A stretch of DNA of 58,566 nucleotides from IMG/VR virus record IMGVR_UViG_3300016476_000297, positions 1 through 58,566 of that record; one strand, written 5' to 3'. This document shows, piece after piece, positions 1 through 58,566 of the stretch. A model generated the notes under the pieces. That model ran no database searches and was not told the origin of the DNA. It saw nothing but the letters and a program-made list of their open reading frames with translations. Within the stretch, counting starts at the first letter, position 1, and each line of letters opens with the position of its first letter. Position numbers and translations under genes: made by a program. The DNA comes from a virus (lineage: Duplodnaviria > Caudoviricetes).

Positions 1-98
1 CGCTTGTCAATGGTTTTCCATGCCACATCGAACGCGATGCGCTTTTTCATGGTGGTTTCGATATCGGTGACGACGAACAGAGTCGGCTTGAAAGGCAT
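1..98 (-). CDS. DEDD-type 3'-5' exonuclease, N-terminal part (runs off window start)
   Basis: Hand translation MPFKPTLFVVTDIETTMKKRIAFDVAW: hydrophobic strand + DIETT = ExoI motif; AAAGGAAA RBS and own promoter at 133-161. Confidence 0.6.
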   Translation of the reverse strand, partial: MPFKPTLFVVTDIETTMKKRIAFDVAWKTIDK

Positions 99-132
99 CT
101 TGCAGGTTTCCTTTGTTTGCTGCGTTGAAATC

Positions 133-161
133 TTTATAGGCGATTCGCACGGGGTGGTCAA
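133..161 (-). promoter_or_regulatory. sigma70 promoter TTGACC-17-TATAAA with CGAATCG in spacer
   Basis: Consensus hexamers with 17-bp spacer, directly upstream of RBS/ATG. Confidence 0.8.
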
Positions 162-180
162 CAACAAAAAAACGTAGCAA

Positions 181-228
181 AATCAATGGGTTGGCGGCGG
201 GGGCGCTGGGGTAGCTAACCCCTTGTTA
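181..228. repeat. 48-bp dyad element copy 1 (IHF-like arm-N6-GGCGCT-N6-inverted arm)
   Basis: aatcaatgggttggc-ggcggg-ggcgct-ggggta-gctaaccccttgtta. Confidence 0.9.
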
Positions 229-420
229 TTCAACGATTTCTGCCCACACTGAAATCTTTTCGCAAGCCTCTTGCCATAGCTGTTGCTGCACATCATCTAG
301 GTATGCATCAATGGCTTCCTGCCCATCCTCGACAACATCGTCAGGCACATCTTCCATCCATTCGGATTCAGTCCCTGCAAAACCCATCGAATAGCCTAGT
401 TTAACCCTCATCTTCTTCAT
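226..420 (-). CDS. small acidic hypothetical phage protein
   Basis: 64-aa ORF overlapping the end of the upstream gene, GAGGA RBS, stop inside dyad 1. Confidence 0.75.
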   Translation of the reverse strand: MKKMRVKLGYSMGFAGTESEWMEDVPDDVVEDGQEAIDAYLDDVQQQLWQEACEKISVWAEIVE

Positions 421-862
421 CCTCTTCTTCTAGCGCATCTTCTGCACATTTCCAACACAGGTTATCGCCCTCCACATTTTCCATATCCCCATGGTGGAAG
501 TGCCAACCGCAACAATCGCAGGTTGAAATTTCTTCCCACACCATATCCTCAACCTTTGAGCGGTCCGAATCGCTCAGTTGCTCAATATCGTCGCCCCATT
601 CCATATAGAATGAACCGTTCGACCCGTCAATAATGTATGCTGCAATTTCTTCAAGAGTAGGGACATGCGCGGGGACGGTAAACACATCAAGAGTGGAGCG
701 AGTAGTGACGATGGAAACAATCTTGTATTCCTGCGACTCGCGGTCCTCGATATTCAGGGCGTGATTCTTTGCAGCCATTTCCGAGTTGAACAGTTCGCCG
801 ACCTGATAACCAGTGTCAGGTCCAGTAGCGCAAAACAGTTGGTATTTGATTTCAGTGGTCAT
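401..862 (-). CDS. hypothetical protein with C-terminal CxxC..CxxC zinc finger and acidic tail
   Basis: Start reassigned to MTTEIKY (AGGAGA RBS, downstream of promoter TTGCAC-17-GATAAG at 884-912); CDCC..CWKC. Confidence 0.75.
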   Translation of the reverse strand: MTTEIKYQLFCATGPDTGYQVGELFNSEMAAKNHALNIEDRESQEYKIVSIVTTRSTLDVFTVPAHVPTLEEIAAYIIDGSNGSFYMEWGDDIEQLSDSDRSKVEDMVWEEISTCDCCGWHFHHGDMENVEGDNLCWKCAEDALEEEDEEDEG

Positions 863-930
863 TGGCTTCTCCTGCGTTATCCTCTTATCGCACGGATAGA
901 CAGCTTGTGCAATAGAAAAGAATGCTTTCA

Positions 931-978
931 TTTCAACAGTTTAGCGGCGGGGGCGCCGCCCCTTGCAAGTGCTTGACT
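931..978. repeat. 48-bp dyad element copy 2
   Basis: tttcaacagtttagc-ggcggg-ggcgcc-gcccct-tgcaagtgcttgact; right half also forms hairpin cccttgcaagt/acttgcaaggg + T-run. Confidence 0.9.
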
Positions 979-991
979 TGCAAGGGTTTTT

Positions 992-1291
992 TCAGTATTC
1001 GCCTGACGGCAGAATCCCATCATAGACAGGACCGTTTTCCGCGATTTTAATGTCCTCATAAGGACCAATAATAACGCGGTTCAGTTCCATTTTAGCGCAT
1101 TCCAGCGCACCAATCATTTCATTCACCACGGCATATTTCAGCCCTTTGGTTTTGATGTAATTGGCGATGAAAGTGGATACCAGAAAATTCAATTCTCCGG
1201 CATTTTCAGGCGTCCAATTAAGGCCGCCCAATTCATCATCGAGCAAATCATTATGAATGTCGATGCGTTGCTGTTGCGGGATATACGGCAT
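992..1291 (-). CDS. conserved phage protein (DUF6899-like), typical neighbour of nucleotide-metabolism genes
   Basis: MPYI...GELNF...IGALECAKMEL.R....PYED.KI.ENG.VY signature. Confidence 0.65.
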   Translation of the reverse strand: MPYIPQQQRIDIHNDLLDDELGGLNWTPENAGELNFLVSTFIANYIKTKGLKYAVVNEMIGALECAKMELNRVIIGPYEDIKIAENGPVYDGILPSGEY

Positions 1292-1292
1292 T

Positions 1293-1736
1293 TTAAGCGA
1301 CCTTTTTCAGAGTTTCGACATTGCGATTGCGACCCAATTGGGACGCGATGGAATAGAAGGCACCTTTGACCAGATTGTCAGTATCCAGCCAAGTCCAGAG
1401 GTGGTGATGCGTAAATGCCACATCGGAAATTCCGTTCGGGCAGATAGAGCCACACTTGCCGACGGCATAAACAGGCTTGCCCATGCCATAGGCCATACCA
1501 ATCTCAACCAGCGCGCCGCGCTGTTCTTCTGCCATATCCTCAGAGTAGAGCAGAACGAAATCGGAGTCTCGCACATCCTCGTAGCACATTTGCCACAGGA
1601 GTCGTTTATTTGATACCACAATCGGGTCATCTTGTTTCAGGTCAATCCAGCGAGCCTGAACGGGCAGGCCGACCGTATCCCGAAGGTGGCGAAACTTGTC
1701 AGCGTGCCAGATTTTGCCAGCGGTGTAGAATTTCAT
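1293..1736 (-). CDS. nucleoside 2-deoxyribosyltransferase / N-glycosidase family protein
   Basis: YTAG N-terminal motif, DVRDSDFVLL, GALVEIGMAYGMGKPVY catalytic Glu motif; promoter TTGTGT-17-TATACA at 1766-1794. Confidence 0.75.
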   Translation of the reverse strand: MKFYTAGKIWHADKFRHLRDTVGLPVQARWIDLKQDDPIVVSNKRLLWQMCYEDVRDSDFVLLYSEDMAEEQRGALVEIGMAYGMGKPVYAVGKCGSICPNGISDVAFTHHHLWTWLDTDNLVKGAFYSIASQLGRNRNVETLKKVA

Positions 1737-1812
1737 GGCGTCTTTTCCTCTCTTGCCGATGATTATGTATAGCCCGATTCGTCAGGTAACACAACAGAAA
1801 AGAATTGAATGA

Positions 1813-1860
1813 AATCAATAGTTTAGCGGCGGGGGCGCCTCGGCACCTAAGTGCCTGAAT
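1813..1860. repeat. 48-bp dyad element copy 3
   Basis: aatcaatagtttagc-ggcggg-ggcgcc-tcggca-cctaagtgcctgaat. Confidence 0.9.
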
Positions 1861-2057
1861 TATAAAGGTTTATTTGCGGCCATTTCACAGAAACGCAGAA
1901 CGTGGTCCAGTTCCTTTTCAAACTGCACAGCATTTGCGTTACCTTTTTCAATCTCGCGTTCTACATCTTCTAGCATGTATCGAATCTTAAGGAAAGCGAC
2001 ACCGCCGTCAGAGTTGACGATTTCAACAATTTTCATCAGTTTAGAGGTCAGCGTCAT
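1860..2057 (-). CDS. small helical hypothetical protein
   Basis: AAAGGA RBS 7 nt before ATG (MTLTSK); stop codon at the edge of dyad 3. Confidence 0.7.
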   Translation of the reverse strand: MTLTSKLMKIVEIVNSDGGVAFLKIRYMLEDVEREIEKGNANAVQFEKELDHVLRFCEMAANKPL

Positions 2058-2080
2058 TTTCATATCCTTTTGTTGTGGCA

Positions 2081-2106
2081 ATAGCAGGGGTGGCCACCCC
2101 TGCTAT
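2081..2106. terminator. perfect 26-bp palindrome (terminator or processing hairpin)
   Basis: atagcaggggtggccacccctgctat. Confidence 0.55.
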
Positions 2107-2295
2107 CACTTCTTACACCTGTCCAGAGGACCGGAGCAGTTTTGGCTGATTAGGCCCACTTCACGCACGTTGTCGCATAGCCCCTTCCGGTGGTGGCTTA
2201 CCCGATATTTTTCATGAGCAATATCAAACCTCATCAAGGCATCCCCTTGCGGATATCTAGCTAACGTCAGGCAATCACCCCTTTCGTCCTTCGAT
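2107..2295 (-). ncRNA. candidate multi-stem structured RNA
   Basis: Lies between promoter TTGCGC-17-TATATT (2302-2330) and the 2081-2106 hairpin; pairings GGTG-ATTGCCTGA/TCGGGTAA-GC-CACC, ATGAG/CTCAT, ACCGGA/TCCGGT; only a weak ORF. Confidence 0.35.
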
Positions 2296-2369
2296 ATAAA
2301 CAATATAGGCGATTCTCAGCAGGAGCGCAAGTAAAATATTCATTTCAATGCTAGAAAAGAATGTAGTCA

Positions 2370-2417
2370 AATCAACGATTTAGATGATATGGCGCCCCGC
2401 CCCCTAACCCTTTGATT
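2370..2417. repeat. 48-bp dyad element copy 4
   Basis: aatcaacgatttaga-tgatat-ggcgcc-ccgccc-cctaaccctttgatt. Confidence 0.9.
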
Positions 2418-2430
2418 TCAAAGGGTTTTT

Positions 2431-2527
2431 TGGTGAGTGACCCGCTGCGGACTCGAACCGCACACCCCCTCTGCAAAGTTGTCAAGTAGTTGCAGCTTCC
2501 TTGACAGGGCGGCACCATACGCGGGCC
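2431..2527 (-). ncRNA. tRNA-like RNA with a pseudoknot in place of the anticodon arm
   Basis: Acceptor GGCCCGC/GCGGGTC, T-arm TGCGG-TTCGAGT-CCGCA, no D-stem, helix TGCC-G-CCCT/AGGG-GGTG closing H-type pseudoknot GTCAAG/CTTGAC + CTGCAA/TTGCAG; ends ACTCACCA. Confidence 0.65.
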
Positions 2528-2531
2528 ATAA

Positions 2532-2557
2532 GGCTAGGCGGCTCTCACCGCCTAGCC
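2532..2557 (-). terminator. GC-rich hairpin after A2-like gene (terminator or processing site)
   Basis: GGCTAGGCGG-TGAGAG-CCGCCTAGCC, 10-bp perfect stem. Confidence 0.55.
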
Positions 2558-2563
2558 GATTCG

Positions 2564-2932
2564 TCAGACCGTCTCCGGTTCCGCTTCTTCCTCAGCGGGC
2601 GATTCGCCCTGCTGCTCAGCCAGCGCGATAACGTGCGCGATGGCTTCCTTGGTGGCACCCATCAGACCCGACACGTCGAAGGCGACCAGCGACTCGAGCT
2701 GATTCAGAAGTTCCTTCTTCGTCGGACCTTCTTCCCGCTTCGCCTTGGGCTTTTCGGGAGCGGCGACGTAGACGCCTTCGCGCACCAGCTTGGAGCGCAC
2801 CGAACGCACGGGCTTGCCGATGGTTTCGGCAATCGTGTCCAGACCTTCGTTGCCGAGTTCGGCATACATCTGGAGCATGGTTTCCACCATAGCTTCGGTG
2901 TAGTTCACTTTCGAGGTTTTCGCATCAGCCAT
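2564..2932 (-). CDS. A2: T5 A2-like pre-early DNA-binding protein
   Basis: Y...M..MY..L...GL..IA...G...RSVRSKL...Y pattern and size match recalled T5 A2; AAAGGAGA RBS; promoter TTGCCC-17-TATAAA at 2971-2999. Confidence 0.7.
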   Translation of the reverse strand: MADAKTSKVNYTEAMVETMLQMYAELGNEGLDTIAETIGKPVRSVRSKLVREGVYVAAPEKPKAKREEGPTKKELLNQLESLVAFDVSGLMGATKEAIAHVIALAEQQGESPAEEEAEPETV

Positions 2933-3038
2933 TGCTTTCTCCTTTGCATCTTGGCTTCTTCAATACAGTCTTTATAAGCGACTCTCAGCGGGTGGGCAAG
3001 AGAAAAATTGCGGCGGCGACTAGGAAAGAATCCTTTGA

Positions 3039-3086
3039 AATCAACGACTTAGCGGCGGGGGCGCCGCGGCTGCTAACCGCTTGTTA
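3039..3086. repeat. 48-bp dyad element copy 5
   Basis: aatcaacgacttagc-ggcggg-ggcgcc-gcggct-gctaaccgcttgtta. Confidence 0.9.
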
Positions 3087-3243
3087 TTCTTGGAGTTTTT
3101 CTCTCTGCATCAAACCAACCTCTGAACCAACATCGGGCATAAACTGTCCCTTGTGTGTAGGGGCAGGAAAACTCCCACCCCTTGAGATACATATCACGGC
3201 CTGCGTTGTATGCAACTTGACGGTTGCCGTGCAGATACGCCAT
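3073..3243 (-). CDS. ribosome modulation factor (RMF/CrpP-fold)-like protein, 56 aa, absent from ORF track
   Basis: MAYLHGNRQVAYNAGRDMYLKGWEFSCPYTQGTVYARCWFRGWFDAERKTPRITSG: AY..G.....G....CPY........W..GW..A signature; GGGAG RBS. Confidence 0.65.
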   Translation of the reverse strand: MAYLHGNRQVAYNAGRDMYLKGWEFSCPYTQGTVYARCWFRGWFDAERKTPRITSG

Positions 3244-3245
3244 TG

Positions 3246-3449
3246 TCAACTCCCGCTGTAAACAATCATGCTCAGGCTGGACCCGACAGCAGACCGCTCA
3301 AACGGACGCTGCGGCTTGTGAGGATACGGACAGCCGGGCACGCCACATGGCCAGATTGCAGGCTCGTTGTTCGTTTCCGACCAGCAATTGATGCCACAGT
3401 TCGGACATTTTCCAGTCGGTTCCATTTTGCGGAAATCTAGCTTGCTCAT
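3246..3449 (-). CDS. small Cys-rich (zinc-binding) hypothetical protein
   Basis: CPNC...C..PGC; AAAGGAGA RBS; promoter TTGACC-17-TATAAC at 3475-3503. Confidence 0.7.
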   Translation of the reverse strand: MSKLDFRKMEPTGKCPNCGINCWSETNNEPAIWPCGVPGCPYPHKPQRPFERSAVGSSLSMIVYSGS

Positions 3450-3522
3450 CAGCTTCTCCTTTGCTGTTATGACCGTTATAGACGATTCTCAGAGTGTGGT
3501 CAACGACAAAATTAGTGTTTAA

Positions 3523-3570
3523 AATCAAAGAGCTAGAGCGTGGGGCGCTCTAGCTGCTAAGTTATTGATA
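3523..3570. repeat. 48-bp dyad element copy 6
   Basis: aatcaaagagctaga-gcgtgg-ggcgct-ctagct-gctaagttattgata. Confidence 0.85.
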
Positions 3571-3999
3571 AAACGAGTGATTTCCTATTCGGATGGTTCG
3601 TCGTTTATGAAAGGCTTGTTTGTGTTTACCGCCGTCAAAGTAAACTGCGCCTTTAGTAGTGTCTATTCCTTCTTCATGAAGGAAGCTGGCACGTAGAGCC
3701 ATGCTCTTTGCAGTAGTCCATGCTTCTTCTTCACGTATTCGAGGTTTATGTTTAGTCCAACTAAACTGGCCTCTTTGATATACCACGCCGCAAATGCTGT
3801 CTGGAAATCTATCATCTTCAGTTCTGTTCAAGGTTACGAACGCTACGGCTAACTGGCCGCTTAATGGTTCTCCTCTTGCTTCGTGGTATATGTTTTGTGC
3901 TAAGCAGTTGAGTTGTTTTTCGCTATACGTAGTCGCATTGGCAGTAAAACCGATCAGGGTCAACGCTAGCACCAATAGTCCGGTGCTCGTGTGAGACAT
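3562..3999 (-). CDS. cell wall hydrolase (SleB / Hydrolase_2 family) with signal peptide
   Basis: CLAQNIYHEARGEP..GQ.AVA.V.LNR....RFP.SICGVVYQ.GQFSW and IGNHSFY motifs; promoter TTGACA-18-TATACT at 4022-4051. Confidence 0.9.
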   Translation of the reverse strand: MSHTSTGLLVLALTLIGFTANATTYSEKQLNCLAQNIYHEARGEPLSGQLAVAFVTLNRTEDDRFPDSICGVVYQRGQFSWTKHKPRIREEEAWTTAKSMALRASFLHEEGIDTTKGAVYFDGGKHKQAFHKRRTIRIGNHSFYQ

Positions 4000-4069
4000 G
4001 TGTTTTCTCCTTTGTTAGTCTAGTATATCTGACAATACCCCTTTGTGTCAAATAAAAAATTTCGTTTAA

Positions 4070-4117
4070 CGATAATGGTTTACGACGCTAGGCGCCTCAT
4101 TCGCTAAACAGTTGATT
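4070..4117. repeat. 48-bp dyad element copy 7 (degenerate left arm)
   Basis: cgataatggtttacg-acgcta-ggcgcc-tcattc-gctaaacagttgatt. Confidence 0.8.
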
Positions 4118-4214
4118 GTAAATGCTTGCCTCACGCATTGCAAGCCGGTCTAGTATTTAGCGAGGGGTCACACGCACCCGAAGGCGTGATTTTCCAATCT
4201 AACTAGATCGTAAC

Positions 4215-4291
4215 TGGTGTTCCCAGAGGGACTCGAACCCCCAACCCCCGGATTATGAGTCCGGCGCTCTAACCAATTGAGCTATAAGAAC
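4215..4291 (-). tRNA. tRNA with CAT anticodon (Met or Ile2), CCA encoded
   Basis: GTTCTTA/TGGGAAC acceptor, D-arm GCTC-AATTGGTTA-GAGC, CCGGA-CTCATAA-TCCGG, TTCGAGT T-loop, ACCA. Confidence 0.92.
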
Positions 4292-4292
4292 A

Positions 4293-4368
4293 TGGTAGGC
4301 ACGGTCGGACTCGAACCGACAGCTTAAGGATTTTAAGTCCTCTGCGTTTACCTTTTCGCCACGCGCCC
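4293..4368 (-). tRNA. tRNA-Leu(TAA), short variable region, CCA encoded
   Basis: GGGCGCG/CGTGCCT acceptor, GAGGA-CTTAAAA-TCCTT anticodon arm, GTCGG-TTCGAGT-CCGAC, ACCA. Confidence 0.9.
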
Positions 4369-4377
4369 TCTATTACC

Positions 4378-4560
4378 CTACTCTAGAGGTTGTGTGCAAT
4401 CACAATCTGAAATGTATTCACTCCAGATTAAATCATATCCAATATCTCTGTTGGCTTCCCAATACCCAACAGATTCTGGATTTAAAGCTACCAGCCATAC
4501 GGCAGCAATAATGTGAAGTCCAACCGTGATGATTACCCAGTTTCTAATCACCGTTGTCAT
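4378..4560 (-). CDS. small membrane protein
   Basis: N-terminal hydrophobic helix; AAGGGAA RBS; promoter TTGCTT-17-TATAAA at 4593-4621. Confidence 0.65.
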   Translation of the reverse strand: MTTVIRNWVIITVGLHIIAAVWLVALNPESVGYWEANRDIGYDLIWSEYISDCDCTQPLE

Positions 4561-4639
4561 TCTAGTTCCCTTCTTTTCCCTTTGTTAAGATATTTATAAG
4601 CGATTCTCAGGCAACAAGCAAGCAGAAAGTTTCTTTTGT

Positions 4640-4687
4640 TGCCAGCATGTTAGCAGACTCAGCGCCGTAGTCACTAACCTGTTGATT
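4640..4687. repeat. 48-bp dyad element copy 8
   Basis: tgccagcatgttagc-agactc-agcgcc-gtagtc-actaacctgttgatt. Confidence 0.85.
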
Positions 4688-4747
4688 TTAAACTGATTTT
4701 GCACAGGATTTCCACAATTTTACCACCGGCGCAGGCAGGAGCCTGCG

Positions 4748-4879
4748 CTAATGCAGGCTCACCATGAAATAATGCGTTCCCGACAAAATCTCACTGGCCC
4801 AATCTTTCACCATTTCCGAAAAGGAACTGTAATGTGCTTCGGTAAAGCACCTGTCTGCGGTCCTGACGGTATATGTCAT
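4748..4879 (-). CDS. 43-aa hypothetical protein, absent from ORF track
   Basis: MTYTVRTADRCFTEAHYSSFSEMVKDWASEILSGTHYFMVSLH; GGAG RBS, starts 1 nt after the upstream stop. Confidence 0.55.
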   Translation of the reverse strand: MTYTVRTADRCFTEAHYSSFSEMVKDWASEILSGTHYFMVSLH

Positions 4880-4880
4880 T

Positions 4881-5063
4881 TTACAACTCCAGCCGCTCAA
4901 AGCCTTCCTGCACCGTGCCGATTTCATCGGCGAAACCGTCGGGGAACTGGACCCACAGCGACGTGCGAATGGTTCCGTCCATCATAACCTCATTCTCGAC
5001 AAAGATTCTGCCGACAACCGATTCGTAGATTGCGGTAGCGAAGGTCTGTCCGGTCAAGTCCAT
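4881..5063 (-). CDS. small hypothetical protein (SH3/KOW-like beta pattern possible)
   Basis: GGAG RBS before MDLTGQ; promoter TTGCAT-17-GATAAA at 5088-5116. Confidence 0.65.
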   Translation of the reverse strand: MDLTGQTFATAIYESVVGRIFVENEVMMDGTIRTSLWVQFPDGFADEIGTVQEGFERLEL

Positions 5064-5135
5064 TTGCATCTCCATCTCTGATGATTCTTTATCGCATAAC
5101 TATCAGAACCATGCAACAGTTAAAAAAGCGTGTGA

Positions 5136-5183
5136 TTTCAGTAACTTAGCCTGCGGGGCGCCGCCCCTCCTAAGTGCTTGTTT
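5136..5183. repeat. 48-bp dyad element copy 9
   Basis: tttcagtaacttagc-ctgcgg-ggcgcc-gcccct-cctaagtgcttgttt. Confidence 0.9.
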
Positions 5184-5194
5184 TTGTTGGGAAA

Positions 5195-5680
5195 TCAGCA
5201 GCTTTGCAGCCGCTGATTTACCTTTACAGCGTTCAGGCACGCAACACCAATCTCACGCATCTTGCGAATCACCGGATAGCTATCATCAAACATTACGACC
5301 GGTTTGCCGCGGAATTGTTTCAGGTTCCGCAGGCGTTGAATCTTTCTAGCCTTCAAAACCGGGTCCTTGATGTGATTCTCAGAACCATCCTCGGGACGGC
5401 ACAAAACAAGGTGGGCGTCAAGCCCATGATGGGCCAGATAGTCCCAATCGTCCTGATTCATGGCACGAGCCGTGCAGATGACCACGTAATTTTCTTTCCT
5501 GTCCAGACGCTTGAACGTATCGGCCAGAGGCAGAAGCGTATCACGGAAGATGCTTTCCCGATTCTTGAGCGCGAAATAGCGGTCCAGATCCAGAGTGCCA
5601 TCGGAACGCGACGGAGTTCTGTGGGCAGAATCAATGATAGTCTCATCCAAATCGAACACAACGACTCTCTTGATTGTCAT
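5195..5680 (-). CDS. HAD-superfamily phosphatase (PNK-phosphatase / nucleotidase-like)
   Basis: VVVFDLDETIID motif I, CTAR motif II, K motif III, MFDD motif IV; promoter TTGCAT-17-TATAAA at 5704-5732. Confidence 0.85.
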   Translation of the reverse strand: MTIKRVVVFDLDETIIDSAHRTPSRSDGTLDLDRYFALKNRESIFRDTLLPLADTFKRLDRKENYVVICTARAMNQDDWDYLAHHGLDAHLVLCRPEDGSENHIKDPVLKARKIQRLRNLKQFRGKPVVMFDDSYPVIRKMREIGVACLNAVKVNQRLQSC

Positions 5681-5750
5681 AGCTTTATCTCCTCTGATGA
5701 TTCTTTATAACCTAGGACGCAATTAAATGCAATAGGAAAGAGTTGTTATA

Positions 5751-5798
5751 AATCAAGACCTTAGAAGGCTGGGCACCTAGTCTGATAAGCTATTGTTT
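5751..5798. repeat. 48-bp dyad element copy 10 (core GGCACC; overlapped by end of GIY-YIG gene)
   Basis: aatcaagaccttaga-aggctg-ggcacc-tagtct-gataagctattgttt. Confidence 0.8.
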
Positions 5799-6451
5799 TT
5801 ATTACGCTTTTCAATATCTGCAAGCCAAGAAATAACAGTAGACCTAGGTATGCCAGTAGAAGTCCATATAGTTATTCTATCGACGCCTTGTTTGTATAAA
5901 TCTTCAACCAACTGTTTTTTACGTTCTTTAGGTGTTCTAGAGTCTTTTAGTAGGTAGCTCAAGTGTTTCCAAGATTCTTTCATTCTTATAGACCTAATAG
6001 TAGATATGTGACAGTTATATTTTTTAGCTATATCAGTATTAGGGTTACCTATATTAATTAGCTCAATAATCTCAACTACCAATGTATCGTTAAGTTTTGC
6101 AAATCCCCCGCTCATATTACCATATTTTGTATATATGGTTTCAAGTCTTTTCTGCTTTACATTATCATCTCTCATAGGGTTGTTAGATGAGTTATGTATA
6201 TTATAAGAACCATCAAAAGCCTTATCTAGCCAAAACTTTTCACGCTCTACGAGATTACTTGTCTCTTCTATAATCTCAAAAGTAAATGACTCATCTCCAT
6301 AACAGTCCCAATCTAATTGTAGTTTATAGTTGTGATGCTCTTGCTTATTAAGAGTTCTTATGTGTCTTTGCCATCTTTTTGTTATATCAGAAGAAGAGCC
6401 TATATAAATTCTATTTTCTGGTAAACAAGTTATTTTATAAATTCCTTGCAT
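5777..6451 (-). CDS. GIY-YIG endonuclease (free-standing homing endonuclease type) with C-terminal HTH-like domains
   Basis: GIYKI...YIGSS..I..RW..H, FTFEIIE, RE..W; markedly AT-rich relative to neighbours; promoter TTGATA-17-CATAAT at 6473-6501. Confidence 0.9.
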   Translation of the reverse strand: MQGIYKITCLPENRIYIGSSSDITKRWQRHIRTLNKQEHHNYKLQLDWDCYGDESFTFEIIEETSNLVEREKFWLDKAFDGSYNIHNSSNNPMRDDNVKQKRLETIYTKYGNMSGGFAKLNDTLVVEIIELINIGNPNTDIAKKYNCHISTIRSIRMKESWKHLSYLLKDSRTPKERKKQLVEDLYKQGVDRITIWTSTGIPRSTVISWLADIEKRNKNNSLSD

Positions 6452-6522
6452 TATAATATTCCTTTCTATTTTATTATGTCAGAAATATTTGGTGTTATCA
6501 AGAAGATTTTTAAAATATTTAG

Positions 6523-6570
6523 CTTCAATGGGTTAGCCTGTGGAGCGCCGCCCTGCATAACCGCTTGATT
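6523..6570. repeat. 48-bp dyad element copy 11
   Basis: cttcaatgggttagc-ctgtgg-agcgcc-gccctg-cataaccgcttgatt. Confidence 0.9.
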
Positions 6571-6583
6571 ATGCAGGGTTTTT

Positions 6584-6841
6584 TCAGGCCGCCTCCAGCT
6601 CGTCGTTAAACACCGTGAACCAATCGGCAGGTTGCGACGTGTCCGTGTCCGACCCTTGCCACGTGAACCCCTCAAACTGAACCTCATACGAGTAGGAATC
6701 GGGACGCTCCAAGAAGATGGCCCACTCGCTGCGTTCGCGCACAGTGCCGACCTGTCCAAACAGTTGTGCGTAGTCACTGTGGTATTTGCCTTGTTCCTTG
6801 CCGCGACCAACGAACCGAACCTGCTGACCCACTTCAAACAT
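6584..6841 (-). CDS. hypothetical protein (KOW/SH3-like, F.VG..VR start)
   Basis: AAAGGAGA RBS; promoter TTGCAA-17-TATACA at 6868-6896. Confidence 0.75.
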   Translation of the reverse strand: MFEVGQQVRFVGRGKEQGKYHSDYAQLFGQVGTVRERSEWAIFLERPDSYSYEVQFEGFTWQGSDTDTSQPADWFTVFNDELEAA

Positions 6842-6914
6842 TTGGCATCTCCTTTGCTGTTATGATTTGTATACGTGATTCGTTGTAGTGTTGCAAGCGG
6901 ATAAAAGTGTCTGT

Positions 6915-6962
6915 TTTCAGTGGGTTAGCCTACGCAGCGCCGCCCTTGCTAACCCGTTGATT
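6915..6962. repeat. 48-bp dyad element copy 12
   Basis: tttcagtgggttagc-ctacgc-agcgcc-gccctt-gctaacccgttgatt. Confidence 0.9.
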
Positions 6963-6974
6963 AGCAAGGCTTTT

Positions 6975-7268
6975 CTAGCTGCACAACCTCTCGACCAGAT
7001 CTTTTGCCTCGCGCAGTGCCAGACGCGGAGTGAAGCAATCGCGCAACAGTTTGATTGCTCCAATCTTGTTTCCTTCCTGAACCAGACACCTGACGTTGTC
7101 CAAGTCGGCAGCGCAGCGGTTGGTATCGTATTCCGTCCGTCCGCTGTCGGGAACCGCCTCACCAGCCAGCCTCGCAGCTTCAAGAAGAGTGTGTGCAATG
7201 TGAAGATTACCGTAGGCATCTTCAATGACGAACCCGTTCTGGGCAACTTTGATATTTTCGAGCCGCAT
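6975..7268 (-). CDS. protein with C-terminal ribosomal bL12 (L7/L12) CTD-like motif
   Basis: GNKIGAIKLLRD....LALREAKDLVE; AAAGGAGA RBS; promoter TTGCAT-17-TATAAA at 7293-7321. Confidence 0.65.
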   Translation of the reverse strand: MRLENIKVAQNGFVIEDAYGNLHIAHTLLEAARLAGEAVPDSGRTEYDTNRCAADLDNVRCLVQEGNKIGAIKLLRDCFTPRLALREAKDLVERLCS

Positions 7269-7340
7269 AGTAATCTCCTTTGCTGTTAATTATTTATATC
7301 TGATTCGCAAGCGTCATGCAAGCCTGAAATATGTGTTAGT

Positions 7341-7388
7341 TGTCAAAGGGTTAGCACGCAGGGCGCCCAGACCCGTAACCTGTTGATT
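7341..7388. repeat. 48-bp dyad element copy 13
   Basis: tgtcaaagggttagc-acgcag-ggcgcc-cagacc-cgtaacctgttgatt. Confidence 0.9.
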
Positions 7389-7533
7389 TTGCACGAAAAT
7401 CTTACCTAAAATTCACACCTAAATCGCACCTACTTCCCACCGGCGCAGGCTCCGCCTGCGCTTATGATACTACGTATCAAGCGATTCGTCAAGGCCAAAA
7501 ATGAACTGGTCGAAAAGGAACTAGGCAAGCGGC

Positions 7534-7881
7534 TCACTTGAGCCGCTTGAGGGTCTTGGCAACCGAACCTTCCTTGATGCCGACAGTGAAGGCCACGCGG
7601 ACGATTTTTTGATTGACAGCCCAAACCGACTCTGCGACCGATTCGCTACGCATGGCAAATTCCCAAGCCGTTTTATCACTTTTCGCTTTGTTACAAGCGC
7701 CGCACAGGCATTGCAGGTTTTCCACAGTGGCCTTGCCGCCGTCCGACTCGGGGTGGATGTGGTCGCATTCCAGCGCGAAGGCATAGTTTTCCGAACCGCC
7801 GAACCCGCACGCGCGGCAGGTGAACGAGTCGCGGGCCAGAACCTTCGCGCGAACCGTGTCCGAGATCTTTGCCTTTGCCAT
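7534..7881 (-). CDS. HNH endonuclease
   Basis: Start reassigned to MAKAKIS (AAAGGAGA RBS; promoter TTGACA-17-TATAAA at 7910-7938); RD..TC..CG...DHIHP...GG....NLQ.LC..CN..K. Confidence 0.85.
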   Translation of the reverse strand: MAKAKISDTVRAKVLARDSFTCRACGFGGSENYAFALECDHIHPESDGGKATVENLQCLCGACNKAKSDKTAWEFAMRSESVAESVWAVNQKIVRVAFTVGIKEGSVAKTLKRLK

Positions 7882-7971
7882 CGCCCGTCTCCTTTGCTTC
7901 GGTGATTCTTTTATACGCCGATTCGCCCGACCTGTCAACGATAACATTTTGTGTTTCAGTGCCGATTTCCC

Positions 7972-8000
7972 TTGACAAGTTTGAGGCCGAATCGTATAAT
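7972..8000 (+). promoter_or_regulatory. plus-strand (antisense) sigma70 promoter, type-B element 1
   Basis: TTGACA-17-TATAAT with CGAATCG, followed by CGGCGCC and hairpin GGTGTGGC/GCCACACC. Confidence 0.7.
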
Positions 8001-8038
8001 CGGCGCCAGGTGTGGCTGATTCGCCACACCCTCGCTTT

Positions 8039-8284
8039 TTATGCGGCCGCAAGGATTCCGACCTTGACAGCCCACGCATCGTCGATAACCAGAACCGTCG
8101 GGACGCCGACTCGCTCACCGTCCTGTGCAGTGGCGATGACCACGCTAGCGCGGTCCTGCTCATGACGGACAAGGATCTTGGCCTTGGGAACCCACAGCGG
8201 CTTGACGCCCGCCTTAACGTCGCGACGCGCGACAAAGGCAACAGCGGCTTCAGTTTCGCGGACGATGTAACCTGTGGTCTGCAT
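8039..8284 (-). CDS. hypothetical protein, paralog of 10079-10324
   Basis: TGYIVR.T.AAVAFV....AGV.P.W.P..K...TAQDGERVG.P; AAGGAGA RBS; promoter TTGCGA-17-GATAAA at 8314-8342. Confidence 0.8.
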   Translation of the reverse strand: MQTTGYIVRETEAAVAFVARRDVKAGVKPLWVPKAKILVRHEQDRASVVIATAQDGERVGVPTVLVIDDAWAVKVGILAAA

Positions 8285-8386
8285 CTGGGTCTCTCCTTGT
8301 TTCCCGATGATTCTTTATCGCATGTCCCGCAGCGATTCGCAAGGACTATCATGCTATCAAGTTTTATTTCAGCGTGCCGATTTCGC

Positions 8387-8415
8387 TTGACAAGAATCGG
8401 GCGGCGTTGTAAAAT
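8387..8415 (+). promoter_or_regulatory. plus-strand sigma70 promoter, type-B element 2
   Basis: TTGACA-17-TAAAAT followed by CGGCGCGTGATTCGG. Confidence 0.65.
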
Positions 8416-8433
8416 CGGCGCGTGATTCGGCCC

Positions 8434-8562
8434 TTAGCGGGCCTTCACTTTCTGAAGCTGAAGAGCGAGGCGATACATCGCCGTGCGAAGATCTCGAGGC
8501 ATCGAACCGAGCGGCCCGAGCGGGCGACCGAGGCGGAGTTCGAGGATCTGGCGAGCGGTCAT
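8434..8562 (-). CDS. 42-aa basic hypothetical protein
   Basis: AAGGAGG RBS before MTARQIL; promoter TTGCGA-17-GATAAA at 8597-8625. Confidence 0.65.
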   Translation of the reverse strand: MTARQILELRLGRPLGPLGSMPRDLRTAMYRLALQLQKVKAR

Positions 8563-8668
8563 GGGAACCTCCTTGGCTATCCCGTTTCGATGATTCTTTA
8601 TCGCACGTCCTATCGTGATTCGCAAGACCTTTCTAAGATAACATTTTATATTTCAGTGTCGATTTCGC

Positions 8669-8696
8669 TTGACGCGAATCCTGCTTAGTGTATAAT
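8669..8696 (+). promoter_or_regulatory. plus-strand sigma70 promoter, type-B element 3
   Basis: TTGACG-16-TATAAT followed by AGGCGCGTGATTCGGGC and hairpin GATTCGGGC/GCCCGAATC. Confidence 0.6.
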
Positions 8697-8728
8697 AGGC
8701 GCGTGATTCGGGCTAGCGCCCGAATCTG

Positions 8729-8947
8729 TTACGCGTAGATCCGCGCAATCCGCTCGCGCAGCATGGATTCGTTCCACGCATCCCACAGTTGATTCACGCG
8801 CTCGCTGTGCTGTGCATAGGCGGCTTGCAAGCCCGCCAGCACCAGCGGCTTGGCGTTGCGCGCACGCGCGCGAGTCAGCCTCTCAAACGCCCGCTCGGCA
8901 GTGACAACGGCTGCAATCATCTCGCGAAGGGTTTCATGGGTGTGCAT
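8729..8947 (-). CDS. small helical hypothetical protein
   Basis: AAAGGAGA RBS; promoter TTGACT-17-TAAGGT at 8972-9000. Confidence 0.75.
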   Translation of the reverse strand: MHTHETLREMIAAVVTAERAFERLTRARARNAKPLVLAGLQAAYAQHSERVNQLWDAWNESMLRERIARIYA

Positions 8948-9019
8948 AGCAATCTCCTTTGCTCATGCTTAACCTTAGGTCGATTCGTCTCGGCAGTCAA
9001 GCACTGAAATGTATAGTAG

Positions 9020-9067
9020 TTTCAGTAGGTTAGCTCCTGGGGCGCCACCCCTGCTAACCTATTGATT
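9020..9067. repeat. 48-bp dyad element copy 14
   Basis: tttcagtaggttagc-tcctgg-ggcgcc-acccct-gctaacctattgatt. Confidence 0.9.
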
Positions 9068-9084
9068 ATGCAGGGTTTTTTCTG

Positions 9085-9276
9085 TCACTCGGTGGAGTGG
9101 TCCATCTCGCAAGTCAGAGCGAAGTCATTGACATCAAACGTATTTTCCAGTAGAGCTTGTTGCTCCTCGATTCGCACCGCGCAATCCTCGGCGGTCATGT
9201 CGTAGTCCACAACATATGCGAGATCCGGCGTGTCAGCGCCAAACAGAGTCAGAACGAGGATGAACGTTGCGGCCAT
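9085..9276 (-). CDS. small hypothetical protein (hydrophobic N-terminus, two Cys)
   Basis: GGAG RBS; 63 aa. Confidence 0.7.
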   Translation of the reverse strand: MAATFILVLTLFGADTPDLAYVVDYDMTAEDCAVRIEEQQALLENTFDVNDFALTCEMDHSTE

Positions 9277-9294
9277 TTGATTACTCCAGGTTGA

Positions 9295-9471
9295 TTATTT
9301 CAGGGTCACGCGGATAGGTTCGGCAGGAGGATTGACAAGGTATCCCGATTCGTCAATGCCCCAAGCCGCCCTGTCATTCACTGTTACCACCTCAGCACTA
9401 CCAGAGTCAAGCAAGATCCAGCCCGACGCGATGGCGATGGCGGCAGCGGCTAGGAAGATTACTACTTTCAT
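9295..9471 (-). CDS. 58-aa signal-anchored/membrane protein, absent from ORF track
   Basis: MKVVIFLAAAAIAIASGWILLDSGSAEVVTVNDRAAWGIDESGYLVNPPAEPIRVTLK; GGAG RBS. Confidence 0.6.
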   Translation of the reverse strand: MKVVIFLAAAAIAIASGWILLDSGSAEVVTVNDRAAWGIDESGYLVNPPAEPIRVTLK

Positions 9472-9528
9472 TTTTCAACTCCAGCGTGTTCGGTTTTTAA
9501 CTTCGGTTTTAGACTAGGCGGCTGGCGG

Positions 9529-9807
9529 TCAATCGACCGCCGTCGCCCCATACTCCAGCGCGTCCGCGTGGCTCCACCCCATCGCCCGCGCGGCGTGATA
9601 CGCGCCGATCATGGTTTCGTGACGCGACTCCGACTTGCGCGACTCGCGCACCGAGTCCGCCGCCGCGCGCTTGCCCTCGCGCATCGCGGCGTAGATCGTC
9701 CGGTCGGACTCAATCGCGCGCTTGCCCGCGTCAACGCGCGTGACCTGCCCGCCCTTAGCCGCGAACGCTGCTTTCATCGCTTCCAGATCCATCGCCACTT
9801 TCGCCAT
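9529..9807 (-). CDS. hypothetical protein
   Basis: GGGAGA RBS before MAKVAMD; AF.AKGG.V motif. Confidence 0.7.
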   Translation of the reverse strand: MAKVAMDLEAMKAAFAAKGGQVTRVDAGKRAIESDRTIYAAMREGKRAAADSVRESRKSESRHETMIGAYHAARAMGWSHADALEYGATAVD

Positions 9808-9919
9808 CGCCGGTCTCCCGATTCGCGGGGCAAGCCCTGCGCCGCCCCTATGCCTCGACAATGCCCCATTCGACCGGACTAGTCAACCATCAAGTTTTGT
9901 TTCAGGACCGCATTTGCTA

Positions 9920-9948
9920 TTGACACGGGCGAAAACTCGTGGTAGAAT
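9920..9948 (+). promoter_or_regulatory. plus-strand sigma70 promoter, type-B element 4
   Basis: TTGACA-17-TAGAAT followed by CGGCGCCTGATTCGG; faces a minus-strand promoter TTGACA-18-TATAAT at ~9990-10019. Confidence 0.65.
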
Positions 9949-10032
9949 CGGCGCCTGATTCGGCGAATCGCCCAGTCGGCGCCTGCCCCATTATAACATG
10001 GCGAATCGGGCCATGTCAATCCCCCTAAACAG

Positions 10033-10058
10033 AAAAAACCCCATCCTTTCGGATGGGG
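10033..10058 (-). terminator. Rho-independent terminator
   Basis: CCCCATCC-GAAA-GGATGGGG-TTTTTT on minus strand just after gene 10079-10324. Confidence 0.85.
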
Positions 10059-10078
10059 CTGGATTCGAGGCGTGGCCG

Positions 10079-10324
10079 TTAGGCCAGCACGCCAATCCGG
10101 TCGAGGAAAGCCGACTCAACCTCGACGGTAGCAGGGATGCCGACACGCTCGCCATCTTGCGCCGTGACAATCCGGCGGCCCATGCAATCGGCCTCGCGCA
10201 CGCGGCCCAATTTCTTGCGGGGGATCCAAATCGGGCGCACGCCCGACACGCCCGCATCCGCCTCGCGCACGAAAGCAACGGCGGCGTCGGTGGAACGAAC
10301 GATATATCCGGTCAGGTTCAGCAT
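10079..10324 (-). CDS. hypothetical protein, paralog of 8039-8284
   Basis: 81 aa from MLNLTGY (GGAGA RBS); same length and motifs as 8039-8284. Confidence 0.8.
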   Translation of the reverse strand: MLNLTGYIVRSTDAAVAFVREADAGVSGVRPIWIPRKKLGRVREADCMGRRIVTAQDGERVGIPATVEVESAFLDRIGVLA

Positions 10325-10476
10325 GGCGGGTCTCCGATTCGCGGGGCAGGCACCTTGCCGCCCCCTCACGAATCAAGATACGGGATTCCGCTTGGCGATG
10401 CAAGCGGAATCTTTTGCTTGCACGCCTCGGCATTGCAAGGTATAAAGAATCAACGGCAACGAAAGGAACCCGAATC

Positions 10477-10821
10477 ATGGCCACCAAGTCCCGCATCCCC
10501 GCCTCCATCCGCGCCCACGTCATGGCCACGTTCGCGGGCTGCGTCGCTTGCGGATCGCGCGAAGCGAATCATTGCGGGCATATCGTCCCCGAGTCGAAAG
10601 GCGGCGCAATGGTCAAGGAAAATTTCGTGCGCCTCTGCGAATCGTGCAACACGACTCAAGGCGCTGTCCATGTCAAGTTCAAAGCGTTCGCTGAGCCCGT
10701 TTCGCTCGACGCCACCTACGGCGAGGCGCTGGCGACGATCCAGACGAATCGGGCTTACTGGGCGCGCTACTGCTCGGCGGCTCGCGGCAATGTCAAGCTG
10801 AATCCTTACGACCCCCGCTAA
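10477..10821 (+). CDS. HNH-like protein, paralog of 7534-7881
   Basis: CVACG...CGHIVPESKGG....NFVRLCESCN; AAAGGAA RBS; promoter TTGCAC-17-TATAAA at 10418-10446. Confidence 0.75.
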   Translation: MATKSRIPASIRAHVMATFAGCVACGSREANHCGHIVPESKGGAMVKENFVRLCESCNTTQGAVHVKFKAFAEPVSLDATYGEALATIQTNRAYWARYCSAARGNVKLNPYDPR

Positions 10822-10848
10822 TGGCGGGGGCTGCTATACTAAGGTATG

Positions 10849-10881
10849 GGGCAGATACCTAGGCGGATACCTAGGCGGATA
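10849..10881. repeat. short tandem repeat, 12-bp unit GGC(A/G)GATACCTA, ~2.7 copies
   Basis: ggcagatacctaggcggatacctaggcggata. Confidence 0.7.
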
Positions 10882-11150
10882 GTGTGGCAGTTATGCCACG
10901 CGACGCCAAAAATTATCTGCTTGACACCCTAGGGCGGTTCTTAGGACTTGGTGATTCGGTGATTCGCGGGGCACTTCTCCAGGAAAATTATCAGGTATTT
11001 TTAGGACTTCGCTTTGGATTTGTTGCGTCAGAATCTGACGAAGAAGTGACACAAGAAATTTTAGGAATAACCAAGCACCCTGCGCAACTTCGTTGCAACC
11101 TGTTGTTGTTAGTTTGCCTACGTCACTTCGTGACTGCGATCGATCATCGG

Positions 11151-11226
11151 TCTCACCTTTTCTCAATCGTCTCACACCCACTCACATTGTCTCACCGATC
11201 TCTCACTTCGCTCACGCTCTCTCACT
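11151..11226. repeat. helically phased CTCAC repeats (8 copies, ~10-bp period)
   Basis: CTCA starts at 11152, 11162, 11171, 11181, 11191, 11202, 11211, 11221. Confidence 0.85.
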
Positions 11227-11256
11227 AGGTGTCAAGAGGATTTTAAAAATATTTGT

Positions 11257-11285
11257 TTGACTTCACACTCAGTTCATCATATAAT
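11257..11285 (+). promoter_or_regulatory. sigma70-type promoter opening the virion module
   Basis: TTGACT-17-TATAAT, ATG 6 nt downstream. Confidence 0.75.
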
Positions 11286-11291
11286 CAATGT

Positions 11292-11729
11292 ATGAACAGA
11301 CGCCAATCTCAACTAAAAATCATCGAAGCGCTAAAGCAAATTGACGGTCGCACGAGTCCGTGGAACCCCTCATACACATTCAATGTTGATGTACATGAAA
11401 CAGTGCTCGACCATGATGAGTTCATTGAGAACGTAAACTCGTTTCCGTGTGTGATGGTAACTGTGACTGACACGATGATTCGTCACATCGGCGGCGGAGA
11501 GCGTTATGTGGTTAGCTCGTTTCGAATCCGAGGAATCACTTGGGATGAGCGAACCGAGGAAGCTGAAGAGCTCCTAGCTGATGACATAGAACACGTTATC
11601 TCACATATGCGATCCGCTGAACCTGAGTTTGACGAAATCAGAATTGACACTGTTCAAACAGATGAAGGACTTAACGCACCGTTGGGGGCTGTCGTTGTCC
11701 AAGGAACCATGGTGTATAGACATGACTAA
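11292..11729 (+). CDS. tail terminator/completion-like protein, paralog of 35707-36156
   Basis: RR..I...L.QI.G..SP....Y.F..D.H......D..N.FP and DIEHV motifs shared with 35707-36156. Confidence 0.6.
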   Translation: MNRRQSQLKIIEALKQIDGRTSPWNPSYTFNVDVHETVLDHDEFIENVNSFPCVMVTVTDTMIRHIGGGERYVVSSFRIRGITWDERTEEAEELLADDIEHVISHMRSAEPEFDEIRIDTVQTDEGLNAPLGAVVVQGTMVYRHD

Positions 11730-12165
11730 TATTACAACCTACTCAGACAACCTGAACTCTTCACTTGATGCTCCAGAGTTAGATCCTCAGCATCTTCTAG
11801 TAGCTAACGAGCTGCTGGCCGGTAAAACAATTCCACAAATCGCTGATGCGTTTAACATTTCAGCTGATCGCGTAACCGCGATTGTAGAACGTTCGGATAC
11901 CAAGCGATATGTGGATACTGTTATCATGAATCAGGGATATCTACACCGTTCGCGTCGTCTCTCGATCATCAATAAAGTTATCGACGAAAAACTTCAAGAG
12001 GCTGCTGACACCGGCATGTACTCTAAAAAAGACTTATTCGACTGGATCAAGCTGCTCAACGATATGGATCGTGATGCTCGTCCTAAACAGCCTACAACTG
12101 CTGTTCAGGTTAACAACACTACCAACTATACTACCTTAATGCAAGATCTATTCAAGGGGAACTAA
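11722..12165 (+). CDS. terS: terminase small subunit (T5-type)
   Basis: N-terminal HTH, K.Y.D......GY..R.R....I..VIDEKL.E...TGM.S.KD, VQVNN..NY..L pattern as in recalled T5 TerS; ATG overlaps upstream gene end. Confidence 0.7.
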   Translation: MTNITTYSDNLNSSLDAPELDPQHLLVANELLAGKTIPQIADAFNISADRVTAIVERSDTKRYVDTVIMNQGYLHRSRRLSIINKVIDEKLQEAADTGMYSKKDLFDWIKLLNDMDRDARPKQPTTAVQVNNTTNYTTLMQDLFKGN

Positions 12166-12166
12166 T

Positions 12167-12547
12167 ATGGCAGCAGGACGTTACGACATCACTCTAGAAC
12201 AGGGAGCTACATTTGACCTTCCTCTTCGTTACCGCGCTCCTAGTGGAACTCCAGTTGACCTGACCGGATACTCAGCCAAGATGCAGGTTCGCGAAGCTCC
12301 TGCCTCTTCGGTGTTCGTAGAGTTTAACTCTGCACTTACGGCCAATGGATTCATCTGGTTAACTGGCTCGGCTGAGAACCGTGAAGACGGAGCTAACGGG
12401 AACCTTAGAATTTTCATGACTGCTGCTAACTCAGCTGCTCTGCCTCGTTTTTCTGGTCGTTATGATCTAGAGCTTCGTGACAGTGCCGGCTATGTGACCC
12501 GCCTGCTTGAAGGTCAGTTTCGTGTAGAACCAGAGATAACTAGATGA
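12167..12547 (+). CDS. virion-associated Ig-like protein (fibre attachment type)
   Basis: EQGATF, PVDLTGYSAKMQVR, YDLEL, RLLEG.F.V.PEITR pattern typical of genes preceding fibre genes. Confidence 0.6.
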   Translation: MAAGRYDITLEQGATFDLPLRYRAPSGTPVDLTGYSAKMQVREAPASSVFVEFNSALTANGFIWLTGSAENREDGANGNLRIFMTAANSAALPRFSGRYDLELRDSAGYVTRLLEGQFRVEPEITR

Positions 12548-13191
12548 ATGATGTAGTCACAAATCCTATCCAGATGGTGGTCGAGGTTAATACCACCAAC
12601 CCAACCACCGTAACTGTGGAACGTCCGCAAGCCACTGTAGTGGCTGTGGCTGAACAAGGCCCTCGTGGACCTGCTGGTGAGAGCGGCACTGCTAACTCAT
12701 TCATCGTGGCTGGCGATGGCCTGGACGGTGGTGGGGCTCTATCCTCAAACGTAACCTTATCAGTAGACACAACAGTAGCTCGTGTTGGCGGAGTTTTATG
12801 GCTAGATTACGCAAATGCTCGTGTAGGCATAAACCAGCTGGACCCTAAGATTGACCTACACATCGGCGATGCGGGGCTGGGTTCATACTCAGCTAACCTC
12901 ACTAACGGAACTCCAAATCAAATTGTAGACCAGTGGTCAGCTCTTGCGTTTCGTTCTGCTAAGTATCAAATACAGCTATACGCCCCTTCAGTTGACGAGT
13001 ATGAGATAAGTGAGCTGTTCATAGTTCACAACGGCGGTGAAGCATTTCTCACAGAGTATGCTATAGTTAATCAAGGTGTTCGACTAGCGCAGTATAGCGC
13101 ATCAATATTCAACGATACAGTTAGACTTCTATGCAGTCCGACATACGGAACCAGCTCGGTTAAGGTGTTTAGAACTGTTATCGCGACATAA
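12544..13191 (+). CDS. fibre-associated structural protein
   Basis: Short collagen-like QGPRGPAG, AGDGL.GGG.L motif, C-terminal FRSAKY.IQ...E...HNG....TEYA domain shared with next gene. Confidence 0.6.
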   Translation: MNDVVTNPIQMVVEVNTTNPTTVTVERPQATVVAVAEQGPRGPAGESGTANSFIVAGDGLDGGGALSSNVTLSVDTTVARVGGVLWLDYANARVGINQLDPKIDLHIGDAGLGSYSANLTNGTPNQIVDQWSALAFRSAKYQIQLYAPSVDEYEISELFIVHNGGEAFLTEYAIVNQGVRLAQYSASIFNDTVRLLCSPTYGTSSVKVFRTVIAT

Positions 13192-13203
13192 AGGAAAACA
13201 AAA

Positions 13204-14895
13204 ATGGCAACATTAAAAGATTTTGTAGTTAATCGCGGGCTGGTAGTAAACACTCAAGCGTTCGTCAACGGAGTTGACGTGCTAGCTAATGACGGAGTTA
13301 CCCTGCTTAGCGCATATGCCAATGACGTTAGCACTCTAAACACTCTGCGTGCTAACGACTTCAACACATACACTACCTTGAATGGTAGAATAAACCTAGT
13401 TCAAGATAACGTAGGTTCAATTGTAACTAACTATGAGGCTAACGACTATGTAACTTGGTTAGCAGCAATGGCAAATGACGGAGTAACACTCGCGTCCGCC
13501 CGTGCTAATGACTATAATACATATACAACTCTAGTATCCGCTTATCAGGCTAACGACTATGTAACTATACTAGCCTCTTATGCTAACGATGGAGTTACTC
13601 TATCATCAGCTCTTGCTAACGACTACTCAACTGTCTTAGCTGCTTATGCGAATGACGGTGTAACACTAGCGTCAGCTCGTGCAAACGATTACACCACTTG
13701 GCAAGCGGCTATGGCCAATGACTTGTCAACTTGGAATAGCGCTCGTGCAAACGACTACTCAACATATACCACCCTGGTAAATGAGTATCAGGCTAACGAC
13801 CATGCCACTTATACTACTCTACTTAATGGATATCGTGCAAACGACTATGCCACTTGGAGTGGACTAAACTCTTACACAAACATCAAGGCTAATGCTAGTA
13901 TCACAATCTCGGCTGGAGACGGACTAACTGGTGGTGGCGACCTTTCTACTAACCGTACTCTTGCAGTTGATTCTACTGTAGTTCGTACTAGCGGCAATCA
14001 AAACATCGCCGGGTTGAAAACATTCACAGACAGCGTTGTAATATCGGGCGACCTAACTGTTGAAGGTAATACTACCACAATCGGTACCACTAGTCTACTA
14101 GTTGAAGACAAGTTTATAGAGCTGGCTGCTAACACTGTAGGTGCTCCTAGTGGTGATGTTGGCATCTATCTAAACCGCGGTAACGAAGGTAACTCTGCAA
14201 TCTACTATGATCAGAGTGAAGGTTACTTTGCGCTAGTAAACACCTTAGATCCTACCACCAACACAGTGGTCAGTCCAACTGGTTTTGCTGCTCTTCGCGT
14301 GGGCACTCTGATAGTTTCTAACACTCAAGTTGTTACAAACTTAAATGCTGATTTACTAGACGGACAGAGCGGTTCGTATTATGTTGATTTTGCTAACGCT
14401 ACTAACACAAATCTAATTACATTAGATCGTGTACTAGCTAATGGAAGCTCGTCTACTCGTTCAATAACAGTTGGAGGGTTAACTGTAGACGCAAACACAT
14501 TCCATGTGGACTCAACTAATAACACAGTAGGTGTTGGCACTCTTACTCCTAAGGCTCAGTTCCAAGTTAATGATGCTGGATATTCTACAAGTGCGTTGGC
14601 CACTACAACTACAACTGCAAACCAGGTTCTAGATAGCTTTGCAGCTGCGACATTCAGAACCGCTAAATACCTAGTTCAAGTGCATGATACTGCTAACAAC
14701 TACTATCACTCTTGTGAAATACTGTTAATTCACGATGGAGCTACTGTGTACATGACTGAATATGCTATTGTGTATACAAGCATCTCTCTAGCCTCATTCA
14801 ATGCAGATATAAGCGGTGGTAATGTAAGACTACTAGTAACTCCAACAAACAATACTAATACTATACGAGTTGTACGCTCTGCGCTGCTAGTATAA
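13204..14895 (+). CDS. fibre protein with AND(Y/G) 11-residue repeats
   Basis: Many ANDx repeats, AGDGLTGGGDLS, KTF..V.ISGDLTV.G, NLNADLLDG, C-terminal FRTAKY domain. Confidence 0.7.
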   Translation: MATLKDFVVNRGLVVNTQAFVNGVDVLANDGVTLLSAYANDVSTLNTLRANDFNTYTTLNGRINLVQDNVGSIVTNYEANDYVTWLAAMANDGVTLASARANDYNTYTTLVSAYQANDYVTILASYANDGVTLSSALANDYSTVLAAYANDGVTLASARANDYTTWQAAMANDLSTWNSARANDYSTYTTLVNEYQANDHATYTTLLNGYRANDYATWSGLNSYTNIKANASITISAGDGLTGGGDLSTNRTLAVDSTVVRTSGNQNIAGLKTFTDSVVISGDLTVEGNTTTIGTTSLLVEDKFIELAANTVGAPSGDVGIYLNRGNEGNSAIYYDQSEGYFALVNTLDPTTNTVVSPTGFAALRVGTLIVSNTQVVTNLNADLLDGQSGSYYVDFANATNTNLITLDRVLANGSSSTRSITVGGLTVDANTFHVDSTNNTVGVGTLTPKAQFQVNDAGYSTSALATTTTTANQVLDSFAAATFRTAKYLVQVHDTANNYYHSCEILLIHDGATVYMTEYAIVYTSISLASFNADISGGNVRLLVTPTNNTNTIRVVRSALLV

Positions 14896-14923
14896 AAGTT
14901 AGTCATCTAGGGATAGGGAACAG

Positions 14924-17170
14924 ATGGCAGATAAAGATTTTAGAGTCAAGCTAGGCTTGCACGTAGGCGCCAATGCTTACATCGAGGGAAACATAACAAG
15001 TGTAGATCAGATACAAATGAATGTAGCCTCGCCAGCAACAGTTGGCGGGGCTGGTCAGCTTGCATGGAACATTGCTGAAAATACATTAGATCTTGGCATG
15101 AATGCCAATACTACTCTTCAAGTAGGCCAAGAGCAGTACTACTATGTTAAAAATCAGACAGGTAGTTTAATTCCTGACGGCACTGTAGTTATGGCTAATG
15201 GTACTATAGGTGCAAGCGGTAGAATTAAAGTAGCCCCGGCATTGGCTAATAACTCAGTACCGTCTAAATACATAATGGGTATAACCACTGAAGACATACC
15301 TAACGGTGCGGAAGGTTTTGTAACCTCGTTTGGTAAAATTAGAGGCGTAGATACCTCTATGTTTAGCGAGGGAGATATTCTATATGCTGATCCTTCTATT
15401 CCTGGAGGCTTGTCTAATACTGCACCAATAGCGCCTAATAATATAGTTACAGTTGCGATAGTAATAAATAAGCACGCTAATAATGGTACCCTCTTTGTAC
15501 GCCCTACCTATGGAAGTAGTATATTTGAAGACGAAAAAGCTTATATAAGCAATATACAGGATGGGCAAGCTCTAGTCTACGTCTCCGCTAATTCTCGTTT
15601 CGAAAATAAAAACGTGTCTTCGGTAACTTCAAATAGTTTTTCAACTATCAGTGTAAGTGGTCAAAGCAATGTTGTTGCAGACTCTACAGCGGACACTCTT
15701 ACTCTAGCGGCTGGGAGTGGTATACAGATAACCACTGATGCCACAACAGACACAATAACTATCACTAATACAGGCGGTAGTGGCGGAGGTCTAATAGCCG
15801 GAGACTACGTTGTTAAGGCTGTAAAGAATGGGTCTGCTCAAACTATCACTAACGGCTCAGACCAGGTTGTAACTTTTGTTGACGAGTTTGACCCGCAAGG
15901 TTGGTTTACATCTAATAAATTTCAACCTACCGTAGCTGGCTACTACAGCATCAATGTTTCTGTATGGTGGGAAAGTGGATTAATAACCAATAACCAAACT
16001 AATATCCAGCTTAGAAAGAATGGATCAACTCAAGTAGCTATCAGTCAATCGCCGGTAACTACTAGTGTAGGCAATACCAACACACTAAGCATAATTGTAT
16101 ACTTTAATGGGTCTACTGACTATGTTGAAGTTACAGCTTATACCGGCAATACAACTTCACAAAACATAAACGGTGCTGCTAGTGGTACGTGGTTTACAGC
16201 AGCGTTATATGCATACGGAGATGCTGCAAATTCTTGGGTAAATGCAAACGACTATACTACACTACTATCAGCTCGTTCAAACGACTACACAACTCTACTA
16301 TCTGCTCAGTCAAATGATTACGCAACTTTACTAGTTGCTCGTTCTAACGACTACTCAACTCTATTAACAGCGCAGGCTAACGACTACTCGACTCTACTAA
16401 CAGCACAGGCTAATGATTATAATACGCTGCTGACTGCACGTTCTAACGACTATGCAACGCTGCTAACAGCACAGGCTAATGACTTCAACACTCTATTAAC
16501 TGCGCGCTCTAATGATTTTAGTACTTTACAGGCAGCCTATGCAAATGACTTTGCACTATACTCAAGCGTAAAAACATTCAATACCTTCTCAGTGGCCGGT
16601 CAGTCTGATGTAGTAGCAGATTCTTTTGGCGATACTGTAACGCTAGTAGCAGGTACTGGTATTACCATAACTACTAACCCAACAACTGACACTATTACTT
16701 TTGCTTCTACAGGCGGAGGCGGCGGCTCTTCTAATTCTTTCTCTGCTATTGCTGTTTCTGGACAAAGCACTATATCAGCTCAAACTAATACAACTCTGAA
16801 CATATCTGCTGGTTCTAATATTATACTTACCACCGACGCATCTTCCAACACCTTAACAATATCTGCAACAGGTGGTGGTGGCGGAGGTGGAGTAACCTGG
16901 CTTAGTTCTTCGTCTAATTATACAGTTTCGTCTGGTCAAGGTGTGTTTGCTAATACACAAGCTACTTCTTGGACATTAACACTGCCAGCATCACCAACCA
17001 CCGGCGATACTATTTATATAATAGATTCTGGAGAATATTTTGACACTAACCCTCTAACAGTTAACCGTAATGGAAAAACTATAATGTATAGATCTGAAGA
17101 TTTAATACTTGATGTAAAAAACATCAGCTTGTTCCTAGTGTATACAGGTGCAGATTGGAGGATAGGATGA
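14924..17170 (+). CDS. modular fibre protein (C1q/TNF-like domain, 33-bp tandem repeats, T4-fibre-like C-terminus)
   Basis: FQPTVAGYY C1q-like segment, ten ND(Y/F) 11-aa repeats, three VSGQS..VAD..TL.AG..I modules, TLPASPTTGD...NPLTVNRNG. Confidence 0.7.
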   Translation: MADKDFRVKLGLHVGANAYIEGNITSVDQIQMNVASPATVGGAGQLAWNIAENTLDLGMNANTTLQVGQEQYYYVKNQTGSLIPDGTVVMANGTIGASGRIKVAPALANNSVPSKYIMGITTEDIPNGAEGFVTSFGKIRGVDTSMFSEGDILYADPSIPGGLSNTAPIAPNNIVTVAIVINKHANNGTLFVRPTYGSSIFEDEKAYISNIQDGQALVYVSANSRFENKNVSSVTSNSFSTISVSGQSNVVADSTADTLTLAAGSGIQITTDATTDTITITNTGGSGGGLIAGDYVVKAVKNGSAQTITNGSDQVVTFVDEFDPQGWFTSNKFQPTVAGYYSINVSVWWESGLITNNQTNIQLRKNGSTQVAISQSPVTTSVGNTNTLSIIVYFNGSTDYVEVTAYTGNTTSQNINGAASGTWFTAALYAYGDAANSWVNANDYTTLLSARSNDYTTLLSAQSNDYATLLVARSNDYSTLLTAQANDYSTLLTAQANDYNTLLTARSNDYATLLTAQANDFNTLLTARSNDFSTLQAAYANDFALYSSVKTFNTFSVAGQSDVVADSFGDTVTLVAGTGITITTNPTTDTITFASTGGGGGSSNSFSAIAVSGQSTISAQTNTTLNISAGSNIILTTDASSNTLTISATGGGGGGGVTWLSSSSNYTVSSGQGVFANTQATSWTLTLPASPTTGDTIYIIDSGEYFDTNPLTVNRNGKTIMYRSEDLILDVKNISLFLVYTGADWRIG
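16244..16560 (+). repeat. intragenic 33-bp tandem repeat (~10 units)
   Basis: Encodes (A/S)ND(Y/F)xTLL(S/T)A(R/Q) with exact 33-nt period. Confidence 0.9.
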
Positions 17171-17847
17171 ACCCTGTTGCTTCCCTGTTTATAGCTACTC
17201 CAGCTTATGAAGGTAAAGTACATGTTCAATATGCTATAAGTCTTTCTGAAACTTGCACGTCCCTATACCTAAACAATATAAATCCAATAGTAAAAGTTCC
17301 TACGTGTGGTTCTTTACTAGTAGCAGATAGGAATAGACTACTTGAGCTTTTTTGGAAATCTGGCGCAGAGTATATGTTATGCGTGGACAGTGATATTGGT
17401 TGGCACTATCAAGACGTACTAAAGCTTTTATGCTATAATAAAGATTTTGTAGCAGGTGTATATCCTTCAAGAGATGGAGTTAGCTATACTTTTAGACCTA
17501 TGCTGAACGAAGATGGTTCTATTGCTATGTGTCCTGATACTAAACTGCTAAAAATGGAATATATACCTGCTGGTTTTATGTTAATTAAAAGGTCTGTAGT
17601 TGCTAAACTCAGAGAAGACTACGCACATTTAAAATTCACCCCAAAGCATTCTAATAAGGAAGAAGACTCAGGGTATTGTATTTTTGATACAGAGGTATAT
17701 GATGGAGAGTTTTGGGGTGAAGACTACGTGTTTTGCAGAAGAGTAAGAAACTCAGGGTTTGATATATTTGTAGACCCAGAAATAGAGTTTGACCATGCCG
17801 GCATTAAAGGCTCTTTAGTGCAGGCGTTAGAGTTTAAGGTGGGCTAA
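17167..17847 (+). CDS. glycosyltransferase family 2-like protein
   Basis: IATPAY, SL...RN.L...F, CVDSDI (DxD), GFMLIKR, GEDYVFC, H.G motifs; ATGA overlap with upstream gene. Confidence 0.75.
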   Translation: MNPVASLFIATPAYEGKVHVQYAISLSETCTSLYLNNINPIVKVPTCGSLLVADRNRLLELFWKSGAEYMLCVDSDIGWHYQDVLKLLCYNKDFVAGVYPSRDGVSYTFRPMLNEDGSIAMCPDTKLLKMEYIPAGFMLIKRSVVAKLREDYAHLKFTPKHSNKEEDSGYCIFDTEVYDGEFWGEDYVFCRRVRNSGFDIFVDPEIEFDHAGIKGSLVQALEFKVG

Positions 17848-17851
17848 TCAT

Positions 17852-19924
17852 ATGACTAAATTATCAGATTACTTATATACTACAGATTTACTGATAGGTA
17901 GCCCGGTAGAGGGATTAGCTGGCACTGGTAATGATGCCACTAATAATACTTATGTAGTTCCTGGGTTAGTATATTCTGCGAATCAGTATACAGACCTAAA
18001 AGAATATTTAGGAAACGTATACTCTACGGTGTTCATACAAAATACTAATACTAGAATAAATCAATTCAAGACTGTAGACTATTTAAACAATACTTGGTTT
18101 GCTGCCGGTGACAACTCAACTATACTGTATTCCACAGATGCTTGCGTATGGTCGTTTTACAGTGTTGGTTTTTCTACAGACGCCACAACACCTATAAGGG
18201 CATTAGAATATGCTAATAACACTTATATAGCTTTAAATGCCTCGGGATTAGGTACTACACAGATACATAGATTAGCATTGTCTCAAGACGGCATAGCTTG
18301 GTATTATGTAAGACAGCCAGCAACATCTTCTAACGTAGTAGGCGGTGGTGGGGGTCTATATGTGGTTACTCCTGCTGCTAGTTCTAATGGGCAGTTTTTT
18401 ACTACTACGGACTTTAGTACTTATACTAGTTTTGCTCCTGTTGGTGCAGAGAATACTACATACTACTCTTATGTGTACGCTAATAATAAACATATACTTG
18501 GCGGGCAAAATGCTACTACAGGCATATTAGTTGTTAGCTCTGATGGCACAAACTGGTCTATAAAAAATCCTAATGTTAGCTCTGCTAGATATTTGGCGTA
18601 CGGTAATAATGCAATAGCAGTAGCCAGTACAAATGAGGTTAGCGTATCTCTAGATGAGAATCTATGGATTAGAAATCCTTCTATTCTATATCGCCCTAGC
18701 ACATCAAGAGGTTTAGCTTACGGTAACGGGTTATTTGTATGCGCTGGCGGCGCTGGAAACGTAACTGTATATGACACTGGTGACGCATTTGGTGGTTGGA
18801 GTACCTACAGGATTGATAGCTCAGTTACTAGAACTGTTAACGGATTAATATTTGACGGCCAAAATTTCCTTGCATCTAGCCATATAGCTAACGTCATGTA
18901 TATATCTAGCAATGGGCAATTTACTCTTACTCAGAATATAGCTAGTAATGCTAGTTCTAGCCTAATAACAAAATTTGCAGTTGGACCGTCCAACACTGTT
19001 ATATATCGCGGAGACTTTGAAAGCCAAGGAATAAAGTTTGCTAATAGCAACACTTTCTATTCAGTTCCTTACCCTATGAGAGAGCAGGCAGTAGTAACTG
19101 ACCTTGTATACAACAATAACTATTTTATTGTAGCTAACACTCAGTGTTTTGTATTTTCTGCATTTTCTGGCATATACTATGCTAATAACTTGGGTAATGC
19201 AAGCCTGTTAGCGCCTTTTAAGAGTAACGTGTTGGTGATAGGTACCACTAATTACAAAACCACAAATGGTTATAGCATATCAGGCACTATAGGATTGCCG
19301 TTCAGCACCCCTAGTATGGCGGTTTCTAGTGGTGATGTTGCTGTTATAGGCGGTCCGACAGGGTCTGACTTATGGTATACTACTAATGGTATAAACTGGA
19401 ACTCGGCAGGTTCTGCTCCTTTGAGTAGGTATAATACTGGGGTATACGCTCAAGGTAAGTTTACTATTGGAGGGTTTGGTTCTACTGTAGCTTCTAGTAC
19501 CGACGGTATAACTTGGATCTCTTCTTCAAGTATATCGCCAGTCAGCAATGTAGTGAGTATAGCCTATAATGACGGACTATATTCTCTTGTATCTAATACT
19601 AACATAGTACTATATTCGCTAGATGCAGTTAATTGGTCTAATGTTAATACTGGCATAATATCTCCTACTCTTAGACTAGAACCTTCCGTAGCAGTAGGGC
19701 CTAATAATAGTATATTAATGGTTGCAAATGCCAGCACTGGAGTTACAGCCAATCTTATATTTAGTTATGCACCTAATGTGTATCAAGGAATGACTTCTAC
19801 TAGATATAATACCTCATATGAAGTATACGTGCCTAACGTGTCAAGCACTGCTTATACAGCATTATCTACACCAACCAATACTAATAATAATTTTAGTAGA
19901 ATTACGTATGTGAGAGCAAAATAA
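17852..19924 (+). CDS. fibre/adhesin with BNR-like beta-propeller repeats
   Basis: Repeated S.DG..W and Y(G/A)NN motifs. Confidence 0.65.
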   Translation: MTKLSDYLYTTDLLIGSPVEGLAGTGNDATNNTYVVPGLVYSANQYTDLKEYLGNVYSTVFIQNTNTRINQFKTVDYLNNTWFAAGDNSTILYSTDACVWSFYSVGFSTDATTPIRALEYANNTYIALNASGLGTTQIHRLALSQDGIAWYYVRQPATSSNVVGGGGGLYVVTPAASSNGQFFTTTDFSTYTSFAPVGAENTTYYSYVYANNKHILGGQNATTGILVVSSDGTNWSIKNPNVSSARYLAYGNNAIAVASTNEVSVSLDENLWIRNPSILYRPSTSRGLAYGNGLFVCAGGAGNVTVYDTGDAFGGWSTYRIDSSVTRTVNGLIFDGQNFLASSHIANVMYISSNGQFTLTQNIASNASSSLITKFAVGPSNTVIYRGDFESQGIKFANSNTFYSVPYPMREQAVVTDLVYNNNYFIVANTQCFVFSAFSGIYYANNLGNASLLAPFKSNVLVIGTTNYKTTNGYSISGTIGLPFSTPSMAVSSGDVAVIGGPTGSDLWYTTNGINWNSAGSAPLSRYNTGVYAQGKFTIGGFGSTVASSTDGITWISSSSISPVSNVVSIAYNDGLYSLVSNTNIVLYSLDAVNWSNVNTGIISPTLRLEPSVAVGPNNSILMVANASTGVTANLIFSYAPNVYQGMTSTRYNTSYEVYVPNVSSTAYTALSTPTNTNNNFSRITYVRAK

Positions 19925-21966
19925 TGTCTAATATAAAAGATTTTATAATAAGAGACTATAATTACCCTATTGGCAGTTTAACTGTGGTGCCAGTCATCAG
20001 CGGTTCGGAGCCAGGAGAGATATACGGTAGCACGGGCTCCATCTGGGTTAAGAGTGATTCTGTATATCTTAAAAGTGATTATCCAGAACTGGCCTCGTTA
20101 TTAGGACCTTTAGGTACTGGTATATTTAATTTCACAAGACCTACTAGTAACAGAAATCAAACTTTAGAATCGTTAGATAATACACTACTCCTCACTCAGA
20201 GTAATGGTACTATACTATATAGTAACACTGGGACTAGCTGGTCTACTATATACACTAGCAATTCTAGTGTGGAAATAACGGCTCTACAAAAGTCTCCGAA
20301 TACTTATGTAGCAGTTGGAAATTCAACCATACAATATTCAAACGATTTAATAACTTGGCAGTCTGTTGTAGGTCCTTTCTCAAACGTAACGTATACTGAT
20401 TTATCTTATGGTAATAACACTTTCGTAGCTTTTACTAACACCGGCGGGATAGCACTATCTCAGGACGGTATTACTTGGAAGGGCTATAGGCCCCCTGGCA
20501 CTGCTTTAGGTAATGCTGGCATATTCTTATCTTCCACAAATACATTCTTACGTGTTAATTCGTTTGGAGAAGCTTATACCTCAGAGGATGGAGATATATG
20601 GATTACAAGGACTTTTGGTGCAACTACTAACATATTTACTCTTGCACAAGGCCCAGTAAGTGTTTTTGCCGGAGGAGCTGCAGGAGGTTTAAGATCTAGC
20701 ACAAATGGATTAGTTTGGGCTGCTAACACCAGCGGCACGACTAGCACTATAAATTCAATTGTATACTCTCCAGACCTATCAAGATTTGTGATGGTTGGCA
20801 ACCTAGGTATGGCTAGATATTCTAGCACTGGAGTCACTTGGACAGCTATAACATCTGGTACTACTTCTACATTTTTTGGCTCCGCGTATGGAAATGGTCA
20901 AGGAGTTTTTGTAGGCCACCTAGGTAATATAAGAACTAGCAATAACTTTACCACGTTTACTGCAAGAGTTTCTAGTACTACTAACACTCTATATACGGTT
21001 ACATTTGGCAATAATACTTTTGTGGCCGCCGGAGGCTTAAGCACTCCTTACGTTACTACAAGTTCTGACGGTATTGCTTGGGCTAACCAGACGTTGTCTG
21101 TAGTTACTGGAGGAATTAGAAGTATAGTATACGGCAATAATTTGTTTATAGTAGGCACTACTACAGGACAGTTAGCAACTAGTACTGACGCTGTGACTTG
21201 GGCAAATACCTCTAGCAATGATACCAGTACGATAGGGAGTATTGTGTATGGTAATGGTCTGTATAATTTATTTACATACAGCGGAAATACTAGAACTAGC
21301 ACCGATGGATTTTATTGGCCTAAAGCACCTGCATTAACAACACTAACTGAGCTAAGTAGAGTAATATTCGCTAACAATTCTTTCTACGCGATGGGTGTTA
21401 ACAATGTAGGTAGGTGGTCTAATAACGGCTTAGATTGGAACACTTTAATTTTAGGTACTGGAAGTAATAACGTGTCAGACATTCATTATAGAAGTTTTGA
21501 TAACAGGCTATTATTTGTTGCTAGCGGAGGTTATATAGGTCAAGCTACTGGATTAGTTAACGGTGGTAGCTCTCCTACATTCAGTACTTCGATAGCTGCT
21601 CCCGGCCAAAATTTAAATAGTATAACTTCGAATGCTAGCACTTATATAATAACTGCAAATTCAGGTATTGTGTATAGGTCTAACTCGGCAGCATTTAGTA
21701 CATTTACTAGGCTGGATAGTGGCGTTACTTATACTAGTATTAAAGACTCAGAGCATTTCAATAATACTTTTATAGTAGTAGACAGAGATGCTGGTTTTAT
21801 AGGTGCTTCAAGCAATTTAGCAGATTATGTATACTCTGCTAGCTTTGATATTAATACTGAATTTTACGTACCTAACGTATCAACAAGTATAACTACTGCA
21901 GATACACTATCTGCAAGCTTATTCTCTCCTACTCTAAGAGTATATGTAAAGGCAGCGCATAAATGA
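19924..21966 (+). CDS. fibre/adhesin with BNR-like beta-propeller repeats inside a collar-like frame
   Basis: PIGS...W...D..YLKSDYPELA..LG N-terminus, F.VPN C-terminus, repeated S.DG..W / YGN..FV; paralog of previous gene. Confidence 0.65.
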   Translation: MSNIKDFIIRDYNYPIGSLTVVPVISGSEPGEIYGSTGSIWVKSDSVYLKSDYPELASLLGPLGTGIFNFTRPTSNRNQTLESLDNTLLLTQSNGTILYSNTGTSWSTIYTSNSSVEITALQKSPNTYVAVGNSTIQYSNDLITWQSVVGPFSNVTYTDLSYGNNTFVAFTNTGGIALSQDGITWKGYRPPGTALGNAGIFLSSTNTFLRVNSFGEAYTSEDGDIWITRTFGATTNIFTLAQGPVSVFAGGAAGGLRSSTNGLVWAANTSGTTSTINSIVYSPDLSRFVMVGNLGMARYSSTGVTWTAITSGTTSTFFGSAYGNGQGVFVGHLGNIRTSNNFTTFTARVSSTTNTLYTVTFGNNTFVAAGGLSTPYVTTSSDGIAWANQTLSVVTGGIRSIVYGNNLFIVGTTTGQLATSTDAVTWANTSSNDTSTIGSIVYGNGLYNLFTYSGNTRTSTDGFYWPKAPALTTLTELSRVIFANNSFYAMGVNNVGRWSNNGLDWNTLILGTGSNNVSDIHYRSFDNRLLFVASGGYIGQATGLVNGGSSPTFSTSIAAPGQNLNSITSNASTYIITANSGIVYRSNSAAFSTFTRLDSGVTYTSIKDSEHFNNTFIVVDRDAGFIGASSNLADYVYSASFDINTEFYVPNVSTSITTADTLSASLFSPTLRVYVKAAHK

Positions 21967-22262
21967 TAATATATAAGATACTAGAAAACGGTTATTTTGG
22001 CGGTCCAATAACTGTATCAGATTCCACTAAAGGAATACCTTTATGGCACACTAGAACCGCCCCTCCTACCGATACTGAAGGTAAATTTATACTCTGGGCA
22101 GGCAATCAATGGGTTCTTACCGACTCTCCTCCACCTGTAGCTACAGTGACTGAAACAATAGTCCAAGAAGCACCGATTACTGAGATTATAACTGATGCAA
22201 CTTCGGAAAGCGCGACTATAATTGAAGAAAATATTGAACCAAACCCAGTTACAGAGTTATAA
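21963..22262 (+). CDS. putative fibre assembly protein
   Basis: Y.I..NGYF...T.T.PP...G....W.G..W pattern following fibre genes. Confidence 0.5.
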   Translation: MIIYKILENGYFGGPITVSDSTKGIPLWHTRTAPPTDTEGKFILWAGNQWVLTDSPPPVATVTETIVQEAPITEIITDATSESATIIEENIEPNPVTEL

Positions 22263-22365
22263 ATAAAAATTGTTCTGGACATTGTCCTATAAAAAGTATA
22301 AAGTGGGATTGTAGTAAATTTAAGTTATCTATACAATATAGCTTAGCTGATATAAGGAAATAAAA

Positions 22366-23199
22366 ATGACATCAAATGTGTTTGTAACACCAAGGGCCGT
22401 AGCTACTATAAGTCGCGGCAGAATAGACCATAACTCTTCTTTGCAAGCCTTATTACAAAACTTTTATAGTTCAGCAGCACCAGTTAATACTTCTGTAGAC
22501 CTAGAAGGTGAGCTAGGTCTACAGAACGGTATGATTTGGAGACAGGGTGGAACTAACCCCCAAGACGGTAGGCTTTTTGTATACGATACTAACAGCCCTA
22601 GCCATCCTTTATACTCGGGCTATACTAGAGAAGGCATAGCATACATAAGTCAAAATACTTTTGTACAGGCTAATGCGGCATTATCCAATAACTATTTTCA
22701 AGCTGGTGAAATAGTAAGAGTTAAAGACGAAGATAAGTTATACTTAGTTAACAATTTAGGCACCTCATTAATAGCAATAGGTAGCGGCACTTCTACTGCA
22801 GCGAATATCTGGCAGACTAATAATACTTATGTGTATTATACTGGCGGATTAAACGTAGGTGTAGGAACTGCCGTTCCCTCCTATACAATGCACGTAGTAG
22901 GTAACGTATATGCTAGTGTCGATTTTATAACTCCTTCAGACGAACGATTAAAATCTAATATAGTTTCTATATCAAACGGACTGTCTATAGTAAAGAGTCT
23001 AGAGGCTTATGAATTTAATAAGATAGGAGATACGGAGTTACACGCGGGAGTACTGGCTCAGCAATTAGAAAAAATACTACCTCACCTAGTAAGAACAGAC
23101 GATTCTGGTACTAAGCACGTAGTATATGACCAGCTAATAGCTTATCTGATAGCAAGTATAAAAGAATTAGCTGATGAAGTAGAGAGTTTAAAAAAATGA
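22366..23199 (+). CDS. fibre protein with C-terminal intramolecular chaperone (peptidase S74)
   Basis: SDERLKSNI, GVLAQ, LV, V.Y..L...LI.SIKEL. Confidence 0.8.
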   Translation: MTSNVFVTPRAVATISRGRIDHNSSLQALLQNFYSSAAPVNTSVDLEGELGLQNGMIWRQGGTNPQDGRLFVYDTNSPSHPLYSGYTREGIAYISQNTFVQANAALSNNYFQAGEIVRVKDEDKLYLVNNLGTSLIAIGSGTSTAANIWQTNNTYVYYTGGLNVGVGTAVPSYTMHVVGNVYASVDFITPSDERLKSNIVSISNGLSIVKSLEAYEFNKIGDTELHAGVLAQQLEKILPHLVRTDDSGTKHVVYDQLIAYLIASIKELADEVESLKK

Positions 23200-24362
23200 G
23201 TTTTGTACTTAATTCTGCTAGAGGTTCTAACACCTCAATAGAACATTTATCAGATAGTGCAATCTATATTTGGAACGGCGCTAACAATTCTATTGTGGCA
23301 AACTCAAACGTGTACACGGTGTTTTCTGCTCAAAACCCTTCTGCTGAGGTCGGTTTTGGCACTGAAGTTGCTCTAGCTGCTAATAGGCTTATTGTAAGAA
23401 GTAGGAGTGGAAATACTGCTGTATACTCGTTAGAAACTAACTCACTCATTCATAGACCAAATGTAAATAGAAGAGTAAGTGATGTTTACAACCGTAGTGT
23501 AGCTACAATAGGCGATAAAATGATTATATCTTCTGGAGAAGGCGTATCGAATGTTTACTTCCTAAATAATACATACTCCTCTACTCTAAGCTTCAATGCA
23601 GTTGTAGTGTCTGAGACGTCCTTTAATACAGCAGGATTTGCTGTAGCAGCAGCAGACAACAGGATTGTTATAGGTATGCCTAGAGATTTGGCTGGCGGTC
23701 AAATAAGAGTTTTTAACTACAATGAGGAAAAACTATTTGATATAATGTCACCTGGCGGTGGGGGGTTAATAAACTATTTTGGCGATGTTGTTAGTGTTGG
23801 TGGTGGAGTTATAGCTGTAGGAACTCCATATTCCGACGCCTCTGGCACCTTCAATGCCGGCGCAGTAGATTTATTTGACTACAACGGTTATTTCATAAAA
23901 AAGATATTACCGCTCAGCATAACGTCTAATGGTAATTATGGCGGTGGCCTAAGCGTAGGTTGTGGTGTATTAGCTACTATATACTTAGGTATAGATAGAT
24001 TTGATATACGTGATTTATCTGGTAACTTAATAGCAAACATATCTCTTCCTGGTCGTCCTAGGTCAGTTAAGGTAAAATACGGTAAAATTTTTATAGGAAT
24101 ACCAGAACTACCAGTAGGCGTAAGAAGCGGAAGAGTTTATGTTTATGATCTAAGAGGTAATCTTTTACAAACAATACAGCCTAATACTATAACTAATGCA
24201 AGATTTGGTACATCTGTAGACGTAGGTTATGGATATCTTGCAGTAGGTGCTAATACTAACACAGTGTCTGGAACTTCTAATGCCGGTAGTGTTTTACTAT
24301 ATAAGATTAGCCCAGAATATACGTTAGATGACGCAGCCTACGTAACATATAATGGAGAGTAA
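23196..24362 (+). CDS. FG-GAP-like beta-propeller protein
   Basis: FG..V....IAVGTP, AGAV.LF, FGTSV.VG..YLAVGA repeats. Confidence 0.65.
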   Translation: MSFVLNSARGSNTSIEHLSDSAIYIWNGANNSIVANSNVYTVFSAQNPSAEVGFGTEVALAANRLIVRSRSGNTAVYSLETNSLIHRPNVNRRVSDVYNRSVATIGDKMIISSGEGVSNVYFLNNTYSSTLSFNAVVVSETSFNTAGFAVAAADNRIVIGMPRDLAGGQIRVFNYNEEKLFDIMSPGGGGLINYFGDVVSVGGGVIAVGTPYSDASGTFNAGAVDLFDYNGYFIKKILPLSITSNGNYGGGLSVGCGVLATIYLGIDRFDIRDLSGNLIANISLPGRPRSVKVKYGKIFIGIPELPVGVRSGRVYVYDLRGNLLQTIQPNTITNARFGTSVDVGYGYLAVGANTNTVSGTSNAGSVLLYKISPEYTLDDAAYVTYNGE

Positions 24363-24365
24363 CCT

Positions 24366-25535
24366 ATGGCTTATAAAATAGGTAATAGCACTATAATCAG
24401 CAACACTGGTATCTCAAACTCTTCGCTTCCACAGTTGAGTATAGACTCTACTAGACTGGAAATATCTATACCTGTAGGTAGTAATTTTAGATATGTAGTA
24501 GGCGATAATAGAATAGTATTTGCTAATAGTGATTCTGTCACTATTCAGCACCTAAACTCTAATGAGTTTAGTACTACTTTTTCTGCAAATGTATCTTCTT
24601 ATTCAGATATTACTGCTCCAGTATCTAGAACACCTTTAGGTATCGGTGATGGTTTAATAGTAGTAGGAAACCCTCTTGCTAATACACTTAATACTCAAGC
24701 TGGTAGTGCGTCTGTTTATGACTATTCTGGTAATTTTAAATTTTCATTGCAACCTAGTACTAATGTGGTAGCCAATGTATATTTTGGACATTCCGTATCT
24801 ATAAAATGCAACTTAATATCTGTATGTAGTTTTGAATCTAACGTAGGTAATTTTAATCCAGGCACAATATATGTATACTATGCTAACGGAGCTCTCAAGA
24901 GTAAAACTTATAGACCAATTACTCCAGACTTATCTGACTTTAGTAAGAGAAACTTTTCAGGTATATTGATAGACGGATATAGAATACTAGCTTCAGACCT
25001 TTACACGCGAAGTACTGACGGGGTAGTAGAAGCTGGGGCCGTGTATTTATTTGCTACTGATAATACTCGTATATTTACAGCGAATCAACAGGTAGATATA
25101 GGCACTGGAGATAGATTTGGATTTCAAGTTTCGTATAGTGATGGACTAATACACGCTAGTAGTCCTTTTTATGAGAGTCAAACTGCCCCTTTTCCTTTGA
25201 ATGATGGGTTAATTACTGGAATAAATTTACAAGGGTCTATTGTATATAGATATGACCCTGGCACTTCGTCTAAACTGGGATCATATCTTGCTTCTGGTGG
25301 TGGATATGTAGTTGCGGGAAGAGACTACAGCAGAACTATAACTATTTTAACTAGCAGAGGACAATTTGTTCAGAGTATAACTTTACCATCAGACGCTACT
25401 GCGTCTGGTTACATGTACATACATAATAGTAAACTTTATGTGCAAGGTATAGGTAAGTTGTATAGCTATGATCTGCCACAATCACATAGCAGTTACTATG
25501 ATACTATTATTAAAAATAAAAAGAGGTATTACTAA
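24366..25535 (+). CDS. FG-GAP-like beta-propeller protein
   Basis: VVGNP...AGSASVYD, FGHSV, AGAVYLF, DRFGFQV. Confidence 0.6.
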   Translation: MAYKIGNSTIISNTGISNSSLPQLSIDSTRLEISIPVGSNFRYVVGDNRIVFANSDSVTIQHLNSNEFSTTFSANVSSYSDITAPVSRTPLGIGDGLIVVGNPLANTLNTQAGSASVYDYSGNFKFSLQPSTNVVANVYFGHSVSIKCNLISVCSFESNVGNFNPGTIYVYYANGALKSKTYRPITPDLSDFSKRNFSGILIDGYRILASDLYTRSTDGVVEAGAVYLFATDNTRIFTANQQVDIGTGDRFGFQVSYSDGLIHASSPFYESQTAPFPLNDGLITGINLQGSIVYRYDPGTSSKLGSYLASGGGYVVAGRDYSRTITILTSRGQFVQSITLPSDATASGYMYIHNSKLYVQGIGKLYSYDLPQSHSSYYDTIIKNKKRYY

Positions 25536-26650
25536 TGGCTTTTAGGAGTTTAAACTTTTACTTAGAGAACTTAGACGATAAAAGTATTATAGGATCTAAT
25601 TCTAATAGTACTTCTAACAGTATAAGCTCTCCCGTGTACTCAGATCCGTTGAGAGAAAATAGTGTTTCTCCTGAGTGGCCGTTAGCAGTAGATGAGGATG
25701 TAGTGGTAGTAGGTCATACAGCTAACGTTAGAATATATGATTTACCTGCTTTGTTTAATGGTGTAAGCGTTACTTCTACTATTATACCTGTGTCAGCTAA
25801 CTCTGTTACTTTGGATTCTGAATTTTTGTACTTAGGTGTTAGCTCCTCTAATACTGTAAGTAAGTACGATAAAAATTCTATTTTTTATAGTAATATCTCA
25901 TCTTCTTGGGCTAATTCCAGTAGCTCTTTCGGTAAAGTAGTTAAAGCAAGAGATGGTTTGTTACTAGTATCAGCACCCAACAATTTTAATAACATAGGAT
26001 CTGTTCACGTATTTGACTCAAGAGGACTAGAGACAGCAATACTAAAACCTAATACCGCCAACCAATATACCGGATTTGGTACTAGTATAGATTTAAGAGA
26101 CAACACGATAGTAATTGGTGCTCCTTATGATTTGGAAGGTAAAGCGTATGTATACGACTATTCAGGCAAATTAAAGAATGTACTAGTAGGGCCAAATGTT
26201 AATAGCAGATTTGGATACTCGGTAGCAGTAGGTTTTTCTAGTATACTAGTAGGGGCTCCAAATACTACTAGCAGAGGCGGAGCATATGTATATAGTACCA
26301 GCGGATCAGAAATAAAGTATATAGATCCTACTTCGTATGGTATTGGGTTTGATGAATATATAGGAGACTATTCTGCTATAGAATCTGGAAAGGCTTTACT
26401 TTTCGTATCTCCAAAAGTGTCTATTAATTTTGCTAATCCGGCAATATACTCTATAGACTTACGTGCCAACTCTCACTCTGCGTATGGACTACCATACACC
26501 GTAAACCTAGGAATCCAGGGAAAAGTAGGATTTACTACTAGTAACGCTAATGTATTTGTATGTCTTGGTCAAGATTACTGGTCCGGCCAGAAAAATATAT
26601 ATACTTATTCAATACAAAAAAGAACACACCTATTAGAGGAACCTATTTAA
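25535..26650 (+). CDS. FG-GAP-like beta-propeller protein
   Basis: FGKVV...VSAP, FGTSI...IGAP, FGYSV...VGAP...GGAYVY. Confidence 0.65.
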   Translation: MAFRSLNFYLENLDDKSIIGSNSNSTSNSISSPVYSDPLRENSVSPEWPLAVDEDVVVVGHTANVRIYDLPALFNGVSVTSTIIPVSANSVTLDSEFLYLGVSSSNTVSKYDKNSIFYSNISSSWANSSSSFGKVVKARDGLLLVSAPNNFNNIGSVHVFDSRGLETAILKPNTANQYTGFGTSIDLRDNTIVIGAPYDLEGKAYVYDYSGKLKNVLVGPNVNSRFGYSVAVGFSSILVGAPNTTSRGGAYVYSTSGSEIKYIDPTSYGIGFDEYIGDYSAIESGKALLFVSPKVSINFANPAIYSIDLRANSHSAYGLPYTVNLGIQGKVGFTTSNANVFVCLGQDYWSGQKNIYTYSIQKRTHLLEEPI

Positions 26651-26652
26651 TA

Positions 26653-27936
26653 ATGCAAGACTACTTTAAAGTACCAATTAATAAACTAGCTTCGAAACTA
26701 CCGGACAAATACGGTTTCAAAGATTTTAATCCAAGTCAGCAGGCTATGATTGATGGGCTATCTGACAAACGCTTTTGGGTGCATATAAGTGCTCGACGTA
26801 CAGGTAAGTCTAGTGCCGCCGCTGTTTTAGCCTTAGCTAAACTACTAGAGCCTAACCAACAAGTGTTGGTAGTAGCACCAAACTTTAACCTCAGCTCGAT
26901 TATCTGGGATTATACTGCTCAACTTATTGAGAGTTTTGGTATTGAAACTAAAAAATACAACCAAAAAGATCACGTAGTTCAGTTGATTAATGATAGTACT
27001 TTCCGTCTGCTGTCGGCAGAAAATAGAAGCTCGCTAGTTGGTCGTGCTGCCAACTTTCTGATAGTAGACGAAGCTGCACTAATAAGTGATGACGAATATT
27101 TTACACGAGACCTTCGTCCTGCACTATCCACCTTTCCCGATTCTCGGGCACTCTTTATCAGCACTCCTCGCGGTAAAGAAAACTATTTATACGAGTACTA
27201 TCAGCGCGGCCAGAGCAGTGAGTTTGTAGATTGGGGCAGTGGGCTGTACCCTTGGCACGCTAATCCGCGTTTACAAAAAGCTGATATTGAAGAAGCTAAG
27301 CGCTCCCTACCAGAAACTATTTTCAGACAAGAATATTACTGCGAGTGGGCAAGCTTCGAAGGTCAGATTTATAAAATAGATGACGATAAGCATCTTGTAG
27401 ATCTAACTAGTGAAGAGGCTCCATATAGAATTGCTCCGGGAGACCAGCGTTTTACTTTTATAGCGGGTCTTGATATGGGTTTTCGTGACGACACTGCTTT
27501 TGTGGTTATAGCTACCGATGATATTAATTTTTATGTAGTAGACGAGTACGTAGCTAGCGAAGCTACAACTAGTGTACATGCTGAACGCATAAAAGAGTTA
27601 ATAGACCATTGGGGTGTTGAATTAATTTACATTGATAGCGCCGCGCAACAAACTAAGGCAGACCTTGCATATGACTATGATATATATTGTGATAACGCTG
27701 TAAAGAGCGTTACTGACGGTATTGCACATTTGCAAAGTTTAGTGGTGCAGGATAAAATTATATTTGACATAAATAACGCATATACCTGCCATAAAAGTAT
27801 GACTGCGTATCGCTGGAACTCTCGCACTGAAAAAGTAAAACCTGTACACGACTGGTCTAGCCATGCTTGCGATGCTATACGATATGCAATATATACATAC
27901 ACTAAGTCTAGTGCAGTAGAGATCTATACCGGATAA
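26653..27936 (+). CDS. terL: terminase large subunit
   Basis: Walker A ARRTGKS, Walker B LIVDEAA, ISTPRGK coupling motif, RNase H GLDMGFRDDTA, H.CDAIRY; GAGG RBS before MQDYFK. Confidence 0.95.
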   Translation: MQDYFKVPINKLASKLPDKYGFKDFNPSQQAMIDGLSDKRFWVHISARRTGKSSAAAVLALAKLLEPNQQVLVVAPNFNLSSIIWDYTAQLIESFGIETKKYNQKDHVVQLINDSTFRLLSAENRSSLVGRAANFLIVDEAALISDDEYFTRDLRPALSTFPDSRALFISTPRGKENYLYEYYQRGQSSEFVDWGSGLYPWHANPRLQKADIEEAKRSLPETIFRQEYYCEWASFEGQIYKIDDDKHLVDLTSEEAPYRIAPGDQRFTFIAGLDMGFRDDTAFVVIATDDINFYVVDEYVASEATTSVHAERIKELIDHWGVELIYIDSAAQQTKADLAYDYDIYCDNAVKSVTDGIAHLQSLVVQDKIIFDINNAYTCHKSMTAYRWNSRTEKVKPVHDWSSHACDAIRYAIYTYTKSSAVEIYTG

Positions 27937-27964
27937 ACAACTTAGATTTTTTACATTTTAATTT

Positions 27965-27993
27965 TTGACTTTGTGATTTTTTAGACTTATAAT
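27965..27993 (+). promoter_or_regulatory. sigma70-type promoter
   Basis: TTGACT-17-TATAAT. Confidence 0.65.
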
Positions 27994-28423
27994 GGAACAA
28001 GAAATGAAGGAATCCGACAAAAAACTTACTAGACTGCCTGTTAAGTGGGTAAGAGATGGTATAAAAAAGAACTATAAAGACAGAGAGCCTTGCTTTATTT
28101 GCGGTGCTGATGAAAATATAGAACTCCATCACATATACAGTGTAAGCGAGCTTTGGAACAACTGGCTTAGAGAAAATAAAATAACTATATCCTGCGATGA
28201 AGATGTGTTATCTAATAGAGCAATTTTTGAACGGGACAACTTAGATAAACTATCTAATGATAATTTATACTCTCTGTGCAAGACTCACCACCTAAGGCTT
28301 CATCAAATATACGGTAAATCTTATTCCAATTACATGGGTGATAAAGTAAGAGACTGGATTCACAAACAAAGAGACAAGTATGGAGATAAGCAATCATGGC
28401 AAGAGGACCAATCAATTGGTTAG
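27992..28423 (+). CDS. HNH endonuclease between TerL and portal (T5 nicking-endonuclease-like); true start may be 28004
   Basis: K.VRDGIK..Y....C.ICG...IELHH..S, LC..HH..LH..YG; position as in T5. Confidence 0.75.
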   Translation: MEQEMKESDKKLTRLPVKWVRDGIKKNYKDREPCFICGADENIELHHIYSVSELWNNWLRENKITISCDEDVLSNRAIFERDNLDKLSNDNLYSLCKTHHLRLHQIYGKSYSNYMGDKVRDWIHKQRDKYGDKQSWQEDQSIG

Positions 28424-29646
28424 TAGAAAAGCTTAATCCTGCACAACCACAGATTCACACTCGTCAACCATTTGCTAGCCCTCAACCAAACGTAGACTAT
28501 AAAGCCGCGTATGACCAAATCGAAGTTATACATCGTGCAGTAGAGATGATTGTTAGTGCGTGTGTTGAGGTTCCTTTTGATATAACTAATGGCGGACCAG
28601 TAAAAAAGCTTAACAAGCTATTAAATGATCGCCCTAACCCGTTCGAAGATAGAATAAAACTATTTAGAAGAGCTTACTTTGACCTTATTTTAGACGGTAA
28701 TGCATTCTTCTACTATGATGGTACTAATTTGTATGTGTTGCCAGCCAATGATATGCAAATAATAACAGACCCTAAGACTTTTATAAAAGGTTATCTGTTC
28801 TTAGTCACCTCTAACTATTCTAGCTATGCTACAGGGTCTAGAGACAGTAAGAATCAAAGCTCTATAGAGTTTAGTGCGGATGAAATAATCCATATAAAAA
28901 TGGATAATGACGAAAGTATCTTTAGAGGTAAAAGTCCTATAAAGAGCTTAGACAATATAATAAATATATATAATGCGTTGCTTAAGTTCCAAAAGCAGTT
29001 CTTTAAAAATAACGCAGTACCTGGAGTCGTGCTAACAACTGATTCGGTGCTGAATACTAAAGTTAAAGACAGACTTTTACAATCTTGGCGTTCTAGTTAT
29101 GCTACTATTTTTGATGGGGCTAGAAGCCCTGCAATTCTAGACGGCGGACTAAAAATAGATAAGTTCAGCGACATTAACTTTCAGAGTCTAGACTTTGAAG
29201 CAAGTATAGAACGTTTAGAACAAGACATGGCTAAGGCGCTGGGTGTTCCATACGTTCTTATGAAGAGCGGTAATAACGCCAACATAGCGGCAAACCAAGT
29301 ATTATTCTATGAGCACACAATATTACCTATAGTGTCAATGTTTGCTAGTGCATTTACTCAGTACTTTAATTCTAGTTTAATAAGACCTGATAAAAGCGTA
29401 ATAACTGCGTTACAACCTGATTTAAGAACACAGAGTCAATACTATGTTAGTTTAGTTAACTCTGGTATTATAACTGCTGATGAAGCTAGAGAACGTCTAG
29501 GATTTGAGGCGCTTAATACTTCGGACACTAACGCTATTAGGATGCCGCAGAATATAACTGGTAGTGCCACTAACCCATCAATAGGCGGTAGGCCGCCTAA
29601 TGAAGCTGTAGAAGGCATACCAGAAGACGCAGCTACAGAAACTTGA
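28396..29646 (+). CDS. portal protein (HK97/T5 family)
   Basis: EKLNPAQ, LLN.RPNP, DGNAF, EIIHIK, FFKNNAVPG, ALGVP, GIIT.DEARE.LG. Confidence 0.92.
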   Translation: MARGPINWLVEKLNPAQPQIHTRQPFASPQPNVDYKAAYDQIEVIHRAVEMIVSACVEVPFDITNGGPVKKLNKLLNDRPNPFEDRIKLFRRAYFDLILDGNAFFYYDGTNLYVLPANDMQIITDPKTFIKGYLFLVTSNYSSYATGSRDSKNQSSIEFSADEIIHIKMDNDESIFRGKSPIKSLDNIINIYNALLKFQKQFFKNNAVPGVVLTTDSVLNTKVKDRLLQSWRSSYATIFDGARSPAILDGGLKIDKFSDINFQSLDFEASIERLEQDMAKALGVPYVLMKSGNNANIAANQVLFYEHTILPIVSMFASAFTQYFNSSLIRPDKSVITALQPDLRTQSQYYVSLVNSGIITADEARERLGFEALNTSDTNAIRMPQNITGSATNPSIGGRPPNEAVEGIPEDAATET

Positions 29647-29656
29647 GGAGCATACA

Positions 29657-32203
29657 ATGCAAAAAACATTTTACATTGATACTGACGACTTTGCTGTCAA
29701 AGGTATCGCTGATAATAAAGCGTTAAAAATTGCTGGCTATGCTAACACCGCTGACAAAGATAGAACAGGTGATATTGTTCTACCAGATGCTTGGACTAAA
29801 GGCGTAGAGAATTTTAGAAGAAATCCAATTCTTCTTTATCAACACGACCACGGAAAGCCAATCGGTAGAGTTAACAATATAACTGTCGATAAAAAAGGTA
29901 TCTTTGTTGAGGCAAGTGTTAGTGATGCCGCTGAAAAACAACACGCAGTAAAAACACTAATAAAAGACGGAGTATTAAAAAGCTTTAGCGTAGGTTTCAG
30001 AATCAAAGATGCCGACTACGACAAGAGAAGCGATACTTTCGTGATTAAAGACCTAGAACTACTAGAAATATCAGTAGTAAGTGTTCCTGCTAATCAAAAT
30101 TCATTATTCTCTATACGCAAAAGCTTTGAGAATGACGATACATACAAAGAGTTTAAAGGACAATTTGCAGTATCAAAAGAAAAAGCTTCTAAAGTAGTTG
30201 ACGATGAAGAAGAGGAAGAAGAAATTTCAACAGGACAAGATCCTATGAAGCAAATTCCTTTCATAAATCTGCTAAGTGAAGATACAAGCAAGATAACAGA
30301 AAAAACTTTTGTAGTTATTGATGGTCAAAGATTTAAAACTGCAAAGATAGCTACTGCTGATAATCCTAACTTCGTGTTTGAAAAGTGTGACGCGGTAGGC
30401 ACTTCTCTAGGAGAAACACTAGAGGTAAACGCCTTAGATCTAACCATAGTAAACAAATGGGACTTAGATAGCGAGTACGATATAAAACTATTAGTGACTA
30501 ATGAAAAGTCATTCTTAGATGAAGAAAAAACACATATAATAGCAAAATTCCAGTCTTTAGTAGGTAAGTCTGAAATAGAGCTACTCCAGCTAAAAGCAGC
30601 TGAAGAGGTTAAAAACGATAAAAACCTACAAAAAATACTAAACGACACATTAAATCTTATTACACTAAACTATACTAATTGGAATGACTCTCATTTCTAT
30701 TTAGCTAATAAAAATTGTATGGTTGTAGAGACTCTAAAGACCCTTCCAGTGGAGAGCAATAGAGATCTTATGCTGAATGTATATGGCCATAATATACAAA
30801 AAACTCTAGAGGAGAAAAAACAAATGACTACTGAAAACGTAGGTGATCCAATCACAATCAGCACAAAAGCTGCGTCAGCCCAGGTAGATACCAAAGCTGC
30901 TGTTGCCACTGTTGCAGAACCACGCGTTGCACAGCTAGTAGAAAAGGCTGGTGAAGCCGTTCTAAGAGCTGAAGCTGCAGAATATGTAGCTAACGAAACA
31001 GGCCGTGCAGCCGATCCACGAGTAATGGAAGAACTAGCCGAACTAAAAGGTCAGCTAAAAGCTTATCGCGAGCAAGTAAACTCCATGCAGACAAGCAAGA
31101 TGCACTATGCAGAAAACTCCCGTTCATACGAGCAGTTCTCTGACCGTGATAAATCAAATGCTATATTCCTATCAAAAGCCCTAAACAAGCACGTATTTAA
31201 TACTCGCATGGGCGACCGCATGAAAGCTGTTCTAACAGATGCAAATCTAAATGAAGCTTTCAGCACAAACGTCTACCACGAAATGCAGCAACAACTAGTA
31301 GTTGCTCCAATGTTTAACCGCGTTGAAGTAAACTCTAAGTCGTTCCGTATTCCAGTAGCTGATGAAGATGCAAGCGACTTCGTAGCTCAGTTCCCATCAG
31401 GTTCATTCGCCGCTGGCGTAACTGATTGGACCACTGTACCAACTAGCCGTCAGGCACAAATTGGCGCAGTAGAACTACAACCAAAGAAGTTCATGGTTGC
31501 AACTCACATTGCCAAGGACGAAGAAGAAGATACAATTCTTCCACTAATCGACTTCCTACGTCAAGCTGCGACTCGTCGTCTAGCTCGTGGTATCGACAAA
31601 GCAATTCTACGTGGTGACGGCTCACTAAGTGCATTCAGTGCATCTAACGCCCTAACTGCTGCTGGTGCTTATACCTCTGTTATCAAAGGTGTTGTAGAAC
31701 TAGCTGCTGGAGTTGGTGGTCTTGTAACTAAGACTGCTGGTACAACTACAAAAGCTGGCCCAGATCAAATCGCTGCTGCCCGTCTAACTCTCGGTAAGTA
31801 CGGTCTAGCTCTAGGTTCAAACCTAGCCTATGTAACTAGCGTAGAAGGCTACAACAACCTAGTAACTAACACCAACTTCCAAACTGTAGACAAGTTCGGT
31901 GCACAAGCTACATACCTAACAGGTAGTGTTGGCGCTATCTACGGTATTCCAATATTCATCTCTGAATTTATGGATACTGCTGGTGCTGCTGACTCCAACC
32001 TAGGTGTTATGGTTTACAAGCCAGGCTTCATCATCGGTGAGCGTCGCGCAATGGAAATCGAAAGCGAATACCTACCACAGCAACAAGTTACAGCAATGTA
32101 CCTAAGCACTCGCTTCGACTTCAAGGCTCTAACAACTGTTTCTCAGGCTGCTCTAAGTGCTCGTTACTCATACGCAGGTCTAGTAACAACTGCAAGCGCT
32201 TAA
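29657..32203 (+). CDS. prohead protease fused in frame to major capsid protein (internal start at 30824)
   Basis: N-terminal HK97 protease (GYANT..KDR.GD, LLYQHDH.KPIG, SFSVGF, LLEISVVSVPAN); C-terminal HK97-fold capsid; internal GAGGAG + ATG gives 459 aa. Confidence 0.9.
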   Translation: MQKTFYIDTDDFAVKGIADNKALKIAGYANTADKDRTGDIVLPDAWTKGVENFRRNPILLYQHDHGKPIGRVNNITVDKKGIFVEASVSDAAEKQHAVKTLIKDGVLKSFSVGFRIKDADYDKRSDTFVIKDLELLEISVVSVPANQNSLFSIRKSFENDDTYKEFKGQFAVSKEKASKVVDDEEEEEEISTGQDPMKQIPFINLLSEDTSKITEKTFVVIDGQRFKTAKIATADNPNFVFEKCDAVGTSLGETLEVNALDLTIVNKWDLDSEYDIKLLVTNEKSFLDEEKTHIIAKFQSLVGKSEIELLQLKAAEEVKNDKNLQKILNDTLNLITLNYTNWNDSHFYLANKNCMVVETLKTLPVESNRDLMLNVYGHNIQKTLEEKKQMTTENVGDPITISTKAASAQVDTKAAVATVAEPRVAQLVEKAGEAVLRAEAAEYVANETGRAADPRVMEELAELKGQLKAYREQVNSMQTSKMHYAENSRSYEQFSDRDKSNAIFLSKALNKHVFNTRMGDRMKAVLTDANLNEAFSTNVYHEMQQQLVVAPMFNRVEVNSKSFRIPVADEDASDFVAQFPSGSFAAGVTDWTTVPTSRQAQIGAVELQPKKFMVATHIAKDEEEDTILPLIDFLRQAATRRLARGIDKAILRGDGSLSAFSASNALTAAGAYTSVIKGVVELAAGVGGLVTKTAGTTTKAGPDQIAAARLTLGKYGLALGSNLAYVTSVEGYNNLVTNTNFQTVDKFGAQATYLTGSVGAIYGIPIFISEFMDTAGAADSNLGVMVYKPGFIIGERRAMEIESEYLPQQQVTAMYLSTRFDFKALTTVSQAALSARYSYAGLVTTASA

Positions 32204-32225
32204 TAGTTAGTTTTAAATTAACTCT

Positions 32226-32255
32226 TAGGGGGTGGGGCTCTGCCCCGCCCCCTTA
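32226..32255 (+). terminator. terminator-like hairpin after capsid gene
   Basis: AGGGGGTGGGGC-TCT-GCCCCGCCCCCT followed by T-rich run. Confidence 0.7.
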
Positions 32256-32269
32256 CTTATTTGGTGATC

Positions 32270-32974
32270 ATGAAAAAACATATAATTTGTCATATTCATT
32301 GCTTGGACCATCCTAGCGTTTTTAAAATAGTAGACAATCTAGTAAAGTACAATCATGTATTTACTGGAGAAAAGATAGTTACTATTACAAAAGTAAGTAC
32401 TGAGATATACATATATAACTCAGTGTCTAGTATTCTAAAAAAGTTAGGCTATACACTAATAGTCGTAGGAAATGACCAGTCTTTGAGAGAGACTTCTAAA
32501 TTTTTTGATATAGCTCTCCCAGCACTTCTGGAAAAAACTAAAGAAGGACTCTTATATTATTGCCATTCTAAAGGCGTAATATATCATCCTAGCAGTAAGG
32601 ATGGTAAAGTTACCAGTTTGTGGACTGATGTGCTATGGCACTATACTTTAGCTTTGAGTGATGATTTTCCTTTCCAAGACCCCAAATATAATACTTTTGG
32701 GTCGTGCAGAGTAACTAAAAAAGGATTTCTTCCAGACAAGATAGGCGAAAATTTTTGCTATGTGGGTACTTTCTTCTGGATAAGACTTGAAAAATTAGTT
32801 GGAAAGACATTTGAACCGCATAGCAAGTTCTATTTAGAAGGTTTACCTGGGCTGGTATGCGAAGTAAAAGAATCATATAACCAAGGACCAGAGCTAACTC
32901 CGTTAGACGGTCCATACGAATTAGAAACATGGAACAAACGAGGAATATATTATGGATTTCCAAACAAAAATTGA
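32270..32974 (+). CDS. hypothetical protein, possibly glycosyltransferase-like
   Basis: YCHSKG, W...L..Y.L, Y.GTFFW motifs. Confidence 0.5.
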   Translation: MKKHIICHIHCLDHPSVFKIVDNLVKYNHVFTGEKIVTITKVSTEIYIYNSVSSILKKLGYTLIVVGNDQSLRETSKFFDIALPALLEKTKEGLLYYCHSKGVIYHPSSKDGKVTSLWTDVLWHYTLALSDDFPFQDPKYNTFGSCRVTKKGFLPDKIGENFCYVGTFFWIRLEKLVGKTFEPHSKFYLEGLPGLVCEVKESYNQGPELTPLDGPYELETWNKRGIYYGFPNKN

Positions 32975-33278
32975 ACTAATTGAAGAAGCCAGACAAAAGT
33001 ATATAACTTTTGAAGATGAGTTTAGAGAGTATCTAGGTGCAGGTCACTCTTTTAATGGCGCATACAACTACTTCTCCATAGAGGATATAGAGAAGCATAA
33101 AAAACTATCAGAAAAAACCTTAGAGCTAGAAGCCTGGAATACGCTGCACGGCGGTAGTAAAGACTCTTCGCCAGTTAAGCTAGCTTCTGATTCCGTAAAA
33201 GAAAAATTGGAGAAACTAGATGAGTCAGTTAATAAGCCTGCCGGAAATAAAGGACTTCCTAAGCATAAAACCAGCTAA
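32952..33278 (+). CDS. hypothetical protein
   Basis: GAGG RBS, overlaps both neighbours. Confidence 0.6.
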   Translation: MDFQTKIELIEEARQKYITFEDEFREYLGAGHSFNGAYNYFSIEDIEKHKKLSEKTLELEAWNTLHGGSKDSSPVKLASDSVKEKLEKLDESVNKPAGNKGLPKHKTS

Positions 33279-34476
33279 CGTAGACGAAGATGGTAGACTA
33301 AGTAATATAGCCGTTCAGGTTAGTAGCTTAGTCACATCTTACTGCGGAAGAGAGTTTGAAGCTAATACCTACACAGAGTATTTTGATGGAGGTAGAGCGA
33401 GTGTTTTTGTTGCCAATCCGCCTATAAACTATATTAGTGAAGTAGCACATTTTGACGGCAATGACTATTTGCTGTTAGGCGGGCCTGATTCTAGTGGGCA
33501 GCCTATAATCAAAGAAGGTCAAGCACACTCTATTGCTGTTACTGGTACCCCATTAGTAAAAACTCGTGTTAAGAAATTTGGAAGGTCTAGCCTTAGACTG
33601 GATGGAGTTAGTTATCTTACTGCTAGTTCCAATGATGATTGGGATTTAGGCGTAGACGACTTTACCATAGAGCTATACGCTAGATTTGACGCTACATCTG
33701 GTACTCAGTCTCTTGTGAGGAGCGGTAACACTACTCACTACTGGGATTTTGGAGTAGATTTTAGTGTTAATGGTTTATATTTTAAAACCGTAAGTAATAG
33801 TGTAGAAACTTGTAATGTTAGACAAGCAAGCAATACAGGATACGCGGCTAATCAGTTCTATCACCTAGCAGTATCTAGAGACGACACTTCTTTTTACTTA
33901 GCTAGAGAAGGTGTTATAGTTGCTACAGGCAGTAATACTGTCAGCATACCAAACTATGGCACTGGAGTGGACCTAGGCAAATTTATGACGGGATATATTG
34001 ATAATGTACGTATAACTCACGACGCAAAATACACAACAGCGTATACTACATACTCATATCCGCCTGCTGCAGATTCAGCTACAAAACTACTAATGAGGTT
34101 TGATGGCTCTAATAATACAACTAGTTTTGTAGATTTATCTAGAACTGTAAATGAATATGCTTTTTATAAGGTTACAGGTGAAGTAAACTTTGATACTGGT
34201 GATGGCGGTGGCACTCCTGAGTTAGGTTTCTTTAGGCCGCTTAAATTTAGAAACTACCCTAACGGTGTTAGAGTCATATACAACGGTGGATTCACCGAGA
34301 TTCCAGATGATTTAAAATTAGCCGTTCTTGAGATGGTTAAAGTTATATATAAAGGAAGAAGCGGCTCAGACAGAGTAACTTTTCAGGGAGAGAGCTCTCA
34401 GAACTACAAACTTAGCGTAGATGATTTTCCTCCACAAGTTCGCAGAGTTTTAAATCTTTATAGGTTGGTAGGCTAA
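33220..34476 (+). CDS. head-tail connector/head completion protein with inserted LamG-like domain
   Basis: LISL.EIK.FL...D.RL...SYCGREF and Y.GG...IP.DLKLA flank KFG.SSL..DG, DFTIE, FYHLAV.R, GYIDNVRIT. Confidence 0.75.
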   Translation: MSQLISLPEIKDFLSIKPANVDEDGRLSNIAVQVSSLVTSYCGREFEANTYTEYFDGGRASVFVANPPINYISEVAHFDGNDYLLLGGPDSSGQPIIKEGQAHSIAVTGTPLVKTRVKKFGRSSLRLDGVSYLTASSNDDWDLGVDDFTIELYARFDATSGTQSLVRSGNTTHYWDFGVDFSVNGLYFKTVSNSVETCNVRQASNTGYAANQFYHLAVSRDDTSFYLAREGVIVATGSNTVSIPNYGTGVDLGKFMTGYIDNVRITHDAKYTTAYTTYSYPPAADSATKLLMRFDGSNNTTSFVDLSRTVNEYAFYKVTGEVNFDTGDGGGTPELGFFRPLKFRNYPNGVRVIYNGGFTEIPDDLKLAVLEMVKVIYKGRSGSDRVTFQGESSQNYKLSVDDFPPQVRRVLNLYRLVG

Positions 34477-35648
34477 TGGCTAATATACGAATCTCTGCAT
34501 TAGAGATAGAAGTAGATAAGTCTATTATTCAAAAGTATGATAGCTACATTAAGCAAGTAGATTCTGAATCTAGAAATGCCAGTGAGTTAGAAGACATATT
34601 TAAAGATTTGTACGGCGCTCAAAGAGTTGGAGGCAGCAGGCCTTTAGTACCTGACTTCTACGTGCCTCCAGACTCAATAATACAAGGACTAGCTCCTATA
34701 TTTAAACGAGAAAGATCTGGCGGCTTAAATATAGAAGCAAAGTTTACTCGACGAGATATAGAGTCTACTACAGAAACTACTATAGGTGGTCGTGCAGTAT
34801 CTAGCGTTGCTAAAGAGTTACGTAAGTCTCTAGGTGTCAAAGGTGACGCTGAAGACTTATACAATCTAATTAAAAACGAACTGGGAGTTAAGAGTGGTGC
34901 AGAGTTGTTTACTTTCCTAGAAAGAAATACTCCTAAGTTTCATAAAGAAGCATATAATAAAGCCAAGAACCTTACTATATTTGGTAAAAAAAGTTCTACT
35001 AGCGTTATAGCCTATCAAATATTCTTTCCTTACAGCAGTTTTAAATCAGATAAGTTTGGTGTTGCTTATGAAGCAGATAACGCTTCTAAAAGTTATACAT
35101 TCTCATACTTTCTAAGAAACTCTTTTGAAAACTCTCTTAAGAAAGCAGTTATTGATAACATAACAAAAGCTAATTTAGACCGCTTTAAAGACTACGAATA
35201 TGATAAATATAAGAAATCTACCAAGACAATTAAGTTTGGTAAATCCGCTTCAGAATCTGTAGATGTGTATTGGGCTCATAGCAATAGTATACCCGTAGCT
35301 AATATAACAACTAAAATAACAAAAGGTTTAGGCGCTCCTACTACACCTAGCATAATTGATCTTACTATGTTAGTTAGAGGTAGAGCCCGATTAAAAATGA
35401 GACGAGGTACCGGTACTCCTAACCCTCCTAAAATATATGAACGTTCTGGTACTTTTAGAGGAAGTATCCAAGCAATTGCTAATATGAGGAGTAATACTAT
35501 AGACTACTTCTACTTACCTTACTATGACAGTTTACAAAAGTATGGCTATGAAATAGAGGGGTTAGTCACGGAGTCGATCAGAGCCATAGCACAAGAAAGA
35601 CTTGGTAAACAGTTTATACTACGTAGAAATATGCAATCTATAAATTGA
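34476..35648 (+). CDS. neck/tail completion protein (putative)
   Basis: Position; C-terminal ERSG.F..S, Y.Y.PY, SIR.IA motif as in T5-like tail completion proteins. Confidence 0.5.
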   Translation: MANIRISALEIEVDKSIIQKYDSYIKQVDSESRNASELEDIFKDLYGAQRVGGSRPLVPDFYVPPDSIIQGLAPIFKRERSGGLNIEAKFTRRDIESTTETTIGGRAVSSVAKELRKSLGVKGDAEDLYNLIKNELGVKSGAELFTFLERNTPKFHKEAYNKAKNLTIFGKKSSTSVIAYQIFFPYSSFKSDKFGVAYEADNASKSYTFSYFLRNSFENSLKKAVIDNITKANLDRFKDYEYDKYKKSTKTIKFGKSASESVDVYWAHSNSIPVANITTKITKGLGAPTTPSIIDLTMLVRGRARLKMRRGTGTPNPPKIYERSGTFRGSIQAIANMRSNTIDYFYLPYYDSLQKYGYEIEGLVTESIRAIAQERLGKQFILRRNMQSIN

Positions 35649-35659
35649 AAAAATAATAT

Positions 35660-35688
35660 TTGCCATTTAAAAAAGTGCATGTTATACT
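35660..35688 (+). promoter_or_regulatory. sigma70-type promoter for tail genes
   Basis: TTGCCA-17-TATACT. Confidence 0.6.
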
Positions 35689-35706
35689 TAAGGAAGAAAT
35701 AAAGAG

Positions 35707-36156
35707 ATGTCTAATCGTAGACTTATAACAGACGAGATAGTTCGATGCTTAAGACAAATAAACGGTAGCTCGTCTCCTTACTCTCCATATTATGAGTTTA
35801 AATCTGATTTACACCAGAACGTGTATAAAGGATTTAGATTCATAGATGAAATAAACGACTTTCCTAGTGTTTATATAACTTCTGGCCTTGAACAACGAAT
35901 ATATAATACTAAAGAACTAACGGAGAGTATCGTTACTACTACAGTTAGGTGCTATGTTTACGGGCAAGACCCTCAACAACAGCTTAGCGACATAGTACAA
36001 GATATTGAGCACGTTGTTTATAACTTCAAGTTTGATACTAAAATACAAGTTCAAGATATTACAATTAAAGAAATCTTAACAGATTCAGGGCTATTAGAAC
36101 CATACGGAATGGCCGAAATATTTCTAAATACTCGTTTTGAAATATTTGACAATTAA
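35707..36156 (+). CDS. tail terminator protein (T5 p142-like)
   Basis: NVY.G..F.DEINDFPS, DIE.V, TD.GLL.PYG.AEI; directly before tail tube gene. Confidence 0.75.
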   Translation: MSNRRLITDEIVRCLRQINGSSSPYSPYYEFKSDLHQNVYKGFRFIDEINDFPSVYITSGLEQRIYNTKELTESIVTTTVRCYVYGQDPQQQLSDIVQDIEHVVYNFKFDTKIQVQDITIKEILTDSGLLEPYGMAEIFLNTRFEIFDN

Positions 36157-36171
36157 AGGAGACAGCTTAAA

Positions 36172-37446
36172 ATGGCTACAGCATTAAACCTTCAAAGAAA
36201 CTCTGAAGTTTATATGTCTACAGTTGACCTAGCTGCTGGTGGTTCCAGTGCTAGTATGACTCCACGCAACACCTGGAGAGTAGAGGTACTCGCCGGTTAT
36301 GCCGCAAGTCAATCTTCTGCAACACAAGACATTACTTCACTAGAATCCGGTCTAAACCCAGACCGTTCAACTCAAAGATTCAATACCGCTATTAACCCAG
36401 TGGAATGGAGCTTTCAAACATATCTAAGACCAACAGGAGTTAGAAATACAAGCGGCGGTACAGGAGTAGACCCAACTGGTAACTCTCAACCGCTAGCTGA
36501 CTGGTTCCTATGGCAAAGTCTATTATCTAATACTGCTTGGGCAACTGGTACCGGTGGCAGTTCTTCTCTACGTTCAGCATGGCAGGCAGATGGTAAGTTC
36601 CCATTAATAGAAAGAACTGCTGCTTCCAACGTTGCAGGACATACCTCAAACTATGCTAGCGCAAACGAATATCACCTATACATGAAAATGGATAACGTTG
36701 TTTATCAAGTTAAAAATGCTTCTGTAAACGAAGCCAGTATTGACGCTGCTATTGATGGTATTGCTACTACAAGCTGGAGCGGCTTCGGTACTAACTTCAT
36801 AGAACTTACTGGCACTTCTAGAAACCACTTTATATCTGTGAGTGGTGGTGTTCTAAACAGTGGTTCTACTATCAGCGGTAACTCTTCAGTAGATGCTAAC
36901 ACTGCTGCTTCTACATACCACGCTTGGGGTCGTTACAACGTAGCCGGCACAACAACTACTGCCGCCTTCATTAAGAACCGTCTAAGCTCCATAACTGTTG
37001 ACCACACACCATCAGGCTCGCCTGAAGACGTTTACAACCTAGCTGTAACTGGTCTTGGATTTACATATAGCAACGCGCTAACATTCCTAACACCAGAAGA
37101 ACTAGCATCTCTAAACACTCCTATCGGTCAGTTTACAGGGGCCAAAACAATAACCGGTAACTTCACTGCCTACCTACGTACTGGCGACGACGATACTGCT
37201 CAATTCCTACGTAACATAGTTAACGATACTCGTACACAAATTGCTCAAGTATCTAGCGCAAACCTAAGAATTGGTGGAACAACTGCCCCATTCGTAGCAA
37301 TTGATATGCCTGCTGTTCAGTTTAACTTCCCAACTCACTCAGTGGAAGATATCATTGGTATCAGTGTTGAATTCTTAGCACAAGAACCTACTGCTACAAA
37401 AGGTACTGGTTCTGAAATGACTATGGTAGTATCAAGCACTAGCTAA
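36172..37446 (+). CDS. major tail tube protein (T5 pb6-like)
   Basis: L.RN..VY.STV, NTW.VEVLAGY..SQ, RFNTA.NP.EWSFQTY.RP, IDGIA...WSG, PIG.FTG...I.G...AYL. Confidence 0.85.
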   Translation: MATALNLQRNSEVYMSTVDLAAGGSSASMTPRNTWRVEVLAGYAASQSSATQDITSLESGLNPDRSTQRFNTAINPVEWSFQTYLRPTGVRNTSGGTGVDPTGNSQPLADWFLWQSLLSNTAWATGTGGSSSLRSAWQADGKFPLIERTAASNVAGHTSNYASANEYHLYMKMDNVVYQVKNASVNEASIDAAIDGIATTSWSGFGTNFIELTGTSRNHFISVSGGVLNSGSTISGNSSVDANTAASTYHAWGRYNVAGTTTTAAFIKNRLSSITVDHTPSGSPEDVYNLAVTGLGFTYSNALTFLTPEELASLNTPIGQFTGAKTITGNFTAYLRTGDDDTAQFLRNIVNDTRTQIAQVSSANLRIGGTTAPFVAIDMPAVQFNFPTHSVEDIIGISVEFLAQEPTATKGTGSEMTMVVSSTS

Positions 37447-37457
37447 TACAAACAATA

Positions 37458-37571
37458 TACAGAGCGCTTGAGGGGGTGCTCTGTACAAACAATGCAGTTG
37501 GGTAGCTACCTCAACGAGTTATTAGAAATCCCCTCACTAATAACAAGTTGGATATGGTAGCTACCCTTTTT
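37458..37571 (+). other. two hairpins with complementary loops (kissing-loop RNA) ending in a U-tract
   Basis: TACAGAGCGC-TTGAGGGG-GTGCTCTGTA; GGGTAGCTACC..GTTATTAG-AAATCCCCTCA-CTAATAAC..GGTAGCTACCC-TTTTT. Confidence 0.6.
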
Positions 37572-37591
37572 AACAGAAATGAGAGGAACTA

Positions 37592-38023
37592 ATGAGTTTA
37601 ATTAAAAAATTAATGGTAACTGAAAAGGTAACCGAAGTAGAATTTCCAGATATAGACGGTTTCAAAGTACAGCTTTGCTATGTAGGCCGTGACCGTATGA
37701 TGAAAATCAGAAATCAAGCACTAGTATATAAGTTCAATAAGCGCACTCGTCAGCGCGAAGAAGAAGTAGACAACGATAAATTCCTAGAAGCTTATGCTGA
37801 TGCGGTAATTAAGGGGTGGAGCGGGCTAACAGTTCGTGGGCTAGCTACATTACTACCTATTGATACTGCAGGTGCCGACCCTAAAGAAGAAGTAGAGTAC
37901 AGTGCAGACGACGCCCTACTACTACTAAAAAATTCCACAATATTTGACCAGTTCGTCACAGATTCCCTAAATAACTTTGAAGTTTTTGAGAGAGAGTCAA
38001 AAGAACAAGCGGTAAAAAACTAA
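37592..38023 (+). CDS. tail assembly chaperone (gpG analogue)
   Basis: Position; FP...GF.V.L.Y..R, KGWSGL, A..L.KNS..FD.FV; ends in slippery AAAAAAC. Confidence 0.8.
   Translation: MSLIKKLMVTEKVTEVEFPDIDGFKVQLCYVGRDRMMKIRNQALVYKFNKRTRQREEEVDNDKFLEAYADAVIKGWSGLTVRGLATLLPIDTAGADPKEEVEYSADDALLLLKNSTIFDQFVTDSLNNFEVFERESKEQAVKN
38014..38020 (+). other. -1 programmed frameshift heptamer A AAA AAC
   Basis: X XXY YYZ right before the stop; -1 frame is open (LTDYLRSELGGGGITTEQYLL) into ORF 38083-38388. Confidence 0.8.
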
Positions 38024-38082
38024 CAGACTACCTCCGCTCTGAGTTAGGGGGCGGAGGTATAACCACCGAACAATACTTATTA

Positions 38083-38388
38083 ATGTGTGAGCAAATGGGT
38101 TGGGAGCCGGTAGAAGAAGAAATGCCAAAAGATCCCGGCTTCCTACCTTTAGACGTACAAAATGCATTAATAGTATTCAATGTCCTACCTGATAAAATAG
38201 AGGGTATGAGCGGTACGTGGTTAGGTAAAGACTTTTCTGCATTAGAAGCTATACTAAACATATACGATATAGATAATAGACGTGAAGTTCTAGACTATAT
38301 ACTAATAATACAAAGAGAGTATAGCGACTATTATTCAAAACAACAAAAAATGCGAGAAACGGCTAGTAAATCAAAAGGCAGACGGTAG
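38083..38388 (+). CDS. tail assembly chaperone C-terminal extension (gpT analogue)
   Basis: In frame with -1 shift of upstream gene; directly precedes tape measure. Confidence 0.75.
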   Translation: MCEQMGWEPVEEEMPKDPGFLPLDVQNALIVFNVLPDKIEGMSGTWLGKDFSALEAILNIYDIDNRREVLDYILIIQREYSDYYSKQQKMRETASKSKGRR

Positions 38389-41300
38389 TTGGCAACTATA
38401 AAGAATATAATACAAACAATATTTACATCTCAGGGGGCTGGTGGCACATCTAGAGATATTGAAACGCTCGGAAGAGCTCAAACCCGCCTAGGTCAGTCTT
38501 CTGCTAGTGCGGGTCGTTCTTTTGCTGCCCAGTCTCAGGGTCTTGGTGGTCTAGTAGCTGCATATGCCGGAGCAGCTGCTACTACATTTGCATTACAACA
38601 AGGTTTTGATAAACTAGCAAAAAGTGCTAGAGCTCTTCAAACAATTGAAGGCCTATCCGCATTAGCCGGCGGTATTGCACAAGATGGTAGTGCCATATTA
38701 AAGTCTGTCCAAGATATAACAAAAGGACAGATGACGTTAGTAGAGTCTGCGTCTCAAATAAACCTAGCGCTGAGTGCAGGATTTAACACTAAACAAATAG
38801 AAGGACTAGCTCAAGTTTCCTTAAAAGCCTCTAGAGCTTTGGGTAGGGACTTAACGGACGCCATGACTCGTGTTACTAGAGGTTCTGCAAAAATGGAAAC
38901 AGAACTTCTAGACGAATTAGGTATTTATACTAAAATAGAGCCTGCTACTAGGGCGTATGCGGCTGCTATAGGCAAAAGCGTAACTTCTCTTAGTGAATTT
39001 GAACGTAGACAAGCTTTTGCTAATGCGGTAATTGCTGAAGGCCAAAGAAAGTTCTCCAGCATCAATACGTCTGTAGCAACTAGCGCTGAAAAAATCGAAG
39101 CATTTGGGGCTAGAATTATAGACTTAGGTCTAAAATTAGGCGGTATTTTAGCTGATGTTGTAGCTCCTTTAGCAGATTTTATGACAAATAACTTAACTGC
39201 TAGTTTTTCTGGATTTGCTCTAGTAGTATCTCTAATTGCAAGTAAGGCTATACAAGTATTTTTAGGTGCTATAGATATGCTGAGGGATAGGGCATTAGCT
39301 AGTTCCAGGGCATTAGAAAATAAATCCAGAATATTACTAGGTATTGCAGACGCTGCTAAAACTGCTACTAGCGCCATAGCCGGACTTAACTTAGCTACTT
39401 TTAGAGGTACGCAAGCAGAAAAAAACCAAATTGCATCTCTACAGGATGCCGCTAAAGCTAGAGCCTTAACTAGAAGTGAGCTGGTACAGTCTCAAAAATT
39501 AATACAAAAAAATATTGCATCTCTTAGTGATGAGAGAGCGGCCTATAGACAGAGTATTAGGGAGGCGGCTGTAGCTAGAGGTAAGTTGGAGCAAGCCAGG
39601 GCAATGCCACGAGGCGCAAGACCAGGAGATTTTAGCGACCCTGCTGAACGCGCTAGGAATGCGGCTATACGAGCTGCCAATAGAGAAATTGCAGCTACTC
39701 GTCCTGCAGCTGTTGCAGCTGTGCAGGCGCTTCCGGCACTTAGGTCCCAGCTAAATCAGTTAGAAACTGCTTATGCGGCTACTGGGGCCGCTGCCACTGG
39801 TGCTAGAGCGCAGTTAGCTGCTTTTAGCGGGGCAGCAATTGCTTTTGGAGGTAAACTAGTAAGTAATTTTGCTGCCGGTACTGGGGCGGTTCTCGGTCTG
39901 GTCAGTAAGATATTTTTCTTTGTTAGTATAATACAACTAGCAGGCAGCGCTATATCCAGTTTTCTAGGTTATGGTGATGATTTTAATGCTTTCTTCATAG
40001 GAGTAGGCAAAAATATACAAGAGTACTTTGGGTTAGATAAAGCTAAGACTATAAAAAATACCGTAAACGGAATAGTAGCAGGTAGTCTTTCTAATATAGA
40101 AAAAACCAATAAAGAGTTAAGCCAATTAGAAACATTTAAATTTAAAGAGAAGAAAATACTTGGAATAGAGTTCTCTGTTGAAAAAACAAAAGAGGATTTA
40201 GTTAAAGAGGCTGGAAGCATATTAAGCACTGTTTCTAGTGGTGTATCCGACGGTGTACAAGACGGCCTAGTTCAGGGCGCACTAGCAGGTGCTGCATTAG
40301 GCGCTTTTGTCGGCCCTATTGGAGTTGCTGTAGGTGCTGCTGTGGGTGCTGGTCTAGGTTACTTTTTAGATTCTTCTTTTAATGAAATAGAAGATGCTAC
40401 TTCTAAGTATGGGGCCTCTATTAAAAAGAGACTAAAATCAGAACTATCTGGATTCAGTACTGAGGCGGCAGACAATGCTGTCCAGGCCCTAAGTGTGTTA
40501 GAGGAAAGAATGGGCAGACAAGCTATGTTTGACCCTCAAGCGCGCGCTGCTAAAGAAGTTTTAGAGTCTCTAATACTTCAATCAGCACAGTACTCAGATC
40601 AGTTTGCTACTATAAGTAAGATAGTTTCTGCCACAGGTAAGCAATCAGATGCTATAACTAATCAATTTGATTTTGCACCAGTAGTATCATCTCTTGATTA
40701 TATTGATAGCGCTATAATTAAAATAAACGAAACAGAGCTGAGATTGAGAATAGCAGATGAAGATTCTGCAGCTTTACAGGCATTTTTTGATAAATACTCA
40801 GATAATATAAACACCGTACTATTTCAATTATCAGACGCTAATCTAAAAGGTAAGCTAAGTGCTACTAATTTAGGACTTGATTTATCTGGTTTTGATTCAA
40901 AAGATGTAAACAACTTTGCACTAGCTTATCAGGAAGCTGCTAAGCAACAAGAGAATTTAACAGTAGCACAATTTGCTAGTACGGTAGCATCTTCAGAATC
41001 TACCGATTTAAATAGAGTCCTTGCTGCTTCTTTTTCTAATCTAGGAGATAGTGCTAATAGTGCTGAAGTAATATTAAAAAGCTATTCGGCGTCTACACTT
41101 CCTGATATACAATCTTCTATACTCAATACAATAAAGACCACAAATGAGTTAAATAACTCTCTGTTAAGAAGTGAAACTGTTCTTGCTGATACGTTTAGCG
41201 GTATTAATGATGGTAGCCTAGACGTAGAAAAATTTACTCAAAACTTTTCTAACGTACAAGATTCACTGGTATCTTCCATAAGATACGTACCTAAAGCTCA

Positions 41301-44300
41301 ACAAGAGCTAGATAAATTATCTGAGTCTCTTGCAGCACTTGATCCTACTTCTGAGGCTGCTATAGCTTTAAGTGGTTTGATTGAAGACGAGCAAAGAAGA
41401 ATTGATGTTGCAAAAGAAAATGTTGCCGCCCAAAAAGAACTTTTAGGAGTACTAAAAGAACAGGGAGACTTATTTAAACAACAAGCTCAAGCAGCAGACT
41501 TCTTTAAATCTTTTAAGATAGAAAAACCAAAAAACCCTCTTTCATTAGAGTTAGACCTGAGTCTAGCTGTAAAAGGCGATCTAACTCCGTTAGATGCGCT
41601 AACAAGTAAGCTTGCTTATTTACAGACATTCATAGTAGACCAAGGTGCTGATATAGCAAAACAGTATAATGCAAATAGAGAAGCTCTACAAGAGCTTGCA
41701 CTAACAGATGCTGAAAGACAGAGAATACTGTCAACTTCTAAGGAAGATGCATCTAGCCTAGTAGCGGAATTAAATAAATTAGAAGGAGTTACCGCTAGTG
41801 TGGCTAATGGGGCTCTAACTATAACTACTAGTGTTATAGGCATAGGACAAGCTGTAGATGGCGTAACTACTCAAGTAGTCAACTTACAAGAAGGTGCCGC
41901 TGGGTCTATTCAGCAACTAACTGAGAATGCAGTGCAAGCTCAGAAAGATGTAATAATGGCTGCAATAAACGAGCTACCTTCGTTTATAGATAAAGCAATA
42001 AATGACTATACCAAGCTAATAAAAGATGCTAATGCTGAAATTAAAAAGTTAGCTTCAGATGAGATATCTTTAAAAATCAAATTTGAAATGGATATGGCCT
42101 CTGTAGATGCAGAGATTGCAAAAATACAATCTGATGCTAGAGTACGCAAACTTCAGTTTGAGGCTGAGGTAATAGGCGCTAAAAAAGATCTAAAGCAAAT
42201 TGACCCTGTTGCTGCGACAAAGCAAATAGAAGCTATTCAGCAACAAATAATAACTGAACAACAGTATCAATTAAGTAGGCAGCTTATAGCAGACCAAGAT
42301 GCACTTACAGCTAAAGCTAGCCTAATAGAAGCTGAAAAAATAGCTGCCCAAGATATAATAAGACAGGAAACCGCTGCTCAAATACAAAAGTTAAATAACG
42401 ACAAAGCGTATGTTAATGGGTTAGCAACTCTATATACAGAGATTTTTGGTAAACAACAAGATTTAGATGTTAAGTCTGTATCTGATGTAATAAACGCAGG
42501 TAATGCAGTAGCTGATTCATGGGCTAAAACCTTTGAGAGCGGTGGTAAATCTGTAGCCACTGCAATAATTAGTGCTTTACAAGACCAAGCGTTAGTTACC
42601 CAGCCTGTTCAAGGCGGTACTGCTACCTACGCTGCTACACCTGTAGATACTACTATAAGCGAAGCTGTAGCTAATTTCAACACACAAGTTGGCCTAGCTG
42701 AAAACGCCATAATACAACTACAGGGAGAGAGAGTAGCTGCCGCTGAAGTAAGTGCTCAGAGAGAGTTAGAATTAATAGATAAAAATAGGCAGGCACTAAC
42801 TGAAAAGTATCAGGCAGAGTTTATTGCTCTGGAAGACTCTAGACAGCTTCAATCCTTGAATGCTGAAAAAGAACTAGCTGACGCAAAAAAATCCGGTGCT
42901 GATGCAGAAAAGAAAAGAGAAGAACAGCAAAAGAAACTACAAGAAGATTATAAGAGTGCCATAGAGAAAACTAAAGACGCTCTACTAGACTTAGTTAAAG
43001 AGGTAATGAGTGCTATAAGCAGTCTAGTACTTGCAAACTTACAGAGCAAAGTAGAAGCGGCTAAAGTAAATGAAATAATAGCAAACACAAATCTTACTGC
43101 TACTAGCGAAAAACTATCAGAAGCTCAAACAAAACAACAAGATCTGATGCAAAAAGAATTGTCTCTTAGAGACGAAGTAGAAGAGTCATATAAGAGTCTT
43201 GCAGAAGTTCAAAAGAGTTACATTGAGTCTCTAACTGGCGATGACCGTAGTATTAAACAAAGCGGCCAAGCATTAATTCAGAATATACTAGATCAAAAAC
43301 GTAAGCAAATTGATCTTAGCAAAACTATTAGCCAACGCCTAAGACAGGATACTTTTGTACAGTCTCTTGAAGATAGAAAACTTACTCAAGAACAGAGACT
43401 TCAAGATGCAACTAGAACCAGAGTTGCAGCAGAAGAAAGATTAGAAGAAGTGCAAAATATTTTAAGCACTATAACTGACTTACTAAGCGGTCAGATGTTT
43501 AAACTGTCTTCTAGTATGCAAGCACTATCACAATCTGTAGCCGCTGTTCAGGGTGTAGTAGGTGAGGGCATAAAACTTGGATTTTCTCAAGCAGATATGG
43601 CTTCAACTATAACTGGTTTTGGTAATAACGTAGTAAACAGCCTTCTATTTGGAAATTCAAACGGAGGCATACTAGGCAATGCCGTAAATGGTCTAGTAAA
43701 CGCTGGAAAAACACTTCTAAGCGCAGGATCAAACATATCCAAGGCAGTAGCCTCTACAGGATCATTAAAGAGTTTAGCTCCTACTACTAGTCTAAGACCT
43801 ATGCCTAATCCAATGAGGGCTGCTGGCGGTGCTGCAGGTGCAGGCGCTGGATTCTGGGGTACTGTAGGTGGAGCTATAGGCGGAGGTCTACAAGGTTTTG
43901 GAATTGGTAACTTAGTTGGTGCTCTTACAAAAGATCCTGGCATGGGCAGTAGTATAGGCGGAGCTATTGGCGGGGCGTTAGCTTCTGGACTATCTGTAGC
44001 TATACCAAGCTTATTTGCCAGTGGAACTTTCCTAGGAGGAATAGCTTCTGGAGTAGGTACTGCTCTAGGGGTGGGGTTAAACTTTGCCATTCCTGTAGTA
44101 GGTGCTTTAGTCGGTGCTCTTATAGGTAGATTGTTTAGTAAGACACCAAAAGCCGGTGCTACAGGGCAACTTACCTCTGAAGGTTATACTATGACTAGTT
44201 CCTACCAACAAAAAGTAGCAGGTGGAACTGCTAAAAACCTATCAGACATAGCTGGTTCAACTCTTGAGAGCGTAGTTGATAGCTTAAAAGCTGTAGGCAT

Positions 44301-47300
44301 ACAGTTTAAGGATGTGGTAAATACTAGTATAGGACTACGTGAAAAGTCTATAACAGGTGCTTCTCTTGAATTTGCTGGAGGTGCCCGTTTTGAAAAAGGC
44401 GGTAGTGGTACCAGTCAAGAAGACTTAAAAGGCGTAGCACAGTTCTATTTAGATAGCTTTGTTAAAGGTCTTAGAACTGGCAGCTTAGTAGTAGATAAAA
44501 CAGTAAAAGGCGCAGCAGACCTACAGTCAGCTATAGACAAGTTTGTAAAAGAAGATCAGAGCACTAAAACTATAGAACGTCTAAAGGAAGTTCTTGATTA
44601 TGCAGCAGGGTTTAGTGCTGTTTTAGACAAGCTAGGAGAAGCTGTTCCAGTAACTATGGGAGACGCCATAAATAAAATAGTAGAAGGCTCCCAAGCTGCT
44701 GCTAGTGCAGTTAGTTCTCAGTATACTGAGTTAAAAGCTCAGGCCGCAGATGTATTTGGTACTACTTCTGCTCAGTATGCTGCTCTAAATAAAAAGCTAA
44801 AAGAGAATGCTTTATCGCAGCTAGGTCTTGCAAAAGGCTCCGATGGTATAATAAGATCGGTAACTAAAGCTAATGAAGAATTAAATGCTGGCACTCTAGC
44901 TATAGCTAATATAATAGAAGGAATAACTGCTTTTGACTCTGCGCTGGTCGCAGCTGGTTTTGCCGCATCTGAGGCTGCTAACATAATTGATATAGCTTTA
45001 AATACTCAGCTAACGGATTTCATCGGTGCGATAGGAGAGGATTTAAAGAATAGCATAGACATCTTAAAGAACCCTGCAATACAATCTGCTATTGAGCTAC
45101 AAGCTATTATAGCTAACGCCCAAGATAGAAACAAGCAAGCTGAAGGAGTACTAGCTGGGTTAAAAAGATCAGAAGATAGAATCTCTCAGTCCACTATAGA
45201 AAAAGCTATAGACAATGTAGCTAAGTCTGTAGAGCTTGGAGCTCTTGAAGTTGAAAGATACTTAGAATCTCTTAACATCGAGCAGTTAAAAGCTGTAGTA
45301 GCTGATGAAGATAGAATAGATGCTGCAACTAGATTAGCAGCTTCCAGCAGACTTGTAGCTTTAGAAGATGAAGACAGAGCTACTGCTGCTAAGCAGTTCA
45401 TAAAGGTTAGTAGAGAGTTTAACAAAGGACTGGCTGAGATAACTAAGTCTTCCGCAGTTCCACAATTTGTAAAACAGGCTACTAGTGTTATAGAAGTAGC
45501 GCAGCTTCTAGGCAAAAACTCTATAGACCAGTTCTCTATTGATTTTGCAAATCTTGTAAACTCAATTGCTAGAGGCGAAAATATATCCTCTAATTTTGAA
45601 ACTGCTATTGCAGGTCTTAATGGGCAGCTTTCTGCAGGCACTATAACTTACACTCAATTAGTAGAAGCTTTAGATCTTCTACAAAGCACAGCACTAGATT
45701 CTATACAGGTACTAGCGGATCTGGTATCGTCTGTAGACGAAACCACAAGTCAAATATATGATCTTTATTCTACCAGTCTAGACAATCTAATAACTGCAAC
45801 AGATGAGGTTGGAAGTAGCTTCAGTGATCTTCTAGACGGTTTCAAAGAAAAGACTCAAAGCGTTCTTGGACTGTTTGATGACACTCTAAAGAGCGTTGCT
45901 GAGAGTGGTAATAAACTATATGACCTTAGAGATAATGCTAAAGAGGCTTTTGATGCTGCTACAAAAGCAGTAGCAGAATTTGAAAAGACTAATAAACTAA
46001 CTGGTAGAACAGTTAGCCAAGTAACTGCTGAACTAGCTAGTGTAAGCTCTCAAATAACATCTCTATCCTCAAAACCATTTGATTTTGCATCGTTCCTGAA
46101 TCTTGGTGCACTGTCTTCAAAACAAAGACTTCTTCAGTCTGAGCTTTCAAAACTTACTACTGTTCAAGAGGAGTATGGTAAGCTAATAGCAGATAGAACT
46201 GCTGCAGAGCAAGACTACTTATTTGCTAATAAGACAGTATCTGATTTAGAAGCATCTACTACTGCTAAGCTACTAGATACTCGCATCAAGGAATCTGAAA
46301 CTGTACAGGAAGTTAAAGATGCTGCTTTAGAGTTTGTAACAAGTCAAAAAGATTTACAGGATATAACTCAACTATTAACTGCAGCAAACTTCAATCTTAA
46401 CCAAGCAAGATTTGAAGAACGTGATAGAGTTGTACAAGTTTCTGAGGCGCTACGTGACCTAACTGCTATAGCCAGTAACTTAGTTGCAGAGGCTAACAGC
46501 ATAAACACTACAGACGTAAATAAGGTAAAAGAAGCAGCAAAGTTTGCTGCCGAAATAGAGTATGGTACGTCAGCAACTGCCCAAATTACAGCTGCTGTTA
46601 ATCAAGCAGTTGCAGAATTTAACTCACTAAAGGCAGTAGCAACTTCAGTAACTTCCGTAGTTAATAGCACTGTAGGAGTAGGTACTGCATTTTCTAATGC
46701 GGTAAAAACAACTTCAGACACTCTTAAGATTTACGACTCGCTACTGACAGATAGTTTTGAAGGGTATACTAAAACTATATCTGGATATGTTACTAATATA
46801 AATGCTATACTTAAGTCTTCATTTGATGGTACAGATACTACAAACTTTACAGGTTTTATAACAAATCTAAATAAGACTCAAGATGCGCTACAACTATTAA
46901 GTCCAACTCTAAATCAACTACTAGCAGATTCTAAGCTAGGCGTAATAGCGGGTGTAACTCAGTCTATAGGTGAAAGCGTAGGTACGTTCCAGAGCAACAT
47001 AATAACTGCGGTAAGCGGTCTACTAGATGCTTTCTCACCATCAAGAAAGAGTAAGGTAGATGACTTTAGAACTGCTCTAGAACAGTTTGACAGCGTAGGC
47101 GCAACTATAAATGCTACTGGAGGATTAAAAGACGCTTTAGCTACTGCTAGAACTAATGCAGGTAATCTATCTTCTAGCCTAACTACACTAGTAGCTAACT
47201 TCTTAAGCCTTAATACAGAAGTAGCAAAACTAAATGATGTTACTAACGCTACAACTAAAACAGTTACTCCAGGACAGCTAAGTCAGGCACGCGCGAAAAT

Positions 47301-49041
47301 AACTGAAATAGCTACTGCTCTGCAGACTGCATGGAATAATGTGCAGTTCCAAGTTAATACTAATCTTGGAACTGGAATAACAGTAAGGGCTACTGTTGAT
47401 GCAGGCTCTGCTCTTAGTGCAAACGATAAAGGAAACCTTAAAACTATTGCTACCAACAGTAGATTATTCCCAGCTATTGGGGCTTTAGGTGCTGGTGGTT
47501 ATGTAACTGGCACTATACCTAATTCTGCTACAGCCTTTGCTGAGGGTGGTTATGTAAAAGGTCCAGGATCAGACACTAGCGATAGCGTTCCTGCAAAACT
47601 ATCTAACGGAGAGTATGTAATAAAAGCTTCTTCAGTCAGAAGAGTTGGTAAGAACCTACTAGACGAAATAAATAATTCTGGAAACCTAGGTTATGCGCTA
47701 AGCAAGCAAGGCAGAAATGGTGATACTTTAGTAGCACATATAAATAGTGATGAAGTTAGAATGTTACTCCAGTCTGGAGGTAGTGGAACATTCAATCCTA
47801 AAACAGGACTAATGGAGTTCTTCAATAAAGACGGCGGCGCCTATGGGGGTGTGTTTGCAAATCAAGAAGTAGATAAGCTAATGTCAAGTTTCCAATCTAG
47901 CTTTACTACAGCTCCTAGAGCATCTTTAGTATCGCCTGGTGGATTTGTACGTATGGACAATGCTAGTGGTTCTCCTCAGATATATCCATATAATCCAGGA
48001 GAGGCATCTAGATTATCAGCTTACTATAGTCCCGATGCTATAATGAGTCAAGCCGCTAGTGCTATGATGTTAGGTTCAAGACCTTTAGAAGCTAGAGGTC
48101 TGGGCAGCTTACTAAGAATAAGTTATGGTATTGGTGCGCTGTCTGCATCAAGTGCTAATAGACCGTTTAACAACATAGTAGCACAAACCAACACAGGAAG
48201 TCTAGTAGGAGTAGATTCTAATTCAGTAGGTATAGGTCCTGATTTAGGTTCTGCACCAATAGAAAGAGGCGGCATAAATGCTAGACAAAACCAACTACTG
48301 GATGGTCTGGCTCGCAGGTTTGGAAGTTCAGGAGTTACTACAGGCATTAACTCGCCTGGACTACAAAAAGGTGCCATAAAAGAATATATAGACTCTTTAA
48401 ATGCTAAAGATAAAGGCATGTTCTTTGATTTCTATATGTTAAATAGTGCAAGCGCCAGAAATAAAGGTATAAGAACTTCTGTATTTGGTTACTCACCTGT
48501 AGGCGCCACTAATAGTTCTATTAGCTCTAGAACTACATTCGGCCCTGACACATATACTCAAGAAGTATCTACAGCTGCAACCAGTGCTCAAGGTGCAGGA
48601 TCTTTCGTAGGTAAATATGTTGAAGGATTAGCTCCTACAGGTAGCAGAGTTCCAGATCCATTTGCTTTTGGCGGTAAATATGCTGGTACTATAAGCGGTA
48701 TTGGTAGTGGTATACTAAGCCCTTCAGTTATGTTTGCCAGTGGCGGATTAGTAACTAGCCCAAGAGACTCCGTCTCAGCAATGTTAGAGCCAGGAGAGTT
48801 TGTACTGCGCAAGCAAGCAGTAGATCGCATGGGTCTAGACAATGCTATAAGACTAAACTCTACGGGAGACGCTGGCGGAGATATTGACATAGAAGTTAAT
48901 ATAAATAATAATGGCACCAGCCAAACTACAATAGGTACCCCAGAGGTTCGTAGAGAGAATGGTAAGATAGTAGTAGATATAATACTAGAAGATCTAAGAA
49001 CAAATGGTCCTATCAATAGACAAATTAGGAGTATAAGATAA
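38389..49041 (+). CDS. tape measure protein, 3550 aa
   Basis: T5-like N-terminus (FAAQSQGLGGLVAAYA, ELLDELGI, RRQAFANAV), long Ala-rich helical/coiled-coil body, Gly-rich hydrophobic segments, FA.GG.V...D.V.A.L..GE(Y/F)V motifs. Confidence 0.9.
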   Translation: MATIKNIIQTIFTSQGAGGTSRDIETLGRAQTRLGQSSASAGRSFAAQSQGLGGLVAAYAGAAATTFALQQGFDKLAKSARALQTIEGLSALAGGIAQDGSAILKSVQDITKGQMTLVESASQINLALSAGFNTKQIEGLAQVSLKASRALGRDLTDAMTRVTRGSAKMETELLDELGIYTKIEPATRAYAAAIGKSVTSLSEFERRQAFANAVIAEGQRKFSSINTSVATSAEKIEAFGARIIDLGLKLGGILADVVAPLADFMTNNLTASFSGFALVVSLIASKAIQVFLGAIDMLRDRALASSRALENKSRILLGIADAAKTATSAIAGLNLATFRGTQAEKNQIASLQDAAKARALTRSELVQSQKLIQKNIASLSDERAAYRQSIREAAVARGKLEQARAMPRGARPGDFSDPAERARNAAIRAANREIAATRPAAVAAVQALPALRSQLNQLETAYAATGAAATGARAQLAAFSGAAIAFGGKLVSNFAAGTGAVLGLVSKIFFFVSIIQLAGSAISSFLGYGDDFNAFFIGVGKNIQEYFGLDKAKTIKNTVNGIVAGSLSNIEKTNKELSQLETFKFKEKKILGIEFSVEKTKEDLVKEAGSILSTVSSGVSDGVQDGLVQGALAGAALGAFVGPIGVAVGAAVGAGLGYFLDSSFNEIEDATSKYGASIKKRLKSELSGFSTEAADNAVQALSVLEERMGRQAMFDPQARAAKEVLESLILQSAQYSDQFATISKIVSATGKQSDAITNQFDFAPVVSSLDYIDSAIIKINETELRLRIADEDSAALQAFFDKYSDNINTVLFQLSDANLKGKLSATNLGLDLSGFDSKDVNNFALAYQEAAKQQENLTVAQFASTVASSESTDLNRVLAASFSNLGDSANSAEVILKSYSASTLPDIQSSILNTIKTTNELNNSLLRSETVLADTFSGINDGSLDVEKFTQNFSNVQDSLVSSIRYVPKAQQELDKLSESLAALDPTSEAAIALSGLIEDEQRRIDVAKENVAAQKELLGVLKEQGDLFKQQAQAADFFKSFKIEKPKNPLSLELDLSLAVKGDLTPLDALTSKLAYLQTFIVDQGADIAKQYNANREALQELALTDAERQRILSTSKEDASSLVAELNKLEGVTASVANGALTITTSVIGIGQAVDGVTTQVVNLQEGAAGSIQQLTENAVQAQKDVIMAAINELPSFIDKAINDYTKLIKDANAEIKKLASDEISLKIKFEMDMASVDAEIAKIQSDARVRKLQFEAEVIGAKKDLKQIDPVAATKQIEAIQQQIITEQQYQLSRQLIADQDALTAKASLIEAEKIAAQDIIRQETAAQIQKLNNDKAYVNGLATLYTEIFGKQQDLDVKSVSDVINAGNAVADSWAKTFESGGKSVATAIISALQDQALVTQPVQGGTATYAATPVDTTISEAVANFNTQVGLAENAIIQLQGERVAAAEVSAQRELELIDKNRQALTEKYQAEFIALEDSRQLQSLNAEKELADAKKSGADAEKKREEQQKKLQEDYKSAIEKTKDALLDLVKEVMSAISSLVLANLQSKVEAAKVNEIIANTNLTATSEKLSEAQTKQQDLMQKELSLRDEVEESYKSLAEVQKSYIESLTGDDRSIKQSGQALIQNILDQKRKQIDLSKTISQRLRQDTFVQSLEDRKLTQEQRLQDATRTRVAAEERLEEVQNILSTITDLLSGQMFKLSSSMQALSQSVAAVQGVVGEGIKLGFSQADMASTITGFGNNVVNSLLFGNSNGGILGNAVNGLVNAGKTLLSAGSNISKAVASTGSLKSLAPTTSLRPMPNPMRAAGGAAGAGAGFWGTVGGAIGGGLQGFGIGNLVGALTKDPGMGSSIGGAIGGALASGLSVAIPSLFASGTFLGGIASGVGTALGVGLNFAIPVVGALVGALIGRLFSKTPKAGATGQLTSEGYTMTSSYQQKVAGGTAKNLSDIAGSTLESVVDSLKAVGIQFKDVVNTSIGLREKSITGASLEFAGGARFEKGGSGTSQEDLKGVAQFYLDSFVKGLRTGSLVVDKTVKGAADLQSAIDKFVKEDQSTKTIERLKEVLDYAAGFSAVLDKLGEAVPVTMGDAINKIVEGSQAAASAVSSQYTELKAQAADVFGTTSAQYAALNKKLKENALSQLGLAKGSDGIIRSVTKANEELNAGTLAIANIIEGITAFDSALVAAGFAASEAANIIDIALNTQLTDFIGAIGEDLKNSIDILKNPAIQSAIELQAIIANAQDRNKQAEGVLAGLKRSEDRISQSTIEKAIDNVAKSVELGALEVERYLESLNIEQLKAVVADEDRIDAATRLAASSRLVALEDEDRATAAKQFIKVSREFNKGLAEITKSSAVPQFVKQATSVIEVAQLLGKNSIDQFSIDFANLVNSIARGENISSNFETAIAGLNGQLSAGTITYTQLVEALDLLQSTALDSIQVLADLVSSVDETTSQIYDLYSTSLDNLITATDEVGSSFSDLLDGFKEKTQSVLGLFDDTLKSVAESGNKLYDLRDNAKEAFDAATKAVAEFEKTNKLTGRTVSQVTAELASVSSQITSLSSKPFDFASFLNLGALSSKQRLLQSELSKLTTVQEEYGKLIADRTAAEQDYLFANKTVSDLEASTTAKLLDTRIKESETVQEVKDAALEFVTSQKDLQDITQLLTAANFNLNQARFEERDRVVQVSEALRDLTAIASNLVAEANSINTTDVNKVKEAAKFAAEIEYGTSATAQITAAVNQAVAEFNSLKAVATSVTSVVNSTVGVGTAFSNAVKTTSDTLKIYDSLLTDSFEGYTKTISGYVTNINAILKSSFDGTDTTNFTGFITNLNKTQDALQLLSPTLNQLLADSKLGVIAGVTQSIGESVGTFQSNIITAVSGLLDAFSPSRKSKVDDFRTALEQFDSVGATINATGGLKDALATARTNAGNLSSSLTTLVANFLSLNTEVAKLNDVTNATTKTVTPGQLSQARAKITEIATALQTAWNNVQFQVNTNLGTGITVRATVDAGSALSANDKGNLKTIATNSRLFPAIGALGAGGYVTGTIPNSATAFAEGGYVKGPGSDTSDSVPAKLSNGEYVIKASSVRRVGKNLLDEINNSGNLGYALSKQGRNGDTLVAHINSDEVRMLLQSGGSGTFNPKTGLMEFFNKDGGAYGGVFANQEVDKLMSSFQSSFTTAPRASLVSPGGFVRMDNASGSPQIYPYNPGEASRLSAYYSPDAIMSQAASAMMLGSRPLEARGLGSLLRISYGIGALSASSANRPFNNIVAQTNTGSLVGVDSNSVGIGPDLGSAPIERGGINARQNQLLDGLARRFGSSGVTTGINSPGLQKGAIKEYIDSLNAKDKGMFFDFYMLNSASARNKGIRTSVFGYSPVGATNSSISSRTTFGPDTYTQEVSTAATSAQGAGSFVGKYVEGLAPTGSRVPDPFAFGGKYAGTISGIGSGILSPSVMFASGGLVTSPRDSVSAMLEPGEFVLRKQAVDRMGLDNAIRLNSTGDAGGDIDIEVNINNNGTSQTTIGTPEVRRENGKIVVDIILEDLRTNGPINRQIRSIR

Positions 49042-49451
49042 TGGCCAGTTTTCCTAGCGGCGCAACTTATAGTGTAGGTCCAACGACCTACTCTATGAGC
49101 AATAAAAAACCAGATAGAAATTTTACCGTAAATGAGGTGTTTAATAATGCCTCATTTACTAGCCAAAATGGATATCAAAGAACTCGTGCTGTAAGCAGGC
49201 GATCAAAAAGGCAATTTCAATTAAAATATACAAATATTTCAGGTGCCTACAAGCAGGCTATTGAAAATTTTTATAGAGCAAGAGGAGGGGACTTCGATTC
49301 TTTTGAATTTGACTTGTCTTACATAGGACTTTCTGGTAATATACAAGTTAGATTTGGTACAGATTTTACCGTATCCGAAGTACTTACTACTTCAAATGTA
49401 GTTACTAGCGCATACAGTGTATCATTTACTTTAACAGAGAGTTATACATAA
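49041..49451 (+). CDS. distal tail / minor tail protein M-like
   Basis: GY..R.....KR.F.L.Y, I..FY.AR.G...SF.F, VRF; position after tape measure. Confidence 0.7.
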   Translation: MASFPSGATYSVGPTTYSMSNKKPDRNFTVNEVFNNASFTSQNGYQRTRAVSRRSKRQFQLKYTNISGAYKQAIENFYRARGGDFDSFEFDLSYIGLSGNIQVRFGTDFTVSEVLTTSNVVTSAYSVSFTLTESYT

Positions 49452-51184
49452 TGTCAACTAGAGCTTATGATTACATACTTCAATTAGCAAACGCTTCTGC
49501 ATTTAGAACTGGTAATTCCATTATAGGAGTTACCAGTCTTACTGTTGGAGAAATAACAGGTATTACAGGAAATAATGTCAGAGTTAAACTAGCTAATGTT
49601 TACCAGTCTTATACTATAGGAGAAACGGTAAGAAGTAACACTGCTGTACTTACTACTTATAACGTATTTTCTAATTTAACTGGTTCAATTAACGGAACTA
49701 CTAATACTTTTACAATACCTACTTCAGGAGTACCTGATGATAGTATAATAGTGTATGTAGATAATAACATAGTAGACAAGCAATACTATGTCAGGGCCAG
49801 CGCAAATCAAATAAGATTTATACCTAGAACTAGATTAGCTAATCCTACAGGCACAGCAACTGTTCAGTATACGTACCCTGATACTTCCGTACGAAGCTTA
49901 ATAATACAGACAGTATCTGGCAATACTCTAGCTCCTTCTTTTGTATCGGCTAATTTTTCAGGCCAAATTACTACTGCCACAAGTACAGTGTCTGCTATTA
50001 GAGATAATCCTTATATTGCTGAAAAAAATTCTACTCAGCAAACTCCCTTAGTAAAACTGTATACAATTTACTATCCGGGCGAATGGTACCCTGGTACTGC
50101 TAATGGTAACCCTGGACAAAGCGGTGAAACATTTCCGTGGCCTTATGGGTTCCCTTTAAGATATGCAGAAGTAGTTGGAGAATCCTATAGCGACTTTAAT
50201 TACTCTGTAGCTTTAGACAATGTTGTGTACAGAGTTGTTGGAAGTGATAGCGGTGATATAAATATAGATTCTACGGGTAAAATAGGGGAACTGTCATTAT
50301 CCATATCTAATTTTGACGGTGTTATGGCGTCTATAGTAGAAAATAAAAATCTAGTAGGTTATAATGCTTCTAATAGTGCACTTGCTATTGTAAATGGAGA
50401 GCTAGTGCAGAATATAGACCCAAGAACCATACCTGGAAACGTGCATGCAAATAGTTCTATTATTGCTTCTAGAGGTATTAATGCTGCGTGGGACTATTCT
50501 TCTACCATAGCCAGAGGAGAAACTTGGACTTCTCTAAAACAAGATACTAGAGATTTACTAGGCGCAGTAGTAGAAGTAAAACTTACTTACGCTAAATTTC
50601 TCGACCATTGGCCGGAATACTCAATCGTAAGGTCTTCTACATCAAACTCGGCAAATGTCTATTCCTCCATACCCTACAGAGTGGGAGATACAGTCACTTC
50701 TAATAGTACGTCTGCTAGATCTAATGTAGTGTCCATAGAAGGTAATAGAGTATTTTTTAGCAATAATAGCTTATCTGGGCTAAGTGCTGGCTCAAAACTT
50801 TTGATTGTAAATCCTGATGCTGACAACTCTTCTTATGTAGAGTATGTATATACCATAAATAGACTAGATGAACTCGATGAGTTTGTAGCAAAATTTAATT
50901 TGACTAACTGGCTTCAATATTTTAAAATGAAGGTACCAAAAAGAAAATATGTAGCTACTACTTGCCCTTGGAAGTATAAAGGCGTAGAATGTAAATATCC
51001 GTCCTCTGGTTCTGGAAATATAGTGGGGTCTAATCCTGCTATAACAGCTAATGGATTTTTTACGTACTCTAATGAGAGCACGTTGGATTCTAGTAGAGAT
51101 GTGTGTTCTAAGACTATAACTGCATGTTCCTTAAGAAGAAATCTAACTAACTTTGGCGGTTTTACAGGTTTGAAAAATGAGTAA
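49451..51184 (+). CDS. minor tail protein L-like with inserted domains
   Basis: LSISN.DG, DL.GA.V....T.AKFLD, P.R.....CPW.YKG.EC.Y, D.CSK....C.LR....FGGF. Confidence 0.8.
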   Translation: MSTRAYDYILQLANASAFRTGNSIIGVTSLTVGEITGITGNNVRVKLANVYQSYTIGETVRSNTAVLTTYNVFSNLTGSINGTTNTFTIPTSGVPDDSIIVYVDNNIVDKQYYVRASANQIRFIPRTRLANPTGTATVQYTYPDTSVRSLIIQTVSGNTLAPSFVSANFSGQITTATSTVSAIRDNPYIAEKNSTQQTPLVKLYTIYYPGEWYPGTANGNPGQSGETFPWPYGFPLRYAEVVGESYSDFNYSVALDNVVYRVVGSDSGDINIDSTGKIGELSLSISNFDGVMASIVENKNLVGYNASNSALAIVNGELVQNIDPRTIPGNVHANSSIIASRGINAAWDYSSTIARGETWTSLKQDTRDLLGAVVEVKLTYAKFLDHWPEYSIVRSSTSNSANVYSSIPYRVGDTVTSNSTSARSNVVSIEGNRVFFSNNSLSGLSAGSKLLIVNPDADNSSYVEYVYTINRLDELDEFVAKFNLTNWLQYFKMKVPKRKYVATTCPWKYKGVECKYPSSGSGNIVGSNPAITANGFFTYSNESTLDSSRDVCSKTITACSLRRNLTNFGGFTGLKNE

Positions 51185-51557
51185 ATTCGAAGAGTTAGTA
51201 AGTAAGATGGGAAACCATTCGCTGTCAGAATACCCAAAAGAAGCTTGTGGTATAATTACTAAGAGCCTAGACTATATACCTACAAAGAACCTAAGTAGAA
51301 ACCCAAAAAATTCTTTTGTAATAGACCCACTAGCCATAATAGAGCACTATGATAATATATGGGGCTTTTTTCACTCACATCCAGGTAGTACTGACCCTAT
51401 ACCTAGTAGTAAGGATTTAGCTAGTACAAGTTTTACAGAATATAACTTTGTTGTAGGATTTGGTAGTAATTTTTACAAATACTGGTCTGTTGATGGAGAG
51501 TTAAGGTTTGAGAGATTAAATGAAAGCCACACTAACTATAATGCCACCGATCTCTAA
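51177..51557 (+). CDS. JAB/MPN domain tail tip assembly protein (gpK N-terminal-like)
   Basis: YPKEACG, HSHP.....PS..D. Confidence 0.85.
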   Translation: MSKFEELVSKMGNHSLSEYPKEACGIITKSLDYIPTKNLSRNPKNSFVIDPLAIIEHYDNIWGFFHSHPGSTDPIPSSKDLASTSFTEYNFVVGFGSNFYKYWSVDGELRFERLNESHTNYNATDL

Positions 51558-52107
51558 TACTAAAATTAGTATGAGTTTAGACGTAGATACTTACGAGGAT
51601 GTACTATCTTTTTTAAAGAGTCAATACTTTAAGATGGTATCTAGTATAAAGAATATTTTTATAGTTGATTCAGGTAAGCTAATAACCTCAGACATGTTAA
51701 AATTCAGTGTTAAGGGAAATATAACTGTAGGCCCTATGATATCAGGCGGTGTAGGCTTTGATAGCTTAGGGAACTTAAATGTATTTTATGGTACTAGCAG
51801 CACTTTGAGCAACCAAGCAGTTGCACTTACTGGCTTAGCAAAAAGAGTTACTGAATCCTCGCTATTTGGGCAAGGTCAAACTGCTTTTGACGTAGCTCAG
51901 AGAAAAACTAATAGAGCGAACGGTAGTTTAGAAAATATAGAAGACCCTACTACCGGATTCGGTAGTATATCGTCTACCTCTGGTTTTGGGTTGCCTGTGT
52001 CTTTGCATTTTGGTATGGTAAGAACTAGTGGCGCTGTAATTAACACTTACATTAAGCATATACAAAGAGGCGGAATAGACAATATAAGAGTAGTAGATTA
52101 CTTATGA
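51520..52107 (+). CDS. tail assembly protein I-like
   Basis: Ubiquitin-like N-terminus ending P.ISGG; G.PV.L.FG..R.SG.VI C-terminus. Confidence 0.7.
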   Translation: MKATLTIMPPISNTKISMSLDVDTYEDVLSFLKSQYFKMVSSIKNIFIVDSGKLITSDMLKFSVKGNITVGPMISGGVGFDSLGNLNVFYGTSSTLSNQAVALTGLAKRVTESSLFGQGQTAFDVAQRKTNRANGSLENIEDPTTGFGSISSTSGFGLPVSLHFGMVRTSGAVINTYIKHIQRGGIDNIRVVDYL

Positions 52108-54659
52108 TAAGAACATATATAATAGTAGGCGGAATTAAAGTACCTTTAATACAAGGTGGTAGTGTAGAAAGTGTTGGTTCTACGTTTTCTGTCAGTTTTG
52201 ACGGGTCAGTAGCAACTAACCCTAATACTAGCAAAAGTTCTGATATACTATTTGTTCAATTAGCTCTAGGTGAAGGACCTATATATAGAATAAATCCTAA
52301 CGGGCCTCAAGATATAGAAATAGATGATAGGTATATAGACGACCTGATTAACTTCACTACAAATAACGTAAAGCCGGAAGTATTTGGATATTCTTATCAA
52401 ACAGGTACTTTAACCCAACCTAGTATGCCATCTTTCGGCAGAGAAATAGTTAATAGCGTAAGGTTTAACAGCCCTGTTATTTTGAAAAGCGGATTATCAT
52501 CAAATCCAGATGTTCCAGCTCCTGCAGAAACCTCTGTATTATTTTTTCCTACAAGTCCTTCAGACGGGCTAAATCCTATCGACAGCATAAGAATAAAACT
52601 TAATGTTACAGAACTTAAAACTACTGGAACAGATGGTGATGAATCTAGTCAGCTAAGTGTCGCTGCACTAGTACACCCTTATACTGAACTATCGAATGTT
52701 AGCAATTATATAGCTGGTGGTGGTATGATTGTTACTAGTTTAGTAGTTGGTGGAATGGCTGCTGAGCTAGAGGTAAAGATACCGGACAATAAAAAGTCTG
52801 CGTCTGGTTATAGAGTTTCTATACTTAAAGTTAGTGACGACGTAGCAGAAGACGGGTACTCTAGTGAGATAGAAGTAGTAGGTTTTGACGAGGTAAGAAA
52901 AAGTCCTTACGCATATCCCAGAACTGCAATAGCGGGATACGCAGTAAAATCTACTGATTTTAGAAAAGACTCTATACCTATATTTACATCTCTAGTAAAA
53001 GGATTAATTGTAGACGTGCCTAGCAATTATAATCAGCCAATACTTCCTAATGGGCAGGTTGATTGGAGGCAAATTGAAGTTCCACCTACAGGGGCAGATT
53101 CTTATGTGGCTAGAGGCTATAGGCTTCAGAACACAGGCTCTACAGTTCTTAACGCTGTAAACCCTCAAATATATGTCGGTCCTTGGGACGGTACATATAA
53201 AAAAGACTGGACAGAAAATCCTGTATGGATAATTAAGTATATACTAACGGATTTATTAAACATACCTAACTCGGCCATAGATAAGTATAACTTCTACTCT
53301 GTGGCTCAATATTGTGATGCTGTAGATCCTTCTACTGGGCGTTTTATTGGCGTAGGCGGTTTTGCTGATGGAGGTTTTAGGTTTAAACCTAACGGCTATC
53401 TTACTGGAACTGTTGAAACGCTACTAGGGCTACCAGAAGGCACACCTGTTGCAGAGCGTCGTTTTGTTTTTGGCATGAGTGTAACAGATAATACTGACGC
53501 GTATACTTTACTGTCTGGTATTGCTAGTTCTTTTAGAGGAGTAATATCTTATTCTTCAGGTAAGATACGACTTATAATTGATAGGCCAGAAACTATGCCA
53601 GTAGCTATGTTCAACGAGACGAATATAGAACAGGGCTCTTTCAAGTTATCTGGTATACGAGAAGAAGACATAGTAACTGGTGTTGACGTTTCTTTCATCA
53701 ACTTTAATGACCATTTTAAAAAAGAAACAGTGACCCTAGACAGAGAAGACCCGTCTCAAATAGACTTTGAAAAGAAAATAGCAATAGATGCAGTTGGATG
53801 TACTAGAAAAAGTCAAGCACTTAGATTGGCAAAGTATATTCTAGACTCCAATAGTCTGCTTAAAAGAAAACTACAATTTACAGCCTACTCAGATGCCTCT
53901 GATTTAGAGATCGGAGATATTATTTCTGTATCTCAACAAATATCAAATACGTCGTATGGCTACGGAGGTGTAGTGTATAGTAACTCTACTGTCGGCACTG
54001 CTAACGTTAGATTAGAATATTATACAAGCCCTCCTATAACTCCTTCGGTGTTTACAGCCAATACTAGACCGTTAGCATTGAAAGTATTTAGACAAGTCGA
54101 TAACTTATTAGACTACTACTTAATAAGTAATACAAACTTCTCCCTATCTAATACAGGTTTTTCCTACACAGGCTCTGACATAGTAAACGTTACAGTAATT
54201 AGCAAGCTCAACCCATTTACAAAGGCTTTTACTTCTTATAGTTCGTTTACCGCCAATAACACACCTAAGCAAGGTGATTTGTGGGCTATAGGCGAAATAG
54301 ATGTAAGAAACATATTTAACCAAACTGCTGATAAACTTTTTAAAGTAGAACAGCTAAGCCTGCTAAATGATGGTAAAGTTAGTATAACTGCTACAGAATA
54401 CGATCAATCCATATTGTATTCTTCTGACAACGCAGCTTTAACTTCAGATAGTGTCAGTTCAGTTAATTTAAATTATGTAACACCTCCACCTCCTGTACTA
54501 AACCTAAGGGCTATACCTTCCAGAAGCAGAGAAGGTATAATATCATACAAGGCTACTATAAGTGCCACTTCAGATAGTGCAAACTATAATGTTCCTGTAA
54601 CTACTGCCATAAACTACGGTTCTATAACTAACGTTATAGACGTAATAAGTCAAGGATAA
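52104..54659 (+). CDS. tail tip protein J-like, N-terminal/hub part
   Basis: LGEGPI, YP.TA..G, VKG..V.VPSNY, WDG..K..WT.NP.W, IDK..FY..AQYCD, GCT..SQA.R, GD.I.V, A.EY. Confidence 0.85.
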   Translation: MIRTYIIVGGIKVPLIQGGSVESVGSTFSVSFDGSVATNPNTSKSSDILFVQLALGEGPIYRINPNGPQDIEIDDRYIDDLINFTTNNVKPEVFGYSYQTGTLTQPSMPSFGREIVNSVRFNSPVILKSGLSSNPDVPAPAETSVLFFPTSPSDGLNPIDSIRIKLNVTELKTTGTDGDESSQLSVAALVHPYTELSNVSNYIAGGGMIVTSLVVGGMAAELEVKIPDNKKSASGYRVSILKVSDDVAEDGYSSEIEVVGFDEVRKSPYAYPRTAIAGYAVKSTDFRKDSIPIFTSLVKGLIVDVPSNYNQPILPNGQVDWRQIEVPPTGADSYVARGYRLQNTGSTVLNAVNPQIYVGPWDGTYKKDWTENPVWIIKYILTDLLNIPNSAIDKYNFYSVAQYCDAVDPSTGRFIGVGGFADGGFRFKPNGYLTGTVETLLGLPEGTPVAERRFVFGMSVTDNTDAYTLLSGIASSFRGVISYSSGKIRLIIDRPETMPVAMFNETNIEQGSFKLSGIREEDIVTGVDVSFINFNDHFKKETVTLDREDPSQIDFEKKIAIDAVGCTRKSQALRLAKYILDSNSLLKRKLQFTAYSDASDLEIGDIISVSQQISNTSYGYGGVVYSNSTVGTANVRLEYYTSPPITPSVFTANTRPLALKVFRQVDNLLDYYLISNTNFSLSNTGFSYTGSDIVNVTVISKLNPFTKAFTSYSSFTANNTPKQGDLWAIGEIDVRNIFNQTADKLFKVEQLSLLNDGKVSITATEYDQSILYSSDNAALTSDSVSSVNLNYVTPPPPVLNLRAIPSRSREGIISYKATISATSDSANYNVPVTTAINYGSITNVIDVISQG

Positions 54660-54662
54660 GAT

Positions 54663-57600
54663 ATGTCATTCTACACTATAAACACATCAAATACAGATTT
54701 TTTATCTAATAATGAATCTGTAGTGTATGCCGGAAAAAATGGTTTTATAACTCAGATAGGTTCTATACCTGTTCGCTGCACTTCGTTAGCAGCTAACTCT
54801 AACTTTATAGTTATGCAACTAGACAATCTGTATCTTTTAGTAGACGATAATTTTAACGACCACATACTTAATGTAGCCAGTAATGTAGGTACAGGAAATG
54901 TATTTATACGAACACCAATATCTCAGTACTCGGATACTGCTAGCCAGCAAGGCTCATCTGGGTATTACAGCAAAGAATCTAATGTTACTTTAGAAGTGGT
55001 ATCTTTTGACCTACCTAGTAACACAGTCACTGTCATTAACTCTCCTACCTCTAGCGGTACTATAAGTTCTCTAATACTGCCTACGCCTTTTCAAGCTGTA
55101 TTAAATCAGCCTGTTCTAGCAAACAGCTTTTCAGCAAACTGCTTATATATTGCTGGCTCATATAAGTCTGTACCACATTACGCTAACGTTGTAGGTACTA
55201 CCTCATATGAAATGAACTTAAAAGTATCACCAAAGAGTTCTTCTGATATTAAAGTATATATAGATGATATACCAACTAATAACTTTACATGGTCTGCTAT
55301 TGAGCCTAGAAAACTGATTTTACCTTCTACTTTAAACTCTACTCAAGCATTGGCCATAGTAAACATTTATACATTACCGTCTATTGAGAGCAATGACATA
55401 GTGTCCTTCTCAACTTTCAATAATACGTATTCTGTATTATCTACTAGCTACGAAGAAACAAGCACTAATTATAACAGTAATCTTACCTCTAATTCTTTTT
55501 ATAAGATATATCTCGACAAACCTATATACTCAGACCCATTAAACTACTATCTTATAAATATATCTCAAGATTTAGAAGGCTATGTCGGCAATCTTACTTC
55601 TAATTCTTTTACAATAGATTATGAAGATTCTTATCCATACACTTATTCTTTGGCTAATGCGGGCATCTACTATATGTACCAAAAAAACAAAGTTAAGTAT
55701 ACTACTGCAAAGTTAGATGAGTATGGTACTATAGCTGGACTTTCTCCTCAAAACTACATTGTAGAAGCGACTACTATAAACAGGTATAACAGAACTAGCG
55801 CAACCGTAAAAGGGTTATTACAAATAGAAGGCGTAAAGCTGAGTAAGGTATCTTCTTTGACTGTTACAGAGAGAATTTTTATAGATACTACTGGTGGCGC
55901 GTCTATAAGCGCTACTATAGCTTTTCCACCAGTACTGGGTAGAGATGTAACCTCTTATGAAATACTTTATAGAATAGTATCAACGGATTTATCTACAGTC
56001 CCTGAATATACTAGAGTTATAGTAAATCAAGACGAATTAGTACCTGAAATACGATACACAGTAAATAATATTAATAGAGGTCCAGTTTCAGGCTATAACT
56101 CTCTTGAAGTTATAGTCACGCCACTAAATGGTAGTACAAAAGGATTTCCTACCTCCAGAGTTCAAAGTTTACTAGGTAAGCTAACATCGCCTGCTGGACT
56201 TTCCGATTTTAACGTTACTCAACAGGGGGACTCAATCATATATACTTGGCAGTTTGCACAGACTGCTGACGGATTTATTTTAGACTTGGATACAAAAGAA
56301 GTAGAAATACGAGAATATCCTGGTGTAGTTAATTTGGCAGATGAAGAAAGTGTAAATGCTGTCTGGGGCCTAGCACTAGTTGTGGACAGAATTCCATTTC
56401 CTAATACTACATTTACTACTCCTATTGCTAAATACGGCGATTACACATATCTTATACGTGTAAGAGATACTAGCAATAACGAGAGTAATAAAATAAGTGG
56501 CTCCGTAATAAGTCTAAATAGAACAATATCAAGAATTTATAAAGCCTACAATGAAGCAAAGCCTTCTGTTAATTTCGCAACTCAAGATGGTCAGGTATTT
56601 CCTAATTCTAATACTTACCCAGAATTAGACTTCCCTAGTTTCTCAGATAGTCTTTATAATGGTTTTGTTTATTCAGACAGTACTAATGTAGATAACGCTA
56701 ACGGCTCCTCTATAGGATTCTCTTTAGATGTAGTAACACCTGGAGCTCTGAGCAGTACAAATCAAGATTACGCTGAATACACTACGCAGATAAGAGATGT
56801 AGGTAGAGTTATACGAGGCTCTATAAGAATTAAACCAGTAATATCCATAGCTACTTCTATAACCTACAATGATGAATACAGACTTATTCAATCTGGTGTA
56901 TCCGATTTTCACGGTAGTGATAATCTAAGTGTAAACACGTCTATACTGGTAGACAACGCTTTTGGAGGTATAGGTTCTATTTTAGGTTTTAATAATGCCA
57001 ATGCCGCTGTTGCTAGTTACAATACCTATGCAATGACTCTTACTAGCGGTGGGCAGACTGGTAATGTGTTTGCCATAAGAAATCCAGGTCAGTTTGCTAA
57101 CGACACTGCAAATGCAAATATGTTTGCTTTTATAGCCGGTGTTATAAGTGCAAATTCAATACAGTTAGGGGAAGTCTTCTATGCTAACGGTAAAAGTACT
57201 GGGAGTAATTCTTTTGCTAATCTGTGCATTAGTGGTAACGCATATGAGTTAGTAGACCTAGCTCAATTCTTAGATACGGCGGGTAGTCTTACGTACATAG
57301 GACCTACTAGAGACATAGTTCAAAATGTGTACATAAGATACGCTACTGACAACGTATTCTATACCGCAGCTGCCAATGGCGTACCTGGCTTCCCAGGGCA
57401 CGGTAATACTAATCCAAACACTTTTGTAGGGGCGTCTGATAATGCCGACTTAGGGCTCAAAAGATATATTTCTGGAGACATCGACTTTAGGTACTTCCAA
57501 ATTAAACTACAATATTCAAACAAAGAACCTAGTGTTACCAGCGTAATTCTTGAACAATTTAACTATGAAGTAGACGTACAAGAAAAAACATTCAGTGCAT

Positions 57601-57821
57601 TAAAACAGGTATCTAGTAATGCTGGAGTCTTTGTTGATTACAGTTTTAAAAATTATATAGAGAGTCCAAAAGTTTCAGCTACTATGTACGGAGCTACTGG
57701 GGGTTACTTAGTATCTGTATCTAATGTGTCTAGTATAGGATGTAATGTACGAGTCTATCAATCTAATAACGGGTTAGCAGTTTCTGGATATAACGTTTCG
57801 GTAACTGCTATAGGTATATAA
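54663..57821 (+). CDS. tail tip protein J-like, C-terminal part (FN3-like domains, host specificity)
   Basis: GK...P.....F, W......D....EIR, Y.Y.IR..DTS.NES; follows the J N-terminal gene. Confidence 0.7.
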   Translation: MSFYTINTSNTDFLSNNESVVYAGKNGFITQIGSIPVRCTSLAANSNFIVMQLDNLYLLVDDNFNDHILNVASNVGTGNVFIRTPISQYSDTASQQGSSGYYSKESNVTLEVVSFDLPSNTVTVINSPTSSGTISSLILPTPFQAVLNQPVLANSFSANCLYIAGSYKSVPHYANVVGTTSYEMNLKVSPKSSSDIKVYIDDIPTNNFTWSAIEPRKLILPSTLNSTQALAIVNIYTLPSIESNDIVSFSTFNNTYSVLSTSYEETSTNYNSNLTSNSFYKIYLDKPIYSDPLNYYLINISQDLEGYVGNLTSNSFTIDYEDSYPYTYSLANAGIYYMYQKNKVKYTTAKLDEYGTIAGLSPQNYIVEATTINRYNRTSATVKGLLQIEGVKLSKVSSLTVTERIFIDTTGGASISATIAFPPVLGRDVTSYEILYRIVSTDLSTVPEYTRVIVNQDELVPEIRYTVNNINRGPVSGYNSLEVIVTPLNGSTKGFPTSRVQSLLGKLTSPAGLSDFNVTQQGDSIIYTWQFAQTADGFILDLDTKEVEIREYPGVVNLADEESVNAVWGLALVVDRIPFPNTTFTTPIAKYGDYTYLIRVRDTSNNESNKISGSVISLNRTISRIYKAYNEAKPSVNFATQDGQVFPNSNTYPELDFPSFSDSLYNGFVYSDSTNVDNANGSSIGFSLDVVTPGALSSTNQDYAEYTTQIRDVGRVIRGSIRIKPVISIATSITYNDEYRLIQSGVSDFHGSDNLSVNTSILVDNAFGGIGSILGFNNANAAVASYNTYAMTLTSGGQTGNVFAIRNPGQFANDTANANMFAFIAGVISANSIQLGEVFYANGKSTGSNSFANLCISGNAYELVDLAQFLDTAGSLTYIGPTRDIVQNVYIRYATDNVFYTAAANGVPGFPGHGNTNPNTFVGASDNADLGLKRYISGDIDFRYFQIKLQYSNKEPSVTSVILEQFNYEVDVQEKTFSALKQVSSNAGVFVDYSFKNYIESPKVSATMYGATGGYLVSVSNVSSIGCNVRVYQSNNGLAVSGYNVSVTAIGI

Positions 57822-57822
57822 C

Positions 57823-58182
57823 ATGCAATTAAAATTAATACTAATAGGGCTACTTCTAACATCAGCTGTTGGGTATTTCTACTACACACAAAACAAAATA
57901 CAACATCTAACTGCTCAGAATGCACAATTAATACAACAAAACGAGCAATATAAGCTGGCAGTAGCTGAACTAGAGAGTGCTATGAGAAAACAAAGCGAGC
58001 TGTCTGTTCAGTATAATGAGCAGGCAAGAGCAGCTCAAAAGTTAGCTAATGAAGCTCTGTCTGCTATAGACGACAATAACCTAGAACTGCTAAGTTTTGC
58101 CAAGCCAACTCTAGTGGAGCGCAGAATTAACTCAGCTACTAAAAAACTCTTTGAAGGAATAGAAAATGAAGTTAATAATTAA
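57823..58182 (+). CDS. inner-membrane spanin-like protein (Rz-like)
   Basis: N-terminal TM helix followed by coiled coil; overlaps a lipoprotein gene. Confidence 0.65.
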   Translation: MQLKLILIGLLLTSAVGYFYYTQNKIQHLTAQNAQLIQQNEQYKLAVAELESAMRKQSELSVQYNEQARAAQKLANEALSAIDDNNLELLSFAKPTLVERRINSATKKLFEGIENEVNN

Positions 58183-58489
58183 TATCTTAGCACTTTTTAT
58201 GCTAACTGCGTGTGCCTCTGCTCCGGAGATTGTTCCTTTAGAGCCTGTTAAAACAACTATTACAGTAGCTCCGGCACCCAAACCTTCACCTGTTTCTTTA
58301 AAACCTGTAGAGTTCAAAGTAATAACAGACAAAACTAAGCAAGCTTTAGACAAGGAAAGAGTATGGTATGGTATAACAGTTAAGAGTTATGAAAACCTAG
58401 CATACAACACACAAGAACTTTTAAGAGTTATAAGAGAGCAGAAAGCCGCAATAAACTACTATGAAGGCTTATACATAGGCTCTAATTGA
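58166..58489 (+). CDS. outer-membrane spanin-like lipoprotein (Rz1-like)
   Basis: Signal peptide with lipobox LTAC, Pro-rich linker. Confidence 0.7.
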   Translation: MKLIINILALFMLTACASAPEIVPLEPVKTTITVAPAPKPSPVSLKPVEFKVITDKTKQALDKERVWYGITVKSYENLAYNTQELLRVIREQKAAINYYEGLYIGSN

Positions 58490-58508
58490 TACTTCTTAAA
58501 AATAAAAA

Positions 58509-58536
58509 TTGACATTACTGTAGTTAGTAGTATAAT
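58509..58536 (+). promoter_or_regulatory. sigma70-type promoter for next gene (ATG at 58558)
   Basis: TTGACA-16-TATAAT, then AAGGAG RBS. Confidence 0.6.
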
Positions 58537-58566
58537 TATAGCATAAGGAGTTTATAAATGTCAGAA

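Follow-up and report, generated by a model that had tools for sequence, protein, structure and literature searches.

The window, by which we mean the whole 58,566-nucleotide stretch analysed, looks like part of the genome of an uncultured freshwater siphovirus that is distantly related to T5. Its terminase is 39–44% identical to those of T5-like phages, and its protease and capsid proteins 31–35%; by terminase and capsid (31–44% identity), the nearest cultured relatives are T5-like phages of Gammaproteobacteria, and none of the early proteins has a match in any cultured phage. The early region is apparently the left arm (1–10.4 kb, minus strand), which holds ∼26 small genes, most of them with a σ70-type promoter of their own (cTTGCA, 17 nt, TATAnA), an architecture common to nine related loci on six uncultured virus contigs. 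Within bacterial assemblies, relatives occur in only three metagenome bins, from unrelated phyla, and these are probably mis-binned phage contigs. The phage records are 6–65% complete, with ∼55% of the genome unseen, and all promoter positions and box centres given below are inferred from sequence.

Many of the early promoters carry a GANTC box. The sequence-only reading had placed GA(A/G)TC 3–4 nt upstream of the −10 box in eleven minus-strand promoters, and all eleven are present, with −10 boxes of the TATAnA type. At 133..161, CGAATCG (GAATC at plus-strand positions 142–146) lies 3 nt upstream of TATAAA and is centred at −18; at 1766..1794, the promoter of a 147-aa gene, the same heptamer (box 1776–1780) lies 4 nt from TATACA, with its centre at −19. 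AGAATCG, centred at −18, is found at 2302..2330 (box 2311–2315), 3475..3503 (box 3484–3488) and 4593..4621 (box 4602–4606); a contig from an RNA library (depth 98.9) spans 2160–2284, downstream of the first of these. The promoters at 6868..6896 (box 6877–6881; TGATTCG on the template strand) and 7293..7321 (box 7302–7306) have CGAATCA, again centred at −18, whereas that at 7910..7938 has CGAATCG (box 7920–7924) centred at −19, and a second GAATC (7904–7908) at ∼−3. Upstream of a 122-aa helix-turn-helix gene, the promoter at 2971..2999 has GAGTC (box 2980–2984), where an apparently orthologous promoter in the related locus L002 has GAATC. The remaining two are weaker, promoter-like sites: 8972..9000 (CGAATCG, box 8982–8986) has a poor −10 box, TAAGGT, and at 10375..10403 the box (10384–10388), read with its flanks as GGAATCC, departs from YGAKTCK and is accompanied by TGATTCG at ∼−4. 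For reference, the consensus for GcrA is TGATTCG, or more broadly YGAKTCK, in the available part of PMC4647560.

Two further placements are likewise borne out. The box overlaps the −35 hexamer at 7464..7492 (TTGACGAATCG; box 7483–7487, centre −28), and also in two promoters with an extended −10 box, 8314..8342 (TGcGATAAA) and 8597..8625, which have boxes centred at −29 (8334–8338 and 8617–8621, respectively) and others at ∼−4 (8309–8313 and 8592–8596). A site that follows the −10 box, in the form TAAAGAATC, is seen at 5088, 5704, 7910, 8314, 8597 and 10418; at 5088..5116 (TGcGATAAA; 5083–5087) and 5704..5732 (5699–5703), this GAATC at ∼−4 is the sole one. Two minus-strand promoters are without a box, namely 884..912, with an extended −10 box (TGcGATAAG) of the type seen in box-less related loci, and the consensus promoter at 4022..4051, which lies in an AT-rich island ahead of a cell-wall hydrolase gene.

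On the plus strand, TGATTCG recurs at ∼+5 or ∼+14 in four promoters. A consensus promoter at 7972..8040, followed directly by a terminator hairpin, has CGAATCG at ∼−16 and TGATTCG at ∼+14, in the hairpin loop; 8387..8445, with a short hairpin, has AGAATCG at ∼−26 and TGATTCG at ∼+5; and 8669..8730 has CGAATCC at ∼−25, TGATTCG at ∼+5 and a further GAATC at ∼+22. At 9920..10019, two consensus promoters lie face to face (plus strand, 9920–9948; minus strand, 9990–10019) and have in common the boxes TGATTCG and CGAATCG, 8 nt apart from start to start, at ∼+5 and ∼+13 of the plus-strand promoter. The sequence-only reading had seen no such motif in the four virion-module promoters that it found; likewise, 14 loosely defined plus-strand σ70-like sites between 10300 and the end have no GANTC. 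The plus-strand promoter that comes first at the divergent junction (10418..10446), however, has GAATC at ∼−4 and CGAATCA at ∼+22.

The position of the box is sharply defined across the window and the nine related loci. Of 75 non-identical candidate promoters, selected blind to GANTC, 50 have it 3 nt (17) or 4 nt (33) upstream of the −10 box, against ∼0.6 expected from base composition; the promoters share descent, so that p-values overstate their independence. In a histogram of 123 candidates, box centres fall mainly at −19 (40), −18 (16) and −29 (11), the −19/−18 and −29 centres being one helical turn apart, and a further 18 boxes lie at −4/−3; the ∼−4 site may arise incidentally from a (T/G)AATCATC consensus located after the −10 box. 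High information is confined to the box, TTG and TATA, most of the remaining spacer positions having <1 bit (minimum 0.05). To judge from this pattern, the box is selected for in the relatives.

The conserved element is more than GANTC alone: with its flanks it forms an extended word, YGATTCK, around that core. Heptamers in the candidate-promoter set include CGAATCA (17), CGAATCG (16), AGAATCG (6), AGAATCA (6), TGATTCG (5) and CGATTCG (3), and in all six the strand with the central T reads YGATTC(G/T). The plus-strand reading, first given as CGATTCG or TGATTCG, is indeed mostly one of these, or CGATTCT or TGATTCT. YGAKTCK is matched by 132 of 154 boxes in the 123 candidates and by 32 of the 39 GANTC sites in the intergenic left arm of the window. 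By comparison, coding sequence of the left arm gives 18 of 44 scored sites, and the virion arm 35 of 135, which is the 25% chance level.

Enrichment of GANTC is confined to the left arm. Relative to dinucleotide-preserving shuffles, there are 43 sites against 27.8 ± 5.1 in 1–7450, 59 against 23.4 ± 4.8 in 7450–12200 and 120 against 113.2 ± 10.3 from 12200 to the end; thus, the virion arm is not depleted. Alphaproteobacterial genomes are depleted in GANTC, as is phage RDJL Phi 1 (0.02 per kb). A check of positional enrichment against shuffled sequence, as the sequence-only reading had proposed, was positive: TTGNNN-N7-10-GANTC-N3-5-TANNNH occurs 12 times in 1–12200, where 100 mononucleotide shuffles give 0.73 (at most 4), and at chance level in the virion arm (4 against 5.07). 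Elsewhere, GAATC-N3-4-TATA has two matches in the whole T5 record and is not enriched in seven cultured phages of Alphaproteobacteria (0–3 each), a weak test, since −10 boxes of another kind may be in use in their hosts.

The box is a real, selected cis-element; its most likely reader is a GcrA-type factor, for which we put the chances about even. The phage, which keeps the box at set positions in the majority of its early promoters, would then probably be borrowing the host GcrA system. A CcrM-type enzyme would methylate the boxes at N6-adenine, and a GcrA-type cofactor, seated on domain 2 of the host σ70, would read them, raising RNA polymerase binding and open-complex formation where the TG of an extended −10 box is absent. 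Reading of this kind calls for an alphaproteobacterial host, the sole pointer to which is the motif itself, unless the unseen half of the phage genome encodes a GcrA-like protein. The search for gcrA or ccrM homologues that had been suggested found neither type of gene in the ten partial records (window plus nine related), nor did PF07750 give a match over the cut-off in these. Also weighing against the reading are the lack of GANTC depletion in the virion arm, the seven phages of Alphaproteobacteria without enrichment and the gammaproteobacterial hosts of the nearest cultured relatives. In its favour, besides the match in word, strand and position, are the lineage pattern of the box, the occurrence of the word in both orientations and the outcome for five records, none of which yielded a phage σ factor region 2. 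The original proposal that the phage may use CcrM–GcrA activation is supported in part: the word, its strand and the first two positions agree with published boxes, whereas the ∼−4 class falls where Caulobacter promoters have almost no sites. Its corollary, a hypothetical early-off switch based on inherited methylation, would also have to explain how progeny DNA comes to be methylated ahead of packaging.

A less probable reading, though one with some weight, is that some other sequence-specific factor binds the box, its likeness to the GcrA consensus being convergent; the candidates are the 122-aa helix-turn-helix protein, a protein from the unseen part of the genome or a factor of a non-alphaproteobacterial host. 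The distribution of the box has the pattern expected of a lineage-specific factor: it is limited to the window and the six related contigs, and the promoters of other relatives differ. It is found in none of 48 other loci, from contigs outside the box-carrying set, and in none of 151 candidate promoters from ten outside loci (nine of the 48, plus L007). In L007, whose 147-aa protein is 63% identical, a different repeated word, GACCGCGCC, occupies the same place in the spacer of two promoters. Moreover, the nearest cultured relatives infect Gammaproteobacteria, the records are incomplete, and among the early proteins of the window is a strongly conserved one (2564..2932, minus strand; 122 aa) with an N-terminal helix-turn-helix, a candidate DNA-binding factor. 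This family is, however, wider than the box, being carried by all 48 box-less loci, and so the protein is not tied to the word; furthermore, a phage-made activator would come too late for the very first promoters unless injected with the DNA. The search turned up no other known factor with such specificity, and chance is unlikely to produce agreement with an independently derived consensus in the word, in its strand and at two or three positions (∼1 in 4 to 1 in 16 for the flanks alone, and ∼1 in 250 per position for the GANTC core).

It is rather doubtful that the word works without an additional factor, standing in for the extended −10 TG either as a spacer element contacted directly by the host RNA polymerase holoenzyme or by its effect on DNA shape. 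The main position, fixed at 3–4 nt from the −10 box, would suit such a contact, as would the mostly constant orientation (on the non-template strand, GAATC 46 versus GATTC 8), and in the box-carrying group the box and TG are largely mutually exclusive (5/56 versus 24/67). Yet copies of the heptamer are found at −29, −4, +5 and +13/+14 too, in either orientation, for which a single polymerase contact is insufficient; indeed, the asymmetric word TGATTCG is on the template strand in 17 cases and on the non-template strand in 5, which better fits a monomeric, flexibly tethered reader. In addition, the element is absent from T5 (promoter-plus-GANTC pattern, 6 versus 5.44 in shuffles of the first 50 kb) and SIO1 (3 versus 3.01), and the box-less related loci manage with otherwise similar promoters, having the extended −10 box TGcGATAAA in place of the box. 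That the enrichment is unrelated to initiation, reflecting restriction-modification or anti-restriction, a replication or packaging signal or the inheritance of one duplicated promoter, is highly improbable: GANTC is somewhat enriched in left-arm coding sequence too (59 sites in 8681 nt), with the partial fit to YGAKTCK given above, and sites crowd into 7450–12200, but the box is sharply placed relative to −35 and −10 and kept while adjacent spacer bases vary freely, and promoters of unrelated genes have only the box, TTG and TATA in common.

A close parallel to the phage promoters is offered by the GcrA/CcrM-dependent promoters of Caulobacter crescentus (PcsM, PmipZ), as described in the available parts of PMC4647560 and PMC9976885. 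These likewise have a σ70-type core and GANTC within YGAKTCK, placed near −20 or −30 in the −35/−10 spacer or just downstream of the start: PMC4647560 gives ∼−20 and +2 to +30, and a second published account −20 ± 1, −30 ± 2 and +5 to +30. The PcsM-derived cryo-EM scaffold has GAATC on the non-template strand, as do most of the phage boxes, and in the PmipZ scaffold a pair of boxes lies downstream with the 8-nt spacing that is also seen at 9920..10019. However, the box of the PcsM-derived scaffold lies 5 nt from the −10 box rather than 3–4 nt, which puts the phage centres of −18/−19 at the edge of −20 ± 1. The phage boxes also differ in having A/T as the central base almost without exception (54/57) and in the additional class at ∼−4, a position around which Caulobacter promoters have almost no sites in the part of PMC4647560 available. 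Furthermore, the phage promoters, which are not cellular ones, have AT-rich −10 boxes of the E. coli type.

Among phages, the left arm resembles the early region of T5 (NC_005859) in its many small one-strand genes, each with a strong σ70 promoter, and in its interspersed terminators, tRNA genes and homing endonucleases, but T5 has no promoter-positioned GANTC and its early proteins are unrelated. Sites for a host cell-cycle regulator are likewise placed in phage promoters in the CtrA system of Alphaproteobacteria phages (Mascolo et al. 2022, PMC9437464), with a different regulator and word; in the part of that paper available, motif scans for GcrA, SciP and DnaA showed no subset of phage genomes with positional asymmetry, so that the pattern seen in the window is not described there. 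Finally, the phiCbK-like Caulobacter phages, as far as the available part of Gill et al. 2012 (PMC3556154) describes them, offer a parallel as phages of Alphaproteobacteria that engage the GcrA circuit; in their case the regulator itself, a GcrA homologue, is encoded by the phage, whereas here what is seen is the cis-element.

The early-arm promoters that the sequence-only reading had listed as carrying a positioned GANTC are all present in the window, and its shuffle test bears out the enrichment: against dinucleotide-preserving shuffles, GANTC occurs 43 times where 27.8 ± 5.1 are expected at 1–7450, and 59 times where 23.4 ± 4.8 are expected at 7450–12200; for the virion arm (12200 to the end), the corresponding figures are 120 and 113.2 ± 10.3. 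A promoter pattern with GANTC placed 3–5 nt before the −10 box is found 12 times within 1–12200 against 0.73 by chance (100 shuffles, maximum 4), and in the virion arm it is at chance level (4 against 5.07). Likewise, GANTC is missing from all 14 plus-strand sites of the virion arm that resemble promoters under a loose definition, in agreement with the original observation for the virion module. The early-arm promoters commonly read, on the gene strand, cTTGCA or TTGACC, 8–10 nt, (C/A)GAATC(G/A), 3–4 nt and TATAnA, followed by a ribosome-binding site and start codon. By sequence, these are promoters of the sigma70 type: TTGNNN, a 17-nt spacer, and TATAnA or GATAAA, with a ribosome-binding site and ORF downstream.

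The conserved unit is a heptamer rather than a pentamer. The extended word YGAKTCK, the broader form of the published consensus for GcrA, an alphaproteobacterial sigma70 cofactor, fits 32 of the 39 intergenic left-arm sites of the window when each is scored on whichever strand has a G or T centre, and 31 of these 32 have T (CGATTCG 12, TGATTCG 8, TGATTCT 6 and CGATTCT 5). It fits 18 of 44 left-arm coding sites, and 35 of 135 virion-arm sites, which is the 25% chance level. Relatives were reached through two conserved early proteins, of 147 and 122 aa, and the same promoters recur at nine loci of six contigs (L001 to L006, L013, L014 and L039); over the window and these box-carrying relatives, 132 of 154 boxes fit the extended word. 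A search of the window and the nine loci that was blind to GANTC (requiring TTGNNN and a TA-type −10 box 16–18 nt apart, then a ribosome-binding site and an ORF no shorter than 40 codons) gave 75 non-identical candidates, with GANTC 3 nt upstream of the −10 box in 17, 4 nt upstream in 33, 6–7 nt upstream in 5, and absent from 18. The 50 of 75 at 3–4 nt compare with approximately 0.6 from base composition, p-values on that basis being too small as they disregard the common descent of the promoters. High information is confined to the TTG, the box with its flanks and the TATA, most other spacer positions carrying <1 bit, down to 0.05. Read on the non-template strand, the box has a central A 46 times, T 8 times, G twice and C once, such that 54 of 57 read GAWTC; the sole GAGTC box of the window, in promoter 2971, is GAATC in a look-alike, and apparently orthologous, promoter of L002. 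Pairwise substitution counts are circular for the GANTC letters, given that the paired promoters had all been chosen for carrying GANTC, and the centre letter alone is informative: it mismatches in 12% of comparisons against 41–49% at adjacent positions. We conclude that the promoter-embedded YGATTCK box is real, and that it is selected in the window and in the six related contigs.

For box positions, a looser −10 definition admitting GATAAA was used, giving 123 non-identical candidates; the −10 hexamer was set at −12 to −7 and starts were assumed to lie 7 nt after the −10 box, so that all centres are inferred. They fall at −19 (40), −18 (16), −29 (11), −4 (14), −3 (4) and −21/−22 (6), the −29 and −19 peaks being separated by one helical turn. 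With starts so placed, the 18 boxes at −4/−3 lie beyond the published GcrA ranges; this class may be incidental, since promoters without it read TAATCATC in place of GAATCATC.

The box is narrowly distributed. The 122-aa protein (2564–2932, minus strand) belongs to a large family, with 1934 matches, 338 cluster representatives and 52 related virus loci; the collection scan used the closer alignment, that of the distant members being too diverse. A box is present in only 3 of 51 scanned loci (L013, L014 and L039), all on contigs that belong to the box-carrying group or are close to it, and absent from 48. In ten outside loci (nine of those 48 together with L007, another relative), 151 candidate promoters include no box at −18/−19; their typical promoter reads TTGACA or TTGCAA, 14 nt and TGcGATAAA, that is, with an extended −10 box. 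Promoters of this type are kept in the window at 884, 5088, 8314 and 8597. Within the window and its box-carrying relatives, a TG at −15/−14 accompanies 5 of 56 boxes at −18/−19 against 24 of 67 promoters lacking a box there (Fisher p 0.0005), and the two features are largely mutually exclusive. At 6350–6800 of L007, a more distant relative in which the 147-aa protein shows 63% identity, two promoters share another spacer word, GACCGCGCC, immediately ahead of TATAT, in the same place as the GAATC box of the window.

The box would thus appear to have replaced the extended −10 contact as an aid to the promoter, and such a replacement would be consistent with a cofactor that enhances polymerase binding and open complex formation, as is described for GcrA in the available part of the published account (PMC4647560). 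We consider the chances about even that a sigma70 cofactor of the GcrA type reads the box, in a host whose DNA is methylated by a CcrM-type enzyme, CcrM being the GANTC methyltransferase. That an unrelated factor, specific to this lineage, reads it instead is an explanation that we judge unlikely; the confinement of the box to one group of contigs speaks for it, and the agreement of its extended word with that of GcrA speaks against it. An element that is contacted by the polymerase directly, or that acts through DNA shape, is improbable; the exclusion between box and TG favours it, and the occurrence of the same heptamer also one helical turn further upstream counts against it. For boxes so consistently embedded in promoters, a function outside transcription is very hard to credit.

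We considered the 122-aa helix-turn-helix protein as a phage GcrA and rejected it: Pfam gives no match for the window protein, PF07750 reaches 12.5 bits in one orthologue, below its curated cut-off of 26.9 bits, and among 89 family members PF07750 appears weakly in 9 (best E 0.0011), Sigma70_r4_2 in 31 and Myb in 16. A profile search of solved structures did not find GcrA, a fold search returned only generic helix-turn-helix matches (all with E above 0.2), and the presence of the family in the 48 box-less loci further disfavours this assignment. The search for gcrA or ccrM homologues advised by the sequence-only reading covered the window and nine related records, 6–65% complete, and gave neither a hit above the cut-off for PF07750 (GcrA) nor any for the methyltransferase family PF01555; sigma region 2 was likewise not found in the five such partial records searched for it. 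A search for a T7-type RNA polymerase gave no match and carries little weight, as it was silent in every control genome too. An N4-like virion RNA polymerase with hairpin promoters had been prompted by the 3550-aa ORF and by GC-rich hairpins, and was discarded: the ORF, which lies in a siphovirus tail module, matches tape measure proteins.

That module is part of a plus-strand virion region extending from approximately 10.4 kb onwards, with small and large terminase, portal, an 848-aa ORF, tail terminator, major tail protein, chaperones, the 3550-aa tape measure protein, a J-like tail tip and spanins; the left arm (1–10.4 kb) comprises some 26 small genes on the minus strand together with two tRNA genes, a cell-wall hydrolase and a homing endonuclease of the GIY-YIG type. 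With terminase, portal, protease and capsid homologues, a long non-contractile tail module and a promoter-rich early region with tRNAs, the virus would, on gene content, be classed as a T5-like siphovirus (Demerecviridae and kin), albeit a distant one at 31–44% identity: relative to the T5-like phages of Gammaproteobacteria, the terminase is 39–44% identical, and the protease and capsid 31–35%. Terminal repeats and a replication module are absent from the window, which is the entire record and 45% of the genome by estimate (CheckV). As in the left arm, small genes are numerous in the annotated T5 early region and have promoters and terminators of their own, and it is by this analogy that we refer to the arm as ‘early’. 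The G+C content steps sharply from approximately 50% in the early arm (1–12200) to approximately 38% in the virion arm (12200–58566). This junction is not an assembly artefact, as the independent contig L008, with a 90% identical small terminase, shows the same promoters adjoining the same terminase gene. Within the early arm, there are AT-rich islands at the cell-wall hydrolase (3562–3999) and the GIY-YIG endonuclease (5777–6451), each with a box-less promoter; together with the G+C step, these suggest a mosaic origin.

Siphovirus tail length scales with that of the tape measure protein; at 3550 aa (38389–49041, plus strand), this one is exceptionally long and, if the scaling holds, implies a very long tail. 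In T5-like phages, the prohead protease and major capsid protein are two adjacent genes; here, the 848-aa ORF (29657–32203, plus strand) matches the former over its N-terminus and the latter over the rest. Two 81-aa paralogues on the minus strand (8039–8284 and 10079–10324; 46% identical) each lie inside a repeated unit, and both units belong to the GANTC-dense region at 7.9–10.4 kb. A 91-nt tRNA-like gene was called by ARAGORN, with no identity given, at 2437–2527 (minus strand); it has no match to the Rfam tRNA model at E up to 0.1, and the only known RNA families above gathering score in 1–12200 are two tRNAs.

This DNA was found in freshwater, estuary, wetland and other aquatic metagenomes (11 studies, one of them possibly the source). 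As to the host, protein searches of cultured phages found none that shares the early proteins of the window; nucleotide and protein searches of the same phages gave a tRNA match and distant T5-like structural matches only, and short promoter BLAST searches gave chance matches only. The bacterial genome collection yielded matches solely in three metagenome bins of unrelated phyla, and the protein atlas solely viral clusters. In SIO1, RDJL Phi 1, DSS3phi2, RcapNL, phiCbK, Cr30 and phiM12, the pattern GAATC-N3-4-TATA is not above its reversed-pattern control, a result that is weak either way, as the pattern presumes an AT-rich −10 box and alphaproteobacterial hosts may use others. Alphaproteobacterial genomes generally deplete GANTC, according to the accessible text of one study (PMC8919816); RDJL Phi 1 has 0.02 per kb, and the virion arm of the window is not depleted. 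In SAR11 and in a Rhizobiales genome bin, according to the same source, the target methylated by the CcrM homologues is GAWTC, not GANTC (PMC8919816), and the prevalence of GAWTC among the boxes (54 of 57) fits either a CcrM of that type or the preference of GcrA itself for T.

The sequence-only reading had gone further, envisaging that methylation inherited from the previous host gates the early genes and that newly replicated, unmethylated DNA switches them off; the fuller form of this idea, an epigenetic clock that needs no phage repressor, we regard as improbable. Virion DNA would enter with m6A on its GAWTC boxes, host GcrA–RNA polymerase would fire about twenty early promoters at once, and replication would then generate hemi- or unmethylated copies that are read less by GcrA, turning the early genes off. 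GcrA and CcrM are cell-cycle regulated and, therefore, the success of infection would depend on the cell-cycle stage of the host. If early shut-off needs unmethylated progeny, packaged DNA would be unmethylated at the next entry; thus, the clock would require that progeny be methylated before packaging, for instance by a late phage methyltransferase encoded in the unseen half of the genome, or by a persistently active host CcrM. No late methyltransferase was found in the partial records.

Four near-consensus promoters of the window, at 7972, 8387, 8669 and 9920, point along the plus strand, and each has TGATTCG downstream of its start, at approximately +5 in three and approximately +14 in one; promoter 9920 has a second box at +13, two boxes lying 8 nt apart start to start. 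Three of them (7972–8040, 8387–8445 and 8669–8730) lie inside the minus-strand gene region and are followed within approximately 10–40 nt by a hairpin, that at 8009–8030 (plus strand) carrying a T-run; judging by this arrangement, they would yield RNAs of some 30–45 nt, antisense to the adjacent gene at its 3′ end. Hairpin-linked plus-strand promoters also occur in the relatives L002 and L008. The consensus promoters at 9920–9948 (plus strand) and 9990–10019 (minus strand) face each other some 40 bp apart across a GC-rich, partly palindromic stretch with three GANTC boxes, and the pair may serve as a regulatory switch or in replication. Between minus-strand genes, there are further hairpins resembling intrinsic terminators with the T-run on the plus strand (960–986, 2406–2427, 6550–6579 and 6944–6969); each adjoins a conserved gene-strand stem-loop, GGTTAGC ... 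GGCGCC ... GCTAACC, followed by TTGATTT, and the composite module is kept in distant relatives without the GAATC box. In one metatranscriptome run, a 150-nt contig matches 2160–2284 with no differences at a depth of 98.9, neighbouring contigs having depths of 2–6; cover of the window by the public RNA runs is patchy and at contig level, and uncovered parts carry no meaning. The stretch lies directly downstream of box promoter 2302, has no convincing ORF, and may be an abundant small RNA; the minus-strand RNA of 2084–2296 folds no better than shuffled sequences (z 0.09).

GcrA and CcrM constitute the best-understood bacterial transcription cofactor system that reads methylation, described for cellular cell-cycle genes. 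If the boxes are indeed read in this way, viruses too exploit an epigenetic reader, with one phage group building the preferred word of GcrA into most of its early promoters, at helical positions where the protein can dock. It would follow that some fifty natural promoter variants are at hand for dissecting box position, orientation and flanks, and that the box provides a marker, readable from sequence, predicting alphaproteobacterial hosts for uncultured phages. Among the literature matches listed, no description of bacteriophage promoters with a positioned GANTC was found, and nothing on GcrA and phage early promoters; the sole study found in which phage genomes were scanned with the GcrA motif gives, in its accessible portion, no signal (PMC9437464).

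Comparison with the published boxes, as far as the available excerpts describe them, shows several agreements and two differences. The GcrA consensus is TGATTCG or, more broadly, YGAKTCK, and sites of the direct regulon form a narrow peak at approximately −20 and are spread broadly between +2 and +30, being nearly absent around the −10 element (PMC4647560); a second account places boxes in the spacer at −20 ± 1 and −30 ± 2 and downstream at +5 to +30, and explains the spacer positions by the need of the DNA-binding domain for the face opposite the polymerase (PMC9976885). The phage element departs from these in its frequent class at approximately −4. GcrA is a monomer on a flexible linker (PMC9976885), and the occurrence of the asymmetric TGATTCG on either strand (template 17, non-template 5) suits such a tethered monomer. 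Methylation of probes lowers the Kd only 1.4- to 1.7-fold in vitro (PMC4647560). In a scaffold derived from the Caulobacter promoter PcsM, GAATC is carried by the non-template strand, with 7 nt between the −35 hexamer and the box and 5 nt between the box and the −10 hexamer, and the phage box is 1–2 bp nearer the −10 box; a PmipZ scaffold has two boxes 8 nt apart (PMC9976885). The Caulobacter boxes nonetheless resemble the phage element in word, in strand, in the presence of downstream boxes and in having two inferred spacer positions that are one helical turn apart. Box position aside, the box promoters match GcrA-dependent promoters on the features that sequence alone can address.

Follow-up and report, generated by a model that had tools for sequence, protein, structure and literature searches.

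A palindrome of two IHF-type sites recurs ahead of most transcription units in the probable pre-early region of an uncultured T5-like siphovirus

RESULTS AND DISCUSSION

Gene content of the array

The window, that is, the whole 58,566-nucleotide stretch analyzed here (IMGVR_UViG_3300016476_000297; Duplodnaviria; Caudoviricetes), comes from an uncultured, distant T5-like siphovirus whose TerL is 41 to 44% identical to that of Demerecviridae. At its left end lies an array of cassettes with genes and promoters on the minus strand and a mean GC content of 48.9%, versus 38.9% in the remaining record. As had been claimed, the cargo is heterogeneous, its GC content spanning 0.32 to 0.63 across the array. 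It includes the following.

2564 to 2932, minus strand: homologue of the T5 DNA-binding protein A2, 122 aa; candidate phage-encoded arm binder
4215 to 4368, minus strand: tRNA-Met and tRNA-Leu within a single cassette
5195 to 5680, minus strand: Dmp (deoxynucleoside-5'-monophosphatase) homologue, 161 aa
5777 to 6451, minus strand: GIY-YIG homing-endonuclease-like gene, GC 0.32
7534 to 7881, minus strand: HNH endonuclease gene
7957 to 8735: three cassettes with a different repeat instead of the dyad

Homology to T5 was found at 34% identity (E 7e-18) for Dmp and at an hhalign probability of 94.5% (E 8e-8) for A2, which places homologues of two T5 pre-early genes within the array; a search for the third of the T5 pre-early hallmarks, A1, gave no match. 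In T5, dmp and A2 are located in the first-step-transfer repeat, so an array with homologues of both lends some backing to the earlier suggestion that this is first-injected DNA. Our best explanation, which we hold probable as a whole, takes the left 9.5 kb as the fast-turnover pre-early (host-takeover) region of this phage. The GIY-YIG gene has other surroundings in contigs L006 and X5, and the repeat of the cassettes at 7957 to 8735 consists of an antisense promoter, a GGCGCS motif, and a hairpin with a T-run.

Fourteen dyads of fixed geometry

All 14 dyads of the original prediction, each with two inverted arms around a centered core, were located at their predicted starts with the predicted layout, and none was found elsewhere in the 58.5-kb record. 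They are listed with their predicted promoters, all minus strand.

Dyad 1, 181 to 228: promoter 133 to 161, promoter-like match beginning 19 nt past the dyad
Dyad 2, 931 to 978: degenerate TGCAA arm toward the upstream gene; promoter ~884 to 912, read by eye
Dyad 3, 1813 to 1860: promoter 1766 to 1794
Dyad 4, 2370 to 2417: promoter 2302 to 2330, long-spacer class (39 nt)
Dyad 5, 3039 to 3086, best match: promoter 2971 to 2999, 39-nt class, upstream of the A2-like gene
Dyad 6, 3523 to 3570: promoter ~3475 to 3503
Dyad 7, 4070 to 4117, weakest copy (21.9 bits): promoter 4022 to 4051
Dyad 8, 4640 to 4687: degenerate promoter-side arm; promoter 4593 to 4621
Dyad 9, 5136 to 5183: promoter 5088 to 5116
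Dyad 10, 5751 to 5798, core GGCACC: promoter 5704 to 5732
Dyad 11, 6523 to 6570: promoter 6473 to 6501, for the GIY-YIG gene
Dyad 12, 6915 to 6962: promoter 6868 to 6896
Dyad 13, 7341 to 7388: promoter 7293 to 7321
Dyad 14, 9020 to 9067: promoter 8972 to 9000

Read along the minus strand, a unit runs from stop codon to dyad, T-rich tract, and sigma70-type promoter. The stop codons named in the original prediction are indeed ORF ends inside the neighboring dyad or at most 18 nt beyond it; as a correction to that prediction, genes and promoters alike lie on the minus strand. The GCGC core is present in 13 of the 14 copies, as claimed, 5751 being the exception. The dyad 5 promoter would drive the A2-like gene. 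Hairpins with T-runs lie on the plus strand at dyads 2 (960 to 986) and 4 (2406 to 2427), and on the minus strand dyad 6 has a 10-bp central hairpin that leads into a T-rich tail.

With up to two mismatches, TTAGC-N6-RGCGCY-N6-GCTAA matched 13 times in the window, where 100 shuffles averaged 0.08 matches; 12 matches are known copies (931 and 5751 exceed two mismatches), and the remaining one, at 13328, lacks the GCGC core. An arms-only pattern (12 specified bases, at most one mismatch) gave 14 matches versus 1 in the reversed control. A weight matrix from the 14 copies returned the same 14 alone at 10 bits or more on both strands of the 58,566 bases, a result that is circular for those copies and informative only on the absence of others, and a symmetric matrix from 99 non-redundant copies, up to 14 of them the window's own, recovered precisely these 14 at a threshold of 18 bits. 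The scan of relatives, also proposed earlier, found the same arrays, with 2 to 18 copies each, in 34 further IMG/VR contigs. No arrays were found by dyad scan in four cultured T5-like phages (T5 among them), and species-representative bacterial genomes (596 Gb) held one exact match of low score, which is chance level. Because the copies are related by descent, copy counts here and below are not counts of independent events.

Conserved arms and core

The 48-bp length describes the geometry correctly, but the symmetry reaches further out: in the 99 non-redundant copies an A-tract at -13 to -9 mirrors a T-tract at 58 to 62, giving an extent of ~76 bp. Positions C4, A5, A6, T11, T12, A37, A38, T44, and G45 are each kept in 95 to 99 of these copies, and core positions in 84 to 92. 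The N4 and N6 segments, said to vary freely, are constrained: on the minus (coding) strand they are rich in G ahead of the core and rich in C behind it. The IHF consensus is WATCAANNNNTTR / YAANNNNTTGATW, and IHF affinity depends on AT-rich flanks, according to the available text of PMC11724364. At least eight of the nine specified positions of WATCAANNNNTTR are matched by 187 of 213 upstream arms and 186 of 213 promoter-side arms (background, 0.08% of 13-mers), which agrees with the earlier description of each arm as an IHF consensus with a flanking A-tract.

Mirrored variable arm positions pair at the level expected from column composition (|z| ≤2.5; 201 copies), and every central register pairs at chance level. 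The absence of arm-to-arm covariation argues for recognition as duplex DNA by a protein, as previously proposed from the conserved geometry and low identity. Of 192 dyads, 21 are followed by a single additional arm that has a T-tract of its own, and related contigs retain the arms but have a CCCGGG-type core and 19- to 23-bp spacing; from these lone arms and the variable core and spacing, we infer that the arms act independently.

The GCGC core might also be the place where a phage nickase puts T5-type single-strand nicks into virion DNA. T5-like phages, of which this is one, carry site-specific nicks, and a consensus of R/GCGCRGG has been deduced for four major T5 nicks (PMC3517423, in the portion available). 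However, the present core is a symmetric one with C-rich sequence rather than RGG behind it, T5 nicks are strand-specific and dispersed with no clustering before promoters, and the CCCGGG-core subclades lack GGCGCC and have GCGC in only some of their copies, making this reading most improbable.

Promoter phasing and hairpins

A promoter-like match starts 18 to 19 nt past the dyad in 102 of 201 oriented copies and 17 to 21 nt past it in 108, versus only 6 matches at 17 to 21 nt on the opposite side. Ten of the 201 have the promoter start 37 to 41 nt past the dyad, about two helical turns further; in the 39-nt class, a second T-tract lies next to the -35 element. Our best explanation includes one conserved composite module, ~125 bp long, that probably precedes each transcription unit.

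A perfect stem of at least 5 bp was seen in 37 of 99 copies for the upstream half, compared with 4 of 99 for the mirrored half and ~6 in shuffles; as a perfect stem, then, this hairpin is missing in the majority of copies. One compensatory change, GCGG..CCGC to GCAC..GTGC, was seen between homologous dyads. Canonical terminators face antisense in 38 of 99 copies (8.7 in shuffles) and sense in only 11 of 99 (3.9 in shuffles), and the sense-strand folds vary among the window's 14 copies, with z from +0.15 to -4.4. It could be argued that the dyad acts at the RNA level only, as a bidirectional terminator, attenuator, or processing site, with symmetry as a by-product: terminator-like hairpins overlap the dyads, some copies fold well (z down to -4.4), and PeSL stem-loops terminate transcription (PMC2839356, available part). 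Yet neither the arms nor any central stem register covary, both arms carry invariant specific bases that pairing alone would not demand, the folds vary between copies, and Rfam yielded no family match. We find this reading very doubtful.

Cassette turnover at the modules

The proposal that inter-dyad intervals are exchangeable cassettes is well matched by relatives and environmental contigs, in which different cassettes are connected via dyad modules. G001 and the window have few cassettes in common, yet their homologous structural proteins are 74 to 95% identical, and one half of dyad 8 is common to a G001 dyad. Read from joint tables, 17 of the 22 ends of 11 long-range joints fall within ±20 nt of a dyad, a zone that makes up 12% of the stretch; these joints come from Logan contigs, which may be chimeric at repeats, and some have short sides. 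Joints near dyads include 5143 to 6937 in X3 and X9 (dyad 9 to dyad 12), with further ends near dyads 11 (6554, 6583, 6524, and 6518), 12 (6969, 6971, and 6974), and 14 (9005, 9078, and 9085). One hybrid dyad retains the 48-bp geometry.

Such turnover might reflect a site-specific recombination site, attC-like or resembling an att core flanked by arms for IHF, at which a recombinase swaps strands in the GC-rich core and captures or shuffles cassettes. The 6-bp palindromic core between inverted IHF-type arms would suit this, as would hybrid dyads made of halves of two different dyads and some boundaries near the core (20 to 32 by eye; joints at 23, 31, and 32). Nevertheless, background-corrected homology boundaries from 10 informative pairs spread from -2 to 64, 5 of the 10 lying in the spacer past the dyad, and a clean deletion, present in contigs from each of two runs, connects one ribosome-binding region to another, with 13 to 16 letters in common; a single crossover point at the RGCGCY core, as originally suggested, is thus not supported. 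The suggested search for a co-occurring recombinase gave no tyrosine or serine recombinase match (PF00589, PF00239) in five incomplete fragments of 16 to 78 kb. Moreover, a palindromic core is directionless whereas most loci keep one cassette orientation, each cassette has its own promoter in a phase fixed to the dyad, and subclades differ in core sequence and spacing. We therefore rate a dedicated recombination site as quite improbable.

Proposed mechanism and candidate binders

The composite-module reading, which we consider probable in its entirety, would have four parts: the stop codon of the previous gene, often with a copy-specific hairpin whose T-run is on the antisense strand; the ~76-bp dyad, in which two inverted IHF-type sites (A-tract, WATCAA-N4-TTR) flank a GC-rich palindrome that reads GGCGCC in this subfamily; a promoter-side T-tract that may double as an UP-like element; and a sigma70-type promoter in fixed helical phase, 18 to 19 or ~39 nt past the dyad. 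A DNA-bending protein would sit on each arm independently, and the bend would set the promoter's upstream architecture and separate adjacent units. The hairpin might stabilize the upstream message at its 3' end or halt antisense transcription. General homologous recombination inside the module would shuffle, delete, and replace cassettes, since the module is the only sequence common to unrelated cassettes; T4-type PeSL elements have been described as operating in this way.

As the arm binder, host IHF is our tentative first choice, at close to even confidence and assuming that the host has IHF; a search of five phage fragments gave no HU/IHF gene. These arms are less degenerate than is usual for natural IHF sites. 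A phage A2-like helix-turn-helix protein is the second choice, possible but doubtful. As a separate observation, IHF leaves the conserved GGCGCC core and positions G14/C35 unexplained.

If the arms were operators for the A2-like protein and not for IHF, with one bipartite monomer per arm, they would shut off or tune pre-early promoters, autoregulate A2-like genes, or organize first-entering DNA, a reading that we judge unlikely. A2-like genes (E ≤1e-3) occur in 38 loci, at up to three places per locus, and by our own tally in 32 of 35 dyad-bearing contigs; T5 A2 is annotated as a DNA-binding protein in AY543070. The motif RSVRxKLVREGxY is invariant in 28 aligned homologues, in parallel to the invariant DNA arms, with weak matches to Sigma70_r4_2 (23/28), HTH_23 (12/28), and HTH_58 (7/28), and structure prediction gives two helical domains at a mean pLDDT of 79.5. 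A lone extra arm precedes 10 of 26 A2-like genes versus 11 of 166 others, an odds ratio of 8.8 that overstates independence because the copies are related. On the other hand, A2-like relatives are found in 197 IMG/VR stretches, and 33 of 69 fetched loci have no canonical dyad, 29 of these 33 being negative in the arms-only scan as well. T5 has A2 but not the dyads, Foldseek gave no significant match for the A2-like protein (best E 0.24), and A-tracts at IHF-like spacing are unexpected for a simple operator.

Comparison with known systems

Integrons resemble the array in that their small, unrelated genes share one orientation and have imperfect palindromes (attC) between them. An attC site is conserved as a folded single strand read by IntI, and its cassettes are promoterless behind one Pc promoter. 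In the array, by contrast, it is the sequence and not its pairing that is conserved, each cassette has a promoter, and no integrase was found in the five incomplete fragments. BIME/RIP elements are palindromic intergenic repeats that unite inverted repeats with an IHF site and with promoter or terminator effects. Correia elements likewise are small palindromic intergenic repeats that combine these features, in the available text of PMC2649163. Both, however, are chromosomal and MITE-like or REP-based, whereas the dyad has one low-scoring match in the 596 Gb of species-representative genomes.

First-step-transfer DNA of T5 represents the same compartment by gene content (dmp, A2) and, as far as the accessible part of 10.1101/866236 describes it, also has many conserved repeats and palindromes and mostly variable ORFs. 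Its repeats, however, form blocks with DnaA boxes that lie in untranslated regions rather than a per-promoter unit, and T5 lacks this dyad in our scan. IHF sites that lie upstream of promoters or flank recombination cores resemble the arms in consensus and AT-rich flank, with coinciding invariant CA and TT (PMC11724364, same portion). Unlike usual IHF sites, the arms, IHF-type by sequence, are inverted in pairs around a GC-rich palindrome, repeated before most units, and far less degenerate.

T4-type PeSL elements follow the same cassette logic, so the system is not as undescribed as originally suggested. In the available portions of PMC2839356 and PMC4122927, they are ~100-bp conserved intergenic modules that combine a G-run/C-run stem-loop with an AT-rich tract, a strong early promoter of the sigma70-like type, and a Shine-Dalgarno site, all present here too; they flank the ORFans of hyperplastic regions, relatives differ by insertions, deletions, and replacements that map to them, and no dedicated recombinase is known. 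PeSLs belong to T4-type myoviruses and the array to the probable pre-early region of T5-like siphoviruses; mini-circles figure only on the PeSL side of the comparison. The array differs further in its strictly placed palindrome with two IHF-consensus arms between hairpin and promoter, in arms that do not covary, and in canonical terminators that mostly face antisense. By these sequence features, the element is the T5-clade counterpart of the PeSL promoter-terminator cassettes known from T4-type phages, to which it adds a new putative protein-binding palindrome.

The dyad array and its setting

Reading the sequence and extracting each copy bore out the 14 dyads at 181-9067 and the layout that the original prediction had assigned to them, wwTCAA-N4-TTAGC-N6-GGCGCC-N6-GCTAA-N4-TTGAww. 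A pattern made of the core and inner arms, allowing up to 2 mismatches, gave 13 matches in the window against 0.08 expected; 12 of these are copies from that first reading, and the remaining match, at 13328, is unrelated. The weight-matrix scan that had been proposed recovered exactly the 14 dyads and no others across 58,566 bases. The window is the entire IMG/VR record, with a CheckV completeness estimate of 45%, and all genomes examined were fragments.

Within 1-9.5 kb, every gene is on the minus strand and has an AGGAG-type ribosome-binding site; along that strand, the order is stop codon, dyad, T-rich tract, and sigma70-type promoter. Mean GC content is 48.9% in the array (1-9500) versus 38.9% elsewhere (11000-58566), and the cargo is as heterogeneous in composition as had been claimed, with gene GC ranging from 0.32 (GIY-YIG) to 0.63. 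The cassettes include HNH and GIY-YIG endonuclease genes. Among the array-region proteins tested, 13 of 20 had no Pfam family and 1 of 10 had a PHROGs match. Features of the window referred to here are as follows.

2437-2527, minus strand: a 91-nt tRNA-like gene called by ARAGORN, without a settled anticodon or Rfam confirmation; the stretch is replaced in contigs of sequencing runs X5 and X9 (joint 2383->2563)
2564-2932, minus strand: A2-like gene
5195-5680, minus strand: Dmp homologue
7957-8040, 8372-8445, and 8652-8735: three cassettes with no dyad and another repeat instead, which has a near-consensus plus-strand (antisense) promoter and a start region of GGCGCC or GGCGCG
38389-49041, plus strand: a single 3550-aa open reading frame (ORF) amid tail genes, possibly a very long tape-measure protein

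In the first two of the dyad-less repeats, a hairpin and T-run follow ~10-45 nt downstream, and the third looks similar by eye; these repeats may encode tiny antisense RNAs. Apart from two tRNAs, Rfam searches at E values up to 0.1 returned no RNA family; one plastid UTR match fell below threshold and lies on the strand opposite a tRNA gene.

Outside the array, the window encodes a terminase, a head protease/capsid fusion, and siphovirus tail proteins, and its TerL is 41-44% identical to those of Demerecviridae (T5-like phages). The 3550-aa ORF had suggested an N4-like phage with hairpin promoters, an idea that was dropped in view of the PHROG siphovirus tail and terminase matches and the relatives of TerL. 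A megablast search for close cultured relatives returned a tRNA match only.

Homologues of T5 pre-early proteins

The array probably lies in a T5-type pre-early region. The product of 5195-5680 is homologous to Dmp (34% identity, E 7e-18) and that of 2564-2932 to A2 (hhalign probability 94.5%, E 8e-8; BLASTP E 4e-8); in the atlas clusters nearest to the latter (scores 0.95-0.97), 13-48% of members carry Pfam Phage_T5_A2. In T5 itself, dmp and A2 sit within the terminal repeat, the first DNA to enter the cell. According to a preprint (10.1101/866236), only dmp, A1, A2, and one more ORF are consistently kept in this first-entering repeat, while others vary. Of these hallmarks, dmp and A2 are present, and a search for A1 in the five incomplete phage fragments came back empty; three proteins of G001, a 78-kb relative, were also compared with A1, none significantly.

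The A2-like family has homologues in 38 loci, with as many as three sites in one locus, and its motif RSVRxKLVREGxY is invariant. Relatives are encoded in 197 IMG/VR stretches, and tblastn found no match among 50,697 cultured phage records. Searching the sequences of solved structures with the family profile yielded nothing below E 0.025.

Distribution of the dyad

An exact pattern scan of IMG/VR returned 14 loci, 10 of them with 3-13 copies and one with a lone strong copy at the end of its contig; the other three were weak chance matches. A looser pattern picked out 43 stretches, and all 33 of the new loci held 2-18 copies. By our own count of contig names, dyad arrays occur in 34 contigs besides the window. 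For four of the fragments compared (G001, G002, G003, and G005), nearly all matches fell within one 6-16 kb stretch each; G002 and G003 each had one 3-mismatch match outside the cluster, and G004 had a single copy. The arms-only pattern occurred at background counts in T5, My1, Slocum, and JSF10, and none of those matches had a GC-rich core. An element of host genomes was rejected, as a search of 596 Gb of species-representative genomes turned up one 14-bit match, which we take as chance. We found no account of such dyads in the open-access papers searched.

At the IMG/VR loci L071-L073, L087, L089, L090, L116, L117, L119, and L133, the dyads are variants that retain the CAA-N4-TTA arms. Most of these have a CCCGGG-type core and an arm-to-arm spacing of 19-23 bp, mostly 20, versus the fixed 22 of the canonical form. 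The core appears to be a GC-rich palindrome specific to a subclade.

A probable protein-binding palindrome rather than a paired stem

Conservation was profiled over 99 non-redundant copies, covariation over 201, and matching of the arms to integration host factor (IHF) sites over 213; the copies are related by descent, so these counts are not independent. Near-invariant positions in the profile were C4 A5 A6, T11 T12 A13, G22-C27, T36 A37 A38, and T43-A46. An A-tract at -13 to -9 is mirrored by a T-tract at 58 to 62, which, together with the near-invariant positions, means that the dyad spans ~76 bp.

Variable positions in one arm did not covary with those in the other (|z| no higher than 2.5 in 201 copies), the central stem showed covariation in no register, and mutual information among dyad positions revealed neighbour effects only. 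The symmetry is therefore not kept by intrastrand pairing, and the idea of a long hairpin or cruciform spanning the dyad, or of a fixed central stem, was rejected. The original prediction favored protein recognition over duplication, and the absent covariation between the arms is the strongest argument for it: the duplex DNA of the dyad is probably recognized by a protein.

A copy-specific hairpin is seen in the upstream half: the left N6 supplies the 3' side of its stem, and the left N4 or else the 5' flank the 5' side. Perfect stems of at least 5 bp were found in the upstream half of 37/99 copies versus 4/99 in the mirror half and ~6 in shuffles, and one compensatory double change distinguishes a window dyad from its G001 homologue. 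Canonical terminators (hairpin plus flanking run) were present in the antisense direction in 38/99 copies versus 8.7 in shuffles, and in the sense direction in 11/99 versus 3.9. Sense-strand folds were heterogeneous among the 14 copies of the window.

As to which protein might read the arms, host IHF ranks first among our candidates and the A2-like protein second. The claimed match of the arms to the IHF consensus with an A-tract stood up: at least 8 of 9 positions of WATCAANNNNTTR were present in 187/213 and 186/213 arms, with an A-rich flank in 143/213 and 139/213. The excerpted text of PMC11724364 gives CA and TT as the core of the IHF consensus, and these are the invariant positions of the dyad arms; it also describes a role for AT-rich flanks at IHF sites. 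Host IHF would thus agree with arms and A-tracts, although it leaves the core unexplained. No phage-encoded HU/IHF gene was found in the five fragments. Recognition of the arms by the A2-like protein instead would fit its presence with nearly every array, in one to three paralogues, and its invariant helix. However, the family is wider than the dyads, with 33 of 69 loci lacking canonical dyads and 29 of these lacking any; T5 has A2 but no such dyads; and matches of the predicted fold to helix-turn-helix proteins are weak.

Coupling to the promoter

Each of the 14 window dyads precedes its own promoter-like site. Over the wider set, a promoter-like match starts 18-19 nt after the dyad in 102/201 copies, at 17-21 nt in 108/201, and within 80 nt in 142/201; on the opposite side, the 17-21 nt interval held only 6. 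Another 10 copies have the match at 37-41 nt, with helical phase kept. A T-tract at positions 57-62 lies upstream of the -35 element, and copies with the long spacer have a second T-tract right next to the -35, so the first is part of the dyad.

After 21/192 dyads there is an additional single arm, accompanied by a T-tract of its own and usually 30-31 nt downstream; such arms are enriched before A2-like genes (10/26 versus 11/166 for others). These lone arms, along with the variable core and spacing, indicate that the arms are putatively independent binding units.

Exchange at the modules

G001 is syntenic with the window, and its array sits between structural genes, which are divergent from it, and a long block convergent on it. 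Homologous structural proteins of the two are 74-95% identical; few array genes have counterparts. The convergent block encodes NAD-salvage-type proteins, a nicotinamide phosphoribosyltransferase and a cytidyltransferase/NUDIX fusion (L025 5986-8717, which is G001 60986-63717).

Pairwise views showed dyads in which homology covered one half plus the adjoining flank but not the remaining half. Between the loci L005 and L013, L005 has an extra 250-bp cassette, located between two dyads with common promoter-side halves. The GIY-YIG unit was found in different contexts. Contigs of four sequencing runs from four studies, all of them assembled, were aligned to the array at 90% likeness or more; runs X3 and X5 include contigs 121-137 kb long. 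The joint 5143->6937 (runs X3 and X9) replaces 14 letters and keeps the 48-bp length; further joints linking non-adjacent cassettes via dyads were 961->6971, 6554->6971, and 6583->996. By our own reading of the tables, the 11 long-range joints have 22 ends, and 17 of these fall within a dyad +/-20 nt. A clean deletion of a whole cassette, 6846->7273 in X3 and X5, joins two ribosome-binding regions with 13-16 common letters, so recombination occurs outside the dyad too.

Change-point analysis corrected for column conservation placed the homology boundaries of 10 informative pairs at -2, 10, 31, 34, 34, 54, 56, 56, 61, and 64. The proposed cassette shuffling is thus supported insofar as joints and boundaries reveal exchange at the modules, but its single crossover at the RGCGCY core is not: the boundaries are scattered, and the 6846->7273 deletion lies outside any dyad. 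It follows that the module, and not one phosphodiester bond, is what exchange is tied to, as homology-driven recombination predicts. Excerpts of two reports (PMC2839356, PMC4122927) describe the same kind of exchange for the promoter-early stem-loop (PeSL) cassettes of T4-type myoviruses. A search for a recombinase co-occurring with the array, another proposed check, detected no tyrosine or serine recombinase in the five incomplete fragments (PF00589 was among the families sought).

It is conceivable, but improbable, that the dyad seeds a dedicated protein-DNA boundary complex, in which two sharp IHF/A2-like bends would offer the GC-rich palindrome to some phage nuclease, nickase, or recombinase. 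This would imply either integron-like capture and reordering of host-takeover genes in lytic T5-like phages or A2's means of handling first-entering DNA.

Significance and comparison with known systems

These results carry the principle of mobile regulatory cassettes beyond T4-type myoviruses, into a T5-like clade that is uncultured and widespread in the environment, and the module includes a sharply defined candidate protein-binding palindrome that is open to testing. Over 200 natural variants of a single architecture upstream of promoters are at hand, and they could reveal how promoter strength and insulation are set by a bending protein on newly entered DNA. A concrete DNA motif is linked to the T5 A2 protein family, which is poorly understood, and to the variable pre-early region, and the modules mark where phages swap host-takeover and anti-defence ORFans.

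Integron attC sites have folded, paired arms, whereas here pairing is at chance level and specific bases are invariant; also in contrast to integrons, with their integrase and promoterless cassettes, the five incomplete fragments gave no PF00589 match and every window dyad is followed by its own promoter-like site. The core has GCGC in common with the one-strand T5-type nick site R/GCGCRGG; it differs in its symmetric flanks and in the C-rich bases that come next. With T4-type PeSLs there is neither sequence homology nor a T4-like phage as carrier, the phage being T5-like, and the resemblance is one of architecture only. The PeSL stem-loop ends upstream transcription; here, hairpins of at least 5 bp occur in 37/99 copies, with sense terminators in 11/99 and antisense ones in 38/99. 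Recombination of neighbouring PeSLs gives rise to mini-circles; in the assembled contigs of the dyad array, joints that go back are explicable by variant dyad alleles or by a different gene order. As in PeSLs, the predicted early promoter is strong and sigma70-like and has an AT-rich tract ahead of its -35 (108/201 at 17-21 nt), the elements flank ORFans in a hyperplastic region, and boundaries of indels and replacements fall at the element. Judged by sequence comparison, the dyad element is a genuine regulatory and recombinational module found across the clade, an analogue of the T4-type PeSLs with a new, double palindromic putative binding site.
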